Shown here: piece after piece, positions 1-64,000 of the stretch
How the letters are laid out: the number at the start of each line of letters is the position of its first letter
Numbering within the stretch: position 1 is the first letter of the stretch
Translations under genes and position numbers: made by a program
From: Cenarchaeum sp.
GTDB taxonomy: Archaea; Thermoproteota; Nitrososphaeria; Nitrososphaerales; Nitrosopumilaceae
Length of the DNA: 64,000 nucleotides
Direction of reading: 5' to 3'
NCBI GenBank assembly: GCA_965242695.1
Contig: CBDESU010000002.1
Coordinates: 960,001 to 1,024,000 of the forward strand
The notes under the pieces: model-generated
Told to the model about the DNA's origin: nothing
The model's input: the letters and a program-made list of their open reading frames with translations, nothing else
Database searches by the model: none

Positions 1-1
1 C

Positions 2-334
2 CTGTCCGCAAAGCGGGATGCCCTGAGCGGGGAGGGCGCCCTCACCCCACAACGGGAAAAGTTCTACCAGTGGGCGTTTGAAAGGTACTCTGTGCCCAAC
101 AGTACCGAGTCGATCGATCGGCGGCTGGTAGAGATTGTGGGCGATGCCGGCCCGCGCCAAGTGGAGCTGCTGGTGGGACGGGTAAACTCGGACGTCGACG
201 CCGGCTTTGTTCCCGAGGGGGCGGACACTGCGGACGGGGAATTTTGGAGCAAGGTGAGGCTTTCCGCGCACTGCGACGCGACGCCGGGCTGCGACCTAGA
301 TGTCGAGGCCATGGTCGACAGATCCCCGCCGTGA
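2..334 (+). CDS. Hypothetical protein, C-terminal part (runs off the window start)
   Basis: Frame of ORF 92..334 is open back to position 2; natural-looking composition; TGA at 332-334. Confidence 0.5.
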   Translation: MSAKRDALSGEGALTPQREKFYQWAFERYSVPNSTESIDRRLVEIVGDAGPRQVELLVGRVNSDVDAGFVPEGADTADGEFWSKVRLSAHCDATPGCDLDVEAMVDRSPP

Positions 335-407
335 CCTGCGGGGCGGGCGGCTCGATCTATGACGACTACGGCGGCGGCCGGCCGGGAGGATATCCGGACG
401 CCCAGCC

Positions 408-1292
408 CTAGCTCCCTGCCACATTCTCTGCGTCCTCTTTCTGCCCCGCCATGCCGCCATCCTCCGCCCGCCCTCCGGCCCAGCCGCAGCCGTCCTGCCC
501 ACCAAGCCGCTCCATGGCCCGGCCGTACTTTTCAAAATAGCGGTCGGGATCCGCCTCCGTCTCGCCCTGCGGGCCGACCCCATACTCTTCGAGCTTCTGC
601 ATGACCGTGCCGTATTCTGCGGCCAGCTCGCCCGCGCGCCGGCTGTCGTTGGCCGCGCCCATCTCCAGCGCTATCTCTGCGGACTCGACGAGCAGGGCGT
701 TTCGGGCGCATTCGTACGCGTTTTCCGGCGTAATAAAGTCGATTGCCATTGCGACGTAGGCATCCCTCTGCTCCCGGCCCATGCTCTGGTATTCGTCGCC
801 CTGCTTGAGCAGCTCTACGTACGCGCCCCCGCCTGCCACATCGATATCGCAGGCGCAGCCGTCCTCGCCGGACGGGCCGGGCGGCTCTGTGTCCGTACCT
901 ACTGCTGCGGGACTCACCTTGCCCCGCCACGGGGGATCTTCGACGATGTGGCGGATTGGAACATGGCATGTCTGGCCTGAATACGATGTGCCTAAAACAT
1001 TCCAGCATGACAGCCCCGACACGCCGTTGCATTCTCTAGCACTGACATTCCAAAGTCCCCCCTTGCCCCTGCACCATTCGTCTATGCCAACAGAAACGCA
1101 GTTTTGCGGTTGTTGGAATGGCACCATGTCACAAAACGTGACTAGCCGCTCTGACGTCACATAGTAATGCTCGTTGTTTCCCCATGTCTTGTACAAATAC
1201 ACATGTGCCACAAAAATCGACGCTATGATTGCGACTGTTACCGCGATCCCGACTTTTTTTCTAAAAAGAAAATGGGAGTTAGAAGTTGACAT
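408..1292 (-). CDS. Membrane-anchored hypothetical protein with Cys-rich N-terminal ectodomain
   Basis: ATG at 1292 overlaps the end of the upstream gene; N-terminal TM (VGIAVTVAIIASIFVAHVYLY); 6 Cys in the low-GC N-terminal half, then a GC-rich C-terminal half. Confidence 0.65.
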   Translation of the reverse strand: MSTSNSHFLFRKKVGIAVTVAIIASIFVAHVYLYKTWGNNEHYYVTSERLVTFCDMVPFQQPQNCVSVGIDEWCRGKGGLWNVSARECNGVSGLSCWNVLGTSYSGQTCHVPIRHIVEDPPWRGKVSPAAVGTDTEPPGPSGEDGCACDIDVAGGGAYVELLKQGDEYQSMGREQRDAYVAMAIDFITPENAYECARNALLVESAEIALEMGAANDSRRAGELAAEYGTVMQKLEEYGVGPQGETEADPDRYFEKYGRAMERLGGQDGCGWAGGRAEDGGMAGQKEDAENVAGS

Positions 1293-2151
1293 GCCACCAC
1301 GCAACGTACGCACCCCACCAATATGCTGGCCAGCCATATGCTAGAATTTCTGGATTCGGCTCGGGACTTTGTGTGTTGTGCCTCCAATAACTTCCGGTTT
1401 GGAAGACTACCTCCTGGCTTCTCATTTCACCGCTATCGCAATGGTACGCAGTTGTAGTTTTTGCAAAGTCGTTCCCATAGTTTCCTGATGCGTACAGCGG
1501 AACCTGGTGGTAACCGTTGTTTATCAAGTATCTTTCTGCAGCAAATTCAGTAGCGAACCATCGCTTTGGGATCACCTCGGGAACTGGATGAGGGTGTTGA
1601 AAACCACCATTACATGCTATGGCAGATGACCCTGATCCGTGTCTTACTTCCTGTAGCCCGTCTGCTAATATTTTCTGCACGAAAATTGGCGATACGGTCG
1701 TATATTCGTACAGTACCGGCATGATGTCGTTTACGCGTCCTGTTGATCCGGCACCAATGCCAAACAAGGCGCTGAATTTTCCCCCCTCAAGTTCTTGCAC
1801 CGCCCTCTTGAGCTCAAGATTATCCGCCTCCAGTTCATTTGTTTGGGCCACATGGCCAAATGTTGCGCTTATAATGTCATTGTTATGAACGGCAAACTCT
1901 AACGCTATCTCCATGTCTAGATCCGACACGGAACTGTCCCTCATAGCGTTGACGGTGTCGAATGAAATGCTTTTGTTCTTGTTATATACGACATACTCTT
2001 CCATGACCGCAAAGGAGTGTTCGATGTCGTCAAGCGCGTACGGTACGTGCGCCTCGGAGTGGCTGCCTTGTGCATGCGCGATGCTGATCCCATGAGGGAT
2101 CAGCAACGCAGTCACAATCGCTGCAAGCAACATGTCCGTTTTCTTGTTCAT
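1279..2151 (-). CDS. Secreted precursor protein with Trp-rich C-terminal domain (paralog of 6654..7553)
   Basis: Signal peptide ending AHA-Q; TTATATAA box at 2173-2180; shares HSFAVME, GYHQVP.YA and EPNPE.L.Y.WP..WWGAY..WWH with 6654..7553. Confidence 0.8.
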   Translation of the reverse strand: MNKKTDMLLAAIVTALLIPHGISIAHAQGSHSEAHVPYALDDIEHSFAVMEEYVVYNKNKSISFDTVNAMRDSSVSDLDMEIALEFAVHNNDIISATFGHVAQTNELEADNLELKRAVQELEGGKFSALFGIGAGSTGRVNDIMPVLYEYTTVSPIFVQKILADGLQEVRHGSGSSAIACNGGFQHPHPVPEVIPKRWFATEFAAERYLINNGYHQVPLYASGNYGNDFAKTTTAYHCDSGEMRSQEVVFQTGSYWRHNTQSPEPNPEILAYGWPAYWWGAYVAWWHVNF

Positions 2152-2172
2152 TGCAGGCGCCACGCCCCCTCA

Positions 2173-2180
2173 TTATATAA
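2173..2180 (-). promoter_or_regulatory. Archaeal TATA box of 1279..2151
   Basis: TTATATAA about 22-29 nt upstream of the ATG. Confidence 0.6.
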
Positions 2181-2665
2181 GCAAGCCCTGCCAAATTTGG
2201 AGTGCCTAGCGTAGATTCTGAACCCGTGCACCAGAGTGCCTCCGCACACTCTGTCATGAATGCCAAATTTGACGCCTAGTAATGTGATCGCAGTGAACCG
2301 ATTCTGCCGCCTGACGCCTAGGTCGGGCCAAATCGGGCCGGATGATGCCTATTGGCTCATTTTTTTGGCTCAGTAGGCAGTAGGGGCGCGCTTAGCAAGC
2401 GAAGATCAAGGGCGGTGGCGCGGCGATGCGGACGGTTCCGCTTCGCGCGGAGAGGCCTGGCACGGGCGCCATGCCGCGTTGCAAGCCTGGCGGCAGGGGT
2501 GGATGCGAGGACTCTGATAACCTAGTGCCGGCGGCACTTGATCGTGTGCAGCACGGCACAGCCGGATTCTGGGAGGCGGCCGGCAAGGGCAGGTCCCGAC
2601 GGCGACCGTGGCACGTAGACACAGCTCCCATCTTTTATATTGTAGATACGGCGGCTAGGGAAAAG

Positions 2666-3127
2666 ATGAGAACGACTGCCGTCATACTAACCTTGCTGCT
2701 AGCCGCATCTGCATCGGCCAACGCGATTTTCATCCTCTCTGACTACCTCGGAGATTCCGAGCAGGGTGATTATACATCTGCCCCTGTCTATGATGCCATG
2801 TTCCGCGGCATGCCTATGGGTGTCCAAGACAGACCCGCAGGAGGCGAGACGGTCACGTTTCAGATTCTCAAGGTCATAGATCAACATCCTGCTGTCAAGG
2901 GGTTGGATCTCGACAACCGCGACTTGATCGACGTGGTTTCCGACGACCGCCACCCGCATTGCTTTCTTGACTTTGAGCTGGGCACGACTTACACCGTGTA
3001 TTCCCGGCTTGAGGGCGGGCTTCTCGTGACAGACGCATGCTGGGGAACGCACCCCTACCGCAATATGGGATCAACTACTAGAGATCACTCGATATACCCG
3101 CTACCCTGGGATGCGCCCCTGCCTTGA
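2666..3127 (+). CDS. Secreted hypothetical protein, possible TIMP/NTR-like OB-fold
   Basis: Signal peptide MRTTAVILTLLLAASASA; motif C.LDFELGTTYTVY....G.L.TDACWGT resembles prokaryotic TIMP-like domains. Confidence 0.55.
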   Translation: MRTTAVILTLLLAASASANAIFILSDYLGDSEQGDYTSAPVYDAMFRGMPMGVQDRPAGGETVTFQILKVIDQHPAVKGLDLDNRDLIDVVSDDRHPHCFLDFELGTTYTVYSRLEGGLLVTDACWGTHPYRNMGSTTRDHSIYPLPWDAPLP

Positions 3128-3500
3128 ATGTGGCGATGCACTAGCCGCGCCCCGCCGGTCAGGCATGCCTTGGGGCTGCCACCCATGGCCACGCCGAAGA
3201 ATTTTTGCGATGCGGGGCTGCGCGGCTCGCGGTTGACATGTCACGGTGGCCCGCAGCCGTCGGCCGCCGTCTGGGCTGCCCTTTCAGGCCTTGACGGGGC
3301 GAGCAGGACTCCACTGGCCCTGCGCGACTATGGCCCGCCCCTCGTGCCCCTACCGGCAGCTAGGCGCCCCGCCCCTCCGCGATCTTTCTCGAGCCGGACC
3401 GCACCACGCCGACAGGGTGCATTCTCCACGGCATCTGCCCTTGCTACGAGCATGCCTGCAAGTGCCAACAGCGGGCCCGCACGCCGTCCAATCCCCGCCA

Positions 3501-4844
3501 ATGATTTTATTGCCCGCCCAATGGGCGCGGGGCGTGCAGTTCAGGCTCAAGATCGTCGCCATGGTGGGCGTCCAGGTCACCATGATCATAGCGAGCTTTG
3601 TCATTATAGTGCACTTTGAGTCTCAAACCGCGATGGCCGGCAACGTGGTCAACGTGGCGGGCAAGAACAGGGCCTTGACGATCACGGTGCAGGCCGAAAT
3701 TCACAAGGCGCTGCTGTACGAGGGCGGCGGCCCGGGCGGCGGCAGCTACGGCGGAGTCGCGGCGGCGCTCGACGACTTGGAGGACAACATACTGTTCCTG
3801 AGGAATGGCGGCTCGAGGGACGGCATCTCGATTGCCCCCCTGGCGGACAGGTTCGGGGCCGACTGGGCCGCACTGCATGACAAGTTCGCGGAATACCGCG
3901 ACACGGTCGCATCCCTCGACCCGTCCGGCGCCGAGCCGGCGGGCCTCGTGATCGGCGGCTTGGACGAGACGAGCGCCGAGCTGGTGGCGCTGTCCGACGC
4001 GCTTACGGGCAAGCTGGGGAGGGACGTCGACGATCTGTCCATGAACCTGGTGAGGCTGCAGACCGCGCTCGGACTTGGCAACGTCGTCCTGCACCTGCTG
4101 ATGATCGCGTTCATCCTTAGGACGTTCAGCCGCCACGCAGATCAGATGGTGAGGGCCGGGAGGCTGGCAGCCGTGGGCGAGCTGGCATCCACCGTGGCCC
4201 ACGACATGAAGAACCCCCTCGGGACGATCGCAAACGCGGCCGCCGCCGTCAGGAAAAACGCGGGCGGGGGCGGAAAGGGATCCACGGCGACGGTGGGGGC
4301 GGCCCTGGACCTGATAGACCGCTCCGTGATGCGCATGTCGCACCAGATCGACGGCGTGCTCAGCCACGCCCGTGCGGTTCCCCTGGCAGTGGAGGCCGCG
4401 TCCGTCCGCGGCATGCTGGAAGGCGCGCTGTACTCGCTTCAGGTGCCCGGCAACGTGTCGGTGTCCCTGCCGGACGGCGATGCCAGCATAGCCTGCGACA
4501 GCGCCAAGATGGAGTTTGTCTTTTCCAACATCCTGCTCAACGCCATCCAGGCGATGGGCGAGGGCGGGGGGAGCATAGGGGTGCGGCTGGAGCCTGGCGG
4601 GGACGGCGGGATCGCCCTGCACTTCGCCAACTCGGGGCCGCCCATACGGGAGGCGGACATAGGCATGGTGTTCGAGCCCCTCTTCACGACGAAGATGCGG
4701 GGGACCGGCCTGGGCCTGACCAGCTGCAGAAATATAGTGGGGCAGCACGGCGGGAGCATGAGCGCCCGCAACGGCCCGGTCACGTTCACGGTGAGGCTCC
4801 CCGGCGGGAAGCGGGACGGCGGCAACGGCGGGGATGGCGAATGA
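3501..4844 (+). CDS. Membrane sensor histidine kinase with NarX/PilJ-like extracellular domain
   Basis: Two TM segments; VVNVAGKNRAL P-box-like motif; H-box AHDMKNPL; N-box NILLNAIQA; G-boxes NSGPPI, FEPLFTTK, GTGLGL. Confidence 0.92.
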   Translation: MILLPAQWARGVQFRLKIVAMVGVQVTMIIASFVIIVHFESQTAMAGNVVNVAGKNRALTITVQAEIHKALLYEGGGPGGGSYGGVAAALDDLEDNILFLRNGGSRDGISIAPLADRFGADWAALHDKFAEYRDTVASLDPSGAEPAGLVIGGLDETSAELVALSDALTGKLGRDVDDLSMNLVRLQTALGLGNVVLHLLMIAFILRTFSRHADQMVRAGRLAAVGELASTVAHDMKNPLGTIANAAAAVRKNAGGGGKGSTATVGAALDLIDRSVMRMSHQIDGVLSHARAVPLAVEAASVRGMLEGALYSLQVPGNVSVSLPDGDASIACDSAKMEFVFSNILLNAIQAMGEGGGSIGVRLEPGGDGGIALHFANSGPPIREADIGMVFEPLFTTKMRGTGLGLTSCRNIVGQHGGSMSARNGPVTFTVRLPGGKRDGGNGGDGE

Positions 4845-5209
4845 CGGACCCCAAGAAGATACTGGTGGTCGACGACGACCAGGACTTTCGGGAGTCCATC
4901 CAGATGATCCTGATCGAGGAGGGACACGAGACGCTGGCGGCCGCGGACGGAGTGGAGGCGGTGCGCCTGTACGAAGAGGCCAAGCCGGATCTCGTGCTGC
5001 TCGACCACCGGATGCCGGGCATAGACGGCCACGAGACCCTTACCCGGATCATCAAGGTCGATCCCGATGCGAGGGTGATCATCACCTCCGCCTACGCCAT
5101 CGACGAGAACGCGCGCCGCGCCGCGGAGGACAAATCCCTCAGGTCGCTGCTAGGCAAGCCCATCGCCCTGGAGGACCTGAGGGACGCGATCGAGCGCCAC
5201 GCCAGATGA
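4841..5209 (+). CDS. Single-domain response regulator (CheY-like receiver)
   Basis: ILVVDDD, LLDHRMPGIDG, IITSA, KP motifs; ATGA overlap with the kinase. Confidence 0.95.
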   Translation: MTDPKKILVVDDDQDFRESIQMILIEEGHETLAAADGVEAVRLYEEAKPDLVLLDHRMPGIDGHETLTRIIKVDPDARVIITSAYAIDENARRAAEDKSLRSLLGKPIALEDLRDAIERHAR

Positions 5210-6061
5210 CGTTCCCCGCAGGGCGTCGAGGCTCCCCGAAACGGCGCGCAGCCCGCCCTTGTAGTGGGACACGGCCTCTGCCAGGAACTTCCCGTACCAC
5301 TCCGACAGCTCCCCGTCCGAGCGCATCGCGTCCAGCACACTGCGCCGCCTGTCGCCTGCGTCCCGCGCGCCCTCTGGCGTGCGACACAGCAGGAACGTGT
5401 AGTACCAGTACGACAGCTGCTCAGCCAGCTCGGACTCGGAGATCGACTCGTACCACCTGTGGTACCTTGCGCCCAGGAACAGCATTATTTCGTGCAGGGG
5501 GGCGCTGTCGCCGCCGCCCTGCCCGTCGAGCAGTATTCCCTTGGCGAGGACCTTTAGGGGGGTGTATGCGCTATCGCCCAGTGCCCCCTTGAGGGTGTCC
5601 ATTCTCCCGAACACGCGAGGGACGATGCCGGCGTACGCCGCCGCCACGCGATCCATCTCGCCGCCCGACGGGGACATTACGTCCATGCAGTACAGCATGC
5701 CGTGGATCGAGAGGCGGTACCTGCTGTGCCCCTCGTCGCCCTCTCTTACTACCAGGCCCGTGTCGAGCATCCCGCCGGTGTGCCTTCTTGCGTCGTGCCT
5801 CCCTGCGAACAGCCGGCGGTATTCTTTTTCCTTGGCCCTGACCTGCGTCATGCCCTTGCTTCGGAGCGTAATCTTGGCCGCTTCCCATGTGGTGCAGGCG
5901 CCGTTTACAAACAGGGCATGCAGTATGTCATGCATACTCTGCTGGTGTATTGTCCTGGGACCCGCATAGCCCCCGTACAGCCGGTGCGCTGCCGGCCGCG
6001 TGCAGTGCTTGTACGACGACAGGTTGCCGTATATGGCGCCAGTGCCTGGTGGATCGGACAC
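5150..6061 (-). CDS. Conserved thaumarchaeal-type hypothetical protein, possible wHTH
   Basis: Long ORF with genome-typical codon usage; LFVNGACTTWE..K and YRLSIHGMLYC segments are wHTH-like. Confidence 0.65.
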   Translation of the reverse strand: MSDPPGTGAIYGNLSSYKHCTRPAAHRLYGGYAGPRTIHQQSMHDILHALFVNGACTTWEAAKITLRSKGMTQVRAKEKEYRRLFAGRHDARRHTGGMLDTGLVVREGDEGHSRYRLSIHGMLYCMDVMSPSGGEMDRVAAAYAGIVPRVFGRMDTLKGALGDSAYTPLKVLAKGILLDGQGGGDSAPLHEIMLFLGARYHRWYESISESELAEQLSYWYYTFLLCRTPEGARDAGDRRRSVLDAMRSDGELSEWYGKFLAEAVSHYKGGLRAVSGSLDALRGTSSGVALDRVPQVLQGDGLA

Positions 6062-6401
6062 GCGTGCCGTGGCCGCCCCCGACTATATCATTGTTGTGCT
6101 AGGGGCGGCGTGCCATTCACGCCCGCCGGTAGGATTGGCCCCGTCACGCCCGCCGCGCAATATCGCGCCTCGCACTCCATGCGTCCTCCGGCCCTGACCT
6201 GGCGGGGGAGACGCCGTCCCCGCCGCCGCACACGCCTCGCACTACGCGCCGCCGCACAGCAGGCAGCGCGCCGCACTGATGCCCTCCGGATGCTGCCCCG
6301 CCGCATCGCTTGTGCGCTCGGCAGGCATCCGACGCGATCTGCGTGCGGCCCGGAATTTGACTCTAGATGCTGGCATGTTGGTGTGGCACCCCCTGTCCTG
6401 T

Positions 6402-6595
6402 CGCCTAGGCCGGCTGGCAGCCTGCCCTCCCGGCGGAACCCGCCTAGCCCTCTCGCTCTACGGGGGCCTCGCCAACGCCCCTGTCCGCCTAGGCCGGCTG
6501 GCAGCCTGCCCTCCCGGCGGAACCCGCCTAGCCCTCTCGCTCTACGGGGGCCTCGCCAACGCCCCTGTCCGCCTAGGCCGGCTGGCAGCCTGCCC
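6402..6595. repeat. 84-bp tandem repeat, about 2.3 copies
   Basis: Unit beginning GCCTAGGCCGGCTGGCAGCCTGCCC recurs at 6403, 6487, 6571. Confidence 0.9.
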
Positions 6596-6653
6596 CCTAG
6601 GCACTCCGTACCCGTGTGCGCCTGGCTATATAACACGGGGGCCTAGCGCTGCC

Positions 6654-7553
6654 ATGACAGGAAAAACAGGCATGCTGCTTGCAGCAGCTGCGATCGCCTC
6701 GCTGCTCCCCGTGGTTGCCGCCGGCGCCCATGCGCAGGCCGGGCCCGGGGGAGTGGTGCAGGCGCCCTACTCGATCGAGGACATCGCGCACTCCTTTGCC
6801 GTCATGGAGGACCACGTCGTCTATGACAGCGACAAGAACATCGCGTTCGACACCGCCGGAGCCCTACGGGATGCCTCCGTGTCCCAGAAGGACGTGGACA
6901 TCGCGCTAGACTTTGCAGCGCACAGCAACTCCATAGTGAATGCAGCCATGGGCCCCGTTGCACAGGCAAACGAGGCGGAAGGCGGCAATGCGGAGCTTGC
7001 AAGGGCGGTGCAAAGTCTAGAGGAGGGCAGGTTCCGGCTCCTCTTCGCCGATGATGCGGGCCCCGTGACCGTCAATAACGCGCTGCCGGGGCTCGCGCAG
7101 CCGGCGATGCTCTTGTCGCCGCATGAGGCGCCGTGGGTGGACACGCATGCGCCAAGGCGCGGCGGGCAAAACCCCCTTACCGTGTGCGGTGGAGGGGGCA
7201 TGTCCAACCCGCACCCTTGGGGGACGCCAGCCTCGTACCCGCCGGAAACTGAGCGAGCATTTCCCAGCATACGCGACGGGCTGTCCTGGGTGAGGGGGCA
7301 GGGATACCACCAAGTGCCGTTCTATGCGACGCACAATTTACCGTGGGACTATGCACGCGTCGACACTTCGGCGCCTGGTGGTTGCAACTCCGGGCCGTTC
7401 AGGGAGCAAGCGATACTGGTCACAACGAGTCTGCGCTTCTACACACAACACGACGAGCCGAATCCCGAGCTGTTGAGCTATGTATGGCCCCGTCTGTGGT
7501 GGGGCGCATACACGCTCTGGTGGCACGACACCAACGGCGGCACACAATCATAG
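6654..7553 (+). CDS. Secreted precursor protein with Trp-rich C-terminal domain (paralog of 1279..2151)
   Basis: TATATAA at 6627-6633; signal peptide ending AHA-Q; collinear similarity to 1279..2151. Confidence 0.8.
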   Translation: MTGKTGMLLAAAAIASLLPVVAAGAHAQAGPGGVVQAPYSIEDIAHSFAVMEDHVVYDSDKNIAFDTAGALRDASVSQKDVDIALDFAAHSNSIVNAAMGPVAQANEAEGGNAELARAVQSLEEGRFRLLFADDAGPVTVNNALPGLAQPAMLLSPHEAPWVDTHAPRRGGQNPLTVCGGGGMSNPHPWGTPASYPPETERAFPSIRDGLSWVRGQGYHQVPFYATHNLPWDYARVDTSAPGGCNSGPFREQAILVTTSLRFYTQHDEPNPELLSYVWPRLWWGAYTLWWHDTNGGTQS

Positions 7554-7563
7554 GAGCGGAGCA

Positions 7564-7956
7564 ATGACTATGAATATTTTTTTGCGGATCATACTGGGCG
7601 TGTGCATAGCAATTGCCGTCCTGCTTGTGGTCGGCGTTGTCCTCATGTACACCCTGTTCACCTACTTTCCGGAGGGCCTCGCGCCATACAGAGAGGAGTT
7701 TATGGGCCTTGACGAGGTCAAGGCCCTGTACCGCGCCTATCCCACGGCCGGGCCGGACTATGGATCTAGCTCCCGTCTAATGTACACTGCCATATCCGAA
7801 GACAGAAGCGGAAGGATAGATCTCGAAGTATTGCACAAGCCCCACAGCTTTGAGGTGATCGGGATGCGCCTTGCGTGCTGGGGGAACGGCGACACTCCCA
7901 TCTGGTCCGTGGATGAAGACATCCTGCACCACATAGAGAACAGGCGCTGCTTCTGA
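7564..7956 (+). CDS. Small membrane-anchored protein (paralog of 8221..8607)
   Basis: N-terminal TM; LDEVKAL.RAYPTA, MYTAISED.SGRIDL, GMRL.CWG.GDTP.WSV.EDILHHIE.RRCF shared with the next gene. Confidence 0.8.
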   Translation: MTMNIFLRIILGVCIAIAVLLVVGVVLMYTLFTYFPEGLAPYREEFMGLDEVKALYRAYPTAGPDYGSSSRLMYTAISEDRSGRIDLEVLHKPHSFEVIGMRLACWGNGDTPIWSVDEDILHHIENRRCF

Positions 7957-8220
7957 GCGGCGCGCGCCGGGGCGACAGCTTGATGCGCTTGCCGGGCCCG
8001 CCTCGGCCCAAGGCGGCTAATCTCGCCTGCCCACGCACGGCCCGCTCGGTAGCACGGCGCGCATCGGACTGCGTGAATACGAGGTTCTGCCCTACGCTCG
8101 GACGGCATCCGAGCCAAACGGCATATATGCCCCCGCCCGCCCGTGGCGGCATGGCGGAGAGCGCCCCCGGCCGGCATGTCGCTGGAGGCGCGAGGCCCTC
8201 GTAAGGGCAGTGCGATTGCC

Positions 8221-8607
8221 ATGGGCGCTTTTTCGATCGTTGCCGTGGGGGGCGTCATAGCGCTCGTTGTCCTGCTTGTGGCCGCCGTCGCGCTCATGTA
8301 CAGCACGCACTTTTACTTTCCGTGGGGCCACGAGCCGTACGCGGAGGGGTTTATGGATCTTGACGAGGTCAAGGCCCTGCACCGCGCCTATCCCACGGCC
8401 GAGCCGGACGTTGAGTCCGGCGGCTACGTAATGTACACTGCCATATCCGAAGACTGGAGCGGGAGGATAGATCTCGTAATACAGCACAAGCGCCACACCT
8501 TCGACGTGCTCGGGATGCGCCTTACGTGCTGGGGCGACGGCGACACTCCCGTCTGGTCCGTGGAAGAGGACATCCTGCACCACATAGAGAGCAGGCGCTG
8601 CTTCTGA
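8221..8607 (+). CDS. Small membrane-anchored protein (paralog of 7564..7956)
   Basis: Recent duplicate with nearly identical C-terminal DNA and two conserved Cys. Confidence 0.8.
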   Translation: MGAFSIVAVGGVIALVVLLVAAVALMYSTHFYFPWGHEPYAEGFMDLDEVKALHRAYPTAEPDVESGGYVMYTAISEDWSGRIDLVIQHKRHTFDVLGMRLTCWGDGDTPVWSVEEDILHHIESRRCF

Positions 8608-8845
8608 GCCGCGCACGGGGGGGGGGGGGGGGCAAGGCGAGGGGCACGCGCCGCAGGCCTATCCGGCGGCTCACACGGGCCCGCCTTGAGCCGCGCTCCT
8701 GCTGATCTGCACCGCGCACCGCCGCCGGGTGCCACGGTACCCCAAAAGCTGCGTGCCGCCGCGAGCGGGGTGTGAGATATTGGGATGCCGAAACACCCTG
8801 CTTGCTTCAACTTGTTTATATAACGCAGGAGTCCTGCTCAACGTG

Positions 8846-9160
8846 ATGGCTGCGCCGGCACCCGTCCCGCTAGCGCCGGCCGCGCCTAACGCATCCGCCG
8901 CTTTCGGCTGTCCATGCGGCGGGCGGTGTGACCGTTGCGGACGCGGGATGGGGCGCCGCCGCAGGCGCGCGGCTCCTGCACATCCTGTAGCGGCCACCGC
9001 GGGGATATTCCAACCCTCTTCGGGACCGAGCGGTGCGGCGGTGCACGGCGACACCAGGCATGCGGGCGGCGGCGGGAGCCTGCGCATCCCCGTAGACGAT
9101 CACGGGCCGCCGCCGCCTTTTTGCTCACAGGCCATTAGCACGCCCGGTGATCTCCGGTGA
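8846..9160 (+). CDS. Doubtful small ORF (CxC..CxxC, Arg-rich)
   Basis: TTTATATAA at 8815-8823 upstream; GTGA overlap with 9157..9717; composition is low-complexity. Confidence 0.3.
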   Translation: MAAPAPVPLAPAAPNASAAFGCPCGGRCDRCGRGMGRRRRRAAPAHPVAATAGIFQPSSGPSGAAVHGDTRHAGGGGSLRIPVDDHGPPPPFCSQAISTPGDLR

Positions 9161-9717
9161 ATGCGGGCACCAGAAACAGCTGCCTGTGGGCGGCCGCCGC
9201 CGTATCGGCCGCCGCCGCCTCATTCGCCGCCGGCATGCTCTACGGCATACCGATTGTCAGCATAGAGACCCACTACGATCTGGATCGGCTCACGCACAGG
9301 ATGGCTGACGCAATGAGAGAGTCCGGCGTGCACCTGACGTCGGCCAACTACGTCATCCTGGCCAGCGCCGACTTGGGGGCCGGCGCGCTAGTGTTCTTCC
9401 CCAACAACCTTGACGAGGGGATGTCCTGGGGGCATTCGTGGTCGAATGCATCAAAGGCCGTCACCAAGGAGTATTCGAACGGGACCAGGTTCTGGCAGCG
9501 GACGGACCACGACGGCAACGTGCTGAAGGAGTTTACCTTCCACGACGACCGGGACAAGCTGATCATGGTGATCGTCATGGACCACAAGACCGGCTACCTT
9601 AGCGAAGAGGAGCAGAAAAGGATTACGAGGGAGTTTTTCTCGGAAACGCTGTGCGACGTGGACTGTACGCGGCTTTCGGAGCCCAAGATTCCAGAGGGGG
9701 TTCTGTTTCCCCCGTAG
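9157..9717 (+). CDS. Membrane-anchored/secreted hypothetical protein
   Basis: N-terminal hydrophobic segment; typical codon usage; terminal CxxxC. Confidence 0.7.
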   Translation: MNAGTRNSCLWAAAAVSAAAASFAAGMLYGIPIVSIETHYDLDRLTHRMADAMRESGVHLTSANYVILASADLGAGALVFFPNNLDEGMSWGHSWSNASKAVTKEYSNGTRFWQRTDHDGNVLKEFTFHDDRDKLIMVIVMDHKTGYLSEEEQKRITREFFSETLCDVDCTRLSEPKIPEGVLFPP

Positions 9718-10623
9718 CCCTTGGACTTGCAGGCGAGCCGCGCGGCCGAGTGTCCGCCCCTGCCTGATCTCTGGCGCCGCCAAAAAGCCTTTGCAAGCTT
9801 GCAGGGCGGGCGCGGCCGTTTTGGCGCCCTGCCCGCTGGAGTCGGACGGCCCGCGCGGACATGAGCGCCGCCCCCGCAGGACGCGCCCCTCCCGCGGCCG
9901 AGCTGCTCTGTCCGGCTGCAGTATTGGGGGGCCGGCAGGCGGAGGCGGCGGGATGCATCGGTCTCTGATGGAGCCCACATCGTACGCTGCCCCGGCGGCC
10001 GACGCGCAGGCGGCTTGGCGAGGGCCGCCGGGCTCGCCGGGGTTGGCATGAGCCGGCGCGGCACGCCGCATCCGCTGCCGCCCTGAATAGGGGCCCCTCT
10101 GGCGCCCGGCGTCTTTCTTTTGCCGGATGCGGGCGATCTGGCCTAGCCTGCCACCGCCGCCCGGACGCCATCTGCCGTCCACGCCGCCGGATGCGCAGCC
10201 GAGATGGCCCGGCGCCCCGTCGAGCCCTCTTTGGAGACGATCTGGAACAGGCGCCCCGTCCAAGGCCGCGTCCGTCTGCATGCTCTGGCGCTCTCGGCCT
10301 GATCAGCTGCGACCGACGGCCCTGTGCGCTTCCGTTGACCCCGCTGGCATCGCGGGGGCCTGCCCCGAGCTGGGGCCGTTCCGCATGCGCGACTTGCCAG
10401 TCACTACTCTTGGCGGCAACTTGCGCGGGCCGGTGCTTGGGGCGGATGCTGGCGGCCGCACGCCGGCACGCGCGGCGGCAGGGGCGGGGATGCGTTGGGG
10501 CCGCGCGGTTCTGCCCGCCCGCCGCTTGCCGGCGCCGCCGCGGCATGCGGTGCGGCCGATGCGGGCCCCCTGCGGCCAGCGCGCGCCGCCCCGCCCTGTT
10601 TAGCTTAAATAGGGCGCACGGGC

Positions 10624-12411
10624 ATGCCGATCGTGGTTGCGAGTGCCGCCGTTCAGGCGCTGCCGCTGGCCGCCCTGGCGGCGGCCGTACTGGCCGCTGC
10701 CGCGCCGGCCCTGGCAGGCGACGCCTACGGCCACGGCCTCGGCGGCGACGTGGCACCCCCTATCGACTTTGGGGGCATGAGCGTGACGGTCAGCACGCAG
10801 CTCGACCCGTCCGACATTACGGTCGGCGAGATAGACACGGCCAACATGGCCGTGCGGTTCTACGACGCCGACACGGACGAGACGCTTGAAAAGGTCACGT
10901 ACAGGATCGAGGTGTGGAGGAGCGGCGAGCTGCTCGCGCGCCACCTCTTCTACGACGACGACGGCAACCTCGACGTCGAGGTGCGGCCGGTCCTTGACTG
11001 CACCGAGCCGGACCTGTGGCGGTGCACCACCTACGGCGGGTCCGAGCACGTCAGCGCGCCGGGCGCGCTGTACGTGTTCGGGGACGGCCGGCCGACGATC
11101 AGGGGCCCGATCTTCGACAAGGGCGGCCTGTACAACATCCGCGTCGACATAGAGGCGGCGACTAGCCCCGAGACGCTCCTCACCGAGCGGCTCACGTACG
11201 ACACGTTCGTTAGCGTAGCGCAGGAGCAGCCCTTTGCGATACCGGCGGCCGAGGCGGCCACGCAGGCCGACGTGCCGGTCGTGATCAAGACGTACTACGA
11301 CGAGGTCGACAACTTTAGGTTCGACCCGTCGGACAGCTCGGTCACGTTCGACATGCCTTTCGACTGGTCGCCCGAGTACATCGAGCTCGTCACGATGGTC
11401 CACGAGGAGCTCCAGTTCCCAAAGTCGTTCGCTCCGTACGCCGAGGGCACGTCGTTCCGCGGGTACGTCGACGGCGTAGAGGTCGACAAGCGGGTGCTCC
11501 TCCTCGACCCGTACTCGTACGAGGACAGGAACATTGCGCACTTTCTGGTCGGCGGCGACGAGCTGAAGCGCATCAACGAGGTGCTCGGCGAGGAGCACGA
11601 GCGCAGCGGGCTGATGACGTTCAGGCTGGTGCCCGACGCGGCGGCGTCAAAAAACACGATCGAGTCGTACATGGTCGACCCCTCGACGGGCGAGAGGGTC
11701 CCCTCGAGCGTCAGCGTCTCGTGGGACGACTGGCAGGGCGCCGGCGACGAGATACCGTTTGAGATCACGTTCTTTGACGGGGACGGCAACCTGCTGCGCG
11801 ATGCGAGGTACGCGTACTACCTGTTCGGGACCGGCGGCGAAAAGATGCTAGAGGCGGGGACGGCCGTGGACGACCCGACCGACTTTGGCATAGAGGCAAT
11901 CGAGGGAATCGACTACCAGACGCTCACGCTTCCCGACCCGGGACAGTACAGGCTCGACGTGGCCATACTGGGGACGGGAACCGACTACGACCAGACGCAC
12001 GCCGGGATAGCGTCCGTCCTGATCGAGGTGGGGCCGGGCGGGCGGGGGCCACCCGATGCCGCAGGTGCCGATGCCGCCGAAGTGTCTGCAGTCCCGGGGT
12101 GGATACGCTCGTCGGCCGGGTACTGGGTAGGCGGCGAGACGACAGACGCCGAGTTTGTCGCGTCCGTAGAGTTCCTGATAAGCGAGGGCATCATCGAGGT
12201 GCCGCCGGCGCCCGGGCGGCAGGGCACCGCCGCTGTCGGCGCAGCGGCGGCGGCGGCGGCCGCCGGCCCGTCCGTGCCGGCGTGGGTCAAGACGACCGTC
12301 GGGTACTGGGTCGACGGCGCGATATCCGACTCCGAGTTCGTCGGCGCGCTGCAGTTTTTGATCGGCGAGGGGATCGTGAGCATCGGGGCGGCGGGGGCAG
12401 GAGGCCCGTGA
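10624..12411 (+). CDS. Large secreted thaumarchaeal surface protein (often labelled 'peptidase') with two C-terminal VPxW repeats
   Basis: Signal peptide, HGLGGD N-terminus, FDMPFDW motif, two copies of VP.W....GYWV.G...D.EF....FLI.EGI. Confidence 0.85.
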
Positions 12412-12614
12412 GAGACGTCAACGACGCGCTCCCAAGGTCGCCGTCGATGAAGTGGGGCGTCCTGACGAACATGCTCCCGACGCCGCGCCGAGTCCTTGAG
12501 ATGGACAGGATATTCCCCGACGACGGCAGGTGGCACACGGTCCTCGAGGAGCGCGACCAGGTCCACGTGGACGGCCGCCGCGTGTGGAAGAAGGCGCCGC
12601 GGTCCTGGACGTAG
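12408..12614 (+). CDS. Small conserved thaumarchaeal-type hypothetical protein
   Basis: GTGA overlap with the upstream gene; MKWG.L.N..PT, IFP.DGRWHTV.EE.D motif. Confidence 0.7.
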
Positions 12615-12794
12615 CCGCAGCACAGGGCCCGGCGCGGCGGTAGCCTCCCGCCCCTACCCCGCGCCCACGCGCTAGGCGCCCGCAGAGCGCAGCGCGGCGG
12701 CGCGAATTCGGGCGGCCGGAGGCGCGGAGACCAAGCCCGGCCCCGATCCCGCAGAGCGCTAGAGATTATTAGCGGCGCGCGGGCGCGTTGCGCC

Positions 12795-14057
12795 GTGCAG
12801 CCGCGCATCGCACTGGCCGCATCCGCCGCGGCCCTGCTCGCATCTCTGGCCCTCCCCGCCGCGTCCGCCGACATGTGGGTGGACGGGGCCGGCAGGGGCG
12901 GCCACGATCCGGCCGGATTCCTCGGCCAGGACGGCAGGTACGTCGTCGCCGGCGTCGTAAAGAGCTCCGAGGCGCGCCCCACCGCGCCGGTCGTGACGGT
13001 GGCGGTCGAGGGGCACGGCGGCGAGTGGTCCGCCTCGCGCACGTTCGCAATGCCGTCGATCCCTGCCGGAGGCGAGCTGCCGTTCCGCGTCGCACTTCCC
13101 GTCCCCGACGGCGCCTCCGTTGCGGGGCACAAGGCTGCGGTCGACGGGTTCGCCGCCGGGGTCGGCCTGGGCGAGCCGGACGGCGCAGAGGTCGTGTACG
13201 ACCGCACGTTGCGCGTGCACGAGGATGGGAGTGTCACGGGCCGCATACGCAACTCCGGCACTAGCGAGCTGCCCGGCGTCCTCGTCGTGGCCGTCGCACA
13301 CGGACGGTCGCACGAGGTCCTCGACGTCGTCGCAACCGACGGCCCCGTCGGCCCGATACCGCCCGGCGGCCACGCCGACTTTGAGATGCGGCCCGACCCG
13401 TCGGTCGGGCCGGACGTGTGGTACTACAGCTGCTTCGGCGTCGGCGAGCCGGGAATCGTCGTGCTCCAGCCTATGCGCAACGGCGAGCCGTTCCCCATGC
13501 GGTACACGACGGGCGTGCTCCTCTCGTACCCGAGCTTTGACGAGGCCGGCGAGACGCTCTCGATAAAGATCAGCCCCGGCTGGCCGCTGCAGACGTACGT
13601 AAACCTAGAGTTCCCCCGCCACTCGGACGGCGAGGAATTCACCATCCTCCTCGACGGCGGGCCGGCCGATGCGCTGCAGAGCCGCGACGACATGGGCAAC
13701 TGGCACGTCTCGCTCAACATCGAGGAGCAGTACGACGGAATGCTGACGATCTCGGGGTTCGCGCCCGGCACGACGTCGGCCGACCGTCGTGTCGAGGTGC
13801 CGGCGTGGATACGCGACGAGGCCGGCGAGTGGTCGCTCGGGCAGGTCGGCGACGAGCGGTTCCTCGAGAACCTGGCCTACCTGGCAGGCGGAGGGGTGAT
13901 CGACGCCGGCGCGGCCGGGCAGGCGGAGGGGGCCCCCGCCGTGCCGCCCTGGGTCAGGGACAGCGCGGCGTGGTGGTCGCAGGGGCTCGTCTCCGACGCC
14001 GAGTTCGTCGATGCCGTCGAGCACCTCTTGTCCATCGGCGCCATACGCATAGCCTGA
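12795..14057 (+). CDS. Secreted protein with FxLYD-like Ig domains and C-terminal VPxW repeats
   Basis: Signal peptide; G.I.N.G and IP.G....F repeats; VPPWVRDSAAWWSQGLVSDAEFVDAVEHL. Confidence 0.8.
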   Translation: MQPRIALAASAAALLASLALPAASADMWVDGAGRGGHDPAGFLGQDGRYVVAGVVKSSEARPTAPVVTVAVEGHGGEWSASRTFAMPSIPAGGELPFRVALPVPDGASVAGHKAAVDGFAAGVGLGEPDGAEVVYDRTLRVHEDGSVTGRIRNSGTSELPGVLVVAVAHGRSHEVLDVVATDGPVGPIPPGGHADFEMRPDPSVGPDVWYYSCFGVGEPGIVVLQPMRNGEPFPMRYTTGVLLSYPSFDEAGETLSIKISPGWPLQTYVNLEFPRHSDGEEFTILLDGGPADALQSRDDMGNWHVSLNIEEQYDGMLTISGFAPGTTSADRRVEVPAWIRDEAGEWSLGQVGDERFLENLAYLAGGGVIDAGAAGQAEGAPAVPPWVRDSAAWWSQGLVSDAEFVDAVEHLLSIGAIRIA

Positions 14058-14119
14058 CGGCGGGGCGCCGCGGCCCCCCGCCGCCACCATGATATATCCC
14101 GCCCGCCCGCGGCCCGCCC

Positions 14120-14938
14120 GTGTTTCCCCTAAAGGACGAGAACCCGCACTCGTCGGGGTTCAAGCCGTGGGTGACGCGCCTGCTCCTGGTCGCCAACGTG
14201 GCCGTCTTCCTCTACGAGATCGCCTACACGGGGCAGTTCTGGGAGTTCGGCAACGCCCGCGCCGCGCAGCTGTTCTTCGAGTGGGGCGCGGTCCCCAACT
14301 GCATCACCGGCGGCGGCACGATATCGCACCCCGGGTTCGAGATACCCTGCCCGTCCTCACCGCACCTCACGCTCATCACGTCCACGTTCCTGCACGGCGG
14401 CCTGATGCACCTGGGCGGCAACATGCTCTTCCTGTGGATATTCGGCGACAACATAGAGCACAGGTTCGGCCGCCTAAAGTTCCTGGGGATATACCTGGGG
14501 TGGGGCGTGGCCGCCGGCCTGGCCCACATAGCGATCGAGCCGGCGAGCTCGGTGCCCGCCGTCGGCGCGTCCGGGGCCATATCGGGCATACTCGGCGCGT
14601 ACCTGATCATATTCCCGCGCGTCAAGATACGCACGTTCCTCATGCTCGGGTTCTTCTGGCAGATGATACGCATACCGGCAAAGTGGTTCCTGCCGTTCTG
14701 GCTCGTCTTCCAGAACCTCCTGCCGTTTTTCATCGGCGGGTTCGGGTTCGGCGCCGGCGGGGTCGCGTACATGGCCCACATCGGCGGCTTTGCGATAGGG
14801 TTTGCGACCGGCTACCTGTACAAGAAGCTGTACGGCGCGCCCGAGTTCACCTACGGCACGAGGTACGGCTGGCGGGGCGACCGCGACGAGTACGACGGGC
14901 GCGGCTACGACGACGACAGCCGCCGAAGCTGGATATGA
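14120..14938 (+). CDS. Rhomboid family intramembrane serine protease
   Basis: MFPLKDENP start, FLHGGLMHLGGNMLFLWIFGDNIE, catalytic GASG and AHIGGF. Confidence 0.96.
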   Translation: MFPLKDENPHSSGFKPWVTRLLLVANVAVFLYEIAYTGQFWEFGNARAAQLFFEWGAVPNCITGGGTISHPGFEIPCPSSPHLTLITSTFLHGGLMHLGGNMLFLWIFGDNIEHRFGRLKFLGIYLGWGVAAGLAHIAIEPASSVPAVGASGAISGILGAYLIIFPRVKIRTFLMLGFFWQMIRIPAKWFLPFWLVFQNLLPFFIGGFGFGAGGVAYMAHIGGFAIGFATGYLYKKLYGAPEFTYGTRYGWRGDRDEYDGRGYDDDSRRSWI

Positions 14939-15217
14939 CGGCGCGCGGCGCGGGCAGAGGCGGAGGCGGAGGCCGCGGCCGATCCGCCGCGGCCGCTTGC
15001 GGCGTTGCCGCCGCCGCTCTCTTCTTTCCGCCGCCGGATGCCGTGCAAAGGGGGGTGCCCTGCGCGGATACTCGGATCGCGCGGGCGCCCGTCCGCGCCG
15101 ATCCGCCGGACGCCCCTTGCTTTGGGAGCCCGCCGCCGCTCCGACTCGCGGGCAGCGCCCCGCCCGCGGCCGGATATGCCGCCCCTCCCTCCTTTGCCTT
15201 CGCCCCTGCCGCCTCTT

Positions 15218-15386
15218 GCCGCCCGCCGCGGCAATCCGCATGCGCCCTTTTGGCTCGGGAACGCCGCGTCGCCTCGCGGGCGATGCCGCCCGCCTCCTGC
15301 CGCCCGCCGCGGCAATCCGCATGCGCCCTTTTGGCTCGGGAACGCCGCGTCGCCTCGCGGGCGATGCCGCCCGCCTCCTGCCGCCC
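15218..15386. repeat. 81-bp intergenic tandem repeat, about 2 copies
   Basis: GCCCGCCGCGGCAATCCGCATGCGCCCTTTTGG at 15221 and 15302. Confidence 0.9.
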
Positions 15387-15485
15387 ACCGCGGCCAATCG
15401 GCCGCCCGGCGCGCATTCCAAGGACATGTTATACCGCGGTGTCGCGTCCGCGCCCCTTAACTAGCGCCGCGCGGCCGGCCCCGGC

Positions 15486-15830
15486 ATGGAAACACAAACC
15501 CAGAACGCAGGCGAGACGACGACCCCGTGGGTCATGCTCGGCAGCGCCAAGGAAGACGCCAACCCGGGCAGCGCCGACGGCATTGCCGCGGCCGTCCGGT
15601 CGATCATAGACGACTGGCACTCGGCGGGCCGCATAATGTGGTCCGGCTCGCTCGGCAACGGGCGGTCGGGCATGGCGGTGTTCGAGGCGACGCGCGGCGA
15701 CGCCGAGGCGCTGTTCCGGCGGTACCGCGACGCATGCGGCGAGTCGCTCGACTGCTTCCTGTACGAGTGGGATGCGATGCCGATACTCTCGCTCCTGTCG
15801 GGCGGGAAGGCGGCCGCGCAGGCCCAATGA
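15486..15830 (+). CDS. Hypothetical protein (possible YCII-like dimeric alpha-beta barrel)
   Basis: TTAA box upstream; MWSG.L.NGRSGMAVFEA and LYEWDAMPILSLL motifs. Confidence 0.65.
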   Translation: METQTQNAGETTTPWVMLGSAKEDANPGSADGIAAAVRSIIDDWHSAGRIMWSGSLGNGRSGMAVFEATRGDAEALFRRYRDACGESLDCFLYEWDAMPILSLLSGGKAAAQAQ

Positions 15831-16009
15831 ACGCCGAGCTGTGCAGGCGGTGCGGGTGCCCGACAAGGGGCCACCGCGCGTGCCGCGTCTGCCGCCTGGT
15901 CACGGCCACCCGGTGCGGGTGCTGCGGCCATACGGAGGCGGTCCAGACGCACGTGCACCACCGCGCCCGCCCGCGCACCGTTGCCGCCGCGCGCCCGCCC
16001 CCCGCATAG
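15827..16009 (+). CDS. Small Cys-rich zinc-finger protein
   Basis: ATGA overlap; CRRCG..CRVC..CGCCGH...QTH (three CxxC pairs). Confidence 0.6.
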   Translation: MNAELCRRCGCPTRGHRACRVCRLVTATRCGCCGHTEAVQTHVHHRARPRTVAAARPPPA

Positions 16010-16129
16010 GGCCGCATGCGGCCGGCGGGGGAGGGCGCGTTATCCCGCTCGCCCGGCGATGCCGGCCGCAGCCGCGCGCCACTGCGGCCGCGCGGCAGGG
16101 ATAAATTGGGCCGGCCGCCGGCCCCGGCC

Positions 16130-16315
16130 ATGCCACTGGTAAACATCTCGATGTATCCGGGCAGGACGCAGCAGCAAAAGGACGACTTTGCGAGGGCCGT
16201 GACCGACTCGGCGATGAAGATACTCGGCGCAAAGGCCGAGCACGTCATCGTCGTGTTCGAGGAGCACCCGCCGTCGCACTGGTTCGTCGGCGGCAAGCCG
16301 CTCGGATCCGCGTAG
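16130..16315 (+). CDS. 4-oxalocrotonate tautomerase family protein
   Basis: N-terminal Pro (MPLVNISMYPGRT.QQK), HVIVVFEE, W.VGG; 61 aa. Confidence 0.92.
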   Translation: MPLVNISMYPGRTQQQKDDFARAVTDSAMKILGAKAEHVIVVFEEHPPSHWFVGGKPLGSA

Positions 16316-16385
16316 GGCGCGATTCAAGCACCGCGCCCCTCCCGGGCCCCGACGGTTTAAAGCCGCCGCCGCGCCCGTTTTTTGC

Positions 16386-17216
16386 GTGGCGCGCATCGCC
16401 GTAGTCCAGATGAGGGCGTCGACTGAAAAGGAGGCCAACCTGAGGCACGTACTGTCGTGCATATCGAGGGCGGCAAGGGGAGGCGCCTCGCTCGTCGCGT
16501 TTCCCGAGTACATGATGTTTTATACCCCGTCGTCGCAGACGCCGGCGCAGCTGGCCGCCCTCTCCGAGCGGCGCGACGGCCCGTTCGTCTCGGCCGTGGC
16601 CGACGCGGCCGCCCTGCACGGGATAGAGGTCGTCGGCACGTTCTACGAGAGGGGCCGCGCCCAGAGCAGGAGGGTGTACGACTCGTCGTTCCACGTGGAC
16701 GCCGGCGGCCGCCTCGTGTCGCTGTACCGCAAGATCCACCTGTACGACGCTCTCGGGTTTCGCGAGTCCGACAAGATGGCGCCAGGCCGGTCGATCGCCG
16801 CGCCCGCCCGGTCGGCCGCGCTCGGCAGCCTCGGGATGATGGTCTGCTACGACCTGCGGTTCCCCGAGATGTCGCGGACGCTAGCGCAGGCAGGCTCGGA
16901 CGCCATAGTCGCCCCGTCGGCCTGGGTCCGGGGCCGCCTCAAGGAGGACCACTGGATCACGATCAACCGAGCGCGCGCCATCGAGAACGGCTGCTACATG
17001 GTATCGCCTGACCAGGTCGGCAACATCTACTGCGGCCGGAGCATCGTCGTCGACCCGTTCGGGGAGGTGCTGCTCGACATGGGCAAGCGCCGCGGAATAG
17101 GGTACGCCGAGGTGGACCTGGCCGTGGTCGAAAAGACGCGCCGCGACCTGCCGCTGCTGAAGAGCAGGCGCACGGACGTCTATCCGAGCTTCAGGCTGGC
17201 GGGGGCGCAGCCCTAG
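16386..17216 (+). CDS. Carbon-nitrogen hydrolase (Nit1/nitrilase family)
   Basis: Catalytic E-K-C triad: FPE, YRKIHLYD, VCYDLRFPE; ARAIEN. Confidence 0.95.
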   Translation: MARIAVVQMRASTEKEANLRHVLSCISRAARGGASLVAFPEYMMFYTPSSQTPAQLAALSERRDGPFVSAVADAAALHGIEVVGTFYERGRAQSRRVYDSSFHVDAGGRLVSLYRKIHLYDALGFRESDKMAPGRSIAAPARSAALGSLGMMVCYDLRFPEMSRTLAQAGSDAIVAPSAWVRGRLKEDHWITINRARAIENGCYMVSPDQVGNIYCGRSIVVDPFGEVLLDMGKRRGIGYAEVDLAVVEKTRRDLPLLKSRRTDVYPSFRLAGAQP

Positions 17217-17937
17217 TCGGGCAGCGCGCGTTCGAGCACTGCCTGGTCCACTTTTGGTTCCTCGTGTAGCGGAATATGACCATGGGCCAGGCGCACGCGG
17301 GGCACGGCTGCTTGAGGGCGCGCAGCCTGGCCTTTTGCAGGAGGGGCGAGGATGCGTCGCAGCCGCCGTAGTAGTTTGAGCACCCGATGAAGCGCTTCCT
17401 GGTCGCCTTTGACCGCACGACCATGAGCTGGCCGAGGCCGCACTCGGGGCACGGCACGAGGCCGCCCTTTGGCTCGTTGGTGCCGAGTATGACGAACTTT
17501 TTTGCCGCCGCCGACCACGACAGGAACCCGCCGGCGTCGTAATACTGGAGTATCTCCGCCCTGAGCGACTCGGTGGCCCTCTTGCCGTGACCCGTCGTGT
17601 GGCGCTGTATGGGCTTGGCGGCAGTGGCCGCGCGCCTCCTCGGCCTAGCCCTGCCGGCCGCCGGAGCCGGCTTGCCCGTGGACGCGCGCCGTCGGGGCCT
17701 GGCCTTTGAGGCCGAGGGCGCCGCCTTGCCGGTTGCCGCCGCGCGCCTCCTCGGCCTGGCCTTGCCGGCCGCCGCGCGCCTCTTGCCGGGGCGTCCTGCT
17801 GATGCAGCTGGCCGAGATCCGCCTTGCCGCCCCGTCGCCCTGGCCTTGCCGCCGGTTCGCTTGCCGCCCTCTTTTGCCCTGCCCGCCTTGGCGCCCTTTG
17901 TGGACCTTTTTCCCGCCTTCACTCTGCCGTGCGGCAT
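17191..17937 (-). CDS. Stand-alone topoisomerase I-type C4 zinc-ribbon protein with basic N-terminal tail
   Basis: CPECGLGQLMV..SK...RFIGCSNY..C, CPAC.WP...CSN..C; N-terminal K/R/A/G repeats (GKARPRRRAA). Confidence 0.8.
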   Translation of the reverse strand: MPHGRVKAGKRSTKGAKAGRAKEGGKRTGGKARATGRQGGSRPAASAGRPGKRRAAAGKARPRRRAAATGKAAPSASKARPRRRASTGKPAPAAGRARPRRRAATAAKPIQRHTTGHGKRATESLRAEILQYYDAGGFLSWSAAAKKFVILGTNEPKGGLVPCPECGLGQLMVVRSKATRKRFIGCSNYYGGCDASSPLLQKARLRALKQPCPACAWPMVIFRYTRNQKWTRQCSNARCPTRAAPPPA

Positions 17938-18052
17938 GCAGGGTGCTAAAACGATTCCCTAACGCCTCCGACTTTGTCTTTCCCATTCACTGGTTGATTG
18001 GGGACCGCATCGCATGCAACGGCAACGAGACCCGCGCCGCGCGCCGCGCGGC

Positions 18053-18772
18053 TCAGCAAAAATTCTGCACGGCCAGGACGCTTTCGTCGTCCCCTATGGC
18101 CACCCCTACCCCGAGCGAGTTGTGGTACGGGTTGAGTATGTTCTGGCGGTGGCCAGGACTTGTAAGCCACATGTCCATGAGGTCAGCGGCCATCCCGTCC
18201 TCGCCGTCCAGCCAGTTGTACTTGGGCAGCCACCACAGGCTCACCACCGACGAGTACGTATAGCTGCTGGCTATGTTCTCTGCTATGCCGTATGATCCGT
18301 CGCTCCTGTGGCAGGCGTGGCCGGCGGCAAGCCCGCGACCCATCGGGGTGATCCCCTCCGGGTTGTCGTGCGAATAGTATCCCCTTGCCTGCATGTCCAT
18401 CGCATGGGAGTACGCCAGGGCGTCGACTCCGGGATCCCTCGCTACGTAGCCCAGGCCGTAGGCGGCCCTCACTGCGTTGACCCGGTCGTGGATGTGGTCC
18501 TCGACCGCCTCCCTGTCGAACCCCGACGACATCCTGCCTATGTCGTCGGCGCCGCCCGACGCAACGATGGATGCGACAACCACAATGGCGGTGAGCGCGA
18601 CGCCGAGCCCGATAAAATACAGGAACCTCACCAGTATCGAGCGGCCGAGCGACGCAAGCGATGCGCCAATTCTGCGCCTGCGCTTGCGGCCCCGCCTGCG
18701 CCTGCGCCTGCGGCCGCACTCGGGGCACCCTCTGCCAAACCACCCGCGTCCGCCGCATCTTCGGCACCGCAC
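18053..18772 (-). CDS. CAP/SCP domain membrane protein
   Basis: VN..R...GL, AYSHAMDM...YYSH, AENIA, W..SPGHRQNIL, GVGV, QNFC; N-terminal CxxC...CxxC, Arg run, TM; TTATA upstream. Confidence 0.9.
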   Translation of the reverse strand: MRCRRCGGRGWFGRGCPECGRRRRRRRGRKRRRRIGASLASLGRSILVRFLYFIGLGVALTAIVVVASIVASGGADDIGRMSSGFDREAVEDHIHDRVNAVRAAYGLGYVARDPGVDALAYSHAMDMQARGYYSHDNPEGITPMGRGLAAGHACHRSDGSYGIAENIASSYTYSSVVSLWWLPKYNWLDGEDGMAADLMDMWLTSPGHRQNILNPYHNSLGVGVAIGDDESVLAVQNFC

Positions 18773-19016
18773 ATGCGACCAACGCGGGCTGCCCCTATAA
18801 CCGCATGCCGGAACGGCCGGCACTAGCAGGGTGCGGGGCGGCATGGCGGGCTGCCGCCCCCGCAGGCGCTTCACGCTGCCTGCGCTTGCCGCCCCCCCGC
18901 AAGCGCATTCCGTCACTGCGGAGCGGCGAGTCCCGGCTGGGCGCCTCATGCCCTAAGTGGTCGTTATTATTACGCCCCCTCGCGGCATCCTTGTGGGCTG
19001 CCGCCACTATTACCGG

Positions 19017-20657
19017 ATGACGGTCAGCGGAATGCTGGTCTGCGAAAAGTGCGGAAAGAGCAAGGGCAGACGCCCCCGCCGCGGGCGGTGGGGGACGAGA
19101 CGCAGGCGGAGGAGAAAGGGCGCTAGGATGCGCGGGGGCGCAATAGCCGGCGCCTTGGTTGTGGCAGCTGTCGTCGGGATATTGGTCATGCCAGGCAGCC
19201 TAGAGATCTTTGAGGATCTGATTTCCTCTGGCGATCCGCTCGAGTCGTTGCGCGGCGACCCGCACCCGAGCTCCGAGACCCCTCCCGATTCGGGAGACGA
19301 TGCGCCGCCTCGCGCGCCCGACGGATCGTCCGGCGATCCCCGGAGCGCAATAGACCTCTTGTCGGACACAGTCTGGCCTGCCTCGCCCCTTGACTCCGAC
19401 TGGAACATGTCGTCGTCGCCGGGATCATTCGAGGTGCAGCTAGCAAGGTTCAAGGGGCAAGGTGGTAGGCCAGATGTGCTCAAGCGGGTGCTGATCCTCG
19501 ACTCCCCCACGGAGCTGTCGTTCAGCTTTGGCGATCAGAGCCGCACACACAGCCACTTTCTACTGGACACGTGGTACGAGAATCGAGGGCTGGCAGAGCT
19601 TGACAAGCGCGATACGGCCCAGGGCTTCGGAGGCACGTCACTAGCGGCCAACACGTCCCGCCCCCAGCATTTGGCAGACGGCAAAATTTGGCACACGCGT
19701 GCCGACGTACCGCCCCGGGATTCGGATCTAGTCGAGTCGCTGGTGGAAGCAGCCTACGACAGGTCCGCCTCCCTGGACCGCCTATACAACGTAGCGCTTG
19801 ATGCCATAAACGACCACAGGACGGCGATGGGTCGAGAGCCGGTGCAGCTTAGCGACAACACCGCGGCCCAGATGCACGCGCAGGATGTACTAGAGCAGCT
19901 GGCCATATCGCACTACATGTCCAACGGCGAAAAGCCGTACATGACGTACAGTATGACCGGCGGCGCCGGGTACGTAGCGCAGAACGTGGCGTTCGGCGGC
20001 TACGACCGGCCATGGCAGTGCGGCGGCTACGTCATATGCACAAAGATCGATCCGGCTACCGACATACTCGCGCACCACAACGGGATGATGTTCGACGACG
20101 CCCACGCCGACTGGGGGCACCGCGACAACATACTGGATCCCTACCACACGCACGTGAGCCTGGGGGTGGCCTACACCGACTACACGCTCGTCTTCGTACA
20201 GAACTTTGAGACCCGCCGCATCGAGGGCGTCGGCCCCACTGGTGGCCCCGCCAACCCCGTATCGCTGGACGGCGCGGGGCGGATCACGGTAGCCGGCAGT
20301 ATGGATGCGGGGCTAGGCGTGCACTCCATTGACGTGTACTATGATCCGCTGCCGTCGACTAGGACGTACAGAATGCATGCGAACGACATGTCGTACGGCC
20401 TTGGAGATCCCATAGCGTACGTCTACGAGCCACACCCATACGGGTACATCTCAATGGGCAAAACCATCATCATGGCGGATCGCTGGAATACGTCTGGAGG
20501 CACGGTTCTTATCGAGTTCGACGCGCCCGCAGGCATGTCAAAGAACGGAGCCTATACGTTCTACGTCTGGCTGACGGATGGCATACGCCCCCCATTCACG
20601 GGAACCTCAAAGACCTTCTTGGTGGGCGATCCAGCTGGTTTCAGAACACCGTGGTAG
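19017..20657 (+). CDS. CAP/SCP domain membrane protein with additional domains
   Basis: IN.HR...G, AQMHAQD, ISHY, AQNVA, WGHRDNILDPYHTHVSLGVA, QNFE; N-terminal CEKCG, Arg run, TM. Confidence 0.88.
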   Translation: MTVSGMLVCEKCGKSKGRRPRRGRWGTRRRRRRKGARMRGGAIAGALVVAAVVGILVMPGSLEIFEDLISSGDPLESLRGDPHPSSETPPDSGDDAPPRAPDGSSGDPRSAIDLLSDTVWPASPLDSDWNMSSSPGSFEVQLARFKGQGGRPDVLKRVLILDSPTELSFSFGDQSRTHSHFLLDTWYENRGLAELDKRDTAQGFGGTSLAANTSRPQHLADGKIWHTRADVPPRDSDLVESLVEAAYDRSASLDRLYNVALDAINDHRTAMGREPVQLSDNTAAQMHAQDVLEQLAISHYMSNGEKPYMTYSMTGGAGYVAQNVAFGGYDRPWQCGGYVICTKIDPATDILAHHNGMMFDDAHADWGHRDNILDPYHTHVSLGVAYTDYTLVFVQNFETRRIEGVGPTGGPANPVSLDGAGRITVAGSMDAGLGVHSIDVYYDPLPSTRTYRMHANDMSYGLGDPIAYVYEPHPYGYISMGKTIIMADRWNTSGGTVLIEFDAPAGMSKNGAYTFYVWLTDGIRPPFTGTSKTFLVGDPAGFRTPW

Positions 20658-20921
20658 GGCTTCGGCTTGTCGTGTAGCGACAGGCTTTGCTACGGGGGTG
20701 TTGAACTGCGGCGGCGTGGCCCGGAAGACGGCGCCGGACTCTTGGCGCCCGCCAGCCCTGCCTCTCCGCCTAGGGCATGGCGACGCTCGGGCATGTCCAG
20801 CCCTGTCCGCCCCCGGCGCTTTTAAGCAGGCATTCTACACCCTGATTCACAAAAGAACTGTGTCATACATTCGAGTCTCTGGTGCCCGCCACGCGCCCTC
20901 GCCGGTATTGTTCACGTCATA

Positions 20922-22233
20922 AAGATTTGACTTATTTTACCCAAACTATTTGACGCGGTCAGGGTCTGCAAACAGTGGGATGTATTTTTTGGGCGACTTC
21001 GGTACCGGTTGATCGCCGTATTTGCGGATTATATAATTCAACGCTCCTTCTTTACCATGTCGATTTTTTCTTCGCTTTATGTTTCGCCTGTATGCATACG
21101 GACTTCTCAATAGATATTTCCAAAGGTTGAGGCGAGGGTTTAACATAGTGTTAAGGTATCTTAGTGTCTTCCGCCTCTTTTTTGTAATACTTGAAAAATA
21201 TTCATCATAGAACTCGGCAAGCTTGGTTTGGCGCCAATTTGCCTCCTGTAGACTCAAGTATGACGACCCCGGTGGAAGATAAAATATGATTATCATGTTT
21301 TCCATCTTGTCAATGAAATCCTTTAGTTTCTTGGACTTGTGCCATCCTGCGTTGTCAGAGATCACCACGATTGGGCCGAATTCTTCGACCGCTTTTTTCA
21401 AAAGCTTGATGACACCATCAGTGTTGGCTGCGTCGTACATAACGTTGCAATGCCGAGCAACGCCATTTTTGTCGGGCTCGGTGGTCAGTCCCAGTGCGAC
21501 ACACTTGGAACCCTCTCCAATGTAGGGCACCTTGACGGCCTCGCCCGGGGGCGACCAGTAGATCAGCTTGCCGTTCGCGTCTTGGTATACTATCATCTCG
21601 TCCTCGATCACCACTAGATAACCCTCTTTTTTGAGCGCCAAAATCTGGGGTAGGACCACTTTGCGCCAGTAGTAGACCTCGTGCGGTTCGGGCGATCCAA
21701 CGTGTGCCTTCTCTGCCTTCTTTCCGGTCAGGCCTTCCTCGTGCAGTATGCGCAGGGCCTGCCTTTTGGACATTCTTAACTTGCACAGTTTGTACATTTC
21801 AGTGATAAGCTTGCGGGGGGTAATACGACCGCCGTTTTTCTTGATATTTTTGATCGCCTTTTTGACCAGTTTGCGATCATAAACGTGCGGTCGTCCCTGC
21901 CCGCCCTTATCGTACAGCCCGTTGACCCCCTTCAAGGTGAATCTTTTCATGTAATTTCTGACCGAACCTGTGGATACGCTTAGCTCTTCCGCGGTCATTT
22001 TGCAGGCCTTTGTTTTTTTCATTTTTGATTTTTTGATCTTTACGCGAACAGAATTAACAACTAGCATTCTTTTTAGAGCCCTTGGATCTTTCTCCACCTT
22101 GATTGCTCTTTGGAGATTTCCTAACCTCATTGCCCGCCGACGCTCAGCGGGGTCTATTATATCTAGGCCTGCGTCCAAATGCCTAGAATGAAAAATTGAG
22201 TATCAGCTTTTTAGTATAAATGATTAAAATCTA
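20922..22233 (-). mobile_element. IS630-family insertion sequence
   Basis: Low-GC segment; imperfect 24-bp terminal inverted repeats 20922-20945 and 22210-22233 (16/24 by manual alignment), right end finishing in TA. Confidence 0.75.
20946..22178 (-). CDS. IS630-family DDE transposase
   Basis: HTH with GVNGLYDK..GRP; DDE residues in VIEDE, ISDNAGWHKS, YLPPGSSYLSLQEANW. Confidence 0.9.
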   Translation of the reverse strand: MDAGLDIIDPAERRRAMRLGNLQRAIKVEKDPRALKRMLVVNSVRVKIKKSKMKKTKACKMTAEELSVSTGSVRNYMKRFTLKGVNGLYDKGGQGRPHVYDRKLVKKAIKNIKKNGGRITPRKLITEMYKLCKLRMSKRQALRILHEEGLTGKKAEKAHVGSPEPHEVYYWRKVVLPQILALKKEGYLVVIEDEMIVYQDANGKLIYWSPPGEAVKVPYIGEGSKCVALGLTTEPDKNGVARHCNVMYDAANTDGVIKLLKKAVEEFGPIVVISDNAGWHKSKKLKDFIDKMENMIIIFYLPPGSSYLSLQEANWRQTKLAEFYDEYFSSITKKRRKTLRYLNTMLNPRLNLWKYLLRSPYAYRRNIKRRKNRHGKEGALNYIIRKYGDQPVPKSPKKYIPLFADPDRVK

Positions 22234-22548
22234 TGGAATCAATTGATATCAAATCAAGTCCTGGGTGGAGTGTATGCAACCACATCGTCTGCAATCGATC
22301 GTTAATGGTTGATGGTTGGCTTGCTTCACAATTAGTGTCAAAACTTTATGTCCTAAACAATACGTGGTGCGACGGTGACTATTCTAGGCTACATTGGTGG
22401 TTGGCTAGTGGCATTGCGCTTATAATACGGGAATAATCACTCCGGGCATGTATGCAGGAAGCGGGACCGCGGGGATGGTGGATGCCATGATCAGTATGTC
22501 ATCCACGTCTCGATGCTTGGCCTGTACAACAAAAGACGGTGTACACTT

Positions 22549-24039
22549 ATGAGAACAGGCGGGCGCGGGACAGGAACGCGGCGCCCGGCCACGGGCGGGC
22601 GCGGGACAGGAACGCGGCGCCCGGCCACGGGCGGGCGCGGGACAGGAACGCGGCGCCCGGCCACGGGCGGGCGCGGGACAGGAACGCGGCGCCCGGCCAC
22701 GGGCGGGCGCGGGACAGGAACGCGGCGCCCGGCCACGGGCGGGCGCGGGACTACCAAGCGTCAGGTACATTATCTGGTCGAATTCCGGTTTCATGGAGTG
22801 GCCAAGGAGATGATGCGAGATATCACATTCAACGTGCAGAAGTTTTTTAGGGAGCCCCAACAACGCGCATCGCAACATCGAATGGTGCCACATATGACGT
22901 TAGCTGGTCCGCTGACAACGGAAGATGAGGGCAGGCTTGTACGGGAAGTCGTGTCCATATGTGAGAAATATCAAATTATCAAATTTCAGTTATCCGGATT
23001 TGACAAATTTGATGACCGAGTAATTCATGTAAAAGTCAATCCGTCACCTTTGTTAATTTCTTTCCAAAAAGGGATTGTGAGAAGACTAAAAGATTTTTGT
23101 GAAATGAGTGAACATGACGATCCCAATCGCACTTTTAGATTCCACGTCACGCTTTATAAGAATAAGGATGGGATACGAAACTTTCATAAAATTTGGAATT
23201 TTGTTAACACGTTTCGCATTCCAGAATTTGATCTACATCTGGCTCGTGTCACAATATTAAAAAATGGCCGCATTCTTTGCGAGCATGATCTCATACTTGA
23301 AAAGACCCTTGACCGGCGCGAAGCACTGAGTAACACTCTGGATGAAAAAACCGATCGTCGTCTAGCAGAGGTTGTCGTCCCGCCTACTATTGAATACCTC
23401 CAAATCGACGATCGGGAGAAAGTCTACGTGATTAGTGACCTACACTTTGATCACACAAACATAATCCGGTACTGCGAGCGCCCGTTTTCAAATACAGACG
23501 AAATGAACCGCAAGATGGTGGAAAAATGGACCAACACGGTGGAGTACAACGACAAGGTATTTTTCCTCGGTGACATGACATACGGCACGAATAAGCATCG
23601 CAACAGGGTTCATCGGCCAATTGACTTCTGGCTTCAAATGCTCACCGGTAATATCAGGTTTATACGCGGTAACCACGATACGGGAATCATAACCAAAGCA
23701 AAAGTTATTCCAACTCACTACGGTATTATGTACCAAGGGCATAAATTCCTGCTAGCGCACGATCCGTACCGCCCCGACGGGTTTGACGGGTGGCTTATAC
23801 ACGGGGACAAGCACAACAACGATCTAGATCGATACCCCTTTGTCAACCAGAAAAGAAAAACGATAAATGTCTGTGCCGAGCTTATTGACTACGAGCCGAT
23901 ATCCCTAGATTCTCTTGTTGAGATAATCGACACAGGTAGGCCCCATCGTGCCTTGAAGCCTGCCCCTCGGCGCGCAAATCGCGTGTTAGAGGGGACTAGG
24001 GGGGCGGGCGGGCGGAGAAATCGGCCTCGGCGGGGCTAG
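22549..24039 (+). CDS. Fusion of 2H phosphoesterase (LigT/2'-5' RNA ligase-like) and calcineurin-like metallophosphoesterase
   Basis: HxT motifs PHMTL and FHVTL; SDLHFDH, LGD, GNHD, H.P, IHGDKH; low GC; start uncertain because of an N-terminal repeat. Confidence 0.85.
   Translation: MRTGGRGTGTRRPATGGRGTGTRRPATGGRGTGTRRPATGGRGTGTRRPATGGRGTGTRRPATGGRGTTKRQVHYLVEFRFHGVAKEMMRDITFNVQKFFREPQQRASQHRMVPHMTLAGPLTTEDEGRLVREVVSICEKYQIIKFQLSGFDKFDDRVIHVKVNPSPLLISFQKGIVRRLKDFCEMSEHDDPNRTFRFHVTLYKNKDGIRNFHKIWNFVNTFRIPEFDLHLARVTILKNGRILCEHDLILEKTLDRREALSNTLDEKTDRRLAEVVVPPTIEYLQIDDREKVYVISDLHFDHTNIIRYCERPFSNTDEMNRKMVEKWTNTVEYNDKVFFLGDMTYGTNKHRNRVHRPIDFWLQMLTGNIRFIRGNHDTGIITKAKVIPTHYGIMYQGHKFLLAHDPYRPDGFDGWLIHGDKHNNDLDRYPFVNQKRKTINVCAELIDYEPISLDSLVEIIDTGRPHRALKPAPRRANRVLEGTRGAGGRRNRPRRG
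22558..22751. repeat. 36-bp perfect tandem repeat, 5 copies plus partial
   Basis: GGGCGCGGGACAGGAACGCGGCGCCCGGCCACGGGC at 22561, 22597, 22633, 22669, 22705, partial 22741; encodes TGGRGTGTRRPA. Confidence 0.95.
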
Positions 24040-24207
24040 TGATACTGCACATGCACACGTTGTAGGTGTCCGCAGGTCGCCCTGTTCTGCCCCGTAGCCT
24101 CTTGCGCTCCTGACATGGCGCCCAGTAATGATCTCCCCCCTGTCTAGCCGGGCGGGAATCGCCGCCCGCGGGCGACCACTTTTATACCCAATTTGGGCCG
24201 CGCCGCC

Positions 24208-25362
24208 GTGGAATCGGTCTGCGTCCTGGGCGCCGGCAGCACGAAGTACGGCAAGCTTGAAGACAGCATAGCCGACATCACGGTGCAGGCGTCGGCAGAG
24301 GCGATCAAGAGCGCCGGCGTCGAGCCAAAGGAGATCGGCGCAGGCTACATCTCGAACGTGTTCGGCGTGGCCGACAAGCAGGTCCACCTCGGCCCCGTCG
24401 TCATGAGCAGCCTGGGCATACCCGAGAGGCCGTCCCTGTCGATCGAGTCGGCCTGCGGCAGCGGCTCGGTCTCGTTCCGCGAGGCGTTCGCCAACGTGGC
24501 CGCCGGCTTCTACGATGCCGTCCTGGTCACGGGCACCGAAAAGGTCACCCACACGGGGACAGAGTGGACGACGACCTACTTTTCGTACTGCTCGGACTTT
24601 TTCTACGAGGGCGGCGCCGGCGCGTCGTTCCCGGGCCTGTTCGCGTCCATGGCCCGCGCCTACCTGACCGAGTTCGACGCGACCGAGGAGGACCTCGCCG
24701 AGGTGGCCGTCAAGAACCACGACAACGGCCTGCTCAACCCCAAGGCGCACCTCCGCAAGCGCATAACGGTCGACGACGTGATGGGCTCGGCCGTCGTGGC
24801 CAGCCCGCTAAAGCTCTACGACTGCTGCCCGTTCTCGGACGGGGCAAGCTCGGTCGTCCTGTGCACCGAGAGGTTCGCAAGGGAGCACGGGGGAGACTAC
24901 GTCAAGGTGGTCGGCTCGGGCCGGGGCGGCTCGCCGGCGGCGCTGCAGGGCCGCGACCGGATCACGACCATACCAAGCACCCGCATCGCGGCCGAGGCGG
25001 CGTACAAGATGGCCGGCATGTCGCCCAGGGACATCGACCTTGCCGAGGTGCACGACTGCTTTACCATAGCCGAGGTCGTCGACAGCGAGGACCTCGGCTT
25101 CTTCGAGAAGGGGACGGGCGCAAAGGCCGCCAAGGAGGGAAGGACGGCGCGCGGCGGCGATATTCCGATCAACCCGTCCGGCGGCCTAAAGTCCAAGGGG
25201 CACCCGATAGGCGCGACCGGCGTAGGGCAGGTCGCCGAGGTGTACGACCAGCTTGCAGGCCGCGCCGGCGAGCGGACGGTCAAGGGGGCGAGGACGGCGC
25301 TGACCCACAACTTTGGCGCAACCGGCGCGAGCTGCGCCGTCCACATATTCCAGAGTGTGTAG
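24208..25362 (+). CDS. Archaeal thiolase (acetyl-CoA acetyltransferase, SCP-x type)
   Basis: ESACGSG, KNH.NG..NPKAH, DCCPFSDGA, EVHDCF, NPSGGLKSKGHPIGATG. Confidence 0.95.
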   Translation: MESVCVLGAGSTKYGKLEDSIADITVQASAEAIKSAGVEPKEIGAGYISNVFGVADKQVHLGPVVMSSLGIPERPSLSIESACGSGSVSFREAFANVAAGFYDAVLVTGTEKVTHTGTEWTTTYFSYCSDFFYEGGAGASFPGLFASMARAYLTEFDATEEDLAEVAVKNHDNGLLNPKAHLRKRITVDDVMGSAVVASPLKLYDCCPFSDGASSVVLCTERFAREHGGDYVKVVGSGRGGSPAALQGRDRITTIPSTRIAAEAAYKMAGMSPRDIDLAEVHDCFTIAEVVDSEDLGFFEKGTGAKAAKEGRTARGGDIPINPSGGLKSKGHPIGATGVGQVAEVYDQLAGRAGERTVKGARTALTHNFGATGASCAVHIFQSV

Positions 25363-25364
25363 GC

Positions 25365-25796
25365 ATGGACGGCGGGAATGCAGGGCAGGTGCAGCGGCAA
25401 GAGGGCGCCGGCGGGGGAGACGCCGCGCCCCGGGCGGCAAAGCGGGAGTTCATCCGGCTCGCCGAGCAGGGAAAGGTGCTCGCGCGCAAGTGCGCAAAGT
25501 GCGGCCGCCTCGACCTGGCGACGGCCTACTTTTGCCGCCTGTGCGGAGGCGGCGAGTTCGTCGATGCGGTGCTGGAGGGGCGCGGCCGGGTCGCCACGTA
25601 CACGATAATTACGGTGCCGCCCGAGGGGTTCGAGGGGCACACCCCGTACGCGTGGGTCGTGCTGGACCTTGACGGCTGCGACCTGCGCCTGTCGGGGTTC
25701 ATGGCGGGGATAGGCTCGCCGGCCGACCTGCCCGTCGGCACGCCCGCCAGGGTCGTCGGGCGCGACGAGCGGGGCGTCGTAATCGAGACCGTATAG
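25365..25796 (+). CDS. DUF35-type Zn-ribbon/OB-fold protein (thiolase partner)
   Basis: KCAKCG..CRLCG, G.G.V.TYT.I..PP.GF..PY..V.V.L; directly after the thiolase. Confidence 0.9.
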   Translation: MDGGNAGQVQRQEGAGGGDAAPRAAKREFIRLAEQGKVLARKCAKCGRLDLATAYFCRLCGGGEFVDAVLEGRGRVATYTIITVPPEGFEGHTPYAWVVLDLDGCDLRLSGFMAGIGSPADLPVGTPARVVGRDERGVVIETV

Positions 25797-25847
25797 GGGG
25801 TGAGACAGGATGGCCCGCCGCCGCAAGCCATACAGGATCTGGTTGCC

Positions 25848-26009
25848 ATGCCCATAGAGGTCGCCTGCGGCAAGTGCGGCGCAGTCATCGACACCATGAG
25901 GATGCTAAAGTCCGTCAAGGAGGTTGCAAGAAAGCACGGGGGCCGCTGCCCGTCGTGCGGGCAGGCCCTGTCGACGACCGACTTTGTGGTCGAGGCGGAC
26001 GAGCGGTAG
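25848..26009 (+). CDS. Small zinc-ribbon protein
   Basis: CGKCG...CPSCG, 53 aa. Confidence 0.75.
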   Translation: MPIEVACGKCGAVIDTMRMLKSVKEVARKHGGRCPSCGQALSTTDFVVEADER

Positions 26010-26092
26010 AGCCGGCCGAGTCCGGTCTCTTCCCCCTCCCGCCCCGGGCCCCCTCTAAAGTCTTATTTAGTCCGGCTTTCGATCGCCGCCGA

Positions 26093-28171
26093 ATGGCGCT
26101 GCACAGCGGGGTTGTAGAGCATAAAAGGGCGGAAATTCCGGCCACTCCCCGCCGCGTCCGAATGATCTTTTCGGTAATGGCAAGCCCGAGCCGCATCGAC
26201 ATCCTCCGCATACTCAACGCGCGCGGGATGATGTCGTACTCTGACCTCAAGGCGCTCGCGGGGTTCAGGTCGAAGAAGGAGAGCGGCAAGTTCGCGTACC
26301 ACCTGCGCAAGCTGTCCAAGCAGTCGCTCGTCGCGCTCAACAAGACGGAGAAGCGCTACGCGCTGACCAACCTCGGCAAGCTCGTGCTGAGCCTCGCCAA
26401 GCAGATCGAGGAGAGGTCGGTCGTCGAGAGCAGCAAGCTCTACGTGCGGACGTCGATCGACTCGATCGACGAGTTCCAGGCCACGCGCATAACGCAGTCG
26501 CTCTCGCGCGAGGCAGGGATGCCGCCGGACCTGGCCGAAAAGATCACAGAGGCCGTCGAGTCGCGCATATACAACATCCAGCCGACCTACGTGACGGGAT
26601 CGCTCATCCGCGACATGGCCAACGCCGTCCTGCTCGAGCAGGGGCACGAAGAGTACCTCTCAAAGCTCGCCAGGTTCGGGATGCCGGCGCACGACGTGCA
26701 GGAGATGCTGTCAAACGTCGACCGCATCGACCGCGGCTCCGAGGGCGTCCTGTCGATGACTGGAAAGACCGTGCTCGCCGAGCGCCTCTTGTCCAGCGTC
26801 CTGCCAAAGGACGTCGCCGACCAGCACTACTCGGGCGACCTGCACATCGACGGGCCCGGCACGTGGTCGCTCCTGCCCGACACCGTATTCGTCAGCCTGC
26901 GCGAGCTCGTCTCGGACGGCCTCGACCTCGGGGGCAAGTTCCTCGGCACCTCGCGCGTGCCGGCCCCAAAGACCCTCTCCGAGACGCTCACCGCGGTGTC
27001 GATGGCCGTCGCGATGGTCTCGAGGGAGGCCGCGCACGAGGTCGTGCTCGACGGGCTGCAGCACCTGCTAGCCAGGCATGCAAAGGACCCCGGCCTTGAG
27101 GAGGGGCTCGCCTGCGCGCTCGCCTCGTCGTCCGCGTCGTCCGTGCACGGCACGGGGCTGCCGCGCATCTCGCTGCGCGTGGCGCTCGGCAGCGAGACGC
27201 GGGCGGTCGCCGCGATCATGGCCGCCTACGCGCGGTACGCGAGGATCACGCCGCTGCCCAACGTCTGCCTCGTCGTCGACCGGTCGCGCGGCCGGCTGTC
27301 CGACTGCGCCGGCGCGCTAGCCGAGGCCGTCTCGCTAGGGGGGCGCGTCATGCTCGCCAAGGGCGCCTCGTCGAGCGCGGGCCTCTCGCACGAGCTCGCC
27401 AGGGAGTCGCCCCTGTCGATAAACCTCCAGTCCGTCTCGCTGAACCTGCCGCGCCTGGCAATAGAGTCGAACAAGGACGAGACGTACTTTAGGGCCCGCG
27501 TCGCGCTGCTCATGCCGCCGGCCCTGCTGGCCATGTCGCAGCGCAAGAAGGAGATATCCGACCTGACGAGGCGCGGCCTGAACCCGCTGCTTGCCCGCAC
27601 CACGCAGTACATGCAGCGCGGCAAGGTCTCGCTCGTCGTCAACCTGACGGGCCTGCAGGAGGCCGTCGCAGGGTTCCTGGGGTACGGGGACACCGGGGAG
27701 GGGCGCGCCGTCATGCACAGGGTGGTCGAGACGGCCGTCGACACGGCCGCCAAGAAGTCCAAGGAGCTCGGCGAGGACGTGCGCGTGTGCATCGCCGAGA
27801 CGGCGGGGTCGTCGCGCTTTGTAGAGCTGGACGGACAAAAGTACAAGAAGGGCGAGGTCGTCGCCGTCGCCGGGTCCGGATCGTACTCGGACTGCGCCGT
27901 CCTCGACGCCTCGGCGGACTACTTCAAGGACGACATCGAGATATCCGAGTACAACCGCCTGGCGTCCGAGCTCACCGGGGGGCTTATGGTGCGCCTCGAC
28001 ATGGGGGAGCGCCGCTCGCCGGACGAGATAAGGCGGGCAATCGCAAAGTTCTCGCCCCTGCTGCCGTCGTTCATGCCCGCCGTGCGCGTGCCGATCTGCG
28101 GCGCGTGCGGCTACAAGGACGCGGCGATCTCGGAAAAGTGCCCGCAGTGCCGCTCGCCGTACATCATATAG
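26093..28171 (+). CDS. ArsR-like wHTH + ATP-cone + degenerate class III RNR (NrdD-like) fusion
   Basis: SPSRIDILRIL..MSYSDLK..GKFAYHLRKL..YALT.LG (wHTH); VRTS...EF....ITQSL.REAG (ATP-cone); HYSGDLHI, SLNLPRLA, GLQEA, C-terminal CxxC-CxxC; no glycyl-radical RxxGY. Confidence 0.85.
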   Translation: MALHSGVVEHKRAEIPATPRRVRMIFSVMASPSRIDILRILNARGMMSYSDLKALAGFRSKKESGKFAYHLRKLSKQSLVALNKTEKRYALTNLGKLVLSLAKQIEERSVVESSKLYVRTSIDSIDEFQATRITQSLSREAGMPPDLAEKITEAVESRIYNIQPTYVTGSLIRDMANAVLLEQGHEEYLSKLARFGMPAHDVQEMLSNVDRIDRGSEGVLSMTGKTVLAERLLSSVLPKDVADQHYSGDLHIDGPGTWSLLPDTVFVSLRELVSDGLDLGGKFLGTSRVPAPKTLSETLTAVSMAVAMVSREAAHEVVLDGLQHLLARHAKDPGLEEGLACALASSSASSVHGTGLPRISLRVALGSETRAVAAIMAAYARYARITPLPNVCLVVDRSRGRLSDCAGALAEAVSLGGRVMLAKGASSSAGLSHELARESPLSINLQSVSLNLPRLAIESNKDETYFRARVALLMPPALLAMSQRKKEISDLTRRGLNPLLARTTQYMQRGKVSLVVNLTGLQEAVAGFLGYGDTGEGRAVMHRVVETAVDTAAKKSKELGEDVRVCIAETAGSSRFVELDGQKYKKGEVVAVAGSGSYSDCAVLDASADYFKDDIEISEYNRLASELTGGLMVRLDMGERRSPDEIRRAIAKFSPLLPSFMPAVRVPICGACGYKDAAISEKCPQCRSPYII

Positions 28172-28237
28172 TACGACTCTCACCACTCATCCTCTTCCTC
28201 CTGGCCTCCCGAGCTGGCCGTCCGGCCCGAGCTGCAC

Positions 28238-28535
28238 CGCGGCCCGGCCCGGCCCGGCCCGGCCCGCCTCCCCGGCCCGGCCCGGCCCGCCTCCCCGGCC
28301 CGGCCCGGCCCGCCTCCCCGGCCCGGCCCGCCTCCCCGGCCCGGCCCGGCCCGGCCCGGCCCGCCTCCCCGGCCTCTCAGCCGCTCCCCGGCCCGGCCCC
28401 CTCCCCGGGGCGATCGCACCTCCCCGCCCGGCCCCGGCCCGGCCCCCTCCCCGGGGCGATCGCACCTCCCCGCCCGGCCCCGGCCCCCCTTCCCCGGCCC
28501 GGCCCCTGCCCCGCCGCCGGCCCCCTCCCGCCCCT
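28238..28535. repeat. C/G low-complexity (GCCCG)n-type repeat region
   Basis: Many copies of GGCCC/GCCCG and CCTCCCCGGCCC; duplicated GGGCGATCGCACCTCCC. Confidence 0.85.
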
Positions 28536-28550
28536 AAGACCCCCCACGGT

Positions 28551-28611
28551 GGTCAGCTAAGTTTGACCTACCGCCGGCCCCAAAACTGACCTGAGAATTG
28601 AAAACCTTATA
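28551..28611 (+). promoter_or_regulatory. nrdJ promoter with candidate operator
   Basis: GGTCA-N8-TGACC at 28551-28568, extra TGACC at 28587-28591, BRE/TATA-like GAAAACCTTATA at 28600-28611. Confidence 0.55.
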
Positions 28612-28644
28612 CGCGGCCGTTTGGCCGGCCCGCTTGCGATCCCC

Positions 28645-31338
28645 ATGGGAAGTTCCACCGTTGAGAGCAGCATCGTCAAAATCAAGAAGCGCAGCGGCTC
28701 GGTCGTCAGCTTTGACGCCTCCAAGATCTCCGGGGCCATCTTCAAGGCCCTGGCCGCCATGTCCAAGCCCGACCGCTCCCTGGCCGACGAGCTGGCCTCT
28801 AGCGTCGTCAGCAAGCTGGCCCTCAAGAACTTCACGGCCTACAACCCCCCCAGCGTCGAGGACATACAGGACATGGTAGAGTCGACGCTCATCGAGAGCG
28901 GCCACAGCGAGATCGCCAAGGCGTACATACTGTACAGGGCCGAGCGCCGCCACGTCCGCGACGAGAAGCTAAAGGTCCTCAACGCAAAGGCCCTCGACCC
29001 CGTCTCGAAGGACTTTGACCTGTCGTGCCTGCAGGTGCTCGCCTCGCGCTACCTGCTCCGCAACGAAAAGAACGAGATCAGGGAGACGCCGTCCGCGCTG
29101 TTCGGGCGCGTCGCGACCCTCGTCGCGCTCGGCGACCTGCTGTACGACCCCGAGCTGTACTCGGCGGCCGGCGGGCACGAGCAGGACGCCGGCGAGGCCA
29201 GGGCGTACCTCTCAAAGCTCGACGGGTTCGACGGCAAGTTCGCAATCGGGCCGCACGTCCTCAACAAGTACCACTTTAGGTCGCTCATAAACCACTACAT
29301 CTACCTGGCCTCGGGCGGCCGCATGAGGGTCGGCTTCAAGGAGCTGCTCACGTCGCTGGCGTCTAAGGGGTTCGAAAAGTACGCCGAGAGGATAGACGAG
29401 TACTATGCGCTGATGACCTCGCAGGTGTTCCTGCCCAACTCGCCGACGATGATGAACGCCGGCGGGAGGCTCGGCCAGCTGTCGGCCTGCTTCGTCCTCG
29501 GGATGCCCGACGACATGGAGGGAATAATGAAGTCGACGTCGGACGCGGCCCTGATATTCAAGAGCGGCGGCGGCGTGGGGATAAACTACTCGGACCTGCG
29601 GCACGAGGGCGACATCGTCGCATCCACGTCCGGCGTCGCGTCCGGCCCCGTCTCTTTCATGAACATCATAAACACCGTGACCGAGGTCGTAAAGCAGGGC
29701 GGCAAGCGCAGGGGCGCGAACATGGGTATAATCGAGGCGTGGCACCCGGACGTCGAGAAATTCATCACGAACAAGACGAGCCCCGGCGTCCTGGAGAACT
29801 TCAACGTCAGCGTCGGCGTGTGGGAGGACTTTTGGGCCGCCCTTGTCGGCTCGCCAGAGGGCAAGTACATGCTCAGGGACGCGCGCACGAGGGCGCCCGT
29901 CCGCGAGGAGAGCGCCCACCAGGTGCTCGACCTTATCGCGCTGTCGGCGTGGAAGAGCGCCGAGCCGGGCCTCATCTTCTTCGATCAGATCAACAAGTAC
30001 AACGTGATGGCAAAGGCGAGGGGGGGGCCGCTACGCTCGACGAACCCCTGCGGCGAGCAGAGCCTGTACCCGTACGAGTCGTGCAATCTGGGCTCGATAA
30101 ACCTGGCAAGGCTGGTGACCCGCACGGCCGACGGCGGGTACGCGTTCGACTGGCAAAAGTACGAAGAGACCATACGCAAGACGACGAGGTACCTGGACAA
30201 CATAATCGACGTCAACCTGTACCCCATACCCGAGATCGACGAGGCATCAAAGGAGTCGCGCCGGATAGGCCTCGGCGTGATGGGCGTCGCCGACCTGCTG
30301 TACAAGCTGCGCATCCCGTACAACTCGAAGGAGAGCTACGACCTCCAGTCGAAGCTCGCCGAGGCCCTCACGTACTTTTCAATGGAGGAGAGCGTCGAGC
30401 TTGCGCGCACGCGCGGCGAGTTCCCGCTGTGCCCGCAGACAGAGTACCCCGAGGGCAAGATTCCCGTGGCCGGCTACTACGAGCGCCCGCGCGAGTCGCA
30501 CACGTACGACTGGGACGCGCTCATCGAAAAGATCAAGAAGCACGGCATACGCAACGTCCTGACGACGACGGTCGCGCCGACCGGGACGCTGTCGATGCTG
30601 GCAGGCTGCTCTAGCGGAATGGAGCCGAACTTTGCCCTGTCGTACGAGAAGCGCGTGACGGTCGGCAAGTTCTTCTACACGAACAAGATCGTAGAGGAGG
30701 CGCTCATGGAGCAGGGCCTGTACACGGACGATCTAGCATCCAAGATCGCCGAGAACTACGGCTCGGTGCGCGGGATAGAGGAGGTGCCGGAGTGGATGCA
30801 GAAGGTGTTCGTGACCGCGATGGACATTCACTGGTCGGACCACCTGCTAGCGCAGGGCGTATGGCAGGAGTGGATCGGCAACGCGATCGCAAAGACGATC
30901 AACATGCCGTACGACGCGTCCGTCACGGACGTAAAGGCCGCCTACCTGCTCGCGCACGAGCTCGGCCTAAAGGGGATCACCGTCTACAGGGACGGCTCGC
31001 GCCACACGCAGGTCCTCAACATGGCGAGCGAGAGCGCCGAGAAAAAGTTCGACGTGGAGCCGAGCGAGCACGTAGTGTCGTACGCGTCCGGCCTGCTCGA
31101 GAACTCGTACGTCAAGGAGCAGGTCTCGGCGGCCCTGAGCGTAAGGCCGTCGGCGCAGGCGGCCGCTGCAGCGGCCGCGGCCGCGGGCGGCGGCGAGACC
31201 ATCGCCGCCGAGCACGTCTCGGTAGACGCAAAGACCGAGGGGCGCAGGCGCTGCCCGTCGTGCAACAGCGACATGGTCTTCGCCGAGGGGTGCAGCATGT
31301 GCATCGACTGCGGCTTTAGCGGCTGCTCGTCGGCGTAG
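28645..31338 (+). CDS. nrdJ: Adenosylcobalamin-dependent (class II) ribonucleotide reductase with N-terminal ATP-cone
   Basis: IKKRSG..V.FD..KI ATP-cone; PNSPT.MNAG, QLSACFV, GGKRRGANM, TNPCGE, ESCNLGSINL, APTGT, KGITVYRDGSR; C-terminal Zn finger. Confidence 0.97.
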   Translation: MGSSTVESSIVKIKKRSGSVVSFDASKISGAIFKALAAMSKPDRSLADELASSVVSKLALKNFTAYNPPSVEDIQDMVESTLIESGHSEIAKAYILYRAERRHVRDEKLKVLNAKALDPVSKDFDLSCLQVLASRYLLRNEKNEIRETPSALFGRVATLVALGDLLYDPELYSAAGGHEQDAGEARAYLSKLDGFDGKFAIGPHVLNKYHFRSLINHYIYLASGGRMRVGFKELLTSLASKGFEKYAERIDEYYALMTSQVFLPNSPTMMNAGGRLGQLSACFVLGMPDDMEGIMKSTSDAALIFKSGGGVGINYSDLRHEGDIVASTSGVASGPVSFMNIINTVTEVVKQGGKRRGANMGIIEAWHPDVEKFITNKTSPGVLENFNVSVGVWEDFWAALVGSPEGKYMLRDARTRAPVREESAHQVLDLIALSAWKSAEPGLIFFDQINKYNVMAKARGGPLRSTNPCGEQSLYPYESCNLGSINLARLVTRTADGGYAFDWQKYEETIRKTTRYLDNIIDVNLYPIPEIDEASKESRRIGLGVMGVADLLYKLRIPYNSKESYDLQSKLAEALTYFSMEESVELARTRGEFPLCPQTEYPEGKIPVAGYYERPRESHTYDWDALIEKIKKHGIRNVLTTTVAPTGTLSMLAGCSSGMEPNFALSYEKRVTVGKFFYTNKIVEEALMEQGLYTDDLASKIAENYGSVRGIEEVPEWMQKVFVTAMDIHWSDHLLAQGVWQEWIGNAIAKTINMPYDASVTDVKAAYLLAHELGLKGITVYRDGSRHTQVLNMASESAEKKFDVEPSEHVVSYASGLLENSYVKEQVSAALSVRPSAQAAAAAAAAAGGGETIAAEHVSVDAKTEGRRRCPSCNSDMVFAEGCSMCIDCGFSGCSSA

Positions 31339-31410
31339 CCAAGGGCGGCCGGCGTATGTGGCGGCGGCAGGGCCGCACGACTTTTTTACGGACGGCCGGC
31401 GGCGCGGCGC

Positions 31411-32679
31411 ATGGACAGGCGGACCGTGTCCGTAGCCGCCGCGGCAGCAGCGGCTGCGGCCGCAGCGGCCGCGATTGCGGTCGCGGGCATGCCGGGCGGC
31501 GGGGTGGCAGTGGAGCCGTCGGCGCCGGACGGGACTCCCGGGCCGGGCGGCGATGGCTCGGCGCAGCCGGCCGCCGCCGCGGCGCGGCCCGACCCAAAGC
31601 TCGGCATCATCGTCAACACGCCGCGCGCGGCCGTGACGCTTGCCGACCTGGACGCGGCGCACGCAAAGGCCGCCTCGGCGGGGGCCGGGCGCGGCAACGT
31701 CTACATGTTCTGGGACCGCCTCGAGCCCGAGCGCGACGCGTACGAGTGGGCGCAGTACGACGCCGTAATGGCCCTCCACGAAAAGCACGGCATGAACGTG
31801 ACGCTGTACTTTTCGCTCGTCAACGGCAAGACGCTCGGGCCCTTCCCGCCGTGGATAGGCAACCCGAGCCTGCTGTCGGTGCCGACCGGCCACCTCGTCG
31901 ACGCCGTCGATGCCGTACTTGGCAGGTACCACATCGTCGACTCGGTGGTGATAGCCGGCGATGCCGACGAGCACTTTAGGCACCGCGAGCGCGACATCCC
32001 GCTGTACGAGGCCGTGTTCTCCGAGTTCTACAACGCGACAAAGGCGGCGCACCCCGGGGTCGCCGTCGGTAACGCGTTCTCGCTCAACAACGCCATCGAC
32101 AAGGACCTCGTCGACACGGTGCGCCGCCTGTCGGTCGGCGACTTTGCGGCGTTCACGTACCGCCCGACCGATCCGCTCAACGAGATCAACCGCACGCCCG
32201 AGCAGGCCCGCGCGGACCTCGACCGCATGCGCGGGATGGTCCCGAACGGGACGGCCGTGGCCCTGCTCGAGGCCGGATGGGCCACGTCCGAGGCCGTCGC
32301 CGGCTCGGAGTCCGACCAGGCCGCGTTCGCCGACATACTGTACGGGTACTATGCCGACAACGCCGACGCGGTCCAGTTCGTCACGTGGTACCGCCTGTAC
32401 GACAGGCCGGCCGGCTCGTGCGCGATCGACGAGGAGGATTTGGACGAGTCGATGGAGTCGGGACTTGCCGACAGCAGGTTCGTATTAGAGCGGCTCGGCG
32501 AGTACGTGTGCAGCGCGGGGCTGCTCGGCGCGGACGGGGCGGAAAAGCCGGCATGGGAGCGCGTGTCCGCGCTCGTGCACTCGTCGGGGGCGGGAGCGGG
32601 CGCCAGCGGCGCGCCGGCCGCGGCCGACAGGACGATCGATGCGCCCGCGCCGGCGGGCCCTGGATCGGCGGCGCTGTAG
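31411..32679 (+). CDS. Secreted glycoside-hydrolase-like TIM-barrel protein
   Basis: Signal anchor; W..LEP....Y.W..YD, LLEAGWAT, GL....G.EKPAW clan-A-like motifs. Confidence 0.65.
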   Translation: MDRRTVSVAAAAAAAAAAAAAIAVAGMPGGGVAVEPSAPDGTPGPGGDGSAQPAAAAARPDPKLGIIVNTPRAAVTLADLDAAHAKAASAGAGRGNVYMFWDRLEPERDAYEWAQYDAVMALHEKHGMNVTLYFSLVNGKTLGPFPPWIGNPSLLSVPTGHLVDAVDAVLGRYHIVDSVVIAGDADEHFRHRERDIPLYEAVFSEFYNATKAAHPGVAVGNAFSLNNAIDKDLVDTVRRLSVGDFAAFTYRPTDPLNEINRTPEQARADLDRMRGMVPNGTAVALLEAGWATSEAVAGSESDQAAFADILYGYYADNADAVQFVTWYRLYDRPAGSCAIDEEDLDESMESGLADSRFVLERLGEYVCSAGLLGADGAEKPAWERVSALVHSSGAGAGASGAPAAADRTIDAPAPAGPGSAAL

Positions 32680-32682
32680 GCC

Positions 32683-33438
32683 ATGCTGTCGCTGATACTC
32701 GCAGAGTCGGCCGTCGAGATCATACCAGAGTCGATTCGGGATCATCCGGCCGTGGTTTCGTCGTCGCGCAGGTTCGGGCGCAGCCCAGCCTCGACCCTGC
32801 TCGATGTTTCGTGGCACCATGCCGCAATGGGGCGGCTTGGAGCTGATCGCCGCCGGCGCGGCCGGCCCGACATTGCGCACTCTGCGCTGCTCGCCGCGAC
32901 GGGCACGCCTCTGTACGCGGCTGGCCGGCTCGCCGTGTACGTGCACACGGTGCGCGACGTTGCGATACGGGTCGGGCCGGGAACGCGCCTGCCAAAGTCG
33001 CAGCTGCGGTTCGCCGGTCTGGTCGGCGGCGTCCTTGCGGGAAGGGGCGCTGGCGCCGCATCCGCGGACGGGGAGGACGGGCGGCCGCTGCTCGAGGCCA
33101 GGCCGATGGAACTCGAGCAGCTCGTCGGCGAGATCGGCCCCGCCCTGACCGTGGGCATGTCGCGCAGCGGCGAGCCGGGCACGCTCGAGGGGGTGGCAGC
33201 GCAGCTGGCCGGAGCGGAGGGAGGGGAGGCGGCCGGCAAGGGCGGGGGAGGAGGGCCCGCGGGCGCCTGCCTGCTCGTCGGCGGATTCCAGCGCGGCGGG
33301 TTTTCCAGGCGAACGGCCTCCCTGCTCGACAGGACCGTCAGCGTGGGGACTGCCGGCCTCGAGGCGCACGTGGTCGTCTCGCGCGTACTCTACGAGTACG
33401 AAAAGGCGCTCGGTTCGGGGCCGGGCGCCGGGGAATGA
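32683..33438 (+). CDS. nep1: rRNA small subunit pseudouridine methyltransferase Nep1/Emg1
   Basis: LILAES..E.IP, LLD.S.HH.AM, RGRPDI.H..LL, VYVHT, R.PK...RF.GL, VGGF..G.F. Confidence 0.93.
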   Translation: MLSLILAESAVEIIPESIRDHPAVVSSSRRFGRSPASTLLDVSWHHAAMGRLGADRRRRGRPDIAHSALLAATGTPLYAAGRLAVYVHTVRDVAIRVGPGTRLPKSQLRFAGLVGGVLAGRGAGAASADGEDGRPLLEARPMELEQLVGEIGPALTVGMSRSGEPGTLEGVAAQLAGAEGGEAAGKGGGGGPAGACLLVGGFQRGGFSRRTASLLDRTVSVGTAGLEAHVVVSRVLYEYEKALGSGPGAGE

Positions 33439-33551
33439 CGGCGCCGGCGCCTCCGACGCCGGCGGAGGCAGGGGATCCCGCCTAGGCATGCGCACGCGCG
33501 GGCCGGCCCTTCGATGACCGTTTTTATGGTGTCCTCCTCCATGCCCGCTAG

Positions 33552-33628
33552 GCGGTCATAGTATAGTATGGTTAGTATACTGGCTTTCCAAGCCAGTCAC
33601 CCGGGTTCAAATCCCGGTGACCGCACCA
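33552..33628 (+). tRNA. tRNA-Gly (TCC)
   Basis: Acceptor stem GCGGTCA/TGACCGC, anticodon arm CTGGC-TTTCCAA-GCCAG, T-loop GGTTCAAATCC, encoded CCA. Confidence 0.97.
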
Positions 33629-33865
33629 ACCATCTTGCTCCTGCGGGGCGGGCGCGAGGCCTCCTCCAGCCGAGCGGCCGGCCGGCCGGCGGGCGTTTGC
33701 CTCGCCCATGCCGAGTGTCCGCAGCCCTCCTGCACCGCCGCGGCGCAGCCTTGGGCGCCGCCGGCCGCACGCCCGCACGCCGGCTATGCCGCCCCCACCG
33801 CGCCCGCGCCCGCCGCCGCGGCCCCCCGCTAGATGGTTTATAATGACCGGGGCCGCGGCCCCGGC

Positions 33866-34318
33866 GTGGCAAGGGTTCCCGACGCGCCGCCCGATGCGCT
33901 GATCGCGCGGCTTGCCGACACGCTGCGCGGCGAGGGCATACCGGCCCCGGCCTGGACGCCGTTCGTAAAGACCGGCGTGCACGCGGACAAGCCGCCCCAG
34001 GACAGGCAGTGGTGGCACACCCGGTGCGCATCGCTGCTGCGCAAGATCTACGTGCACGGCCCCATCGGGATCAGCGGCCTGCGCGACGAGTACGGCGGGG
34101 GCAAGCCGCGCGGCTACGGCGCGGCGCACCACCGGCCGGCCGGCGGGGCCATCATTCGGGCGGCCGTCCACGGGCTGGAAAAGCTTGGGTACGTCGAAAA
34201 GTCGGGCCGGAAGGGCCGGATCGTCACTAGCGAGGGGGCGCGCAAGCTGGACCGCATGGCCACCGAGATCGTCAAGGAGATGGCCGCGGACAACCCGAGG
34301 CTCAAGATATACGCGTGA
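33866..34318 (+). CDS. rps19e: 30S ribosomal protein S19e
   Basis: P.W..FVKTG...KPP...WW..RCASLLRKIY..GP.G...L...YGG, GR. Confidence 0.96.
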   Translation: MARVPDAPPDALIARLADTLRGEGIPAPAWTPFVKTGVHADKPPQDRQWWHTRCASLLRKIYVHGPIGISGLRDEYGGGKPRGYGAAHHRPAGGAIIRAAVHGLEKLGYVEKSGRKGRIVTSEGARKLDRMATEIVKEMAADNPRLKIYA

Positions 34319-34324
34319 TCTGCG

Positions 34325-34657
34325 ATGAGCGGCGCAGACCTGGGGCCACGCGACCCAGCCGGATACGCGGCGGGAGGCGACCCGGGGATGGGCGGGGGCG
34401 CCGCGCCGCCCTTGGACGCCAACGAGATCGCGATGCAGAGGGAGACCGTGCTGCGGCAGATACTCGACCCCGCGGCCAGGCTGCGCCTGAACAACGTGCG
34501 CATGGTCCGGCCCGAGGTGGCCGCCTCGCTCGAGAACCAGCTGATAACGCTCGCCGCGCAGGGGCGCCTTGGCGCGCAGATCACCGACGACCAGCTGAAG
34601 CAGATGCTAATGTCCATGAGGCAGCCCAAGCGCGACTTCAAGTTCAGCCGCAGGTAG
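34325..34657 (+). CDS. PDCD5-like DNA-binding protein
   Basis: LRQILDPAARLRLNNVRMVRPE.A..LENQLI.LA..G...ITDDQLK..L; usual neighbour of rps19e. Confidence 0.93.
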   Translation: MSGADLGPRDPAGYAAGGDPGMGGGAAPPLDANEIAMQRETVLRQILDPAARLRLNNVRMVRPEVAASLENQLITLAAQGRLGAQITDDQLKQMLMSMRQPKRDFKFSRR

Positions 34658-34918
34658 GATACGGGGCGCGGCGCCTACCGAACAATGCATGGACACCTTC
34701 AAGTAGTATGGGGGCAACCCCGTGGCAATGAGGGCAAAGAGCGCAGAGGCGGAGCCGCCGCATCCCCTGGGCATCGCGGCCCGGTCGTTCCATAGGCGGC
34801 GGCATGCGGCAGGGGGCGGGGGCGCCGGGGGCCCGCACGGCGCAGAGGCGCATGCCTTTTGCCCGGAAAACCGGCGCGGCGGCATCCGGACGGCGCGATC
34901 CCCGCGCCCTGCGAGGCC

Positions 34919-35701
34919 ATGAACCTCCTCGCGTTCGGCATTATTGCCGCCATGCCCCTCCTGACCGTGCTCGCCCTCAACTTTGAGGCGATGCACGGCT
35001 ACTACGCGTACTCGCTGCCGGTAGCCGGGTCGACGATGGATGTCTACATACCGTACTACATGATGGCGCTTAGGGAAGACTTCAACTACAACGTCCACTT
35101 TTTCTTCTCGGGGGGCCTGGATGTAAGTCACTGGCCCATGTCTGAGGTGGATGCCGTGAGGTCGTTTACCATCAGCAACATCACGATGATCGACAGCGAG
35201 ACGATAAAGGTCGATTTTGCAGACAACGACTATACCATAACGCGCTCGAAGACCGGCCAGTCGTTCAAGCCCGTGCCCGAATTCTCGCACACCGAGACGA
35301 TCAGGGTCAACCAGACGTTCGTCGTGACGTGCATCAACCTCCCGGCGTCCTGGCTGCGCGAGGAAGAGGCCGACAACTCCACGGGCCTGGCCATCTTTCA
35401 GTACAGGGGACTCGAACTGCACAACGTGACCGAGGTACGCCAGTTTCTGCCCGCCGCCGGCCACGACTCACCAGAGGGGGAGTCTGCCGCGCCCGGAGGC
35501 CCAACCTACACGGAAAGCCGGATAACGCTGGATCCGCCCAAAGAGCTGCTCACGCACAAGTTCCTGTTCATGTCGGGAGGCACGAACGGCAGGATAGAGT
35601 GCGACTTTCCCCAGATCATCGAGCATACGATCGACTCGAAGAGGATCGGGCCCGACTACATCCGGGACGTCGGCAGCGAGCTGTACGAATGGTACAGGTA
35701 G
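34919..35701 (+). CDS. Secreted/membrane hypothetical protein
   Basis: N-terminal hydrophobic segment; several NxT/S sequons; Cys pair. Confidence 0.7.
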   Translation: MNLLAFGIIAAMPLLTVLALNFEAMHGYYAYSLPVAGSTMDVYIPYYMMALREDFNYNVHFFFSGGLDVSHWPMSEVDAVRSFTISNITMIDSETIKVDFADNDYTITRSKTGQSFKPVPEFSHTETIRVNQTFVVTCINLPASWLREEEADNSTGLAIFQYRGLELHNVTEVRQFLPAAGHDSPEGESAAPGGPTYTESRITLDPPKELLTHKFLFMSGGTNGRIECDFPQIIEHTIDSKRIGPDYIRDVGSELYEWYR

Positions 35702-35785
35702 CGGGCGGACGGCGGGGCGTGGTGGGCGAGCCTCGCGTGGCCTGGCATACATCCGGGACGGGCCGGCGGGGCGATTCGTGCCGCC

Positions 35786-36622
35786 CTATCCTGCACCGGG
35801 ACGCGCCCGCCCTCCCGTTCCGCATGCCTGTTCAACTCGCCTTGCGATGCCCTTGACGTACCCCGGCATGCGGCCGGCCGGGACCACCTCGCAGTTTTTG
35901 TCCTTGAGGTGCCCCGCCGCCTGTTCGTACATCTCCCGCCCCTTTGGGTCACCGTCGTCGGGGGGTGGATCCACGATGGCCGCGCACTCTAGATCGGCCG
36001 TCTTGGACGCCGCATCCTCGTAGTCTACGGCCAGCACCTTGGCATCCTCTAGCGCCCGCCCTGGTTGCGCCGCAAACAAGAGCGCATGCAGGGCGACGGC
36101 GCCGCTCCCAACGCGGAAGGCGCGATCCGGCTTGAAGACGCCCCTCAAGCCGGCAAACTCAGGCCACAATATTGCCGCCTCTTCGCCCATACCGCTCCGC
36201 GCCGCCTCGGCGTCGATTTCCCAGAGCGGCCGCGTCTTTGCCGCAGCGCTGTCCGGCGCCAGTTCATCATCGGCGGGCTCGGCCACATAGATGTCATACA
36301 CCATGCGCAGGGCATCCTTCTGCGTGGGGGCAGTGACCGCGCGCGGCGACGTAAACCGTAGCGAGTATGTGTGCATGTCTGCCAAGCGAGCCAAGTCGTC
36401 GACGCCACCAGGCATGTCGCCGACTTGGATGGACCCTACGATATCCTCTATGTCCCGTAGATTCGCCCCGGGACATCTCGGCTTCAGGCCCCGCAGGTCG
36501 TCCATAAACCGGTGTGCCGTCTTGCCCGTGTCCGGGTCGACCACGATGATGCCGATGCTGACCGCCTCGTTCTTTATCATATCGGGAACGAATCAGGACA
36601 CGGTGTAGCTGTACGTGCCCAT
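35786..36622 (-). pseudogene. DUF3037-like protein interrupted by an in-frame TGA
   Basis: Reads MGTYSYTVS*FVPDMIKNEAVSIGIIV; TGA at 36593-36595 falls where the family motif Y..R.VPD...E..N.G has Arg (CGA>TGA). Confidence 0.7.
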
Positions 36623-36970
36623 TATGCGCCATCCCCGTTGTCCGCCGCCGGCGCCGCCCGCCCGGCGGGGATCGGCCCGCCGCCGGCGCCGCCCGCCCGG
36701 ACCGAGCGCCCGCCCGCCGCCGCACCTAGCCCCATGCGGCGCGGCCCAATGGCGGCCATAACTATGTAGCGCCTCGAACGGTGGAGCTGCCCTCCTGCAC
36801 GGCCCCGGGAGGAGCCGGGCGGCACGGGGGGGGGGGGGTGCGGGAGCCGAGGGGCGGGATCGCGGCTCCTCCGCCGCCGCCTCGGCCCCCCGCCGCCGCG
36901 CGCGGCAGGCGTGATCCCTCCACGCCTAAAGCCCGACGATTATAAGGGGCCGCCGGCGGGCGCCGCCCGT

Positions 36971-38059
36971 ATGAAGGCCGTCGTGTACGACGAGTACGCC
37001 CCCGACGACGACTACAAGCGCATCCTGCACGTGCGGGACATTGACGACCCCAAGCCAAAGGCCGACGAGGTCGTCTTCACCGTAAAGGCAGCCGCCCTCA
37101 ACTACAACGACATCTGGGGCATGAGGGGGCAGCCGGTGGCCGTCCCGCTCCCGCACGTGTCCGGCTCGGACGCGGCCGGCGACGTGATCGCCGTCGGCGA
37201 GGACGTGCGCGACATAAAGGTCGGCGACAGGGTCGTGTCGCACTCTAACATGGCGTGCCGCGTGTGCACGGCATGCACCGACGGCCGCGAGTTCGACTGC
37301 ACGAGGAGGACGATATGGGGCTTCCAGACCGGCCCGACATGGGGCGCGTACTCTGAGATTACGCACCTCCCAGAGGTCAACGTCTCAAAGGTGCCAGAGG
37401 GCGTCTCTTACGAAGAGGCCGCGGCCGCATCCATGACCATATTGACGGCCTGGCACATGCTCGTCGGCAGGGCGCGCATACGCCCCGGCCAGACCGTCCT
37501 GATCATGGGGGGCGGCTCGGGCGTGGGCAGCTTTGGCATACAGATCGCAAAGCTGTACAACTGCGACGTCATCGCGACGGCGAGCCCCGACAAGCTCGAC
37601 AAGTGCCTCGAGCTCGGCGCCGACTATGCCGTCGACCACCGCAAGGACGACTGGCACAAGGAGGTGCGCTCGATATCAAAGGGGATTGCAAAGAAAAAGG
37701 GCGAGGCGCCGGGCATCGACATCTCGTTCGACCACATCGGCGAGACGCACTGGAACAAGCAGCTGACGCTGCTAAAGTACGGCGCGACGCTCGTCTCGTG
37801 CGGGGCCACGACGGGATACGATGCAAAGACAGACCTGCGCCACATATTCTTCAAGGGGACCAACATACTCGGCTCTACGCAGGGGACAAAGGCCGAGCTC
37901 GACGAGGGCCTGTACTGGATGGGCCAGGGCAAGATAAAGTCGGCGATCGACTCTAGGTACACGTTCGAGCAGGCCGCCGAGGCGCACACCAAGATGCTCA
38001 CGGGCAAGGGCCTGTTCGGAAAGATCATCATGACGCCCGACGGCCAGGCCGCATCCTAG
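36971..38059 (+). CDS. Zn-binding alcohol dehydrogenase/quinone oxidoreductase (MDR) family protein
   Basis: AAALNYND, GSDAAG.V..VG, C..C..C.......C Zn site, GGGSGVG NAD(P) motif. Confidence 0.93.
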   Translation: MKAVVYDEYAPDDDYKRILHVRDIDDPKPKADEVVFTVKAAALNYNDIWGMRGQPVAVPLPHVSGSDAAGDVIAVGEDVRDIKVGDRVVSHSNMACRVCTACTDGREFDCTRRTIWGFQTGPTWGAYSEITHLPEVNVSKVPEGVSYEEAAAASMTILTAWHMLVGRARIRPGQTVLIMGGGSGVGSFGIQIAKLYNCDVIATASPDKLDKCLELGADYAVDHRKDDWHKEVRSISKGIAKKKGEAPGIDISFDHIGETHWNKQLTLLKYGATLVSCGATTGYDAKTDLRHIFFKGTNILGSTQGTKAELDEGLYWMGQGKIKSAIDSRYTFEQAAEAHTKMLTGKGLFGKIIMTPDGQAAS

Positions 38060-38083
38060 GCCGCCCCATCGGCGGTAGCGGCG

Positions 38084-39001
38084 ATGGCAGCCCCGACCCT
38101 CTTCCGCTCCTTGGCGTTCGTGCCGGGCAACAACGCAAGGTTCCTGGAAAAGGCGCGCGCGCTGGGTGCCGATGTGGTCTGCCTCGACCTCGAGGACTCG
38201 GTTCCGCACCAGGAAAAGGCGGCGGCCCGGCGCATGGTCGCCGGCGCGGCGCGCGGCATGGCAGCGGAGGGGGCCGCCGCCGCGCGGTCGGTCTTTGTCA
38301 GGACAAACTCGCCGGCGTCAGGGATGATGGGTGACGACCTGGACGGAGCCCTTGTGGAGGGGATCGACGGGATTGTACTGCCAAAGGTCGACGATGCGGG
38401 GCAGGCCGCCGCGGCGGCGGCAGAGGCGGCCCGGACGGCGGCGGCCCGCGGCCTGCCCGAGCCCCTCGTGATTCCGTCGATCGAGTCGGCCGCCGGGGTG
38501 GTCAACTGCAATGCGATCGCGTCGGCCTCGCCGCGCGTGTGCGCCGTCGTCTTTGGCGTGTTCGACCTGCTCAACGACATGGGCATCGAGTACGGCAGGC
38601 CGCCGCCGGCCGCGGCGGCGCACGCGCGGGCGAGGATCGCGCTAGACTCGGCCGCGGCCGGCGTGCCCGCCATCGACGCCGTATGGCAGGACGTCTCGGA
38701 TATGGAGGGGCTTGCCGCCGACTGCCGCGAGGCGCGCGGCCTCGGGTACGCCGGCAAGAGCATCATACACCCGTCGCAGATAGCCGTCGCGCACGGGGCG
38801 TTCGCCCCGACGGCTGCCGAGGTCGAGCGGGCCAAGCGGACGCTTGTTGCGTACGAAGAGTCCGCGGGGCGCGGCCGTGGCGCGACCGTCCTCGCGGGCG
38901 GCAGCAGCAGGGAGATGATCGACGAGGTGCACTACAAGAGGGCCCTTGCCCTGCTCGAGGCGGCCGGCGAGCCCGTCGGCGGAGCGGCCGGGGATCGGTA
39001 G
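38084..39001 (+). CDS. CitE/HpcH family CoA-ester lyase
   Basis: RSLAFVPGN, DLEDSV, FVRTN, LPKV, IES..G, GK..IHPSQI, MID. Confidence 0.92.
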   Translation: MAAPTLFRSLAFVPGNNARFLEKARALGADVVCLDLEDSVPHQEKAAARRMVAGAARGMAAEGAAAARSVFVRTNSPASGMMGDDLDGALVEGIDGIVLPKVDDAGQAAAAAAEAARTAAARGLPEPLVIPSIESAAGVVNCNAIASASPRVCAVVFGVFDLLNDMGIEYGRPPPAAAAHARARIALDSAAAGVPAIDAVWQDVSDMEGLAADCREARGLGYAGKSIIHPSQIAVAHGAFAPTAAEVERAKRTLVAYEESAGRGRGATVLAGGSSREMIDEVHYKRALALLEAAGEPVGGAAGDR

Positions 39002-39061
39002 GCGCGGCAGGCCGCTGTGCCCGGGGCAACCGCTTTAGCCCGGCGGGTGCGGTGCCGCGGC

Positions 39062-39844
39062 ATGGGGAACGGAGGGGGGCGCGGCGGAGGCGGCCCCTCT
39101 GATCCGGTCGGCGACCTGCGGCGGCTCTTCGAGGCAGGCCGCTACGGCGATGCCGCCGAGTACTGCGAGACGATCCTGGCAAGGGATCCGGCCGACCTGA
39201 CTGCCCTGCACAACGCGGCGACTGCGCTCGTCCGCCTCGGCCGGCATGCCGATGCGCTCGCAAAGTGCGATGTTGTGCTCGCCGCCGATGCGTCCGATGC
39301 GCACGCGCTGCGCAACCGCGTGCTGGCGCTAGAGGGCCTCGGCCGGCATGCGGACGCGGCCGAGTCGTGCCGCGCCCTGCTCGCCCTGCCGGCCGGCTCC
39401 GTCCGGGACGGCATCGGGGGCGGGCGCGATGTCTGGTCGCACAACAGCCTCGGCCTCGCGCTGGCCCGCATGGGCCGCGATGCAGAGGCCGTGGAGTGCT
39501 TTGACGGCGCGCTTGACGTGGACCCGCGCAGCGTGACGGCCCTCATGAACAAGGCCCTCTCGTCGGAGCGGCTGGGTCGGGCCGAGGAGGCCGCCGCACT
39601 GTACGACATGGCCGCCGCCGCCGACCCGTCCGTCGCGCCGGACGCCTCGCGGGCCCGCGCGGCCGCGTACGCGAGGCTCGGCAGGGGCGACGAGTCGTTC
39701 CTGGCAGCGCAGGGCGTGCCAGACGCGGACATGCCGCGCATCATGCGCGATGCGGCCCGCAACGGGTGCACCGTCTTCCACCAGTTCTGCCAGGACGAGT
39801 ACGAGCGGATCGGGGACGGCCTGGGCGGGGCGGACGGCCGCTGA
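39062..39844 (+). CDS. Tetratricopeptide repeat protein
   Basis: Multiple TPR consensus repeats (AL.N.A.AL..LG...DA....D..L..DP). Confidence 0.88.
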   Translation: MGNGGGRGGGGPSDPVGDLRRLFEAGRYGDAAEYCETILARDPADLTALHNAATALVRLGRHADALAKCDVVLAADASDAHALRNRVLALEGLGRHADAAESCRALLALPAGSVRDGIGGGRDVWSHNSLGLALARMGRDAEAVECFDGALDVDPRSVTALMNKALSSERLGRAEEAAALYDMAAAADPSVAPDASRARAAAYARLGRGDESFLAAQGVPDADMPRIMRDAARNGCTVFHQFCQDEYERIGDGLGGADGR

Positions 39845-39859
39845 GGTGCGCCGTCCATG

Positions 39860-41233
39860 CTACCTCGTCACCGTCACGACGCTCTCGCGCAGCGGCATGT
39901 GGTGCCTCTGCGGGTTGCTCTTCCACTTGTCGCCGCGGGCGCGCAGCACCTCGATCTCGTACGAGGAAAAGCCGAGGTCGACGGCCAGGCGTCCGATCAG
40001 CTCGTCAGTCCTGACGTGCACTCCGTACGGCGCCGAGTCGCCGAGTACGAGGACGAACCTCCTGCCGCGGTCTAGCGTGTCGCGCACCTGCCCTACCACG
40101 GCGGCAATGTCCTCAAAGTACCCCGCCACCATCAGGTCGTACATCTTCCTGCCCGACCCGCCGGAGCGGATCGCGCCGAGCCTCCCGACTATACCGGACA
40201 GCTCGGCGTGCACCGCATTCGACACCTCCCTGACGGCCGGCATCGCGATCCTCTCCCCGTAGTCGCGCACGCGCACCTGCGTGGTCGCCGCCGTCATGAG
40301 GGCGTCGCGCACCCCCCTGGTGATCTCGCCCCAGCTCGAGTAGACGCCGAGAAAGAACGTCTCTAGGCGCGTCCTGTCCGCGTAGTCGTAGTTGTTCAGG
40401 TACGGCGGCGACGTGACGACCAGGTCTATGCGGTCCGGGCCGGCGTGCCGCGCAAACTGCCTTGCGTCGCCGTTGACGATCCTGTGGCTGGTGCGCCGGC
40501 CCGCCCGCGCCCCTCCGGCGTGGTCGTCGAGCGTGCGGGCGCCGGGCTCCGCCGCCCCTCCCGCGCCGCACCACGCCTCGAACTCGCGCAGGTCGCCGAG
40601 CATCATATTGCACTGCGCCCCGAACGCGTCGAGCGCGTCGCGCTCGGCCGCCTTTGATCCGCGCTTCGAGGGCGCTATGTACGGCCATCCCGTGCCGGCC
40701 TTGGCGGCGCGGCGCAGGGTCGCAACGAGTGCGAGCTTTAGGAAGTCGCGCGTGTGGCCGTCGCCGACCGCGCCTACGCGCTCGCGCAGCAGGTACAGCA
40801 GGCGCAGGTTTGCCGGCCCGTAGCACTTGTAGATCAGCTCGGGCCAGACGCCGCCGACGTCCAGGCCGGCGGCCGCCCCCCTTGCGCCGTCCACTACGCG
40901 GTTGTACTCGCGCCGTATGTCCGACTCGTCGTACCCGTCGTACACCTTTGTGCTTGCGACCCACCACACGAGCGGGTGCGCCTCTGTGCCGACCGAGTCG
41001 ATCCCGTACTGCCTGGCGGCCAGGCTCGTCGTGCCGGATCCTACGAACGGGTCGGCGACCACCGCGGGCGAGCCGGCCTCCAGCCCCGCGTCGCGAATCT
41101 TCGACTCGACGAGCCGGTAAGAGTAGCCGGCGGGGTACTCGAACCACCTGTGGACGGGGGCCGCCCTGCCGTCCTTGAACGACCCGTAGTCCTCCTGCAC
41201 GGCGCCGGCGCGCCGCCGCGGATATTTCCGCAT
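39860..41233 (-). CDS. DNA amino-methyltransferase, probably N4-cytosine
   Basis: H.WF.YPAGYS, motif I DPFVGSGTT, motif IV VTSPPYLNNYDY. Confidence 0.88.
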   Translation of the reverse strand: MRKYPRRRAGAVQEDYGSFKDGRAAPVHRWFEYPAGYSYRLVESKIRDAGLEAGSPAVVADPFVGSGTTSLAARQYGIDSVGTEAHPLVWWVASTKVYDGYDESDIRREYNRVVDGARGAAAGLDVGGVWPELIYKCYGPANLRLLYLLRERVGAVGDGHTRDFLKLALVATLRRAAKAGTGWPYIAPSKRGSKAAERDALDAFGAQCNMMLGDLREFEAWCGAGGAAEPGARTLDDHAGGARAGRRTSHRIVNGDARQFARHAGPDRIDLVVTSPPYLNNYDYADRTRLETFFLGVYSSWGEITRGVRDALMTAATTQVRVRDYGERIAMPAVREVSNAVHAELSGIVGRLGAIRSGGSGRKMYDLMVAGYFEDIAAVVGQVRDTLDRGRRFVLVLGDSAPYGVHVRTDELIGRLAVDLGFSSYEIEVLRARGDKWKSNPQRHHMPLRESVVTVTR

Positions 41234-41312
41234 TGCGGGGAGGCGCCGGCGCGCCGCCTCCAACGCCCAGAGGCCGCCGCGCCAATATACGGGCTGTTCC
41301 GGCCCCGCCGGC

Positions 41313-42287
41313 ATGGTCGGCAGCGGCGGCGCGGCTCTTCGCCGCCGCGGCGGGGCCGCACGGCGCCGGCGCACGGCTCCCGGCGGGCAGCGGCACGAGG
41401 CGGCCCGGCCGTTCACCGCCGTTCCGCAGGTCATGCCGTACCAGGGCAGCAAGCGGAGGATTGCCGGGGAGATACTGCGCCACTTTCCGGCCGGGACTGG
41501 GCGCGTGGTCGAGCCGTTTGCCGGCTCGGCCGCCGTGTCGGCGCATGCTGTCGCCAACCTGGGGGCGGAAAGGGTGTGGCTCAACGACGCGCACAGGCCG
41601 CTCATGTGGCTGTGGGGAGAGATTATTCGGAACCCGTCCGGGCTTGCGGCCGGATACGAGCGGCTCTGGCGGCCGAGCCCAGTTCGGGGGGATGCCGACT
41701 ACTATGCGGCGCGCGACCGGTTCAACGAGACGCACGACCCTGCTGACTTTCTGTACGTCCTAGCGCGCTGCGTAAAGGCCGCCGTCCGGTACAACGCCGG
41801 CGGCATGTTCAACAACTCCCCGGACAAGAGGCGGCGCGGCGCGCGGCCGGCCGAGATGAGGCGGAGGATATTCGCCGTCAGCGGCGTGCTTGGCGGCCGG
41901 GCGAGGCTTACGTCGTGGGGGTACGGGAGGGTCCTGCGCGGGTGCACGCCGGACGATATAGTCTACATGGATCCCCCGTACCAGGGCACGCAGGACGCGC
42001 GGGACAGGAGGTACTGGGGGCGGTTCTCGCACGACGAGTTCTGCGGCGAGATGGAGGATCTCAACCGCAGGCGGATCCCGTTCATCCTGTCGTACGACGG
42101 CCGGCTGGGCCGCCGCGCGTACGGCAGGGCCCTGCCGGGGTCGCTGGGCCTGCGCCGCATCGTGATACGGGCGGGGCGCTCGGCGCAGTCCACGCTGCTC
42201 GGGCGCGCAGACGACACGTACGAGTCGCTGTACCTGTCGCCGCACGTGGCGCGGCCGCGCGCCCGGCGCGCCGCGGACGACTTTTAA
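41313..42287 (+). CDS. Dam-like DNA adenine methyltransferase (D12 class)
   Basis: PYQGSKRR.A, EPFAGS, LND, RYN..G.FN, YMDPPY. Confidence 0.9.
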   Translation: MVGSGGAALRRRGGAARRRRTAPGGQRHEAARPFTAVPQVMPYQGSKRRIAGEILRHFPAGTGRVVEPFAGSAAVSAHAVANLGAERVWLNDAHRPLMWLWGEIIRNPSGLAAGYERLWRPSPVRGDADYYAARDRFNETHDPADFLYVLARCVKAAVRYNAGGMFNNSPDKRRRGARPAEMRRRIFAVSGVLGGRARLTSWGYGRVLRGCTPDDIVYMDPPYQGTQDARDRRYWGRFSHDEFCGEMEDLNRRRIPFILSYDGRLGRRAYGRALPGSLGLRRIVIRAGRSAQSTLLGRADDTYESLYLSPHVARPRARRAADDF

Positions 42288-42310
42288 CGCCCCGCCCCTC
42301 CCCGCCGCCC

Positions 42311-42904
42311 GTGTTCACCGGGATAGTCGAGGGGACGGGCCGGGTCGCGAGGATCGCCCCGTCCGGCGGCTCGTCGCGCAGCTCGACGCGAATGACGGTC
42401 GACCTGGGAAGCAAAGCCCGAACGGCGGGCCTGAAAAAGGGCCAGAGCGTCGCCGTCGACGGCGCGTGTCTTACCGTCGTCGCGCGGTCGGGCACAAAAT
42501 GCGACTTTGAGATGATCGACGAGACGATGGAGCGTACTGCCCTAGGCGGCCTGGCGCGCGGCGACCGTGTAAACATAGAGCGCTCGCTGCGCGCAAACGC
42601 CCGGCTAGAGGGCCACTTTGTCCTCGGACACGTGGACGGCGTAGGCAGGATCGCCAGCGTGCGCCAAGAGCCGGGCCAGGTGCGCATCGCCGTCCGCCTG
42701 CCGCGCCGCCTCGCCCGCCATGTAGTCAAAAAGGGATCGATCGCCGTCGACGGGGTCAGCCTCACGGTAGCGGCCGTGAGGGGAACGACGGCCGAGGTCT
42801 GCCTCATACCGCACACGGTCCGTACGACCAACTTTGCCTCTAGGCGCGCAGGCGATGCCGTCAACATAGAGACCGATATCCTCGCAAAGTACGCCCTCCG
42901 CTAG
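42311..42904 (+). CDS. ribE: Riboflavin synthase (bacterial-type alpha chain)
   Basis: (M)FTGIVE, G.SVAVDGACLTV, VNIERSL, GHFVLGHVDG, KGSIAVDGVSLTV, VNIETD. Confidence 0.95.
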   Translation: MFTGIVEGTGRVARIAPSGGSSRSSTRMTVDLGSKARTAGLKKGQSVAVDGACLTVVARSGTKCDFEMIDETMERTALGGLARGDRVNIERSLRANARLEGHFVLGHVDGVGRIASVRQEPGQVRIAVRLPRRLARHVVKKGSIAVDGVSLTVAAVRGTTAEVCLIPHTVRTTNFASRRAGDAVNIETDILAKYALR

Positions 42905-42948
42905 TACCAGGATGCTGGTATCGACCGGTTTTCCGGTAAGCTATATAA
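42905..42948 (+). promoter_or_regulatory. ribB promoter: two tandem 16-bp palindromes plus TATA box
   Basis: TACCAG-GATG-CTGGTA (42905-42920), GACCGG-TTTT-CCGGTA (42923-42938), TATATAA (42942-42948). Confidence 0.7.
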
Positions 42949-42972
42949 CTAGGGCCCCCGCAGGCGGCGGGC

Positions 42973-43659
42973 ATGGAGGGGATCGGCGCGGCCGTCGACT
43001 CGCTCAGGCGCGGCGAGTTCGTCCTGGTCCACGACTCGGCCGGCCGCGAGAACGAGGTCGACATGGTCGTGGCAGCCGACGCGGCGACCCCCGAGCACAT
43101 CGCCCGGATGCGCCAGCATGCGGGCGGGCTGATCTGCCTGGCCGTCGGCGCGCGGTTCGGGCGGAGCCTCGGCCTGAGGTACATGCACGACATGCTCGCC
43201 GAGTCGCTCGACGGCGAGGCCAGGGCGATGGTGCAGGGGCTGGCCCCGTACGGCGACCACCCGACGTTCTCGATCTCGGTCAACCACTACCAGACGTTTA
43301 CCGGCGTGACGGACCGCGACAGGGCCCTTACGGTGAGGGAGCTCGCCGCCCTGCACGCGCTGCCCGAGCCCCGCCGCCGGTTCGCCTCGTCCTTCAAGGC
43401 GCCCGGCCACGTGCCGCTGCTGCTCGCGTCCGAGGGGATGCTCGCGCGCAGGCGCGGCCACACGGAGATGTCGGCGTACCTGGCAGAGGCCGCCGGCATG
43501 CCGCCGGCGGCGGCCATATGCGAGATGATGGACGCGCAGACGTACGCGGCAATGTCCGTCGAGAGGGCCGCCGAGTACGCCCGGCACAACGGCATCCCGC
43601 TAGTCGACGGCGCCGAGATCGTCAGGGCCGCGGCGGCCTCGAGGGTGCGCCGGCCATGA
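42973..43659 (+). CDS. ribB: 3,4-dihydroxy-2-butanone 4-phosphate synthase
   Basis: D..RENE.D, GGLIC, TGVTD.DR..T, F..PGHV, R.GHTE, ICEM. Confidence 0.95.
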   Translation: MEGIGAAVDSLRRGEFVLVHDSAGRENEVDMVVAADAATPEHIARMRQHAGGLICLAVGARFGRSLGLRYMHDMLAESLDGEARAMVQGLAPYGDHPTFSISVNHYQTFTGVTDRDRALTVRELAALHALPEPRRRFASSFKAPGHVPLLLASEGMLARRRGHTEMSAYLAEAAGMPPAAAICEMMDAQTYAAMSVERAAEYARHNGIPLVDGAEIVRAAAASRVRRP

Positions 43660-44069
43660 ACGTCGCGTTCGTCGTGTCCCGGTTCAACGGCGAGATCACG
43701 TCGCGCATGCTAGCGGTCGCCAGGGAAAAGGCCGCCGCCATGGGCCTGTCGGTAGCGCAGGTGCGGACCGTCCCCGGCGCGTACGACATGCCCGTTGTGG
43801 TCGACGCGCTGCTCGGCCGCGGCGACGTTGATGCGGTAGTCGCGCTCGGGGCCATCATACGGGGGCAGACGCGGCACGACGAGGCGATCGCGCACGCGGC
43901 CTTTTCGGCCCTAGCCGACATATCGGTGAGGCGCGGCAAGCCGGTCGCGCTCGGGATCACGGGGCCGGGGATGCACGAGCGGCAGGCGTACGCGCGTATA
44001 CGGCCCGCGGCCGAGAGGGCCGTCGAGGCCGCGGCGGCGACGTCGGCCGAGCTGGGGAGGATCGGGTGA
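43656..44069 (+). CDS. ribH: 6,7-dimethyl-8-ribityllumazine synthase
   Basis: VVSRFN..IT..M, VPGAYD.P, DAVVALGAIIRG.T.HD, PV.LGI. Confidence 0.95.
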   Translation: MNVAFVVSRFNGEITSRMLAVAREKAAAMGLSVAQVRTVPGAYDMPVVVDALLGRGDVDAVVALGAIIRGQTRHDEAIAHAAFSALADISVRRGKPVALGITGPGMHERQAYARIRPAAERAVEAAAATSAELGRIG

Positions 44070-44890
44070 GCGGAGGGATGGGCGGCGCCTCCGCGGCGGC
44101 GCAGCCGCGCGTGCAGCTTACCATATTGAGGATATCGGGGTACGGGCCGTGGACGCTAGAGCTCGGCAGCGACAGGGAGCACCGCCTCCAGATGCTCCAG
44201 GCGTCTCTGTACCGCGACGTGCAGGAGCGCTTCTCGGCGGACGGCTGCCTTGCGTTCCACAACAGGGCCGACGAGTTCTTTGTCGTCTCCAACGGGATGG
44301 GCCTCGACGGGCACGTCCGGATACACCGCGCGCTGGAGGAGCGCACGCCCGAGGTACGGCTCGCCGCATCCGTCGGGTCGGACGCGGACCCGTTCGGGGC
44401 CAACCTGGCGGCCCACAGGGCCCGGGTGGGGGGGCGGAAGCTCTGCGGGGATCCGCTGGTGTACGGCGAGGGCATGGATGGGGACGGGGCGCCCGGGGCC
44501 GTCACCGTACTGCACATGGACGTCGAGAACCTGACGGCCGCGTCCGAGGCGGCCTCGCCGTACGAGGTGTCCGCGTCGATCGTCGCGCTGCACGGCAGGA
44601 TGGCAGAGTTCTTCGTCGCAAACAGGGCCCTGTCGTTCTTCATGGGAGGCGACAACTTCATGGTCGTGTGCGGGGCGGGGGCGGGCCCCGGCGGGAAGGA
44701 TCCGGCGGCCCTGGCGCGCGAGTTCGTCGGCGCGGCGCGCGGCGCCGGGACGGTCCTCAACTGCGGGGTCGGCACGGGCCGGACGGGGCGCGAGGCGGCG
44801 CGGCGCGCGACCGCGTCCCTTGACGGCATACGGCGGATCAGGGAGTCGGGCGGGGATCCGCCCAGGGTGTACGAGCTGCCGTGCTCCTGA
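44066..44890 (+). CDS. gch3: GTP cyclohydrolase III
   Basis: I.GYGPWT..LG.DREH.LQ.LQA.LY, FMGGDNF, GVG.G. Confidence 0.92.
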   Translation: MSGGMGGASAAAQPRVQLTILRISGYGPWTLELGSDREHRLQMLQASLYRDVQERFSADGCLAFHNRADEFFVVSNGMGLDGHVRIHRALEERTPEVRLAASVGSDADPFGANLAAHRARVGGRKLCGDPLVYGEGMDGDGAPGAVTVLHMDVENLTAASEAASPYEVSASIVALHGRMAEFFVANRALSFFMGGDNFMVVCGAGAGPGGKDPAALAREFVGAARGAGTVLNCGVGTGRTGREAARRATASLDGIRRIRESGGDPPRVYELPCS

Positions 44891-46197
44891 GGAACGCGTG
44901 CGCCCTGGTCGGGCCGCGCCTGTCGCTTGCCCCGCGGGCAGACATCGGCGAGTCGGGAGGCGCGTTCGACCGCGTCGTGCTGCGGGGGGCGCGCCCGAGG
45001 CCGCGCCGCGGCGAGGCCGTATACGACTGCGAGGGGCTGCTTGCGGTGCCGGCCCTTGTCAACGCGCACACGCACGTGGGCGACTCGATAGCAAAGGATG
45101 CGGCGCCGGGCCGGACGGTCGACGAGAGGGTGCATCCGGTGCTCGGCGCAAAGCCGAGGATACTGGCCCGGAGCAGGCCGGACCACCTAGAGTCGATGAT
45201 GCGTGCGGCATGCGCGTCGATGCTCGCCGGCGGGACGACGACCTTTGCCGACTTTAGGGAGGGGGGCGTCGAGGGGGCCGCCATGCTGGCCCGGGCCGCC
45301 TCGGGCCTGCCGGTGAGGGCAGTCATACTCGGCCGTCTCGAGGCGTACGGGGATGCGGGGGGAGTGGCGGCGGCCGCGGCCGCGGAACGGCGGAGGACGG
45401 GGCGGCGCCCGACAGGGCCCGCGAATTCTGTTCGCGGCCCGGCGCACGGCGTCACCGCGGCCGGGATTGCGCGCCTGCTGTCCCGCTGCGACGGCATCGG
45501 GCTTAGCGGGCCCAACGAAAACTCGGATGCGGCGCTCGGGGCGTACGCCCGCGCCGTGCGGCGCCCGCGCCTGAGGGCGATCCACGCGGCCGAGACGGCG
45601 GCGAGCTCGGCCGCATCGAGGCGGCGCACGGGGCGCACCGAGGCGGAAAGGGCCCTGCTGCTCCACCCGCACATCCTCGTGCACATGACGCACGCGACGG
45701 ACACCGACTTGCGGGCGGCCGCCCGCGCAGGCGCGTCCATCGTTGTGTGCCCACGCTCGAACGCGGCCCTCGGCGCGGGCCTGCCGGACGTCCCGCGCAT
45801 GCTCGCCGCCGGGTGCCGCGTCGCGCTCGGCACCGACAACGTAATGGTCAACGCGCCGGACATGTTCCGCGAGATGGACTACCTGGGCAGGGCCACCGAG
45901 GCGGCGCAGGTGGGGCGGGGCGGCGGCCGGAGGCGCGGCCGCGGCACCCCGCCCGGGGCGCAGCCGCTAGATGCCAGGGCGATCCTCCGCATGGCCACGG
46001 TGGACGGCGGCGCGGCCCTGCGCCGGAAGGTCGGGGCGATCGCGCGCGGGATGGCCGCCGACTGCATGCTCATCGAGAGGCACTCGGTCGACCTAGAGCC
46101 GATGCACGACCCGTGGGCCGCCGTCGTCCACCGGGCGTCCGCATCGTCGGTTCGGGCAGTCGTCTCGGGCGGGAGAATAGTCCATGGCCGCATCTAG
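44881..46197 (+). CDS. Metal-dependent amidohydrolase, deaminase-type
   Basis: NAHTHVGD, IHAAE, VHMTH, CPRSN, LGTDN; overlaps both neighbouring riboflavin genes. Confidence 0.88.
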   Translation: MLLRNACALVGPRLSLAPRADIGESGGAFDRVVLRGARPRPRRGEAVYDCEGLLAVPALVNAHTHVGDSIAKDAAPGRTVDERVHPVLGAKPRILARSRPDHLESMMRAACASMLAGGTTTFADFREGGVEGAAMLARAASGLPVRAVILGRLEAYGDAGGVAAAAAAERRRTGRRPTGPANSVRGPAHGVTAAGIARLLSRCDGIGLSGPNENSDAALGAYARAVRRPRLRAIHAAETAASSAASRRRTGRTEAERALLLHPHILVHMTHATDTDLRAAARAGASIVVCPRSNAALGAGLPDVPRMLAAGCRVALGTDNVMVNAPDMFREMDYLGRATEAAQVGRGGGRRRGRGTPPGAQPLDARAILRMATVDGGAALRRKVGAIARGMAADCMLIERHSVDLEPMHDPWAAVVHRASASSVRAVVSGGRIVHGRI

Positions 46198-46894
46198 GCC
46201 GCGCGTGATCCTCAGCGCGGCGTCAAGCATCGACGGGCGCATAGCCGCCTCGCCGCGCGACTCGCGGCTGTCGTCGCCGGCGGATGTGCGCCGCGTCCAC
46301 CGCCTGCGCGCCGCGTGCGATGCAATCATAGTCGGCCGCCGGACCGTCGATGCCGACGACCCGATGCTCACGGCGCGGCCCCTGCGGGGGGCGCCCGGCG
46401 GCAGGAGGGGGGGAAAGGCGCGGCAGCCGCTGCGCGTCGTCGTCAGCGCGCGCGCCGCCGTGCCGCCGGGCTCGCGGCTGGTCAGCACGGCAGCCGCCGT
46501 GCCGACGCTCGTCGCGTGCAGCAGGGCCGCGCCGCGCCGCGCAGTGGAGGCGCTCGAGAAGAGATCCGTCAAGGTCTTTGTATCGGGGGCCCGGTCGGTC
46601 GACCTGCGCGCCCTGCTGGGCCACCTGCGCGGCCTGGGCGCAAGGACCGTCCTGCTGGAGGGCGGAGGCGAGACGAACTGGCGGTTCGTCAGGCTCGGGC
46701 TGGTCGACGAGATCCGCCTGGCCGTCGCGCCGGTCGTCATCGGCGGGGGCGCTGCCGGCGGCCCGGGCCGGTCCGTTCCGCTCGTCGGCGGCGCCGGCTT
46801 TTCCACTGTGGCGGCCTCGGCCCGGTTCCGCCTGGCATCGGCCCGCCGGCTTGCCGGCGGCGAAGAGGTCGTCCTGACATATGTACGGCGCTAG
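46184..46894 (+). CDS. RibD C-terminal-type pyrimidine reductase (archaeal ArfC/Rib7-like)
   Basis: RP.V....A.SIDG.IA, H.LRA..DAI.VG..TV..DDP.LT.R, LEGGG..N..F...LVDE. Confidence 0.92.
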   Translation: MAASRPRVILSAASSIDGRIAASPRDSRLSSPADVRRVHRLRAACDAIIVGRRTVDADDPMLTARPLRGAPGGRRGGKARQPLRVVVSARAAVPPGSRLVSTAAAVPTLVACSRAAPRRAVEALEKRSVKVFVSGARSVDLRALLGHLRGLGARTVLLEGGGETNWRFVRLGLVDEIRLAVAPVVIGGGAAGGPGRSVPLVGGAGFSTVAASARFRLASARRLAGGEEVVLTYVRR

Positions 46895-46953
46895 GCTCCC
46901 GCGCCGGAGGCGTATGCGGTCGCCGGAGCGGCCCAATGTTGCCTCTGGCCGGA

Positions 46954-47925
46954 TCATGCGTGCAGCAGGCAGCATACCGACTCTGCGTCCTTTAGGACGC
47001 CGCCTACCCTGTGCGTTGCGGAAAAGTGGAGGTCACCGTTGCCTTGCCGCGCCTCGCTTACAGCGACAAGATCGTCGTGCACCAAGCCAAACGATGCGCC
47101 GGGGGCGAACATGACGCTGCGGGGCGGCGCGGGCTGCCCTGCTCCGCTGTCGGGATCCCGCGGGGGAAGGGACGGGCGCGAGACGAGCAGGATTCCGTCG
47201 TATTCGCGCATGCAGTCATCCGTCGCCCCGCGCGCGGCTCGGTTCCACTCGGCGAACTTTGGATCCGCCGACAGGTCCAGCAGCGCCTTCGCGGTGGTGC
47301 AGCAAACGAGGCGATTGGCGTAGATGCCGCATTCCGCAATTTTATCCTTGGCGGCATCGAGCCCCCTGCATGTCAGGGCGGAGGCTGCCGGCGGGTGCTG
47401 CGCACCCTTTGCCTCCAAGCCGGTAGCGCCGTCGATTTGCGGCGGCGCTTGCCGGGCGTCTGCGGCGCCGGCCCCTTCCGAACCGTTGCCGCCGCGGGCG
47501 AGGCGAAGTAGCATCTCTGTCTCGTCCTCAAGCGACCGCTGTAGGTAGGCATAGACCACGCTGTCGCGGAGGTCGGGGTCGTCCCTCGGCGCATCCCTTA
47601 CGACAATGCCGGGAAGGTTCCGCGGCCCGGCTGGCGCGCGCCTGACTGTGCAGGTGACCTGCTCTGCGCGGCCCCCACCGCCGGCAGTATCGGTGAAGCA
47701 AAGCCCGTCAAACGAGCAGAATGCCGCGCTGTTCTCGCCCTCCTCTAGGGACTTGGCCTCGCTGAACTGCCGTATCGGGACCACTGCGGTGCGGCAGCCT
47801 AGGGCCAGCCCGAACGCGTTGGTAACTGGAGCGCTTACGACCTCGAGGCCGTTCCACTCCCTCTTTACCATGTCTATTCCGTGTTTGAGGTACGCGGATT
47901 TTATGTACTGCGCGGGGTCGGACAT
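46954..47925 (-). CDS. Divergent HK97-fold major capsid-like protein, stand-alone
   Basis: 323 aa; PIRQF.E.K.L..G...A.F..F, L.AAK..I...G.....LVC.TT.KA..DL..DP, RSVMF.PG.SFGLV..DL...E........H..ATHR.GGV.K..E.VC pattern recalled from thaumarchaeal virus capsids; TATATA box at about 47955-47960. Confidence 0.55.
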   Translation of the reverse strand: MSDPAQYIKSAYLKHGIDMVKREWNGLEVVSAPVTNAFGLALGCRTAVVPIRQFSEAKSLEEGENSAAFCSFDGLCFTDTAGGGGRAEQVTCTVRRAPAGPRNLPGIVVRDAPRDDPDLRDSVVYAYLQRSLEDETEMLLRLARGGNGSEGAGAADARQAPPQIDGATGLEAKGAQHPPAASALTCRGLDAAKDKIAECGIYANRLVCCTTAKALLDLSADPKFAEWNRAARGATDDCMREYDGILLVSRPSLPPRDPDSGAGQPAPPRSVMFAPGASFGLVHDDLVAVSEARQGNGDLHFSATHRVGGVLKDAESVCCLLHA

Positions 47926-48316
47926 GGCAACCACAGGCCGCGCGTTGCCGCTTGTATATACCCGTTGCGCGTCAAGAGGCTGTGCGTGCCAAGCCGGCAT
48001 ACAGGCTTGACTCTTCCGTTGCCCGTCGTAGTCACGCCGAAAAGTTTTTGGAATGCATGCCCCGCGTGCAGGGCGTTCGACGTCCGATTCTGGGGTTAAT
48101 CGTGCACCTCTGCGGCCATCGCCGGCTTGGCATTGCAGACTTCGGCGTGACCGTGGCCCGGGATCTTCCCCGGCCTTCAGTGGGGGCGAGCAGGCCCCTA
48201 GTTCGGACGTTGTTCCGACATCCTTGCAGTACGCGGCTAGGCGGCACGATCTCAAAGGCCTCCGCCCCGTTGATCTGCACATGCATCGCGCAATATGGCC
48301 AATGACGGAGATGGGC

Positions 48317-48634
48317 CTACTCGCTTATCATGACCTCAAGCTTGGCTACGCCGGCCGGCTTGGGGCCCCTTGTGCGAACCTTCTTGATGGCCTCCTCGAA
48401 GTCGTCAAGGTTCTCTTCCATGACCAAGGCCCTGCCGGTGACGCAGAACGGGTTGAGGTCGGGATCGACGAGGCAGTTGCGCACGCTCATGATACCTGGG
48501 TAGGCGTTGAACACGGCGTCGCGCACCGGCCCGCAGTCCGTGTGATCCTTCCTTGTGCACCGAACTACAAAGTACACGTTCTTGAGCGGGTAGTCCTTTG
48601 TGCCGGGCCGCACAACGCTTGTCTGTCTTGCCAT
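48317..48634 (-). CDS. Small hypothetical protein (possible ferredoxin-like fold)
   Basis: Genome-typical codon usage; TTATTAT about 25 nt upstream; 4 Cys. Confidence 0.55.
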   Translation of the reverse strand: MARQTSVVRPGTKDYPLKNVYFVVRCTRKDHTDCGPVRDAVFNAYPGIMSVRNCLVDPDLNPFCVTGRALVMEENLDDFEEAIKKVRTRGPKPAGVAKLEVMISE

Positions 48635-49116
48635 GGGACGCCCGATTTGGTACACCATAATAACCCCTGCATTTATGGGCGAACTGCGACGCCTGCCTGC
48701 CTTGCCATGGGCGCCTGGGTTGCCTGACGGCGTGCACGGTATGTGGTTGCCTCCCTTGCCGCCGATGCAGCGATCGCAGGAGGTGAAGCGGAGGGCGCCT
48801 GCGGCTCCTCTCGCAGCCCGCCCTTGCAGGGGCGCCCCAGCACCGAGCCGCTCCCGCTTTGATGCCCACGCTGGTACGGCCAAGGCAGCGCACGCCGCCC
48901 GTGCGGGCGCCCTGCCGATTCTGCCTCCTTTGGCATGTCCGTCGCCCGGCGCGCACGGCGGCATGCCTTGGCCTGCGCCGCCCCGGCCGCCGGCAGGCCC
49001 GATCTATTCGTCCCCGCGAACCGCGCCCATTCTACTATCCGCGCCCGGCCGCAAAACGCCGGCACGCCGCCCTCTTCCCGCTCACAGTGATATACCGCCC
49101 CCGCCCAGCCCGCGCC

Positions 49117-49743
49117 GTGTCCGCGGCCGCCTCTCCTTCCCCATCCCCGACCGCATCGCTGCGCCGCGACCACGACCTTATTGAAAAGGTCGTCCGCGCA
49201 ATGGGGGCGGCCGCCTCGCTGCTGCGCCGCGGCGCCGACGTGCCGGCCCCCGTCATCGAACAGGTCGTCGACTTTACGAGCAACTTTACGGACGCGTGCC
49301 ACCACGGCAAGGAGGAGGATGCGCTGTTCCCGGCGCTCGAGCGCGCCGGCATGCCGTCCCGCATGGGCCCAATCGCGGTAATGCTCGCCGAGCACGAAAA
49401 GTCCCGCGAGATCGCCGGACGGATGGCCGCTGCCGCCGAGTCGTACGGGAGAAACGGGTCGGGCCGCGAGGACCTCGCATCCGCCATGGAAGAGTACGCG
49501 TCGCACATTACCGAGCACATTTGGAAGGAGAACAACCGGCTCTTCATGATGGCCGACGCGCGCCTCGCCCCGTCGGCCGGCCGGGTCGCCGCCGACCTCG
49601 ACTCCACAGAGGAGGAGCGGCTCGGCCGCGCCGGCGCCGGCAGGGCCCACTACGAGAGGATCGCCGGCGAGCTGTCCCGGAGCATGGCAGGGGAGGCGGA
49701 CAAGGGGGGCCGCGCCGGCCCGTCCGTCGAGTGGGAGGCCTAG
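49117..49743 (+). CDS. Hemerythrin/HHE cation-binding protein
   Basis: L..DH..I, HHGKEE..LFPAL, GPI..ML.EH, EHI.KEN..LF. Confidence 0.92.
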   Translation: MSAAASPSPSPTASLRRDHDLIEKVVRAMGAAASLLRRGADVPAPVIEQVVDFTSNFTDACHHGKEEDALFPALERAGMPSRMGPIAVMLAEHEKSREIAGRMAAAAESYGRNGSGREDLASAMEEYASHITEHIWKENNRLFMMADARLAPSAGRVAADLDSTEEERLGRAGAGRAHYERIAGELSRSMAGEADKGGRAGPSVEWEA

Positions 49744-49756
49744 GGAGGGGGCAGGC

Positions 49757-50272
49757 CTAGGCGTACTGCTGCATGTCCTTTTCGATCTGGGCGATCTTTC
49801 GGGCGAACGCGTTGCGCGCCCTGTCGTTCTTCTTGAGGTTGAGGACCTTGCCGCACGTGCCGCACCTAAAGTCGTCCTCTAGCGACTTTTCGAACGTGAC
49901 GCGCTGGCAGTCGCCGTTGCCGCAGTGGTAAAAGTCCGAGCCGGCCTCGTACTCGTAGCGCTGCCTGAGGCGCTCGCCTATCTTGTGCTTTTGTATCTCG
50001 ATAAAGTTCTCGACCTCGTCGCCCCTGGACCTCCACCTGTACACGAACCACCCCTTGCGCTCGTCCTTGACGCGTATGCCCGATATGAGCGACTTGCCGA
50101 ACAGGTCGTAGAGTATCTTGCGGACGCGGTTGATGCGCAGGCCCGTAGAGCTGGCGATCTCCTCGTCCGTAGAGTCCTCGGCCTTGAGGAGCGACCTGGC
50201 GACCTTGAGGTACTCTTCGCCGCCGATCATGGCCGCTATGCGCACGAACGGGTCCTCGTAGCGATCGACCAT
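49757..50272 (-). CDS. tfe: Transcription factor E (TFE alpha)
   Basis: TDEEIA..TGL.IN.VRK.LY.L, GW..Y.W, FY.C...C...TFE.....F.C..CG..L. Confidence 0.95.
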   Translation of the reverse strand: MVDRYEDPFVRIAAMIGGEEYLKVARSLLKAEDSTDEEIASSTGLRINRVRKILYDLFGKSLISGIRVKDERKGWFVYRWRSRGDEVENFIEIQKHKIGERLRQRYEYEAGSDFYHCGNGDCQRVTFEKSLEDDFRCGTCGKVLNLKKNDRARNAFARKIAQIEKDMQQYA

Positions 50273-50644
50273 GCGCGGGCGCCGGCATCGGCCCGTTATT
50301 AACCGAGCGGGCAGGGGCGCCGCCTGCCCCGGTCCGCGCCGCCTGCGCGCCGCGCCAGGGGCGGCCTCCGCGCCTCCGCGGTCCCGCGGCCTCCACGGGG
50401 CAGCCCGCCCCGCCTCCGCCCGGCCCATCCTGTCTGCCTCCTCCCCCCTCGATGCCCCCCCTCGGCGCGGGGACGGACGGGCGGCCCTGCGCCCTGCGGC
50501 GGACGAGGGGCCCGGGAGCGCCCCCGCCTTGGCGCCGGGACGGACGAGCGGCCCCCGCTCCCCGGCCCCGCCTCCATCCCGCAGGCGCCGCAGGCGCCCC
50601 CGGGGATACGGCAGTGGCCCGATCGCTACAGTTAAGTCATAGCC

Positions 50645-51475
50645 ATGTCGGGCTCGGCCGTGGCTAGGCGGTACAAGCCGAAGATAAAGCAGGTGCTGCG
50701 GGAGGTTCCCCTCAAGCAGATCGTCGTCTGGAAGGAGGCGCAGGCGCGCCGGCTGGACCGCTCGCGGATCAGGGACCTGGCAAAGTCCATACGTAGCGAG
50801 GGCCTCCAGAACCCGCCCCTGATCCAGAGGAGCGGCAGGGGCGAGTACAAGCTCATATCCGGCCACCACCGCCTCTCGGCCCTGCGCTCGCTCGGCGCCA
50901 AGAGCGCAAAGTGCCTCGTCCTGACCAAGGACACGGCGTACGACCTGGAGGACGCAAAGGCCGCATCCGTCGTCGAGAACCTCCACCGCCACCAGATGAA
51001 CACGTCCGAGCTGGCCAACGCATGCGTCTTTCTTGCAGATCAGGTCGGCAAGGGGGCCGCCGCCCGCAAGCTCGGCATGTCGGCGCCGACGTTCCGCAAG
51101 TACCACGGATTCGCCGGGGTGCCGCAGCGCATAAAGGACCTGGTCCCGTCAAAGCTGTCGCGCGACGAGGCCACGCGCCTGTACCAGGCCGTGCCGGGCG
51201 TCGCAAAGGCCCTAAAGGTCGTCGACAACATCTCGCGGCTAGAGCCGCGCGCCCGCAGGGCGTACATCCGCATCCTGGCGTCAAAGCCGACCGCCAGCCA
51301 CAGGGAGGTGCTGGCCAGGGTGCGCAAGATCGGCGGCCCCAAGAAGAGGATCGTCATCGAGCTAGGAAGGAACAACGCGGCAAAGCTCGACCGCCTCGCC
51401 AAGCGGCGCAACACCGGCGTCGACAAGCTTGCCGACGACATCCTGCTCGGCTACCTCCGCAAGTACGGGCGCTGA
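50645..51475 (+). CDS. ParB/Srx N-terminal domain protein with HTH and C-terminal RHH-like segment
   Basis: LA.SI...GLQNP..I, Y.LISGHHRL.A...LG, VVENLHR..M. Confidence 0.88.
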   Translation: MSGSAVARRYKPKIKQVLREVPLKQIVVWKEAQARRLDRSRIRDLAKSIRSEGLQNPPLIQRSGRGEYKLISGHHRLSALRSLGAKSAKCLVLTKDTAYDLEDAKAASVVENLHRHQMNTSELANACVFLADQVGKGAAARKLGMSAPTFRKYHGFAGVPQRIKDLVPSKLSRDEATRLYQAVPGVAKALKVVDNISRLEPRARRAYIRILASKPTASHREVLARVRKIGGPKKRIVIELGRNNAAKLDRLAKRRNTGVDKLADDILLGYLRKYGR

Positions 51476-51541
51476 GGCGCCGCCTGCGCGCCGCCCGGGG
51501 CGGCGCGGTAGCAATATATCGAACCGCCCCGTGCGCCGCGC

Positions 51542-52297
51542 GTGGCCCCCCAGTACAGCGCCGACGACGTGCGCGAGATGGCCGAGTCGGGGATATGCGA
51601 GCCGTCGCGACTGCTGCACATACGCGGCATGATCGAGGCCGGCCGGCCGCTGTACAACTCGGACAGGGCGTACCTTGACAGGGTGGCCTCGCGGCTGGCC
51701 GGCAAGGAGGCGGCACTGCGCCAGGAGAACCGCCGCATACGCCGCGTGCTCGGGGCGGGGCCGGGCGCAGTGGGGGCGGCCGCGCGGGCCGGGCCCAGGC
51801 CGGCCGCGGCTCCGGCGGCAGAGCCGGCCGCGCGGGCCGGGCCCAGGCCGGCCGCGGCTCCGGCGGCAGAGCCGGCCGTCATTGATGACGGCGCGGCGCA
51901 TGCAGCGGAGCAGGCGGCGGCGCATGAAGCTGCGCAGGCCCCGCCTTCGCAGCCTGGGAGGCCCCTGCAGAGCCCGTCCGCCGCGGCCCCTGCCGGGACC
52001 GTCCCGGCACGCGGGCAGAGCCCCGCATCACCCGCGCCGGCCCCGGCGCCAGGTACTCCGCTTCTCGCCCAAGCCCATGAGTCCCGCCACACCCTGATCG
52101 ACGATGCATCGTTTGACGCCATTCTGGAACGCCGCGACCGCAGGCGGCATGCAGAGGCGCGCGAGCGGGCCGCCGAGGCCGCGGTCGGATCCCCGTCAAC
52201 GGAGCCCCGGGTTGCGCGGCAGGCCTCCTCTCCAGACGGCCGCCCAGCCCCCACGATCGCCGGCCGCCTCAGGGGGATCGTCGCCGGCCGCCGGTAG
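51542..52297 (+). CDS. Hypothetical protein with Ala/Pro-rich linker containing a 48-bp duplication
   Basis: N-terminal G.CE..RL.HI...I..G.PLYNSD..YL motif; repeat unit at 51782 and 51830. Confidence 0.6.
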   Translation: MAPQYSADDVREMAESGICEPSRLLHIRGMIEAGRPLYNSDRAYLDRVASRLAGKEAALRQENRRIRRVLGAGPGAVGAAARAGPRPAAAPAAEPAARAGPRPAAAPAAEPAVIDDGAAHAAEQAAAHEAAQAPPSQPGRPLQSPSAAAPAGTVPARGQSPASPAPAPAPGTPLLAQAHESRHTLIDDASFDAILERRDRRRHAEARERAAEAAVGSPSTEPRVARQASSPDGRPAPTIAGRLRGIVAGRR

Positions 52298-52326
52298 GAT
52301 GCGAAGGCGGCGCCCCTCCCAGGCCG

Positions 52327-52866
52327 CTACTCGCCGCCCGCGTCAGCAGCCGCGACGACCCTCTTGCCGCGCCCCGATGGGACGATCTCCAGCCGCGCCC
52401 CGCCATACGGCCTTTCGAACTGCCTCCCCTCCTGCACCCTGTCGAGGAGGACGGCGAGCGCGGCGACCTCGGAGTGCGGCTGGCTCCCGACAGCCACGTT
52501 GTAGTCTGCCATGTCGTACACCTCCCTCGGCACCTTGCCGGCGCCGATGACGACGAGCAGGTCTCGCCCGCACGCGGCGATCTCGGCGGCCGCCTCGCCG
52601 ACGGGCAGGCCGTACATCGTGAGGTGCACTATTGCGGACGATCCCCTCCTGCTCCTCAGGACGGGCCTCCACGACTCGACCAGCTCTACCTCAAAGTCGC
52701 CGCCCCACTCGCGCCCGACCCCCTCCACCGTGCGCTTGATGTCCGCGCCGGCCTCGTCCATGAATATGCGCCTGGCCCCGAACGCGCGGGCCACAAGGGC
52801 CGCGTGAGTCGTGACGCGGTCGTCGCGCACGAGTCTCTCGCCGATGCGGAGGACCTCGATCGTCAT
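52327..52866 (-). CDS. trm56: tRNA (cytidine(56)-2'-O)-methyltransferase
   Basis: [55 protein letters not shown]. Confidence 0.96.
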
Positions 52867-54038
52867 GGCCCGGCCGCCCCCGCATCTGGCCGGCCGCCGG
52901 CCCCCGGGGACTTCCACGCCTTCCCCTCCGGCGCCCTGCCCCCCTCCGCCCCGGGCCGCCCCGCCTCCCCGGCGACCCTCCTTGCCAGCGCCGCGAGCCT
53001 GTCCGCGTTCATTCCGGTCAGGGCCGAGACCGCGACCCACCTGCCTGCCGCGCCGCTGCCGAGCTCGGCGGCCCGGGCGGCAATCCCCTCCTCCCCGCCG
53101 GCGCCGGGCAGGTCTGCCTTGTTGAGCGCGTACACGACCCTGTCCGCGGGGGCGCCTATCTCGGAGAGCGCCGACATGCAGCTGCGCACCTTCTTGCGCA
53201 TCTCGGCCGGATCGTCGGACGCGTCGACGACGACGACGATCGCGTCGGCGTACAGCAGCTCCTCGAGCGTCGACTTGAACGCCTCTATCATGTACGCGGG
53301 GAGCTTGCTGATGAACCCGACCGTGTCCGAGAGCAGGCAGGCGGGATCCCCCCTCCCGCCAGGCATGCGCCTCGTCGTCGTCGACAGGGTCGTGAACAGG
53401 CCGGCGCCCTCCTCGCCGCTCTCGCCGGTGAGCCTGTTGAACAGCGTCGTCTTGCCGGCCGACGTGTACCCCGCAAGCGAGATCGCCCTCAGGCCGGCCC
53501 TCCTCCTGCCGCGCCGGTGCAGGTCGCGCTGCCTGCGCGACTTTGCGAGCTTTTCGCGCGCCGCGTTCATGCGGCCGCGTATGTCGTTGTAGTACACGTC
53601 GACCTCGAACCTGCCGATCCCCATGAACCCGGGCTGCTCGCCCATCTTGGCGAGGCGCACCCTCTCGCGGGCCCTGGACATCTCGTACCTCATCTGCGCG
53701 AGCCTCACCTGCAGCTTCGACTCGGCGCTCGAGGCCCTCCCCTCGAATATCTCGAGTATGAGCGCCTCCCTGTCTAGTATGTCGAGGCGCAGCCTGGATG
53801 CGAGGTTGTAGTGCTGGCTCGGCTTTAGCACCTCGTCGTACACGACGACGTCGGGGCGCAGGCGCGCCGCCTCGCCCTCCAGCCTGCCGACGACCTCTTC
53901 GCTCACGCCGTACCTTGGCCTCTTGAGGTAGGCCTGCCGGACGGTGTGCCGAACCGCGTAGCCTGCCGCGTCGCACAGCGCGGCCGCCTCGGCGGCGGAC
54001 CGGTCGTCGTCGTACGATACGAGGATTGCAGTGCGCAT
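52863..54038 (-). CDS. hflX: GTPase HflX
   Basis: [55 protein letters not shown]. Confidence 0.95.
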
Positions 54039-54041
54039 CGG

Positions 54042-55118
54042 TCATCTCTTCTTCAGGGACCTCTCTACGGTCATGTTCAGGACGATCTCGGCGATGTCGC
54101 TTGCGTACTCGGCGATGCGCCTCACGTCCTCGGCGGCCCTGCGTATGCGGTACACCTCGTCGCCGCCGCCGCCCCTGCCGGCGGCCATCTCCAGGACGGC
54201 CGCCTCGCGCGAGGCGATGCCGGCGGCCCTCTTGATCGTCGCCTCGGCTAGCGCATAGTCCTTCTTGAACAGGGCAAGGCACGCGTCGTCGAGCACGCCG
54301 GCCGCAAAGTCGGCCATCTCGGAGATGCGCCGCGCCGCGCTGCTCCCGATCGGCCTCCTCACGTCGATCACGTCCTGCGCTATGCGGGCTGCGTGGTCGC
54401 CCGTCCGCTCGATGTTCTTCGCTATGAGCCTGTACCCGAGGCAGTTGCGCGCGTGCTCGAAGCCCATCTCGGCGAGCACGTGCTCGTTATCGATGGCCGT
54501 CTTGAGCTGGCGTATGATGTAGAACCCGAACCGGTCGACCTCGTCGTCGTCGCCGGCGACCTTCTTGGCTAGCGCCTCGTCGCCGTCGGCAAGGGCCATG
54601 ACCGCATCGCCGAGCATGCCCTTTGCCAGGTGCAGCATGCGCTTGAACGCGCTGTCTACGGTGAGCTTCTCCGGCCCGACGAGTATCTGTATCGTGACGC
54701 CGGATGCAGAGTCCGACGTGACCTCTGCCCCCATGAGCATGCTCCTGGCCGCCTTTTGGATGGACGAGCGCTGGCCGACGCTGAGCCTGCCGCCCTTCGG
54801 CTTTATGCGGATCGTCTTGAAGCCGAGAAAGTACAGCGAGATGAGCCGCCTGACGGTCGCCGCCGCGCCCTCGCCCGGGCCGATCTCGACGACCGCATCG
54901 CCGCGCCGCGCCGGCCCGCCGCGCGCCCTGGCGGGGTACACGTACAGCCCGGACGAGCCGCGCCGCACGACCATCACCTCGTCCTTTTTCCTGAGGCCCA
55001 TGTCCCTGACCCACGGCTTTGGCAGCGAGACGATGAACGTCGACTTGCCCGTCTCCTGGATGCGGCGCGTCTCCTCCCTGCTGTCCATGATGCGGCGCGC
55101 CTCCTCCTCCCCGTCCAT
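54042..55118 (-). CDS. phoU: AbrB-PhoU-PhoU phosphate uptake regulator
   Basis: RRIQ.TG.ST..VSLPK.W (AbrB); D.EVDRF, IERTGDHA, RIAEY..DIAE. Confidence 0.92.
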   Translation of the reverse strand: MDGEEEARRIMDSREETRRIQETGKSTFIVSLPKPWVRDMGLRKKDEVMVVRRGSSGLYVYPARARGGPARRGDAVVEIGPGEGAAATVRRLISLYFLGFKTIRIKPKGGRLSVGQRSSIQKAARSMLMGAEVTSDSASGVTIQILVGPEKLTVDSAFKRMLHLAKGMLGDAVMALADGDEALAKKVAGDDDEVDRFGFYIIRQLKTAIDNEHVLAEMGFEHARNCLGYRLIAKNIERTGDHAARIAQDVIDVRRPIGSSAARRISEMADFAAGVLDDACLALFKKDYALAEATIKRAAGIASREAAVLEMAAGRGGGGDEVYRIRRAAEDVRRIAEYASDIAEIVLNMTVERSLKKR

Positions 55119-55196
55119 GCGCCCTCCGCGGTGCGGCGCCCTATATAGTTGACGGGGAGCCCGACCGGTTATAGGGCGGCGGCGGGGGCGCGGCGC

Positions 55197-55661
55197 GTGG
55201 ACGATGCGGCAAAGGTCGCCCGGACGATAGATGCGCTGTTCGGGCGCGGCGCGTCGGCGAGGCTGCCGCGCCGCCTCGGCATAGAAAGGTCGAGGAGGAC
55301 GGGCCGCGTGAGGTCGGTGCGCGATGCGGCCGACGGCGCGCTGCTCTGCACGGCCCGCCCCGACGGGGGGCTTGCCGTGACGGTCAGGCTGGCGTCCGAG
55401 CTTGCGCGCGGCAGGCCGTTCCGCAGGCACTGCGTTGTAGTCGACGCCGAGACGGCCCCGTTTGCGGCCGCCGGCAGGTCGGTCTTTTGCGGCCATGTGG
55501 TCTCGTGCGGCCCCGGCATAAGGGCGGGGTCGGAGGCGGCCGTCGTGTTCGACGGGCGCGTGATCGCGGTCGGCCGCGCCGCCGTGCCGGCCGCCGTCAT
55601 GTCCACGGCGGACAGGGGCGTGGCCGTGCGCATCCGCGATCACTTAAAAGGCGGCTTGTGA
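55197..55661 (+). CDS. PUA-domain protein (archaeosine tRNA-guanine transglycosylase C-terminal-like)
   Basis: LFG.G, TGR.R.V, L.T.R.DG, F...GRSVFC.HV......IR.G.E..V, AVGRA, RGVAV.IR. Confidence 0.85.
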   Translation: MDDAAKVARTIDALFGRGASARLPRRLGIERSRRTGRVRSVRDAADGALLCTARPDGGLAVTVRLASELARGRPFRRHCVVVDAETAPFAAAGRSVFCGHVVSCGPGIRAGSEAAVVFDGRVIAVGRAAVPAAVMSTADRGVAVRIRDHLKGGL

Positions 55662-55671
55662 GGTGCGCGGC

Positions 55672-56052
55672 ATGGCTAGGGGCGGCGGAGTCGGAGGCGG
55701 AGGCGGCATGGGAAACCGCAAGATGCGGCGCGCAATGGGCCGCATGATGGCAGGCGCCGGCGCCAACGCCGAGCCGGTGCCCGACGTGCTAGAGGTCGTC
55801 ATACGGACAGAGCGCAGCGAGACGATCCTGCCAAAGCCGACCGTGATGAGAATGGAGGCCGGCGGCAGGACGTCGTTTACGGTCAGCGGCGCGGACGTGG
55901 AGGAGCGCGAGATCGAGGCGCCCGCGTTCCGCGACGAGGATATAGACCTCGTCTGCCAGCAGACCGGCGTCGGCAGGGACAGGGCCGTCGAGGTGCTCGG
56001 CGAGACCGGCGGCGATATGGCGCAGGCGATAATGCGGCTCAGCTCGGGCTGA
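55672..56052 (+). CDS. nac: Nascent polypeptide-associated complex protein
   Basis: M.R.M, V.EV.I, P.V..M, UBA-like EDI.LV.QQTGV....A...L....GD.A.AIM.L. Confidence 0.9.
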   Translation: MARGGGVGGGGGMGNRKMRRAMGRMMAGAGANAEPVPDVLEVVIRTERSETILPKPTVMRMEAGGRTSFTVSGADVEEREIEAPAFRDEDIDLVCQQTGVGRDRAVEVLGETGGDMAQAIMRLSSG

Positions 56053-56086
56053 ATGGTTTAATTAGCTCGCCCGGCGGCCGCGGATC

Positions 56087-56440
56087 GTGAGCAGCGAGGG
56101 CCCGGCGGCCGCGGGATCGGGGTCGAGGGTGGCCGGGATCGTCGGGGCCCTGTCGGCCCTAGAGGACGACCTAGACTCGCTCGACGGCGGCATGGACGAG
56201 ATGGGGCGCCGCCTTGCCGCTGGGGCCCAGTCCGAGATCGACGCGATGCTCGCGCGCACGCGCGAGACGGCGTCGAAGGAGGCCGAGCGGATGATCTCAA
56301 AGGCCAGGGCGGATGCCGAGGCAGAGGCGGCCGGCATTGCCCAGGCCGGCGAGGCGCGCATGGGCGAGCTGCGCGCGAGCATCGACTCTGGGATGGATCG
56401 GGCCGTCGAGCACGTGGTCTCGTCCGTCCTGAGGGCCTAG
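56087..56440 (+). CDS. A/V-type ATPase subunit H/G-like coiled-coil protein
   Basis: A..EAE.MI.KARA.AE.EA..I helical pattern; C-terminal AV..V...VL. Confidence 0.6.
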   Translation: MSSEGPAAAGSGSRVAGIVGALSALEDDLDSLDGGMDEMGRRLAAGAQSEIDAMLARTRETASKEAERMISKARADAEAEAAGIAQAGEARMGELRASIDSGMDRAVEHVVSSVLRA

Positions 56441-56458
56441 GCGGGCCGGACGATTGCA

Positions 56459-57220
56459 ATGGCGCCGGCACGGATGTTGGCGGCGGGAGCGGGGGCGGAT
56501 ACTGGCGGGCCCGCGCCGCAGCCGCGCGGCACGGCGGGCGGCCCCTACAGTCCCTGCCCCGCGCTGTGCAGCCTTAGGGTGGGGGTCGCGACGGTAAGGG
56601 GCAGGCCGTACTACCGGTTCGCATCTGCGCTGCGGCGCATCGGCGTGCGCTTCGACTCCATCCTGCCCGGCGCCGTCCCGTCGTACCGCGGCGATGCCGT
56701 CCTTACGACGCGGGCCGAGGCGCCCCTGCCGGCGGCGCGCGCCGCCCTCTTGTTCGAGGATGCATGCGGGCTCGAGCCGGCCGTGCTGGCCGGCCGCCTG
56801 CTGCGCTGCCGCCCCTCTGCCGTTCCGGGGGAGGCCGGCGAGCGCCTGCTCGCGGGGATCGACCCGGGCAGCCGCATCGGCCTGTCTGTGTCGTACCGCG
56901 GGTGCGAGATAGAGAGCTCGCTGCATGCGTCGCCGGCGCGCGTTGCAGCCAGGGTTGCGGCGATATTTGCCGGCCTCGAGGCGGCGCGCCGGACGGTCCG
57001 CATAGGCGACGGCAGCAGGGGGACTGCATTGCGCATCGCCGAACTGCTCGGCCGCGGGTGCAATACGCCGTTCGAGCTGGAGCTGGTCGACGAGAACGGC
57101 ACGAGCCCGCGCTCGAAGAGCTGCAACCAGGGCGGCAGGCGCGACCGCATGTCCGCGTTGTACATTTCGCGGCGGCCTGGCGTCGCCGTGAGGGCCGCGG
57201 CCGTGGCGGCAGCCGCCTAG
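56459..57220 (+). CDS. Conserved archaeal hypothetical protein with RNase H-like (YqgF-type) domain
   Basis: LAGIDPG.RIGL, VRIGDG, ELVDE.GTS, D..SA..I..R.G. Confidence 0.7.
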   Translation: MAPARMLAAGAGADTGGPAPQPRGTAGGPYSPCPALCSLRVGVATVRGRPYYRFASALRRIGVRFDSILPGAVPSYRGDAVLTTRAEAPLPAARAALLFEDACGLEPAVLAGRLLRCRPSAVPGEAGERLLAGIDPGSRIGLSVSYRGCEIESSLHASPARVAARVAAIFAGLEAARRTVRIGDGSRGTALRIAELLGRGCNTPFELELVDENGTSPRSKSCNQGGRRDRMSALYISRRPGVAVRAAAVAAAA

Positions 57221-57864
57221 CCTGCCCGCGCCGGCGACGACTCTGCCTTTTCGGCGCCTGCGTCCAGCTTTCCGCACCCGCACCCGCGGCCTGACTCTAC
57301 GTACCGGGCGGCATCCTCGGACTCCGCCTTGCCAGACATAGAACCTTTCCCCGCAGGCGGCGCAGAGCAGCACGACCCTGACCCGCGCTCGATGCCGCGC
57401 GCCACCCAGTACACGGAAAACAAGAGGACGCCGGCCGAGAGGATCTTTAGCTCCAGCCCCTGCATCGGGAACACCGAGAGGCCGCCGACGGCGCCGAGGA
57501 TGACGGCCAGGGGGGCCGTGCAGGCGGGGCATCCGGGCGTGAACGCGGCGGCGGCCCCGCCGAGGACGGTCGTCGCAGACGACGACGACTGGCTGGCCCG
57601 CCGTCGCCCAGCCCTTGCCGCGCCGATCCTGTACGCGATGAGGGCAAAGTTGATGCCGGCCAGGGCCGAGACGGCGGCGGTCAGGCCGAGCGAGGCGGCC
57701 AGGTGCGCCGGGGCCAGGCCGGCGGCCGCCCCGAGGTGCGATGCAAGCATGGACATGGTGAGAAAGTAGTATGCGATGCCCGTTCCGGCGGCGCCGGCCG
57801 CCGCCACGGCCGCGTACCTTCTCGTCGACAGCACCTGCGCGACCACGCCGACCTTGCCGTTCAC
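57217..57864 (-). CDS. Membrane protein with GCPAC motif (possible heavy-metal transport)
   Basis: Four hydrophobic segments; PGCPACTAPL; C-terminal CC and CGC. Confidence 0.7.
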   Translation of the reverse strand: MNGKVGVVAQVLSTRRYAAVAAAGAAGTGIAYYFLTMSMLASHLGAAAGLAPAHLAASLGLTAAVSALAGINFALIAYRIGAARAGRRRASQSSSSATTVLGGAAAAFTPGCPACTAPLAVILGAVGGLSVFPMQGLELKILSAGVLLFSVYWVARGIERGSGSCCSAPPAGKGSMSGKAESEDAARYVESGRGCGCGKLDAGAEKAESSPARAG

Positions 57865-58320
57865 GGCACTGCCTGCGGCCGCCCGTATTTTAACTGTGGC
57901 CGCGCGGGCAGGAGGCCGTTGGCGGCGGGCCCCGGTTCCCCCACCGGGCAGCGGAACCTGCCGCCACTATTCGCGGGGTGGATTCCTTAGCCCGCCCGCC
58001 TGTCGCACGGCCAGAGCATGGCCTCGATTGTGCCCTACCGCTGGACATGGCACATTGTTCGCACTTGCTGTGCAGCTGCCGCGGCTCGCCGGCCCGATTT
58101 ACGCACCGCCCGCGCGCCGCTGACACGTACTGGCCGCCCGCCGCCTTCCGGGCGCAATTCCAGAACGGAGACGCAGTCCTGACATGTCCTTGGCGGCAGG
58201 GCCATTCCTGTCGGCCCTGGAAGCGACCACTGTGCCGAGACCAGCAGACGCGCCCCTATCCCCAGCAGACGGGTCGCCGCCTCGATACGCTTTATAATGG
58301 GGGATGAACGCCGCCGAGCG

Positions 58321-58908
58321 ATGGACAGGTACGACCTAATAGTCTCGATGTTGCACGCCAACGGCGGTGTCATCAAGGACAGAACCGTGGTCCAAAAAAT
58401 CGCGTACTTTGCAAATCTCCGACTGGACATTGATGGCATCACCTACAGGGACTATTTCTACGGGCCGTTCAGCAGGGAGGTGGCACTCGGACTAGAGCTT
58501 CTTGCCTCGTCGCTCTTCATCAGGGAGACGGTGAGGAAGACGTCGATCGAGGAGTACACGTACGAACTGACCGGGGACGGCACGGATCTGGCAGCCGAGA
58601 TTGTGGAGGAGAGCCCACGGGAGCATAGCACAGTAGTGTCAGTCTTGGCCACATGCAAAGAGCACTGCTCTCTCCATGCCCGGCCGCTGTCGTGCGCCGC
58701 CAAGATCCACTTCATGCATAAGAACGAGCCGGGGCGCGCGTCATCGCAGTCGGAGATGCGAAAAATGGCGCTGGACTTTGGCTGGAACATGACCGGCCAG
58801 GAGATCGACAGCGGCATGGATCTGCTGCGCGCGCTTGAGGGAACGGGGGCCGCCGCATGGCGGGGCAGCTCGCTCACATGCGGGATTCCCTGTGTGGCCT
58901 TGACCTGA
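58321..58908 (+). CDS. YwgA/DUF4065-like wHTH protein
   Basis: TTTATAA at 58291; RT.VQKIAYF, Y..YFYGPFS.EV, Y.LT..G. Confidence 0.7.
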   Translation: MDRYDLIVSMLHANGGVIKDRTVVQKIAYFANLRLDIDGITYRDYFYGPFSREVALGLELLASSLFIRETVRKTSIEEYTYELTGDGTDLAAEIVEESPREHSTVVSVLATCKEHCSLHARPLSCAAKIHFMHKNEPGRASSQSEMRKMALDFGWNMTGQEIDSGMDLLRALEGTGAAAWRGSSLTCGIPCVALT

Positions 58909-59060
58909 CAGGCGACGAGACCCGCGCAGTCGATGCGGAGGCGTACCGGCGCCTCCGAAGGACAACGCAGCTGTCCAACGCGTGCCTGGTGTACCCCGCA
59001 GCAGTGCACGGCAGGATCGAGCATGCGCTTGGCGCGGCGGATGCGGCGGGCCTCCCTACC
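58857..59060 (+). pseudogene. Truncated HD-domain phosphohydrolase (YwfO/SAMHD1-like N-terminus)
   Basis: RD.LCG..LT.DE...VD..AYRRLRR.TQL..A.LVYP.A.H.R.EHALG matches the family start; the sequence decays before the HD motif. Confidence 0.7.
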
Positions 59061-59382
59061 CGCTCGTCCTCTGCATTGCGCCGCGCACGCCCTCCAGAAA
59101 GGCGGTCCTTGCCAGCCCCTCCATCTCGCGGTGGTGCTCGGCCGTGCCGTCGCCGGCGCCGCCTAGGTCTAGGCGCCCCGAGACGTCAAGGAACGACGAG
59201 GCGACAAGGGTTCGCAGGTCGCGCGCCGCCTCGGGCATGGCATCTTGGCGCTGCGCTAGCGCGCGCAGGCCGCCAATGATGTTCTTTTGCTGCTCGGCGA
59301 TGATGCGAAGCAGCTCGGTCTGGGCCTTTAGCTCTTCCAGCACGGGATCCTCGGGGGAGGGAAGCTGCTTCCTGCCTAGCAC
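59056..59382 (-). CDS. Hypothetical coiled-coil protein
   Basis: TTTTA box upstream; helical composition. Confidence 0.5.
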   Translation of the reverse strand: MLGRKQLPSPEDPVLEELKAQTELLRIIAEQQKNIIGGLRALAQRQDAMPEAARDLRTLVASSFLDVSGRLDLGGAGDGTAEHHREMEGLARTAFLEGVRGAMQRTSG

Positions 59383-59826
59383 GCAGGGGGGCGCCGGCCG
59401 GCCCTAAAATACCCTTTCGGCCCTACGCCGCGGCACCATCCGCTGTGCCGGACTGCCGGGCCGCCCCGTCTGCCTCCTCGCATTCCCTTGGACGCCGTCT
59501 AGGGCGGACTAGGCAACTTTCCCTTGGTGGCCGCCTCAGCTAGGGCTCCGTTGGCGATGCCTGCTTGGGCATTGTTGCAGGGAACTATCCTGCATCCCTT
59601 GGGACCACGACCCGCCCCGACAGACCCGCACCCGTGCACTGCTCCGCCGTGTTGGACCGCCCCCGCCGGATCACCCGGACGGGTTTTTGTAGCCAATCCA
59701 CTGACGGCCGTTCGGCGCCGGCAATGCCCGGGACACTGCTGGTTGCCTAGGCCCGCTAGGGTCTGCCCCTGCGCGCCGGCCGTCACGGCCTTGCTTGCCC
59801 CCGCTATAGACCCGAGCATAAGTTTC

Positions 59827-59877
59827 TGACCCTTTTGCGTGCATCGATTAGGCGTCGATGTAGCAAAAAGGGGGTCA
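59827..59877. other. Imperfect inverted repeat/hairpin
   Basis: TGACCCTTTTGCGTGCATCGA-TTAGGCG-TCGATGTAGCAAAAAGGGGGTCA. Confidence 0.6.
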
Positions 59878-59993
59878 AGAACATGCGCTCGTGACTATAG
59901 GGCCCGCGCCGCCGTCCATTGGATCGGGCCCTTGGGGCTTGATCCGCACCCCGCCGCCGCTCGTTTATAACCGCGCATTTGGAATAGTGGACG

Positions 59994-60725
59994 ATGCATG
60001 CGCTAAAGGTTGCGTGGATTGCCGCCGCCTGCGTTGTGGGCGCCTCTGTTGCCCTGGTTGCGATTGCCCTCGCTGTGGCCTCGGTGCAGGAGGATGCGCC
60101 GGATGCAGAGCGGGCAACGGAGGCCGCCGAACGGGCAGAGGCCGCCGAACGGGTGGCTGCCATTGTCGCCGCGGCAACCGAATCTGCGCCGCCGGCCGAG
60201 CGGGAAACGGCCGAGCGGGCGGCCGAGGCCGCCGAGCGGGCGGCCGCTCAGTATCGAGCGAAGGCGGCAGCTGCCGAGCGGGCCGCCGCGTGGTCCGTTG
60301 GGGATGTGCATGTGCGTGCCGCCGCCGCGCATGTTCTGTCGGAAAAGGCCGCCGAGCGGGCCGCCGCGAACACGTTGCGGGCGGATGCGGCCCGGCAGGC
60401 GGCCGAGGCGGCCGGCGCGTGGACTGCGGGAAGGGTTGCCGAGTCTATGCGGTCGTCCGGCGAGGCCCAGCGTTGGATAGAGGCGCTTGGTGAATGGACA
60501 GCCGCAGCCGTCAGCGAGGATTTTGCGTCCAGCCAGTGGTCTACGGCGGCTAGCTTTTTTACGGATGGGCATGAACGGGTGGGGGTGAGAGCGGCCGAGG
60601 ATGCTATTGGTTATGAGTTGCAAGCGGCGGATCAGGTTGCAGCGGCCGAGGCGGCCGAGCGGGCGGCCGAACAGATGGCGCCGGCGACGGCAGAGCATAG
60701 GCGGGCGGCGGAAGCCGAGCCGTGA
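59994..60725 (+). CDS. Membrane-anchored Ala/Glu-rich helical repeat protein
   Basis: TTTATAA at about 59964; N-terminal TM; repeated AAERAAEAAER. Confidence 0.6.
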   Translation: MHALKVAWIAAACVVGASVALVAIALAVASVQEDAPDAERATEAAERAEAAERVAAIVAAATESAPPAERETAERAAEAAERAAAQYRAKAAAAERAAAWSVGDVHVRAAAAHVLSEKAAERAAANTLRADAARQAAEAAGAWTAGRVAESMRSSGEAQRWIEALGEWTAAAVSEDFASSQWSTAASFFTDGHERVGVRAAEDAIGYELQAADQVAAAEAAERAAEQMAPATAEHRRAAEAEP

Positions 60726-61066
60726 GGTGGCCTACGTGCATCTTGCATACTGTTCGGCATCCCCGTCCGTTCTGCCCCGATGGCCACCTGGGGTCGCTCT
60801 TTTGGCCCGTTGGCACACGCTCTGCCGTTCACCGTTAGGACCCCGCCTTGGCAGGGCTCAACGGGCCTTGTCCTGCCAGCACCCCCGCACCACATACGAC
60901 GTACATGGCTCAGTGCAGGCAGTAGCCGTAGCCGGGCCGCGGCGCGCAGCTGGTCTACGCCTGTCCGTCTAATGCCCGCCGTACGCCATGTGCACCCCCT
61001 GTCGGCCTGCGCCGTAGCCGCCCGACTCCGGCAAATTCTTTAATACAACTCGGCGGACGCCCGTCC

Positions 61067-61561
61067 ATGAACCCATTGGCAGGAGCCGCTGCAACGCTCG
61101 GCATCGCCGCCGCGATAGTGGCCGTGGCAACCGTGTCCGCGGATGCCTCCCTCCCGCAGGCGTACGCCCACCCCCACCCCGCCGAGGTGCTGCCTGCCTC
61201 GTCAGACGCCGCCGCCGCGCACGAGCCGCACACCGAGACGACGGCCCTGTCGGCCGGAATCGGCCTAGAGCGGACGGCGCTCGCCTTCCACGCCCCCTCT
61301 TCCAACACCCTGCCGTGGGGGTTCGTCGAGGGGACGGTGGACAACCCCGTCCCGGGCCACCCCGTGATCATCCAGATGTACGCCGACGACGGATCGGCCG
61401 TCCACTTTGCCCAGGTCGGCGTCGCCGACGACGGCTCGTACGAGTACAAGTTCAGGGTGCGCAACGTCGGCCCCGACGGCTCGGCCACGCAGCTCTTCTC
61501 GGGCGACTACACGGTAGCCGTGTACAAGGTAGTCTACCTCTCTGACCATGCCCACGCATAG
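61067..61561 (+). CDS. Secreted thaumarchaeal-type hypothetical protein
   Basis: TTTAATA upstream; signal peptide AYA-HPH; LPWGFVEG...NPV..HPVIIQ, DGSYEYKFRV, GDY.V...KV. Confidence 0.8.
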   Translation: MNPLAGAAATLGIAAAIVAVATVSADASLPQAYAHPHPAEVLPASSDAAAAHEPHTETTALSAGIGLERTALAFHAPSSNTLPWGFVEGTVDNPVPGHPVIIQMYADDGSAVHFAQVGVADDGSYEYKFRVRNVGPDGSATQLFSGDYTVAVYKVVYLSDHAHA

Positions 61562-61587
61562 GGCAGTGTCTAGGCGATGCATCCCTG

Positions 61588-62478
61588 CTAGAACCCGCGC
61601 AGGCCCTCGGGCCTTGCGGTCTCGGGGTGCGCCTTCATCCACGCGATGCTCTCGAGCATAGAGGCCTTGTCGCGCGGGAACGTCCCCTTTACCATGAACG
61701 CGTTGGACCCGTGGTTGGCCCTGAACACCACGTCGTCGCCGACGTCTATCTGCCGTACGAGGTCCTCGAGCTCGCCGAGCGCCTCGGCGTCCGAGACTGG
61801 CTCGAACGACTCGCCGAACTTTGAGAGAAACTCGCCCCGTATGCCGTTCTCCAGGTACAGCGTCAGGGCGCCGACATAGTGCGGCGAGCACGCGCTAATG
61901 ACCCTTGCCGTCCCCGCGATGTGGTCGGCAGAGTGCGCCCTGCCGCCGAGCCCGAGTATGACCATGCACGACATCGTGTAGCCGGCGGCCTTGCCCTTGT
62001 TGACCGACTTTACGATGGTAGCCGCCACGGCGCCCTTTGTCACCTTCTTGAGTATGGTATCCGAGCCGCTCTCTATGCCGAGGTACAGCATGGACAGGCC
62101 GGCGGCGCGCATGGCCTCTAGCTCGGCCGGCGTCTTCTTTAGTATGTTCATCGGCATCGCGTAGCACGATATCCTCTCGACCGACGGGAGGCGCTCCCGA
62201 ATGTACGACGTGATGCGAACCATGCGGTCCGTCGAGATGTTGAGCGCATCGCCGTCGGCAAGGAAGACGCGCCTCGTACCGGGGGCGTGCCTTGCGACCA
62301 GGTCGATCTCGGCCCTCACCTCGTCCCACGGCCTCTCCGAGTACTCCTTTGACCTGTACATGTCGCAGAACGAGCACTCGTTGAACGAGCAGCCGAGCGT
62401 GACCTGAAATATGGTAGAGCGCGCCTCGGACGGCGGCCTGTACAGCGGGTGGTCGTAGGAAAGCATGGCCTCCGACAT
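61588..62478 (-). CDS. Radical SAM protein
   Basis: YRPPSEA, CSFNECSFC (CxxxCxxC), FLADGDA, LYLGIESG, FRANHGSN. Confidence 0.92.
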   Translation of the reverse strand: MSEAMLSYDHPLYRPPSEARSTIFQVTLGCSFNECSFCDMYRSKEYSERPWDEVRAEIDLVARHAPGTRRVFLADGDALNISTDRMVRITSYIRERLPSVERISCYAMPMNILKKTPAELEAMRAAGLSMLYLGIESGSDTILKKVTKGAVAATIVKSVNKGKAAGYTMSCMVILGLGGRAHSADHIAGTARVISACSPHYVGALTLYLENGIRGEFLSKFGESFEPVSDAEALGELEDLVRQIDVGDDVVFRANHGSNAFMVKGTFPRDKASMLESIAWMKAHPETARPEGLRGF

Positions 62479-62670
62479 GTCCCGCCGCCCGGGGCGGCGC
62501 CTTTTAACCCCTCCGGGGCCGCGCGGGCCTCTTGGGGAGGCGAGGGCGGAGGGGAGGAGGGGAGGGGCGCCGCCGCGAGCGCCTTGTCGCGCTAGGAATC
62601 GCGCGGGCCTCGAGACGCAGGGGCCGGGGAGCGATCCCAAGGCCGCCGTGCGCGGGGAGGCGGTGGGCTA

Positions 62671-62771
62671 GTGCGCCGGGGCAGAAACAGGGAGTTGCGG
62701 ACGCGCCGCGCGGGCGCCGTGCGCCGGGGCAGAAACAGGGAGTTGCGGACGCGCCGCGCGGGCGCCGTGCG
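62671..62771. repeat. 48-bp tandem repeat, about 2 copies
   Basis: GTGCGCCGGGGCAGAAACAGGGAGTTGCGGACGCGCCGCGCGGGCGCC at 62671 and 62719. Confidence 0.9.
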
Positions 62772-62892
62772 CAGGAAGGCGGCGGGCTGGTGCGCGGGGC
62801 GGGGCGTTGTAGCCCCCGCCGGCGCCGATCTCGCGCCCCCGCCCGCGCGCCGGATGCAAACCCTTATTGCGCCCCCGCCGGCCGCCCCCGCC

Positions 62893-63495
62893 ATGGCACT
62901 AGTGCAGGCCCTGCCCTACCGCCTTCAGCGCCGGCCGACCATGCCGCGCGAGCAACGCCTGGCCATGATCGCCATGAAGGCACGCCCCGAGATGCTCCCT
63001 CCGCTCGCCCGCTTTGTAAAGTACTTGGCGTCAAAGGGGCTCGTAGAGTTCGGCCCGCCGCTTGCGAGCGGCAGAAAGGGCCTCGTCGTCGTCGACAGGG
63101 TGCAGCAGTGCGCCTTTCTTGCACTGTACTTTGGCCTAGACATGGGCTTCGAGTTCGGCTCGTACAGCAACGGGCCGGTCTCGGACGAGATGGCAGACGG
63201 GGTATACAGGCTGTCCCTGGAGGACAAGGCCGTGTACGACGCGGTCGAGGCGTCGGTGCCGTCAATGCCGGGCCCGTTCAGGGAGGAAGAGTTCCTAGAC
63301 CTAGTCTCGGGCAGAAGCCCGGTCTGGCTGTGCGCGGCGGCCACGATGCTCGATATAAACATAGACTACAGGGAGGACTTGGACATGGTGAAGAGAAGGA
63401 CCGCGTCAATATTAGTGTACACCCCGGGCGCCCCCGCCGTCATCGACGACGTGTTCAACGAGCTCCAAAGACGGGCCATGTTTCGGCTGGATTGA
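62893..63495 (+). CDS. Divergent YwgA-like protein
   Basis: RVQQCAFLA...G....FEF..Y.NGPVS.EMA..VY and WL.AAAT resemble the LQK..FL..Y.F..Y..GPYS..L motif. Confidence 0.55.
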   Translation: MALVQALPYRLQRRPTMPREQRLAMIAMKARPEMLPPLARFVKYLASKGLVEFGPPLASGRKGLVVVDRVQQCAFLALYFGLDMGFEFGSYSNGPVSDEMADGVYRLSLEDKAVYDAVEASVPSMPGPFREEEFLDLVSGRSPVWLCAAATMLDINIDYREDLDMVKRRTASILVYTPGAPAVIDDVFNELQRRAMFRLD

Positions 63496-63964
63496 CGATC
63501 TTAAGCTCCGTGTTGCGCAATCCCTGCGCCCTTGCCGTTTCTTCGTATAGTTCTATTGCGGGGTTCTTGACAAGCTTGCTGTCCCTTGTTATGAGATATG
63601 CGGAGTTGGGGTCGGCGACGGCGTGCGCGGTCATGACCGTGTCCGTCGTGTCGAGGTTGGGCGACGCTACGGCCAGCTCCTGCGCGGTGGCGAGCACCCT
63701 CGGGCTCAGGGGCGGCATGCACCTGCCGGGATCGATCCTGCTGTCGTACACCAGCTTGAACATGCCGAGGAGCATGCTCAAGGCATCGGGCCCGTCCCGC
63801 AGTATGACGGCGGCCGCCTCGCCTAGCGCCGTCTGCGAGGCGACGAGCGAGTACGGATGCTGGTTGCCCAGCCGCAGTATCTCCGTCACGAGATTGGCAT
63901 ACCTGCCCCCGAAGAGGACCTCCATGATCGCCCATGTGTCAAGGTGCACGGTATACAGCGCCAT
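63455..63964 (-). CDS. PIN-domain (VapC-like) protein
   Basis: LDTWA, ALGE, LDTTD....A.A, LITRD acidic PIN residues; TTTAAA about 25 nt upstream. Confidence 0.75.
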   Translation of the reverse strand: MALYTVHLDTWAIMEVLFGGRYANLVTEILRLGNQHPYSLVASQTALGEAAAVILRDGPDALSMLLGMFKLVYDSRIDPGRCMPPLSPRVLATAQELAVASPNLDTTDTVMTAHAVADPNSAYLITRDSKLVKNPAIELYEETARAQGLRNTELKIVNPAETWPVFGAR

Positions 63965-64000
63965 GCCACGCAACCACCTGCCCGTCCATTTAAACTTGGC

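Follow-up and report, generated by a model that had tools for sequence, protein, structure and literature searches.

Two genes on the forward strand make up the locus studied here, and the upstream one encodes an unusual protein, referred to below as the regulator after its probable role. Coordinates are those of the window, the whole 64,000-nucleotide stretch of DNA that was analysed.

26063..26069, + strand: TATA-like box TTATTTA of the regulator gene, 24 nt 5' of the ATG at 26093
26093..28171, + strand: regulator coding sequence (wHTH / ATP-cone / dead-NrdD protein), 692 aa plus stop (TAG, 28169-28171)
26150..26428, + strand: ArsR/SmtB-like wHTH (aa 20-112; Pfam DUF7347/HTH_20), from profile match and model topology
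26435..26692, + strand: ATP-cone (aa 115-200), from Pfam profile, alignment and conservation
26693..28072, + strand: NrdD-fold core without catalytic residues (aa 201-660), from alignments, profile, model and dimer prediction
27368-27382, + strand: finger-loop remnant SSSAG (aa 426-430), Cys-free
28073..28168, + strand: C-terminal Cys4 Zn ribbon (C669, C672, C683, C686), from translation and alignments
28240..28525, no strand: tandem repeats rich in G+C, with periods of 5, 17, 23 and 46 nt, occupying the regulator-nrdJ spacer
28551..28568, no strand: perfect-armed palindrome GGTCAGCTAAGTTTGACC, candidate operator, local form of the family-wide GTCAA-N5/6-TTGA
28587..28591, + strand: extra TGACC half-site between the palindrome and the nrdJ TATA box, read by eye and weak as evidence
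28607..28611, + strand: nrdJ TATA box TTATA, which aligns with TTTATA of relatives
28645..31338, + strand: nrdJ, class II (B12-dependent) RNR with an N-terminal ATP-cone (TIGR02504, 703 bits), the presumed target

Domains and predicted fold of the regulator

The regulator reading frame is open on the + strand from a GTG at 25874, and the ATG at 26093 was chosen as the start. The TATA-like box lies inside a block, AAGTCTTATTTAG, that is kept in relatives (upstream regions of 28 orthologous loci), and its position 24 nt before this ATG suggests a leaderless or near-leaderless mRNA.

Residues 25-99 matched Pfam DUF7347, a wHTH domain, with 42.2 bits (cut-off 27.6), while the classical ArsR models scored under their cut-offs (HTH_20, 24.1 vs 27; NF033788, 24.2 vs 55). 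The regulator family profile matched the wHTH chains of HlyU (E 5e-4), and sequence matches of the domain included SmtB chains. Our AlphaFold2 model of the protein (pLDDT 90.0, pTM 0.79) gave this domain an H-H-H-H-strand-strand-H topology, with elements H20-29, H32-44, H49-56, H61-76, E80-83 and E88-91 at pLDDT 88-97. The probable recognition helix is ESGKFAYHLRKL, and the recognition-helix segment GKFAYHLRKL was almost unaltered across two classes. Column conservation in the family was highest in the cone (0.66), followed by the wHTH (0.52) and the ex-enzyme core (0.33-0.44); among the short-form relatives, mean identity in the wHTH was 0.61.

The Pfam ATP-cone (PF03477) matched residues 117-190 at a marginal 27.8 bits against a cut-off of 25.8, and scores in regulator relatives ran from 24 to 40 bits. 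V118-R119-T120-S121 aligned to V-M-K-R of E. coli NrdD, with the basic pair of the canonical V-x-K-R replaced. The corresponding Lys7 and Arg8 of the PcNrdD cone are described as contacting triphosphates (PMC11226230). Because the Pfam score is marginal and the Lys-Arg pair is missing, binding of ATP or dATP by the regulator cone is uncertain. Its last helix retains Y188, R189/K191 and R194.

The remainder of the protein resembles class III RNR. Pfam NRDD scored 81.6 bits (E 6.9e-23); the strongest segment of the match, residues 414-687, corresponds to profile positions 261-528 of 562. NrdD matches were weak when the PDB was searched with the single sequence (E 0.012), and the family profile reached solved NrdD chains at E 3e-39 to 6e-31 (9d3x at E 3e-39). 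The top PDB matches of the model were likewise class III RNRs, with Foldseek E-values from 2.7e-20 to 1e-12 and a TM of at most 0.67 by target length. The four Cys of the Zn ribbon were invariant or nearly so among relatives.

Prediction with two copies of residues 1-490 pointed to a homodimer, with an ipSAE of 0.63 against 0.00 for the best of 3 controls; of proteins with solved structures, 20 of 30 pairs passed the mark used for such predictions, as did 1 of 23 single chains. Contacts agreed between runs to at least 67%, with partner pLDDT of at least 67, and the predicted interface falls at aa 189-235, 281-312 and 334-350. Since NrdD dimers have been solved, this pass may reflect likeness to those structures.

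Loss of the catalytic residues

Alignment placed T264 of the regulator's 'PDT' at the position of C175 in E. coli NrdD. No Cys stands opposite the thiyl-radical C384, and the short ASSSAG loop has none. The chain stops 6 residues past the last Zn-ribbon Cys, and the RVxGY glycyl-radical segment is missing. We counted these positions over 136 sequences (E. coli numbering), leaving out L025, the frameshifted L035 (492 aa; 1 of 29 Nitrososphaerales sequences) and those paralogues under 650 aa (4 of 31). The true NrdD paralogues of Bathyarchaeia all had Cys at C175 (27/27), Cys at C384 (27/27) and Gly at G681 (27/27). Among Bathyarchaeial regulators the corresponding counts were 0/80, 18/80 and 0/80. 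Nitrososphaerales regulators had Cys at neither position (0/28 for each), and at G681 27 of the 28 end earlier and one has Ser.

No NrdG was found in the regulator's own genome, which is 96% complete (best scores 29.8 vs 126 bits for TIGR02491 and 37.5 vs 131 for TIGR02495), and profile searches of this genome returned no true NrdD. The NrdR profile TIGR00244 had no match at E<=1 across the same genome, regulator gene included. Among 41 genomes of the order, a single one passed the NrdG2 cut-off and a single one the NrdD cut-off; both were G039, which carries a true nrdD-nrdG pair alongside the regulator. A tblastn search with E. coli NrdG gave nothing in 80 Bathyarchaeia loci, this query being too distant to indicate absence.

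An earlier note on this DNA, made from the letters and translations, had described a wHTH, an ATP-cone, an NrdD-like barrel and a terminal Cys4. The Pfam matches agree with that description, and the motifs it quoted (HYSGDLHI, SLNLPRLA, GLQEA, CGAC...CPQC, PDT and SSSAG) are all present in the translation. Its view of the protein as a dead class III RNR was borne out: both catalytic Cys are substituted, the glycyl-radical domain is gone and the genome has no activase. The alignment and structure prediction that it proposed as a check gave the same answer, with no Cys at C175 or C384, no radical Gly and an NrdD-like model. Its expectation that nrdG would be absent across Nitrososphaeria held in 40 of the 41 genomes searched and failed in G039.

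That the protein is a functional anaerobic RNR, the label it bears in many databases, is therefore as good as refuted. The Pfam NRDD match above cut-off and the public names speak for such an enzyme, but it would have neither catalytic Cys, no radical Gly domain and no NrdG in the genome, and it scored 68 bits against the 326.35 required by the NrdD equivalog (NCBIfam TIGR02487). The mis-annotation predicted by the earlier note is real, public names including 'anaerobic ribonucleoside-triphosphate reductase'. This label stands on thousands of database entries and can mislead on the anaerobic capacity of ammonia-oxidising archaea.

Linkage to RNR genes and the spacer palindrome

Regulator orthologues were found in 40 of the 41 genomes of the order. 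In 37 of these 40 the gene lies directly upstream of the class II RNR gene on the same strand; the other three comprise a divergent arrangement, a case interrupted by a contig break and a genome where no RNR was found. Longer relatives, which occur mostly in Bathyarchaeia MAGs, keep a C-terminal tail and have lost the radical Gly (80/80). Where at least 2600 nt of downstream sequence was available (51 Bathyarchaeia loci), the next gene was nrdD with a canonical SRVTGYY motif in 30. The tblastn screen placed no RNR gene directly downstream in the other 21, one of which (L124) has an nrdJ-like gene ~1.3 kb further downstream. The class II gene nrdJ follows in one lineage and nrdD in the other, and the regulator gene therefore stays by an RNR gene of either class. 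The link to the neighbouring RNR gene that had been proposed from the window is supported by this synteny in 37 of 40 genomes and by the same layout before true nrdD in Bathyarchaeia. The regulators fall into a single clade that excludes the true NrdD paralogues (support 0.93), with Nitrososphaerales on a long branch.

The tandem repeats between the regulator gene and nrdJ are probably filler particular to this high-GC lineage. The palindrome follows them, inside the stretch 28540-28620 that the earlier note had singled out, and most relatives have an internal spacer shorter by 1 nt. The extra TGACC half-site was likewise read by eye in the closest relative, G004. The general form, GTCAA-N5/6-TTGA, is common to regulator-RNR spacers of both RNR classes, and its position near TATA-like elements is conserved. 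Exact copies were found upstream of nrdJ in 8 of 23 Nitrososphaerales (shuffles: mean 0.07, max 1) and copies with at most one mismatch in 15 of 23 (mean 1.25, max 4); the corresponding counts in Bathyarchaeia spacers between regulator and nrdD were 3 of 36 (mean 0.22, max 2) and 15 of 36 (mean 5.6, max 12), and these shuffle controls overstate the significance because related genomes are not independent. G029, the only genome of the order without the regulator, had no such palindrome within ~1 kb upstream of its RNR gene.

Genome-wide, the stricter GGTCA-N8-TGACC gave 3 exact sites in the regulator's own genome against 2 for the reversed control, which is no significant enrichment. Five relatives gave 11 against 4, and 5 of those 11 were the nrdJ sites used to build the pattern. 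Counts were not above control, and a regulon drawn from them was dropped. Autoregulation through the palindrome was not indicated either, with 0 of 28 exact copies before the regulator's own gene. An Rfam scan of 25700-28800 found no riboswitch before nrdJ and returned one sub-threshold chance match (psbNH, 25 vs 45 bits). As separate observations, the third exact palindrome (G000:C1:1182059) has no clear gene downstream, 6 of 23 Nitrosopumilaceae spacers contain TATGA-N3-TCATA and 8 of 36 spacers from Bathyarchaeia contain CAAAA-N7-TTTTG.

Candidate role and rival explanations

We consider the protein to be, with a probability of about 0.6, a dimeric and probably nucleotide-responsive transcription regulator of RNR genes, an analogue of NrdR without homology to it. 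Our literature search found no description of this regulator family.

A single origin may be proposed, in which a class III RNR gene (nrdD with an ATP-cone) was duplicated and fused to an ArsR-like wHTH. The copy would then have lost radical chemistry and, in Nitrososphaerales, the whole glycyl-radical domain as well, while retaining the NrdD dimer, the Zn ribbon and the cone. We infer DNA binding, ligand sensing and the sign of regulation as follows. The two wHTH domains of the homodimer would sit on GTCAA-N5/6-TTGA, between the regulator and RNR genes and ~35-50 nt 5' of the RNR TATA box. Adenine or deoxy-nucleotides in the cone, and possibly in the former effector or substrate sites, would alter conformation or oligomeric state, and RNR transcription would be adjusted by this altered state. 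Activation, or repression via higher-order assembly, is favoured over plain promoter occlusion because the site lies upstream of the promoter.

The closest functional comparison is NrdR, which acts by nucleotide-dependent oligomerisation and is called 'rare in archaea' (PMC9110341). Both proteins join a DNA-binding module to an ATP-cone, and both genes are often beside nrd genes. NrdR is dedicated to RNR promoters with paired or palindromic boxes, to which the regulator's candidate palindrome would correspond. The DNA-binding part of NrdR is, however, an N-terminal Zn ribbon, whereas the regulator has a non-homologous N-terminal wHTH, and its own Zn ribbon is C-terminal and of NrdD type. The regulator further differs in its ~490 extra residues of dead NrdD, in a cone without the canonical K-R, in being archaeal and in a candidate site well upstream of the TATA box, where NrdR boxes overlap the promoter.

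Class III NrdD shares with the regulator a homologous core of the same fold (a ten-stranded alpha/beta barrel), the ATP-cone, the Cys4 Zn ribbon and, by prediction, the dimer. Unlike NrdD, the regulator lacks the thiyl Cys, the second Cys, the glycyl-radical domain and an activase, carries an added wHTH and belongs to ammonia oxidisers with an aerobic life and a class II RNR. ArsR/SmtB-family regulators are dimeric factors on palindromes. The N-terminal domain of the regulator resembles those of HlyU and SmtB in sequence and in helix-helix-helix-helix-wing topology, but its sensor part would be an ATP-cone and former enzyme rather than a metal site in the wHTH dimer. GlyXL, compared here by its description, is likewise a family of NrdD fold without conserved radical residues; it is reported to be needed for glycine synthesis, with an ACT-domain partner, and neither a wHTH nor RNR linkage is reported for it, which sets it apart (PMC13759103).

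GlyXL is also the precedent for reading the regulator as an enzyme with different chemistry on an NrdD scaffold, since that NrdD-like family is described as having a metabolic role without the radical residues (PMC13759103). Conservation of motifs such as NLPR and AHxSGxxH in the regulator family also speaks for this reading. We nevertheless regard it as highly improbable: conservation is lowest in the core (0.33-0.44), which lies on a long branch, its finger loop has been shortened, a wHTH is fused to it and the linkage is to RNR genes rather than to a metabolic operon. A non-transcriptional partner of RNR would fit the tight gene linkage. Here the protein would be a pseudo-subunit or nucleotide buffer acting on the activity or assembly of NrdJ or NrdD protein, with a wHTH that serves protein contacts or is vestigial. 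The predicted retention of the NrdD dimer surface fits, as do reports that ATP-cones form the contacts between proteins in RNR oligomers under inhibition (PMC11226230). It is very unlikely all the same, as the wHTH ranks with the best-conserved parts of the protein (short forms 0.61 identical, GKFAYHLRKL nearly constant), the spacer holds a conserved palindrome, and one lineage would need a class II partner where the other needs class III.

A DNA-binding regulator with a wider DNA-synthesis and cell-cycle regulon (nrdJ, thyX, cdvA and orc1/cdc6), not specific to RNR, is a further alternative. Two of the three exact GGTCA-N8-TGACC sites in the own genome are the nrdJ site and a near-identical 18-mer (15 of 18 positions), the latter 34 nt upstream of cdvA, which is divergent from thyX. 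All 11 loci that contained cdvA showed, by eye, a palindrome of this type in the same position ahead of the gene. The strict motif also lies ~70 nt upstream of orc1/cdc6 in G003, and AGTCAACATCTTTACACC (G000) and GGTCAACAACTTTACACC (G004) precede the same gene. Against these sites stand the genome-wide motif counts, which were not above control, the departure of the cdvA and orc1 sites from the nrdJ consensus as judged by eye, the frequency of AT-rich palindromes in these genomes and the strict gene linkage to RNR genes only. We consider the wider regulon unlikely. Similar palindromes before cdvA/thyX and orc1/cdc6 could also mean that another factor owns the palindrome.

A bolder and rather unlikely extension would place the thaumarchaeal S phase under this protein as a nucleotide-gated master switch. 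A single dimeric factor would read the (d)NTP pool through its cone and its former active and effector sites, and one type of palindrome would let it co-ordinate the making of dNTPs (nrdJ, thyX), the initiation of replication (orc1/cdc6) and cell division (cdvA). Such a switch would predate the split of Bathyarchaeia and Nitrososphaeria and would have been re-wired from class III to class II RNR as ammonia oxidisers became aerobic. If true, it would amount to a metabolic cell-cycle checkpoint in archaea that lack CDKs.

The preferred reading, a transcription regulator of RNR genes, bears on RNR control in archaea. How archaea without NrdR control their RNR genes is an open question, and this family is a concrete and testable candidate that spans most Nitrososphaerales, including globally abundant marine ammonia oxidisers, and many Bathyarchaeia. 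It would also be a case of neofunctionalisation in which an essential radical enzyme was duplicated, inactivated and reused as the sensor module of a transcription factor of its own pathway. Intermediates persist among the Bathyarchaeia copies, with the loop Cys in 18 of 80 and a Gly-less tail in many.

Domain architecture, descent and catalytic residues

The regulator gene and its downstream neighbour comprise the following features in the window:

26063-26069 (+), TATA-like TTATTTA, 24 nt before the ATG
26093-28171 (+), regulator CDS, likely start ATG at 26093, 692 residues
28240-28525, G+C-rich tandem repeats (units of 5, 17, 23 and 46 nt) filling the regulator-nrdJ spacer
28551-28568, perfect-armed palindrome GGTCAGCTAAGTTTGACC, the window copy of a shared element
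28607-28611, TATA box of nrdJ, after the palindrome
28645-31338 (+), nrdJ, the next gene, encoding a class II NrdJ (TIGR02504, 703 bits) that also carries an ATP-cone

The plus-strand frame is already open from 25874, upstream of the likely ATG, and the TTATTTA element sits within a block, AAGTCTTATTTAG, that is kept ahead of orthologous regulator genes. Pfam assigned a DUF7347 winged helix-turn-helix (wHTH) to residues 25-99 (42.2 bits, cut-off 27.6) and an ATP-cone to residues 117-190 (27.8 bits, cut-off 25.8), with HTH_20 slightly under its cut-off. Pfam NRDD matched with an E-value of 6.9e-23, mostly through its second half, and the NCBI NrdD equivalog, whose cut-off is 326 bits, scored 68. 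All motifs quoted in the earlier note were found in the translation, and its observation of a dead NrdD fused to a wHTH and an ATP-cone upstream of nrdJ was right. In full-text literature other than subscription journals and database notes of the RNRdb type, we found no account of wHTH-cone-NrdD proteins or DUF7347, nor any of NrdD-like genes from Bathyarchaeota or ammonia oxidisers; a prior mention elsewhere is possible. A small ORF (25848-26009, +; 53 aa, two CxxC pairs) lies just 5' of the regulator, and in most loci from Nitrosopumilaceae this small Zn-ribbon gene (…KCPSCGQxLSTSEF…) likewise terminates shortly ahead of the promoter of the regulator.

The regulator is an NrdD by descent and fold. 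A family profile built from 74 members for PDB comparison matched solved class III reductases across the whole core (S. thermophilus 9d3x, 3.1e-39; P. copri 8p23, 6.9e-38; T. maritima 4coi, 1.1e-34; phage T4 1h78, 6.3e-31), and its N-terminus matched HlyU-type wHTH chains at about 5e-4. The AlphaFold2 model (mean pLDDT 90.0, pTM 0.79) comprises a classical four-helix-plus-wing domain, the cone and the barrel. Foldseek ranked class III RNRs first (E 2.7e-20 to 1e-12), with class I enzymes far behind (about 1e-8 to 1e-7).

Alignment to E. coli NrdD bore out the proposed loss of catalytic residues. The second Cys, C175, aligns with T264 of 'PDT', the finger loop of the thiyl-radical Cys, C384, is cut down to ASSSAG with no Cys, and the chain stops six residues past the last Zn ribbon Cys, so that the segment of the radical Gly, G681, is missing. 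We counted residues at these positions in 136 sequences after dropping four of the 31 paralogues (<650 aa), the frameshifted L035 (492 aa, one of 29 Nitrososphaerales proteins) and L025. All 27 true NrdD paralogues have Cys, Cys and Gly at the three positions. The 28 Nitrososphaerales orthologues have neither Cys, and 27 of them terminate ahead of the G681 position. The 80 Bathyarchaeial long relatives lack C175 and G681 throughout (Ala at the latter in 41). The Cys of the finger loop (…TATGCRF…) persists in 18 of them, namely L048, L050-L052 and 14 further Bathyarchaeia regulators; with radical Gly and second Cys both gone, these 18 look like intermediate stages of inactivation. Judged by its residues, the regulator cannot be a glycyl-radical reductase. 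Its own genome (96% complete) contains no NrdG, no NrdR and no further NRDD locus; NrdR is described as 'rare in archaea' in PMC9110341. The expected absence of nrdG held in 40 of the 41 genomes of the order and failed in G039, the only one to pass the NrdG2 and NrdD cut-offs, which, besides a regulator copy and a class II-like RNR, has an adjacent true nrdD-nrdG pair (G039:C30:1-2030) scoring 457 and 198 bits, each over its cut-off. GlyXL, described in PMC13759103, is an example of how an NrdD-like protein can serve another role despite lacking the radical residues.

Distribution and linkage to reductase genes

A word-based search returned more than 3900 relatives. Those from Nitrosopumilus (about 57% identity, identical domain architecture) carry the names 'anaerobic ribonucleoside-triphosphate reductase' or 'helix-turn-helix domain-containing protein', the former being the mis-annotation that had been predicted. 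An exhaustive search gave 960 clusters at E<=1e-3, including forms of 740-800 residues that match NRDD along its full length (212-307 bits) and have a C-terminal tail. A genome scan with these forms as queries found 572 loci, and among the best 80 of these, 76 were in records titled Bathyarchaeia, Bathyarchaeota, Bathyarchaeum or Bathyarchaeales. At 1e-20 the family profile matched 162 of 201 sampled Thermoproteota genomes, true NrdDs counted in, while certain families in the sample had no match. In a FastTree phylogeny (524 core columns), the wHTH-bearing proteins form one clade (support 0.93), Bathyarchaeial true NrdDs fall separately (0.89), and the Nitrososphaerales regulators make up a monophyletic, long-branched group (1.0). 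With a single E. coli sequence as root, this tree weakly suggests that an ancient duplication and fusion happened once and that evolution of the former enzyme was relaxed thereafter.

Orthologues of the regulator are present in 40 of the 41 genomes of the order. Coordinates (with Pfam for one case, G037) showed that in 37 of these 40 a class II RNR gene follows directly in the same orientation, in agreement with the proposed synteny with nrdJ; the genes are divergent and adjacent in G009, G021 lies at a contig break, and no RNR was found in G025. Among the 51 of 80 Bathyarchaeia loci with at least 2600 nt downstream, the next gene in 30 is a cone-bearing NrdD without a wHTH, terminating in SRVTGYY or SRVVGYL. 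In L124, also from Bathyarchaeia, an nrdJ-like gene follows about 1.3 kb further downstream. The strongest argument is that the regulator is kept while its neighbour switches from class III to class II, which suggests that it serves ribonucleotide reduction as such, whichever RNR class adjoins. This comparative evidence, new since the earlier note, supports the interpretation as a regulator well in outline; we infer its mechanism, namely DNA binding, ligand and direction of control.

A candidate operator ahead of the reductase gene

Nitrosopumilaceae spacers align as a block,.G.TGT.AA.A...TTGA.C, about 30-45 nt ahead of a TTTATA box. In the window, the palindrome lies in an A+T-richer island past about 290 nt of G+C-rich tandem repeats; at L043, another locus of this genome, similar filler separates cdvA from thyX.

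Occurrence of GTCAA-N5/6-TTGA, with shuffled-sequence mean and maximum in brackets; the shuffles ignore relatedness, so the figures overstate independence
Nitrososphaerales, 5' of nrdJ: exact 8/23 (0.07, 1); at most one mismatch 15/23 (1.25, 4)
5' of the regulator gene itself: exact 0/28 (0.05, 1); at most one mismatch 7/28 (1.47, 5)
Bathyarchaeia, regulator-to-nrdD spacer: exact 3/36 (0.22, 2); at most one mismatch 15/36 (5.6, 12)

The Bathyarchaeia motif always falls within one block, (A/G)TGTCAATTTGnTTGA and, after a short gap, CTTATACAGAATTTTATAC. Between the two classes, the probable recognition helix (ES/DAGKFAYHLRKL) hardly differs. No such site was found within about 1 kb 5' of the RNR gene in the sole regulator-less genome of the order, a single case. 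Even so, that one core and one spacing recur in both classes, ahead of two different RNR genes, is hard to ascribe to chance. In archaea, sites so far 5' of the TATA box belong more typically to activators than repressors. The NrdR boxes described in PMC9110341 overlap promoters, whereas the candidate site here lies about 50 nt 5' of the TATA box.

A second palindrome, TATGA-N3-TCATA, lies directly 5' of GTCAA-N5-TTGA in six of 23 nrdJ spacers, all from Nitrosopumilaceae (L015, L016, L017, L019, L022, L023), a family in which many nrdJ genes have TTG starts with GGGGAG ahead. In eight Bathyarchaeia loci (L060, L072, L077, L071, L083, L106, L087, L105), the long spacer of about 300-400 nt that separates nrdD from the TATA-like block contains another conserved palindrome, CAAAA-N7-TTTTG, with GAAGAAAAAAAT after it; this hints at a structured leader or second control element.

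Assembly, ligand and possible further sites

Conservation per column peaks in the cone (0.66), followed by the wHTH (0.52), and is lowest in the barrel (0.33-0.44), the pattern expected for a sensor-effector protein and not for an enzyme. Folding two copies of residues 1-490 gave an ipSAE of 0.63 (best of three controls, 0.00), a mark that 20 of 30 proteins with structures solved as pairs also reached, against one of 23 solved as single chains; runs shared at least 67% of contacts, with partner pLDDT of at least 67. Because the predicted symmetric interface (helix 215-236, hairpin 281-290, helices 295-312 and 334-350, cone end) resembles solved NrdD dimers, this pass may mirror the likeness to NrdD. 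The predicted two-fold dimer fits a palindromic candidate operator.

Aligned with E. coli NrdD, the cone hairpin reads V-R-T-S against the canonical V-x-K-R. Lys7, Arg8, Arg87 and Arg91 are described as holding triphosphates in PcNrdD (PMC11226230). Since the family retains R119, Y188, R189/K191 and R194 though the hairpin is altered, nucleotide binding by the cone is plausible; the ligand need not be ATP or dATP.

Exact GGTCA-N8-TGACC sites number three in the 3.9-Mb genome, against two for a reversed control. One, GGTCAGCTAAAGCTGACC (G000:C1:507970-507987; L043 1501-1518), is a near-copy of the nrdJ palindrome 34 nt 5' of cdvA, divergent from thyX, and by eye GGTTAGAATAGTTTTACC-type palindromes hold the same position in relatives. 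A strict motif lies about 70 nt 5' of orc1/cdc6 in another genome, G003 (L126 1501-1517), with related sequences there in G000 (the window's genome) and G004, again by eye. Because counts do not exceed control in this genome or its relatives and these sites were judged by eye, a regulon extending beyond nrdJ to cdvA/thyX and orc1/cdc6 would be a bold reading, and we do not adopt it as the main one.

The motif-like sequences 65-70 nt 5' of orc1/cdc6 (L126, L158, L159) adjoin ORB-like origin repeats (…CCACACACCA…TTCCACTC…). A TATA-like CTCTTAAG stands about 40 nt 3' of the third exact palindrome, GGTCAAAAAAAGTTGACC (G000:C1:1182059-1182076; L044 1501-1518). With no clear ORF beyond, this palindrome may lie ahead of a small gene or RNA. 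Upstream of the regulator, the window has a low-GC island at 20000-24000 (0.49-0.54 against about 0.68) with a transposase-like ORF (20946-22178, -) and a 508-aa ORF (22513-24039, +), the N-terminus of which is encoded by a 36-nt repeat; this G+C-rich repeat consists of a perfect 36-nt unit present 5.4 times at 22558-22751.

Follow-up and report, generated by a model that had tools for sequence, protein, structure and literature searches.

The window (the whole stretch of 64,000 nucleotides of Cenarchaeum sp. DNA that was analysed) contains, on its minus strand, a gene for a 323-aa protein, P0001, that sits inside an insertion between two host genes. The features of the locus are as follows.

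46184..46894, plus strand: gene for a RibD C-terminal domain (PF01872, E 3.5e-43), last of the riboflavin cluster; left host flank
46905..49078, no strand assigned: 2,174-bp insertion comprising the capsid gene, a 390-nt spacer, and a small ORF; absent from the closest relative genome, G004
46954..47925, minus strand: stand-alone HK97-fold capsid gene (P0001), 323 aa, stop codon at 46954-46956; assigned from translation, AF2, Foldseek, and homologs
47955..47960, minus strand: TATATA box, a probable archaeal promoter predicted from sequence, ending 29 nt 5' of the ATG
48317..48634, minus strand: small 105-aa ORF with no assigned family, 5' of the capsid gene and within the same insertion
49079..49743, plus strand: right host flank, consisting of a promoter region and a hemerythrin-domain gene (PF01814, E 3.7e-17)

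The original prediction had described an intact 323-aa frame with a TATATA box of its own, lying convergent to the riboflavin operon, and all of this is borne out: the frame is open throughout, the five quoted motifs are all present in its translation, the box stands where it was placed, and the RibD C-terminal domain gene faces the capsid gene across a gap of 59 nt. A longer frame, extending to 48282, was rejected as the capsid gene; orthologs share the same start Met, and the codon-position GC of the 5' extension is non-coding-like (GC3 of 0.57 vs 0.77). The TATATA hexamer occurs only 229 times in the whole 3.89-Mb genome, so that its chance occurrence in a given 16-nt stretch is ∼1e-3, and it precedes the ATG by 23-29 nt in each of the three genomic copies that were compared, namely the window copy, its paralog, and a copy in G004. 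Judged from sequence, it is probably an archaeal promoter for a leaderless or short-leader mRNA.

At the corresponding site in G004, both flanks abut directly and homology resumes at 49079, with a flank identity of 80-83% in local alignment and of 84-88% over the whole region; a further genome, G001, also lacks the 46905-49078 segment. The insertion has a GC content of 0.62-0.66 vs 0.70-0.76 in the flanks, and the two capsid genes of this genome have GC3 values of 0.77 and 0.66 vs 0.85-0.92 for the host. Neither terminal inverted repeats nor a target duplication could be recognized convincingly at the insertion ends, an Rfam scan of 46500-49400 gave 0 matches, and the nearest tRNA gene lies at 33552, 13 kb away. 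The window copy itself is flanked by housekeeping genes, and two type II DNA methyltransferase genes are present ∼5 kb from it. The small ORF was considered as possible cargo, which is unsupported: its 62%-identical paralog elsewhere in the genome lies 5' of a HAD phosphatase, and its relatives elsewhere are not near capsid genes.

Fold and viral kinship of P0001

The AF2 model of P0001 (pLDDT 85.4, pTM 0.86) contains a 27-residue helix at 117-143, and its structural matches cover residues 2-323. Foldseek returned 368 PDB matches at E<=1e-3, and those listed are all phage, GTA, or encapsulin shells; a search of BFVD gave 266 matches at E<=1e-3, and the named rows among those listed are viral capsid or structural proteins. 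VIA-align placed the model closest to phage LME-1, HRP29, the archaeal virus HFTV1, a GTA, and a cf-PICI (Z 16.9-15.4), with HK97 itself (1ohg) at Z 13.8 and encapsulins at Z ∼13. As modeled, P0001 is clearly an HK97-fold capsid protein with a complete fold (N-arm, E-loop, P-domain spine helix, and A-domain), and the predicted fold was thus found by both structure prediction and structure search. A predicted complex of three P0001 copies scored 0.18, 0.35, and 0.27, where the mark is 0.42; these values speak neither for nor against assembly.

At the sequence level, a direct search with P0001 matched 0 Pfam and 0 PHROG families at E<=10 and no PDB sequence, and a PDB profile search gave a chance match only (E 2.1). 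A search for homologs recovered 29 representative sequence relatives, and single-sequence homology to the viral forms spans residues ∼40-323 (E 1e-16 to 1e-5). Among 28 relatives scanned, 12 match ‘major head protein’ PHROGs (phrog_267, phrog_544, or phrog_283) and one matches PF19821, below the family cut-off; since these families are matched by the relatives and not by P0001, its membership in a capsid family is only transitive. In the genomes G253, G169, and G029, the genes of long-form relatives belong to head modules, where they neighbor TerL and portal-position genes and, in some cases, tail genes. The proposed kinship to capsids of thaumarchaeal head-tailed viruses is therefore substantiated, the distant relatives being major head proteins inside thaumarchaeal proviruses.

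P0001 shares with these (pro)virus proteins (i) the HK97 fold, (ii) the VVPIRQF motif, and (iii) a C-terminal C...H pair, of which C318 is present in 12/19 and H322 in 14/19 viral-type rows. It differs from them in length (323 aa, whereas the viral proteins have 550-1027 aa with a long N-terminal part), in context (the viral genes adjoin terminase, portal, and tail genes, whereas the P0001 gene is solitary), and in belonging to a separate, Cys/His-rich clade with its own invariant residues. For Nvie-Pro1, a fusion of protease and major capsid protein is described in PMC6563490; a Pfam scan (E<=5) recognized no protease domain in the N-terminal regions of the long proteins examined here.

In the capsid tree, all 16 short forms group in a single clade (SH-aLRT 100, stem 1.21), separate from the 23 viral-type rows; the tree has no root, so a descent of the short clade from the long viral proteins cannot be read from it. 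The short forms have ∼310-340 aa and lack the 250-700-aa N-terminal part of the viral proteins, and they are <30% identical to every known viral form. All eight close homologs of P0001 are full-length, and seven more distant short homologs are also intact, with about the same length. P0025 (317 aa) had been listed among the short viral forms but probably represents a truncated long-form call: in the tree, the IMG/VR region that matches it is almost the same as the 914-aa P0021, and we therefore did not count P0025 as a short viral capsid.

The Cys richness noted in the original prediction holds for P0001, whose 11 Cys amount to 3.4% vs 1.0% in 838 long ORFs with high GC3 from this genome, and it extends to the clade: the short forms contain 7-13 Cys and 5-11 His, whereas the capsid domains of 12 long forms contain 0-3 and 0-6, respectively. 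The clade is ∼3-fold enriched in both residues. Two of these residues are clade-specific and invariant, namely C208 (15/15 short rows vs 2/19 others) and H305 (15/15 vs 1/19), and they join the two older residues C318 and H322.

The gene outside a viral context

A solitary gene, with no terminase, portal, protease, tail, or integrase gene in the window, had been claimed, and the searches agree with this. None of these functions was found across the 66 window ORFs scanned (17 at Pfam E<=1e-3 and 49 at E<=1e-5), and no viral genes lie within +/-8 kb of any of the three capsid copies. Searches for TerL (phrog_2 and phrog_675) and portal (PF04860) gave 0 matches in the 96%-complete genome, while the control genome G253 yielded TerL at 3e-23. 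Further, when all ORFs of four provirus loci were compared with the genome by tblastn, only the capsid paralog and two unrelated ORFs matched.

A search for orthologs and paralogs, as the original prediction had proposed, yielded, among others, a paralog in the same genome, the eight close homologs, and the same gene in diverged strains from other sponge metagenomes. The paralog (P0008) is 53% identical and resides 830 kb away in a separate 9.7-kb island, and the two loci share only the gene and ∼50 nt upstream. This island contains IS elements and ORFs with weak to moderate defence-like matches, namely AbiV/PD-T7-4-like (2e-4 and 4e-5), DarG C-terminal-like (3e-11), and an HD/dGTPase-like ORF (5.5e-4). 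The third copy examined, in G004, is at another unrelated site, ∼8 kb from a PDC-M30A match at 2e-47. All three copies are insertions, IS elements adjoin two of them, and no conserved neighbor gene that might encode cargo was found across the three genomic contexts.

The distribution is patchy (2/5 genomes of the genus and 9/401 of the class, with proviral forms counted), and every capsid copy is a lineage-specific insertion. Within the lineage the gene persists: strains from at least three further studies (other sponge metagenomes) have the insertion at this site, a 30.8-kb contig from another study covers the whole region with 138 differences, and a strain ∼91% identical has the capsid gene at the same RibD_C junction. 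In the diverged strain, the readable capsid stretch differs at 24/129 nt vs 203/2352 nt in the flank. A comparison with reads gave 649 differences, and among the 40 listed none is within the capsid gene; X11 had little or no cover over 47828-48963 and is uninformative there. No short-clade member was recovered by four pattern scans of IMG/VR viral contigs, whereas six such contigs were recovered with a long-form query. Pattern scans of genome contigs and metagenome contigs did not find short-clade DNA either, one metagenome-contig scan returning 17 loci, all ∼30% identical long-form types.

Several features of the coding sequence argue for purifying selection on the capsid gene. Its identity at the three codon positions is 0.68, 0.73, and 0.49, the third positions being the most diverged; the NG86 dN/dS is ∼0.27, with dS saturated; and in a neutral simulation only 0.35% of 2000 replicates stay open at the observed divergence of 36.5%. 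All 9/9 gap columns of the DNA alignment are in frame. A dN/dS analysis had been part of the original prediction, and by this measure and the simulation the gene does not evolve neutrally. The protein has the HK97 fold, and its close homologs lie outside intact proviruses in the three contexts that were readable. The original prediction did not contain the paralog, the ends of the insertion, the distinct clade of short proteins, or the Cys and His residues specific to that clade.

Explanations for a retained capsid gene

In our view, P0001 is probably a capsid protein of viral ancestry that has been exapted and is kept by selection, encoded by a single gene that the cell owns. The intact gene and the lack of other virus genes suggest that a sponge-associated ammonia-oxidizer took over a shell protein for its own use. 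Of the alternatives offered in the original prediction, the captured and kept capsid is favored by fold, kinship, solitary position, and selection, and it is the relic option that loses ground. In that account, P0001 would be the last gene of a decayed head-tailed provirus, functionless and open by chance or through recent decay. Its viral ancestry, the GC and GC3 below those of the host, the absence of the insertion from the nearest relative, and the IS elements beside two of the three copies would all fit such a remnant. The selection evidence, as far as sequence comparison can tell, nevertheless makes it unlikely, and we rate it as quite improbable: neutral decay would not be expected to leave the third positions most diverged, the frame open, 15 short homologs intact at similar length, a rare TATATA box at a similar distance from the ATG in every copy examined, and a clade with invariant residues of its own, and no other virus-gene fragment was found in the insertions or the genome searches. 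Still less probable, in our estimate, is an unrecognized mobile element or satellite that relies on a helper virus, like the capsid-forming phage-inducible islands, or a virus with unrecognized genes. Three copies at three unrelated sites, a fold similar to that of a cf-PICI capsid (Z 15.4), and a second small ORF without assigned function in the insertion are compatible with it. However, the insertion has only 2.17 kb, without integrase, replication gene, terminal repeats, or target duplication, and is far from any tRNA gene; it stays at the same site across strains; the copies share nothing beyond the gene; and the IMG/VR scans that missed the short clade accompany a long-form query that did find viral contigs.

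A different function for a kept gene would be that of an antiviral decoy, in which a host capsid protein without the viral N-terminus co-assembles with, or caps, the head protein of an infecting tailed virus and poisons procapsid assembly. It would act as a dominant-negative subunit, like captured mammalian retroviral gag, and two diverged copies would target different viruses. We consider this reading, with its dominant-negative detail, less likely than not, although several observations speak for it: the homology to head proteins of viruses infecting the same archaeal class, the IS elements and defence-like matches in the paralog's island, the PDC-M30A match near the G004 copy, the methyltransferase genes near the window copy, and the faster divergence of the capsid stretch than of its flank in a related strain. 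Sponge-associated Thaumarchaeota are, moreover, reported in PMC9289680 to be enriched in defence genes. The patchy distribution, the lineage-specific insertions, the two diverged copies in one genome, and the low GC3 belong here too, and, the number of copies aside, they suit accessory genes of the conflict type no less well than they suit a physiological compartment. On the other hand, P0001 and P0008 match 0 PADLOC-DB 2.0 models at E<=0.01; the long stem and <30% identity to known viral forms are a poor basis for co-assembly, the symbionts' own viruses not being known; a mimic does not need a clade-wide gain of invariant Cys and His; and the window copy sits among housekeeping genes.

For the exapted shell protein, a mechanism can be outlined. 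The capsid gene arrived with the 2.2-kb insertion. Without the viral N-terminal (scaffold/protease-type) part, the protein may, like encapsulins, self-assemble and form capsomers or a small closed shell, and the acquired Cys and His may give this shell new chemistry, for example metal binding or redox-sensitive cross-links; such a Cys/His-rich shell with new chemistry is, as a mechanism, a tentative proposal that we hold at clearly less than even chances. Its function would be that of a self-contained compartment or store rather than a container for neighbor-encoded cargo, and the 53%-identical second copy could make a separate or a mixed shell. The absence of neighbor-encoded cargo in three contexts counts against the shell reading, because known encapsulins are, as described in PMC8346489, partly defined by dedicated cargo. 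In its most extended form, which is a long shot, the proposal is that of a fifth, previously undescribed lineage of cell-owned HK97 shells: captured by sponge-symbiotic ammonia-oxidizers from their own viruses, stripped of the N-terminus, rebuilt with conserved Cys and His into a cargo-free, metal- or redox-active shell (e.g., one that stores or buffers copper, on which ammonia oxidation depends in these cells, or a different thiophilic metal), and spreading between symbiont genomes as a single-gene cassette.

Comparison with known capsid-derived systems

A full-text literature search returned no description of solitary capsid genes in Thaumarchaeota; the main text of PMC9289680 does not contain the word ‘capsid’, nor does that of PMC8346489 contain ‘Thaumarchaeota’.

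GTA and cf-PICI capsids resemble P0001 in having the HK97 fold (Z 15.7 for the GTA) and in being encoded by chromosome-resident genes, but the GTA and cf-PICI systems have retained further head genes (portal, terminase, or others), and no such gene is detectable in this genome. In mammals, Fv1 and enJS56A1 are captured retroviral gag/capsid genes that act as restriction factors. Each is, like the P0001 gene, a single capsid-derived host gene with the rest of the virus gone, and they are a possible model for the decoy; they differ in fold, domain of life, and kind of virus.

The encapsulins (families 1-4 as set out by Andreas and Giessen 2021, PMC8346489) share with P0001 a stand-alone cellular HK97-fold gene without adjoining virus genes, the lack of a scaffold part, a viral ancestry, and a structural similarity of Z ∼13 to both family 1 and family 2 shells. 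In contrast to them, P0001 resembles the capsids of phages and archaeal viruses more closely in fold (Z 15-17), has no conserved cargo gene or operon partner in the three contexts, and has no fused domain. It matches none of the family 1 (PF04454), family 3 (PF05065), and family 4 (PF08967) models, nor any other Pfam model, at E<=10, and PF04454 and PF05065 have 0 matches in the whole genome. For family 2, which is not covered by a Pfam model, the comparison was structural only and gave Z 13.0 (6x8m) and 12.9 (9bje), below the phage matches. P0001 thus fits none of the four encapsulin families, with family 2 judged by structure only.

Encapsulins are treated in PMC8987985 and PMC8346489 as the one accepted case in which prokaryotes made a virus shell into an organelle, and how, and how often, such conversions occur is presented there as an open question in the field. 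At the locus described here, capsid capture can be observed at an early, traceable stage, because the donor family is recognizable, the clade is distinct and has derived residues, and the insertions are datable against close relatives. If shells form, they would represent a new compartment family in ecologically important nitrifying animal symbionts; if virus assembly is blocked instead, the gene would represent a type of archaeal defence without prior description in the literature searched; and either outcome is testable with one recombinant protein.

Capsid gene, promoter and insertion sites

The P0001 capsid gene is a 323-codon open frame on the minus strand (window 46954-47925), and its translation contains every motif quoted in the original prediction of an intact 323-aa ORF. 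A longer frame, up to 48282, was ruled out as the P0001 gene: homologs start at the same Met as the 323-codon reading; the extension has the codon-position GC of non-coding DNA (GC3 0.57 vs 0.77 in the gene); and a TATATA at 47955-47960 lies inside the extension, upstream of the 323-codon frame. This hexamer occurs 229 times in the whole source genome, G000 (3.89 Mb, 67% GC), and stands 23-29 nt ahead of the ATG in 3/3 readable genomic copies of the capsid family. By its rarity and constant placing, it looks like a real archaeal promoter, with a predicted leaderless or short-leader mRNA, which agrees with the promoter proposed earlier.

The gene is convergent with RibD_C, the last gene of the plus-strand riboflavin cluster, as originally described. 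Among 66 window ORFs scanned against Pfam, no virus structural, packaging or integrase gene was found, which upholds the claim that no terminase, portal, protease, tail or integrase gene is recognisable in the window; one DDE transposase lies 25 kb from the capsid gene. The source organism encodes archaeal AmoA, and its DNA is present in sponge metagenomes from several studies.

Features around the capsid gene in the window
Plus strand, riboflavin cluster in order (Pfam): DHBP synthase, lumazine synthase, GTP cyclohydrolase III, amidohydrolase, RibD_C
46905-49078: 2,174-bp insertion holding the capsid gene
48317-48634, minus strand: 105-aa ORF, family unknown, inside this insertion (2.17 kb); a TTATTAT-like motif precedes it
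Other side of the capsid gene: the small ORF just named, then hemerythrin-domain gene, TFE-alpha, ParB_N protein, HflX, PhoU, NAC
39860-41605, minus strand, and 41313-42287, plus strand: DNA methyltransferase ORFs, ~5 kb from the capsid gene
18053-20657 and 20946-22178: a DDE_3 transposase and two ORFs with CAP domains (cysteine-rich secretory protein family)

The 105-aa ORF has a 62% identical paralog at G000:C2:1122962-1123270, and the gene immediately downstream of that paralog codes for a HAD-type phosphatase. The ORF family is present in 5/41 related genomes. The methyltransferase ORFs, one of N6_N4_Mtase type and one of the Dam-like D12 class, match PADLOC type II MTase at 1.8e-64 and 6.8e-69; their calls overlap at 41313-41605, which probably means an over-extended start in one of them. 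Archaea seldom have CAP domains, and the CAP-domain ORFs may be related to the symbiotic lifestyle.

The segment 46905-49078 is an insertion, since the RibD_C end and the hemerythrin promoter directly abut in G004, the closest relative genome, of the same genus, where the flanks are 84-88% identical; the insertion is absent from another compared genome (G001) too. Its GC is 0.62-0.66 vs 0.70-0.76 in the flanks. Neither terminal repeats nor a target duplication were found at this insertion, and there are no Rfam matches around it and no tRNA gene nearby.

A tblastn search located a second, 53% identical copy (the paralog P0008) at C2:178179-179147, 830 kb from the window copy, inside a 9.7-kb insertion that separates an epimerase gene from cbiD; in G004, G002 and G003 these two genes are neighbours. 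The two G000 loci have in common only the gene and ~50 nt upstream.

Contents of the paralog island (L001:8699-18429 = G000:C2:176698-186428, 9.7 kb)
AbiV/PD-T7-4-like ORF, 330 aa, convergent with the capsid paralog (weak match)
IS66 element, with at least 13 copies of ~74% identity in G004
DarG-C-terminal-like ORF, 193 aa (3e-11)
DDE_3 IS; HD protein

The DarG-C-terminal-like ORF and the HD protein are adjacent in G004 (C2:1660215-1662142) and split by the DDE_3 IS in the G000 island. Elsewhere on C2, a stretch of 36-43% GC within the 67%-GC genome (L022:1-4000, G000:C2:1113000-1117000) is probably foreign DNA.

The single capsid copy of G004 belongs to a more distant subclade and occupies a third site, which is non-syntenic and next to a DDE_3 transposase. 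The family occurs in 2/5 genomes of the genus and 9/401 of the class, the 7 outside the genus all having long proviral forms. In the G000 assembly (96% complete, 2 contigs), phrog_2, phrog_675, PF04860, PF04454 and PF05065 gave 0 matches; as a positive control, the phrog_2 search recovers the terminase of G253, a genome with a provirus module, at 3e-23. The ORFs of four provirus loci match only the capsid paralog and two unrelated ORFs in G000. With neither terminase nor portal matched, the description of the gene as solitary extends to the genome.

Predicted fold and viral relatives

Against Pfam, PHROG and PDB sequences, P0001 had 0 matches at E<=10, and an exhaustive search with phmmer, over 1.84 billion representatives, gave 29 relatives. 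Among those of full length, the 9 nearest are short (272-381 aa); the remainder are mostly 557-1027 aa, and only their C-terminal 280 residues match P0001. 'Major head protein' PHROGs are matched by 12 of the 28 relatives scanned, and PF19821 Phage_capsid_2 by one, slightly below the cut-off. The AlphaFold2 model (34-row alignment) is confident (pLDDT 85.4, pTM 0.86), and Foldseek matched it at E<=1e-3 to 368 PDB chains, all capsid-type shells among the matches listed, and to 266 BFVD models. VIA-align Z was 16.9 for the LME-1 phage, 15.8 for the archaeal virus HFTV1, 15.7 for a GTA, 15.4 for a cf-PICI, 13.8 for HK97 and ~13 for encapsulins. A protein language-model atlas also places P0001 among viral capsid clusters. 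P0001 is, by its predicted structure, a capsid protein with the HK97 fold and with viral relatives, as first proposed.

The suggested resemblance to major capsid proteins of thaumarchaeal head-tail viruses is likewise supported, in that the long relatives lie in provirus modules of the same class and, judged by gene context, are true virus head proteins. G253 has a large terminase (phrog_2, 1.4e-22) and a portal-sized ORF ahead of its long form of 576 aa; G169 has a terminase fragment and an ORF of 511 aa ahead of its 772-aa form; and in G029, a 755-aa form lies between a weak portal match and gp10-like, tail-tube and tape-measure genes. The long-type P0025 as query retrieved six IMG/VR contigs of 18-98 kb, and a profile search gave 234 proteins of this family at E<=1e-10, mostly 550-660 aa. 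A protease-MCP fusion has been described for the thaumarchaeal provirus Nvie-Pro1 (PMC6563490). In the N-terminal parts of the long forms, Pfam recognised no protease.

The loci L007, L027, L028 and L029 (in G029, G253, G344 and G169) are head-tailed provirus or virus-like modules of other genomes of the class, with head proteins of 576-772 aa whose N-terminal 250-450 aa match 0 Pfam families. The G029 element has no terminase in the 19 kb read.

A short-form clade and its maintenance

A tree of 39 rows (quick IQ-TREE search; midpoint rooting serves the drawing only) places all 16 short forms in one clade (SH-aLRT 100) on a stem of 1.21 substitutions per site, with all 23 viral-type rows on the opposite side. 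Long rows were trimmed to the last 330 residues, and P0014, P0030, P0033 and P0037 (fragments or a spurious giant protein) were left out. The clade comprises a P0001 group (5 rows), a P0008 group (3), a G004 group (4), a fourth group (3), and P0016 alone. Pattern scans of IMG/VR, a scan type that makes absence weak evidence, found no member.

Short forms have 7-13 Cys (2.2-4.2%) and 5-11 His per protein, compared with 0-3 Cys and 0-6 His in the capsid domains of 12 long forms and with 1.0% Cys in a proxy for the G000 proteome, so that the many Cys residues first noticed in P0001 are a property of the clade. Codon composition was rejected as the cause, given that the codons for Cys and His are not GC-rich. 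The long forms do not match the short ones over residues 1-40. Judged from the tree and the residue counts, the short clade is distinct from the viral forms and has derived Cys/His residues.

Cys and His positions in short and other rows
Residue; short rows; others
C208; 15/15; 2/19
H305; 15/15; 1/19 (Gln in viral rows)
C318; 15/15; 12/19 (older residue)
H322; 15/15; 14/19 (older residue)
C44; 12/15; 0/17
C186; 11/15; 0/19

The two G000 copies are 0.68/0.73/0.49 identical by codon position, and all 9 gap columns between them are in frame. At the 36.5% divergence of this pair, the frame stays open in only 0.35% of 2000 neutral-substitution replicates (mean 5.5 stops). The dN/dS comparison proposed originally gave an omega of 0.27 for this pair (NG86; dN 0.35, dS 1.29, the latter saturated). 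The 8 close homologs of P0001 (52-66% identity) all have full length and share 122 invariant columns. These comparisons argue that the capsid gene is kept by selection.

The gene persists in contigs of other studies: one of 30.8 kb spans 43000-51500 with 138 differences, and a further run covers the capsid gene at ~1.5% differences (50 in 3,235 nt). In a ~91% identical strain (run X11), a contig reaches from the amidohydrolase gene, past RibD_C, into the capsid sequence. In this contig, 258 nt within window 47229-47488 (capsid codons ~146-233, including the low-confidence loop 144-185) are exchanged for 261 nt whose divergence prevents alignment at 85%, and the frame is kept, so that this segment is hypervariable. 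Since the readable capsid stretch of this strain differs at 24/129 nt vs 203/2352 nt in the flank, the gene is kept but fast-evolving.

Possible function and comparison with known systems

P0001 is probably a capsid protein that the cell has captured and now uses, whether as a shell or against viruses, because the other two readings are unlikely. The capture originally proposed, with a compartment, a decoy or dominant-negative subunit, or a relic as its outcome, is borne out in outline, except that a functionless provirus relic is unlikely in view of the selection evidence, the conserved TATATA promoter, the residues specific to the clade and the failure to find further virus genes in the genome. 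An autonomous element or satellite is more improbable still: no recombinase, repeat or shared flank was found, and the window insertion is stable across strains.

Tentatively, P0001 may form an encapsulin-like shell with new Cys/His chemistry. The viral N-terminal part is missing from it, much as scaffolds are from encapsulins, and the conserved Cys/His gain would suit a new biochemical property, e.g., metal binding or redox-controlled cross-linking. Such a shell would have to be self-contained, because no conserved neighbour gene, as possible cargo, was found in the capsid-gene contexts compared. An antiviral decoy or dominant-negative capsid subunit, a possible and only slightly less favoured role, would fit the patchy, insertion-borne, multi-copy distribution of the gene, its fast evolution, the defence-like neighbours of the paralog, and the defence-gene enrichment reported for sponge Thaumarchaeota (PMC9289680); what speaks against it is the long distance between the short clade and every known viral form, as well as the lack of a PADLOC match for P0001 itself. 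We rank the shell slightly ahead, because the Cys/His gain is the only clade-wide derived trait, and one for which a mimic has no use.

The original observation is confirmed and gains in strength through the second copy, the dated insertion boundaries, the distinct short clade and the derived Cys/His residues; in the main texts of the literature searched, solitary capsid genes of Thaumarchaeota are not described. P0001 is related to the thaumarchaeal virus head proteins without being a functional member of their family. It falls in none of the four encapsulin families as defined in PMC8346489, has no match to PF04454, PF05065 or PF08967 and no cargo partner, and its model is less near to family 1 or 2 shells than to virus capsids. 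By analogy, however, it would work like an encapsulin-type exaptation and may be one, and we infer that P0001 is one of the cell-owned HK97 shell proteins.
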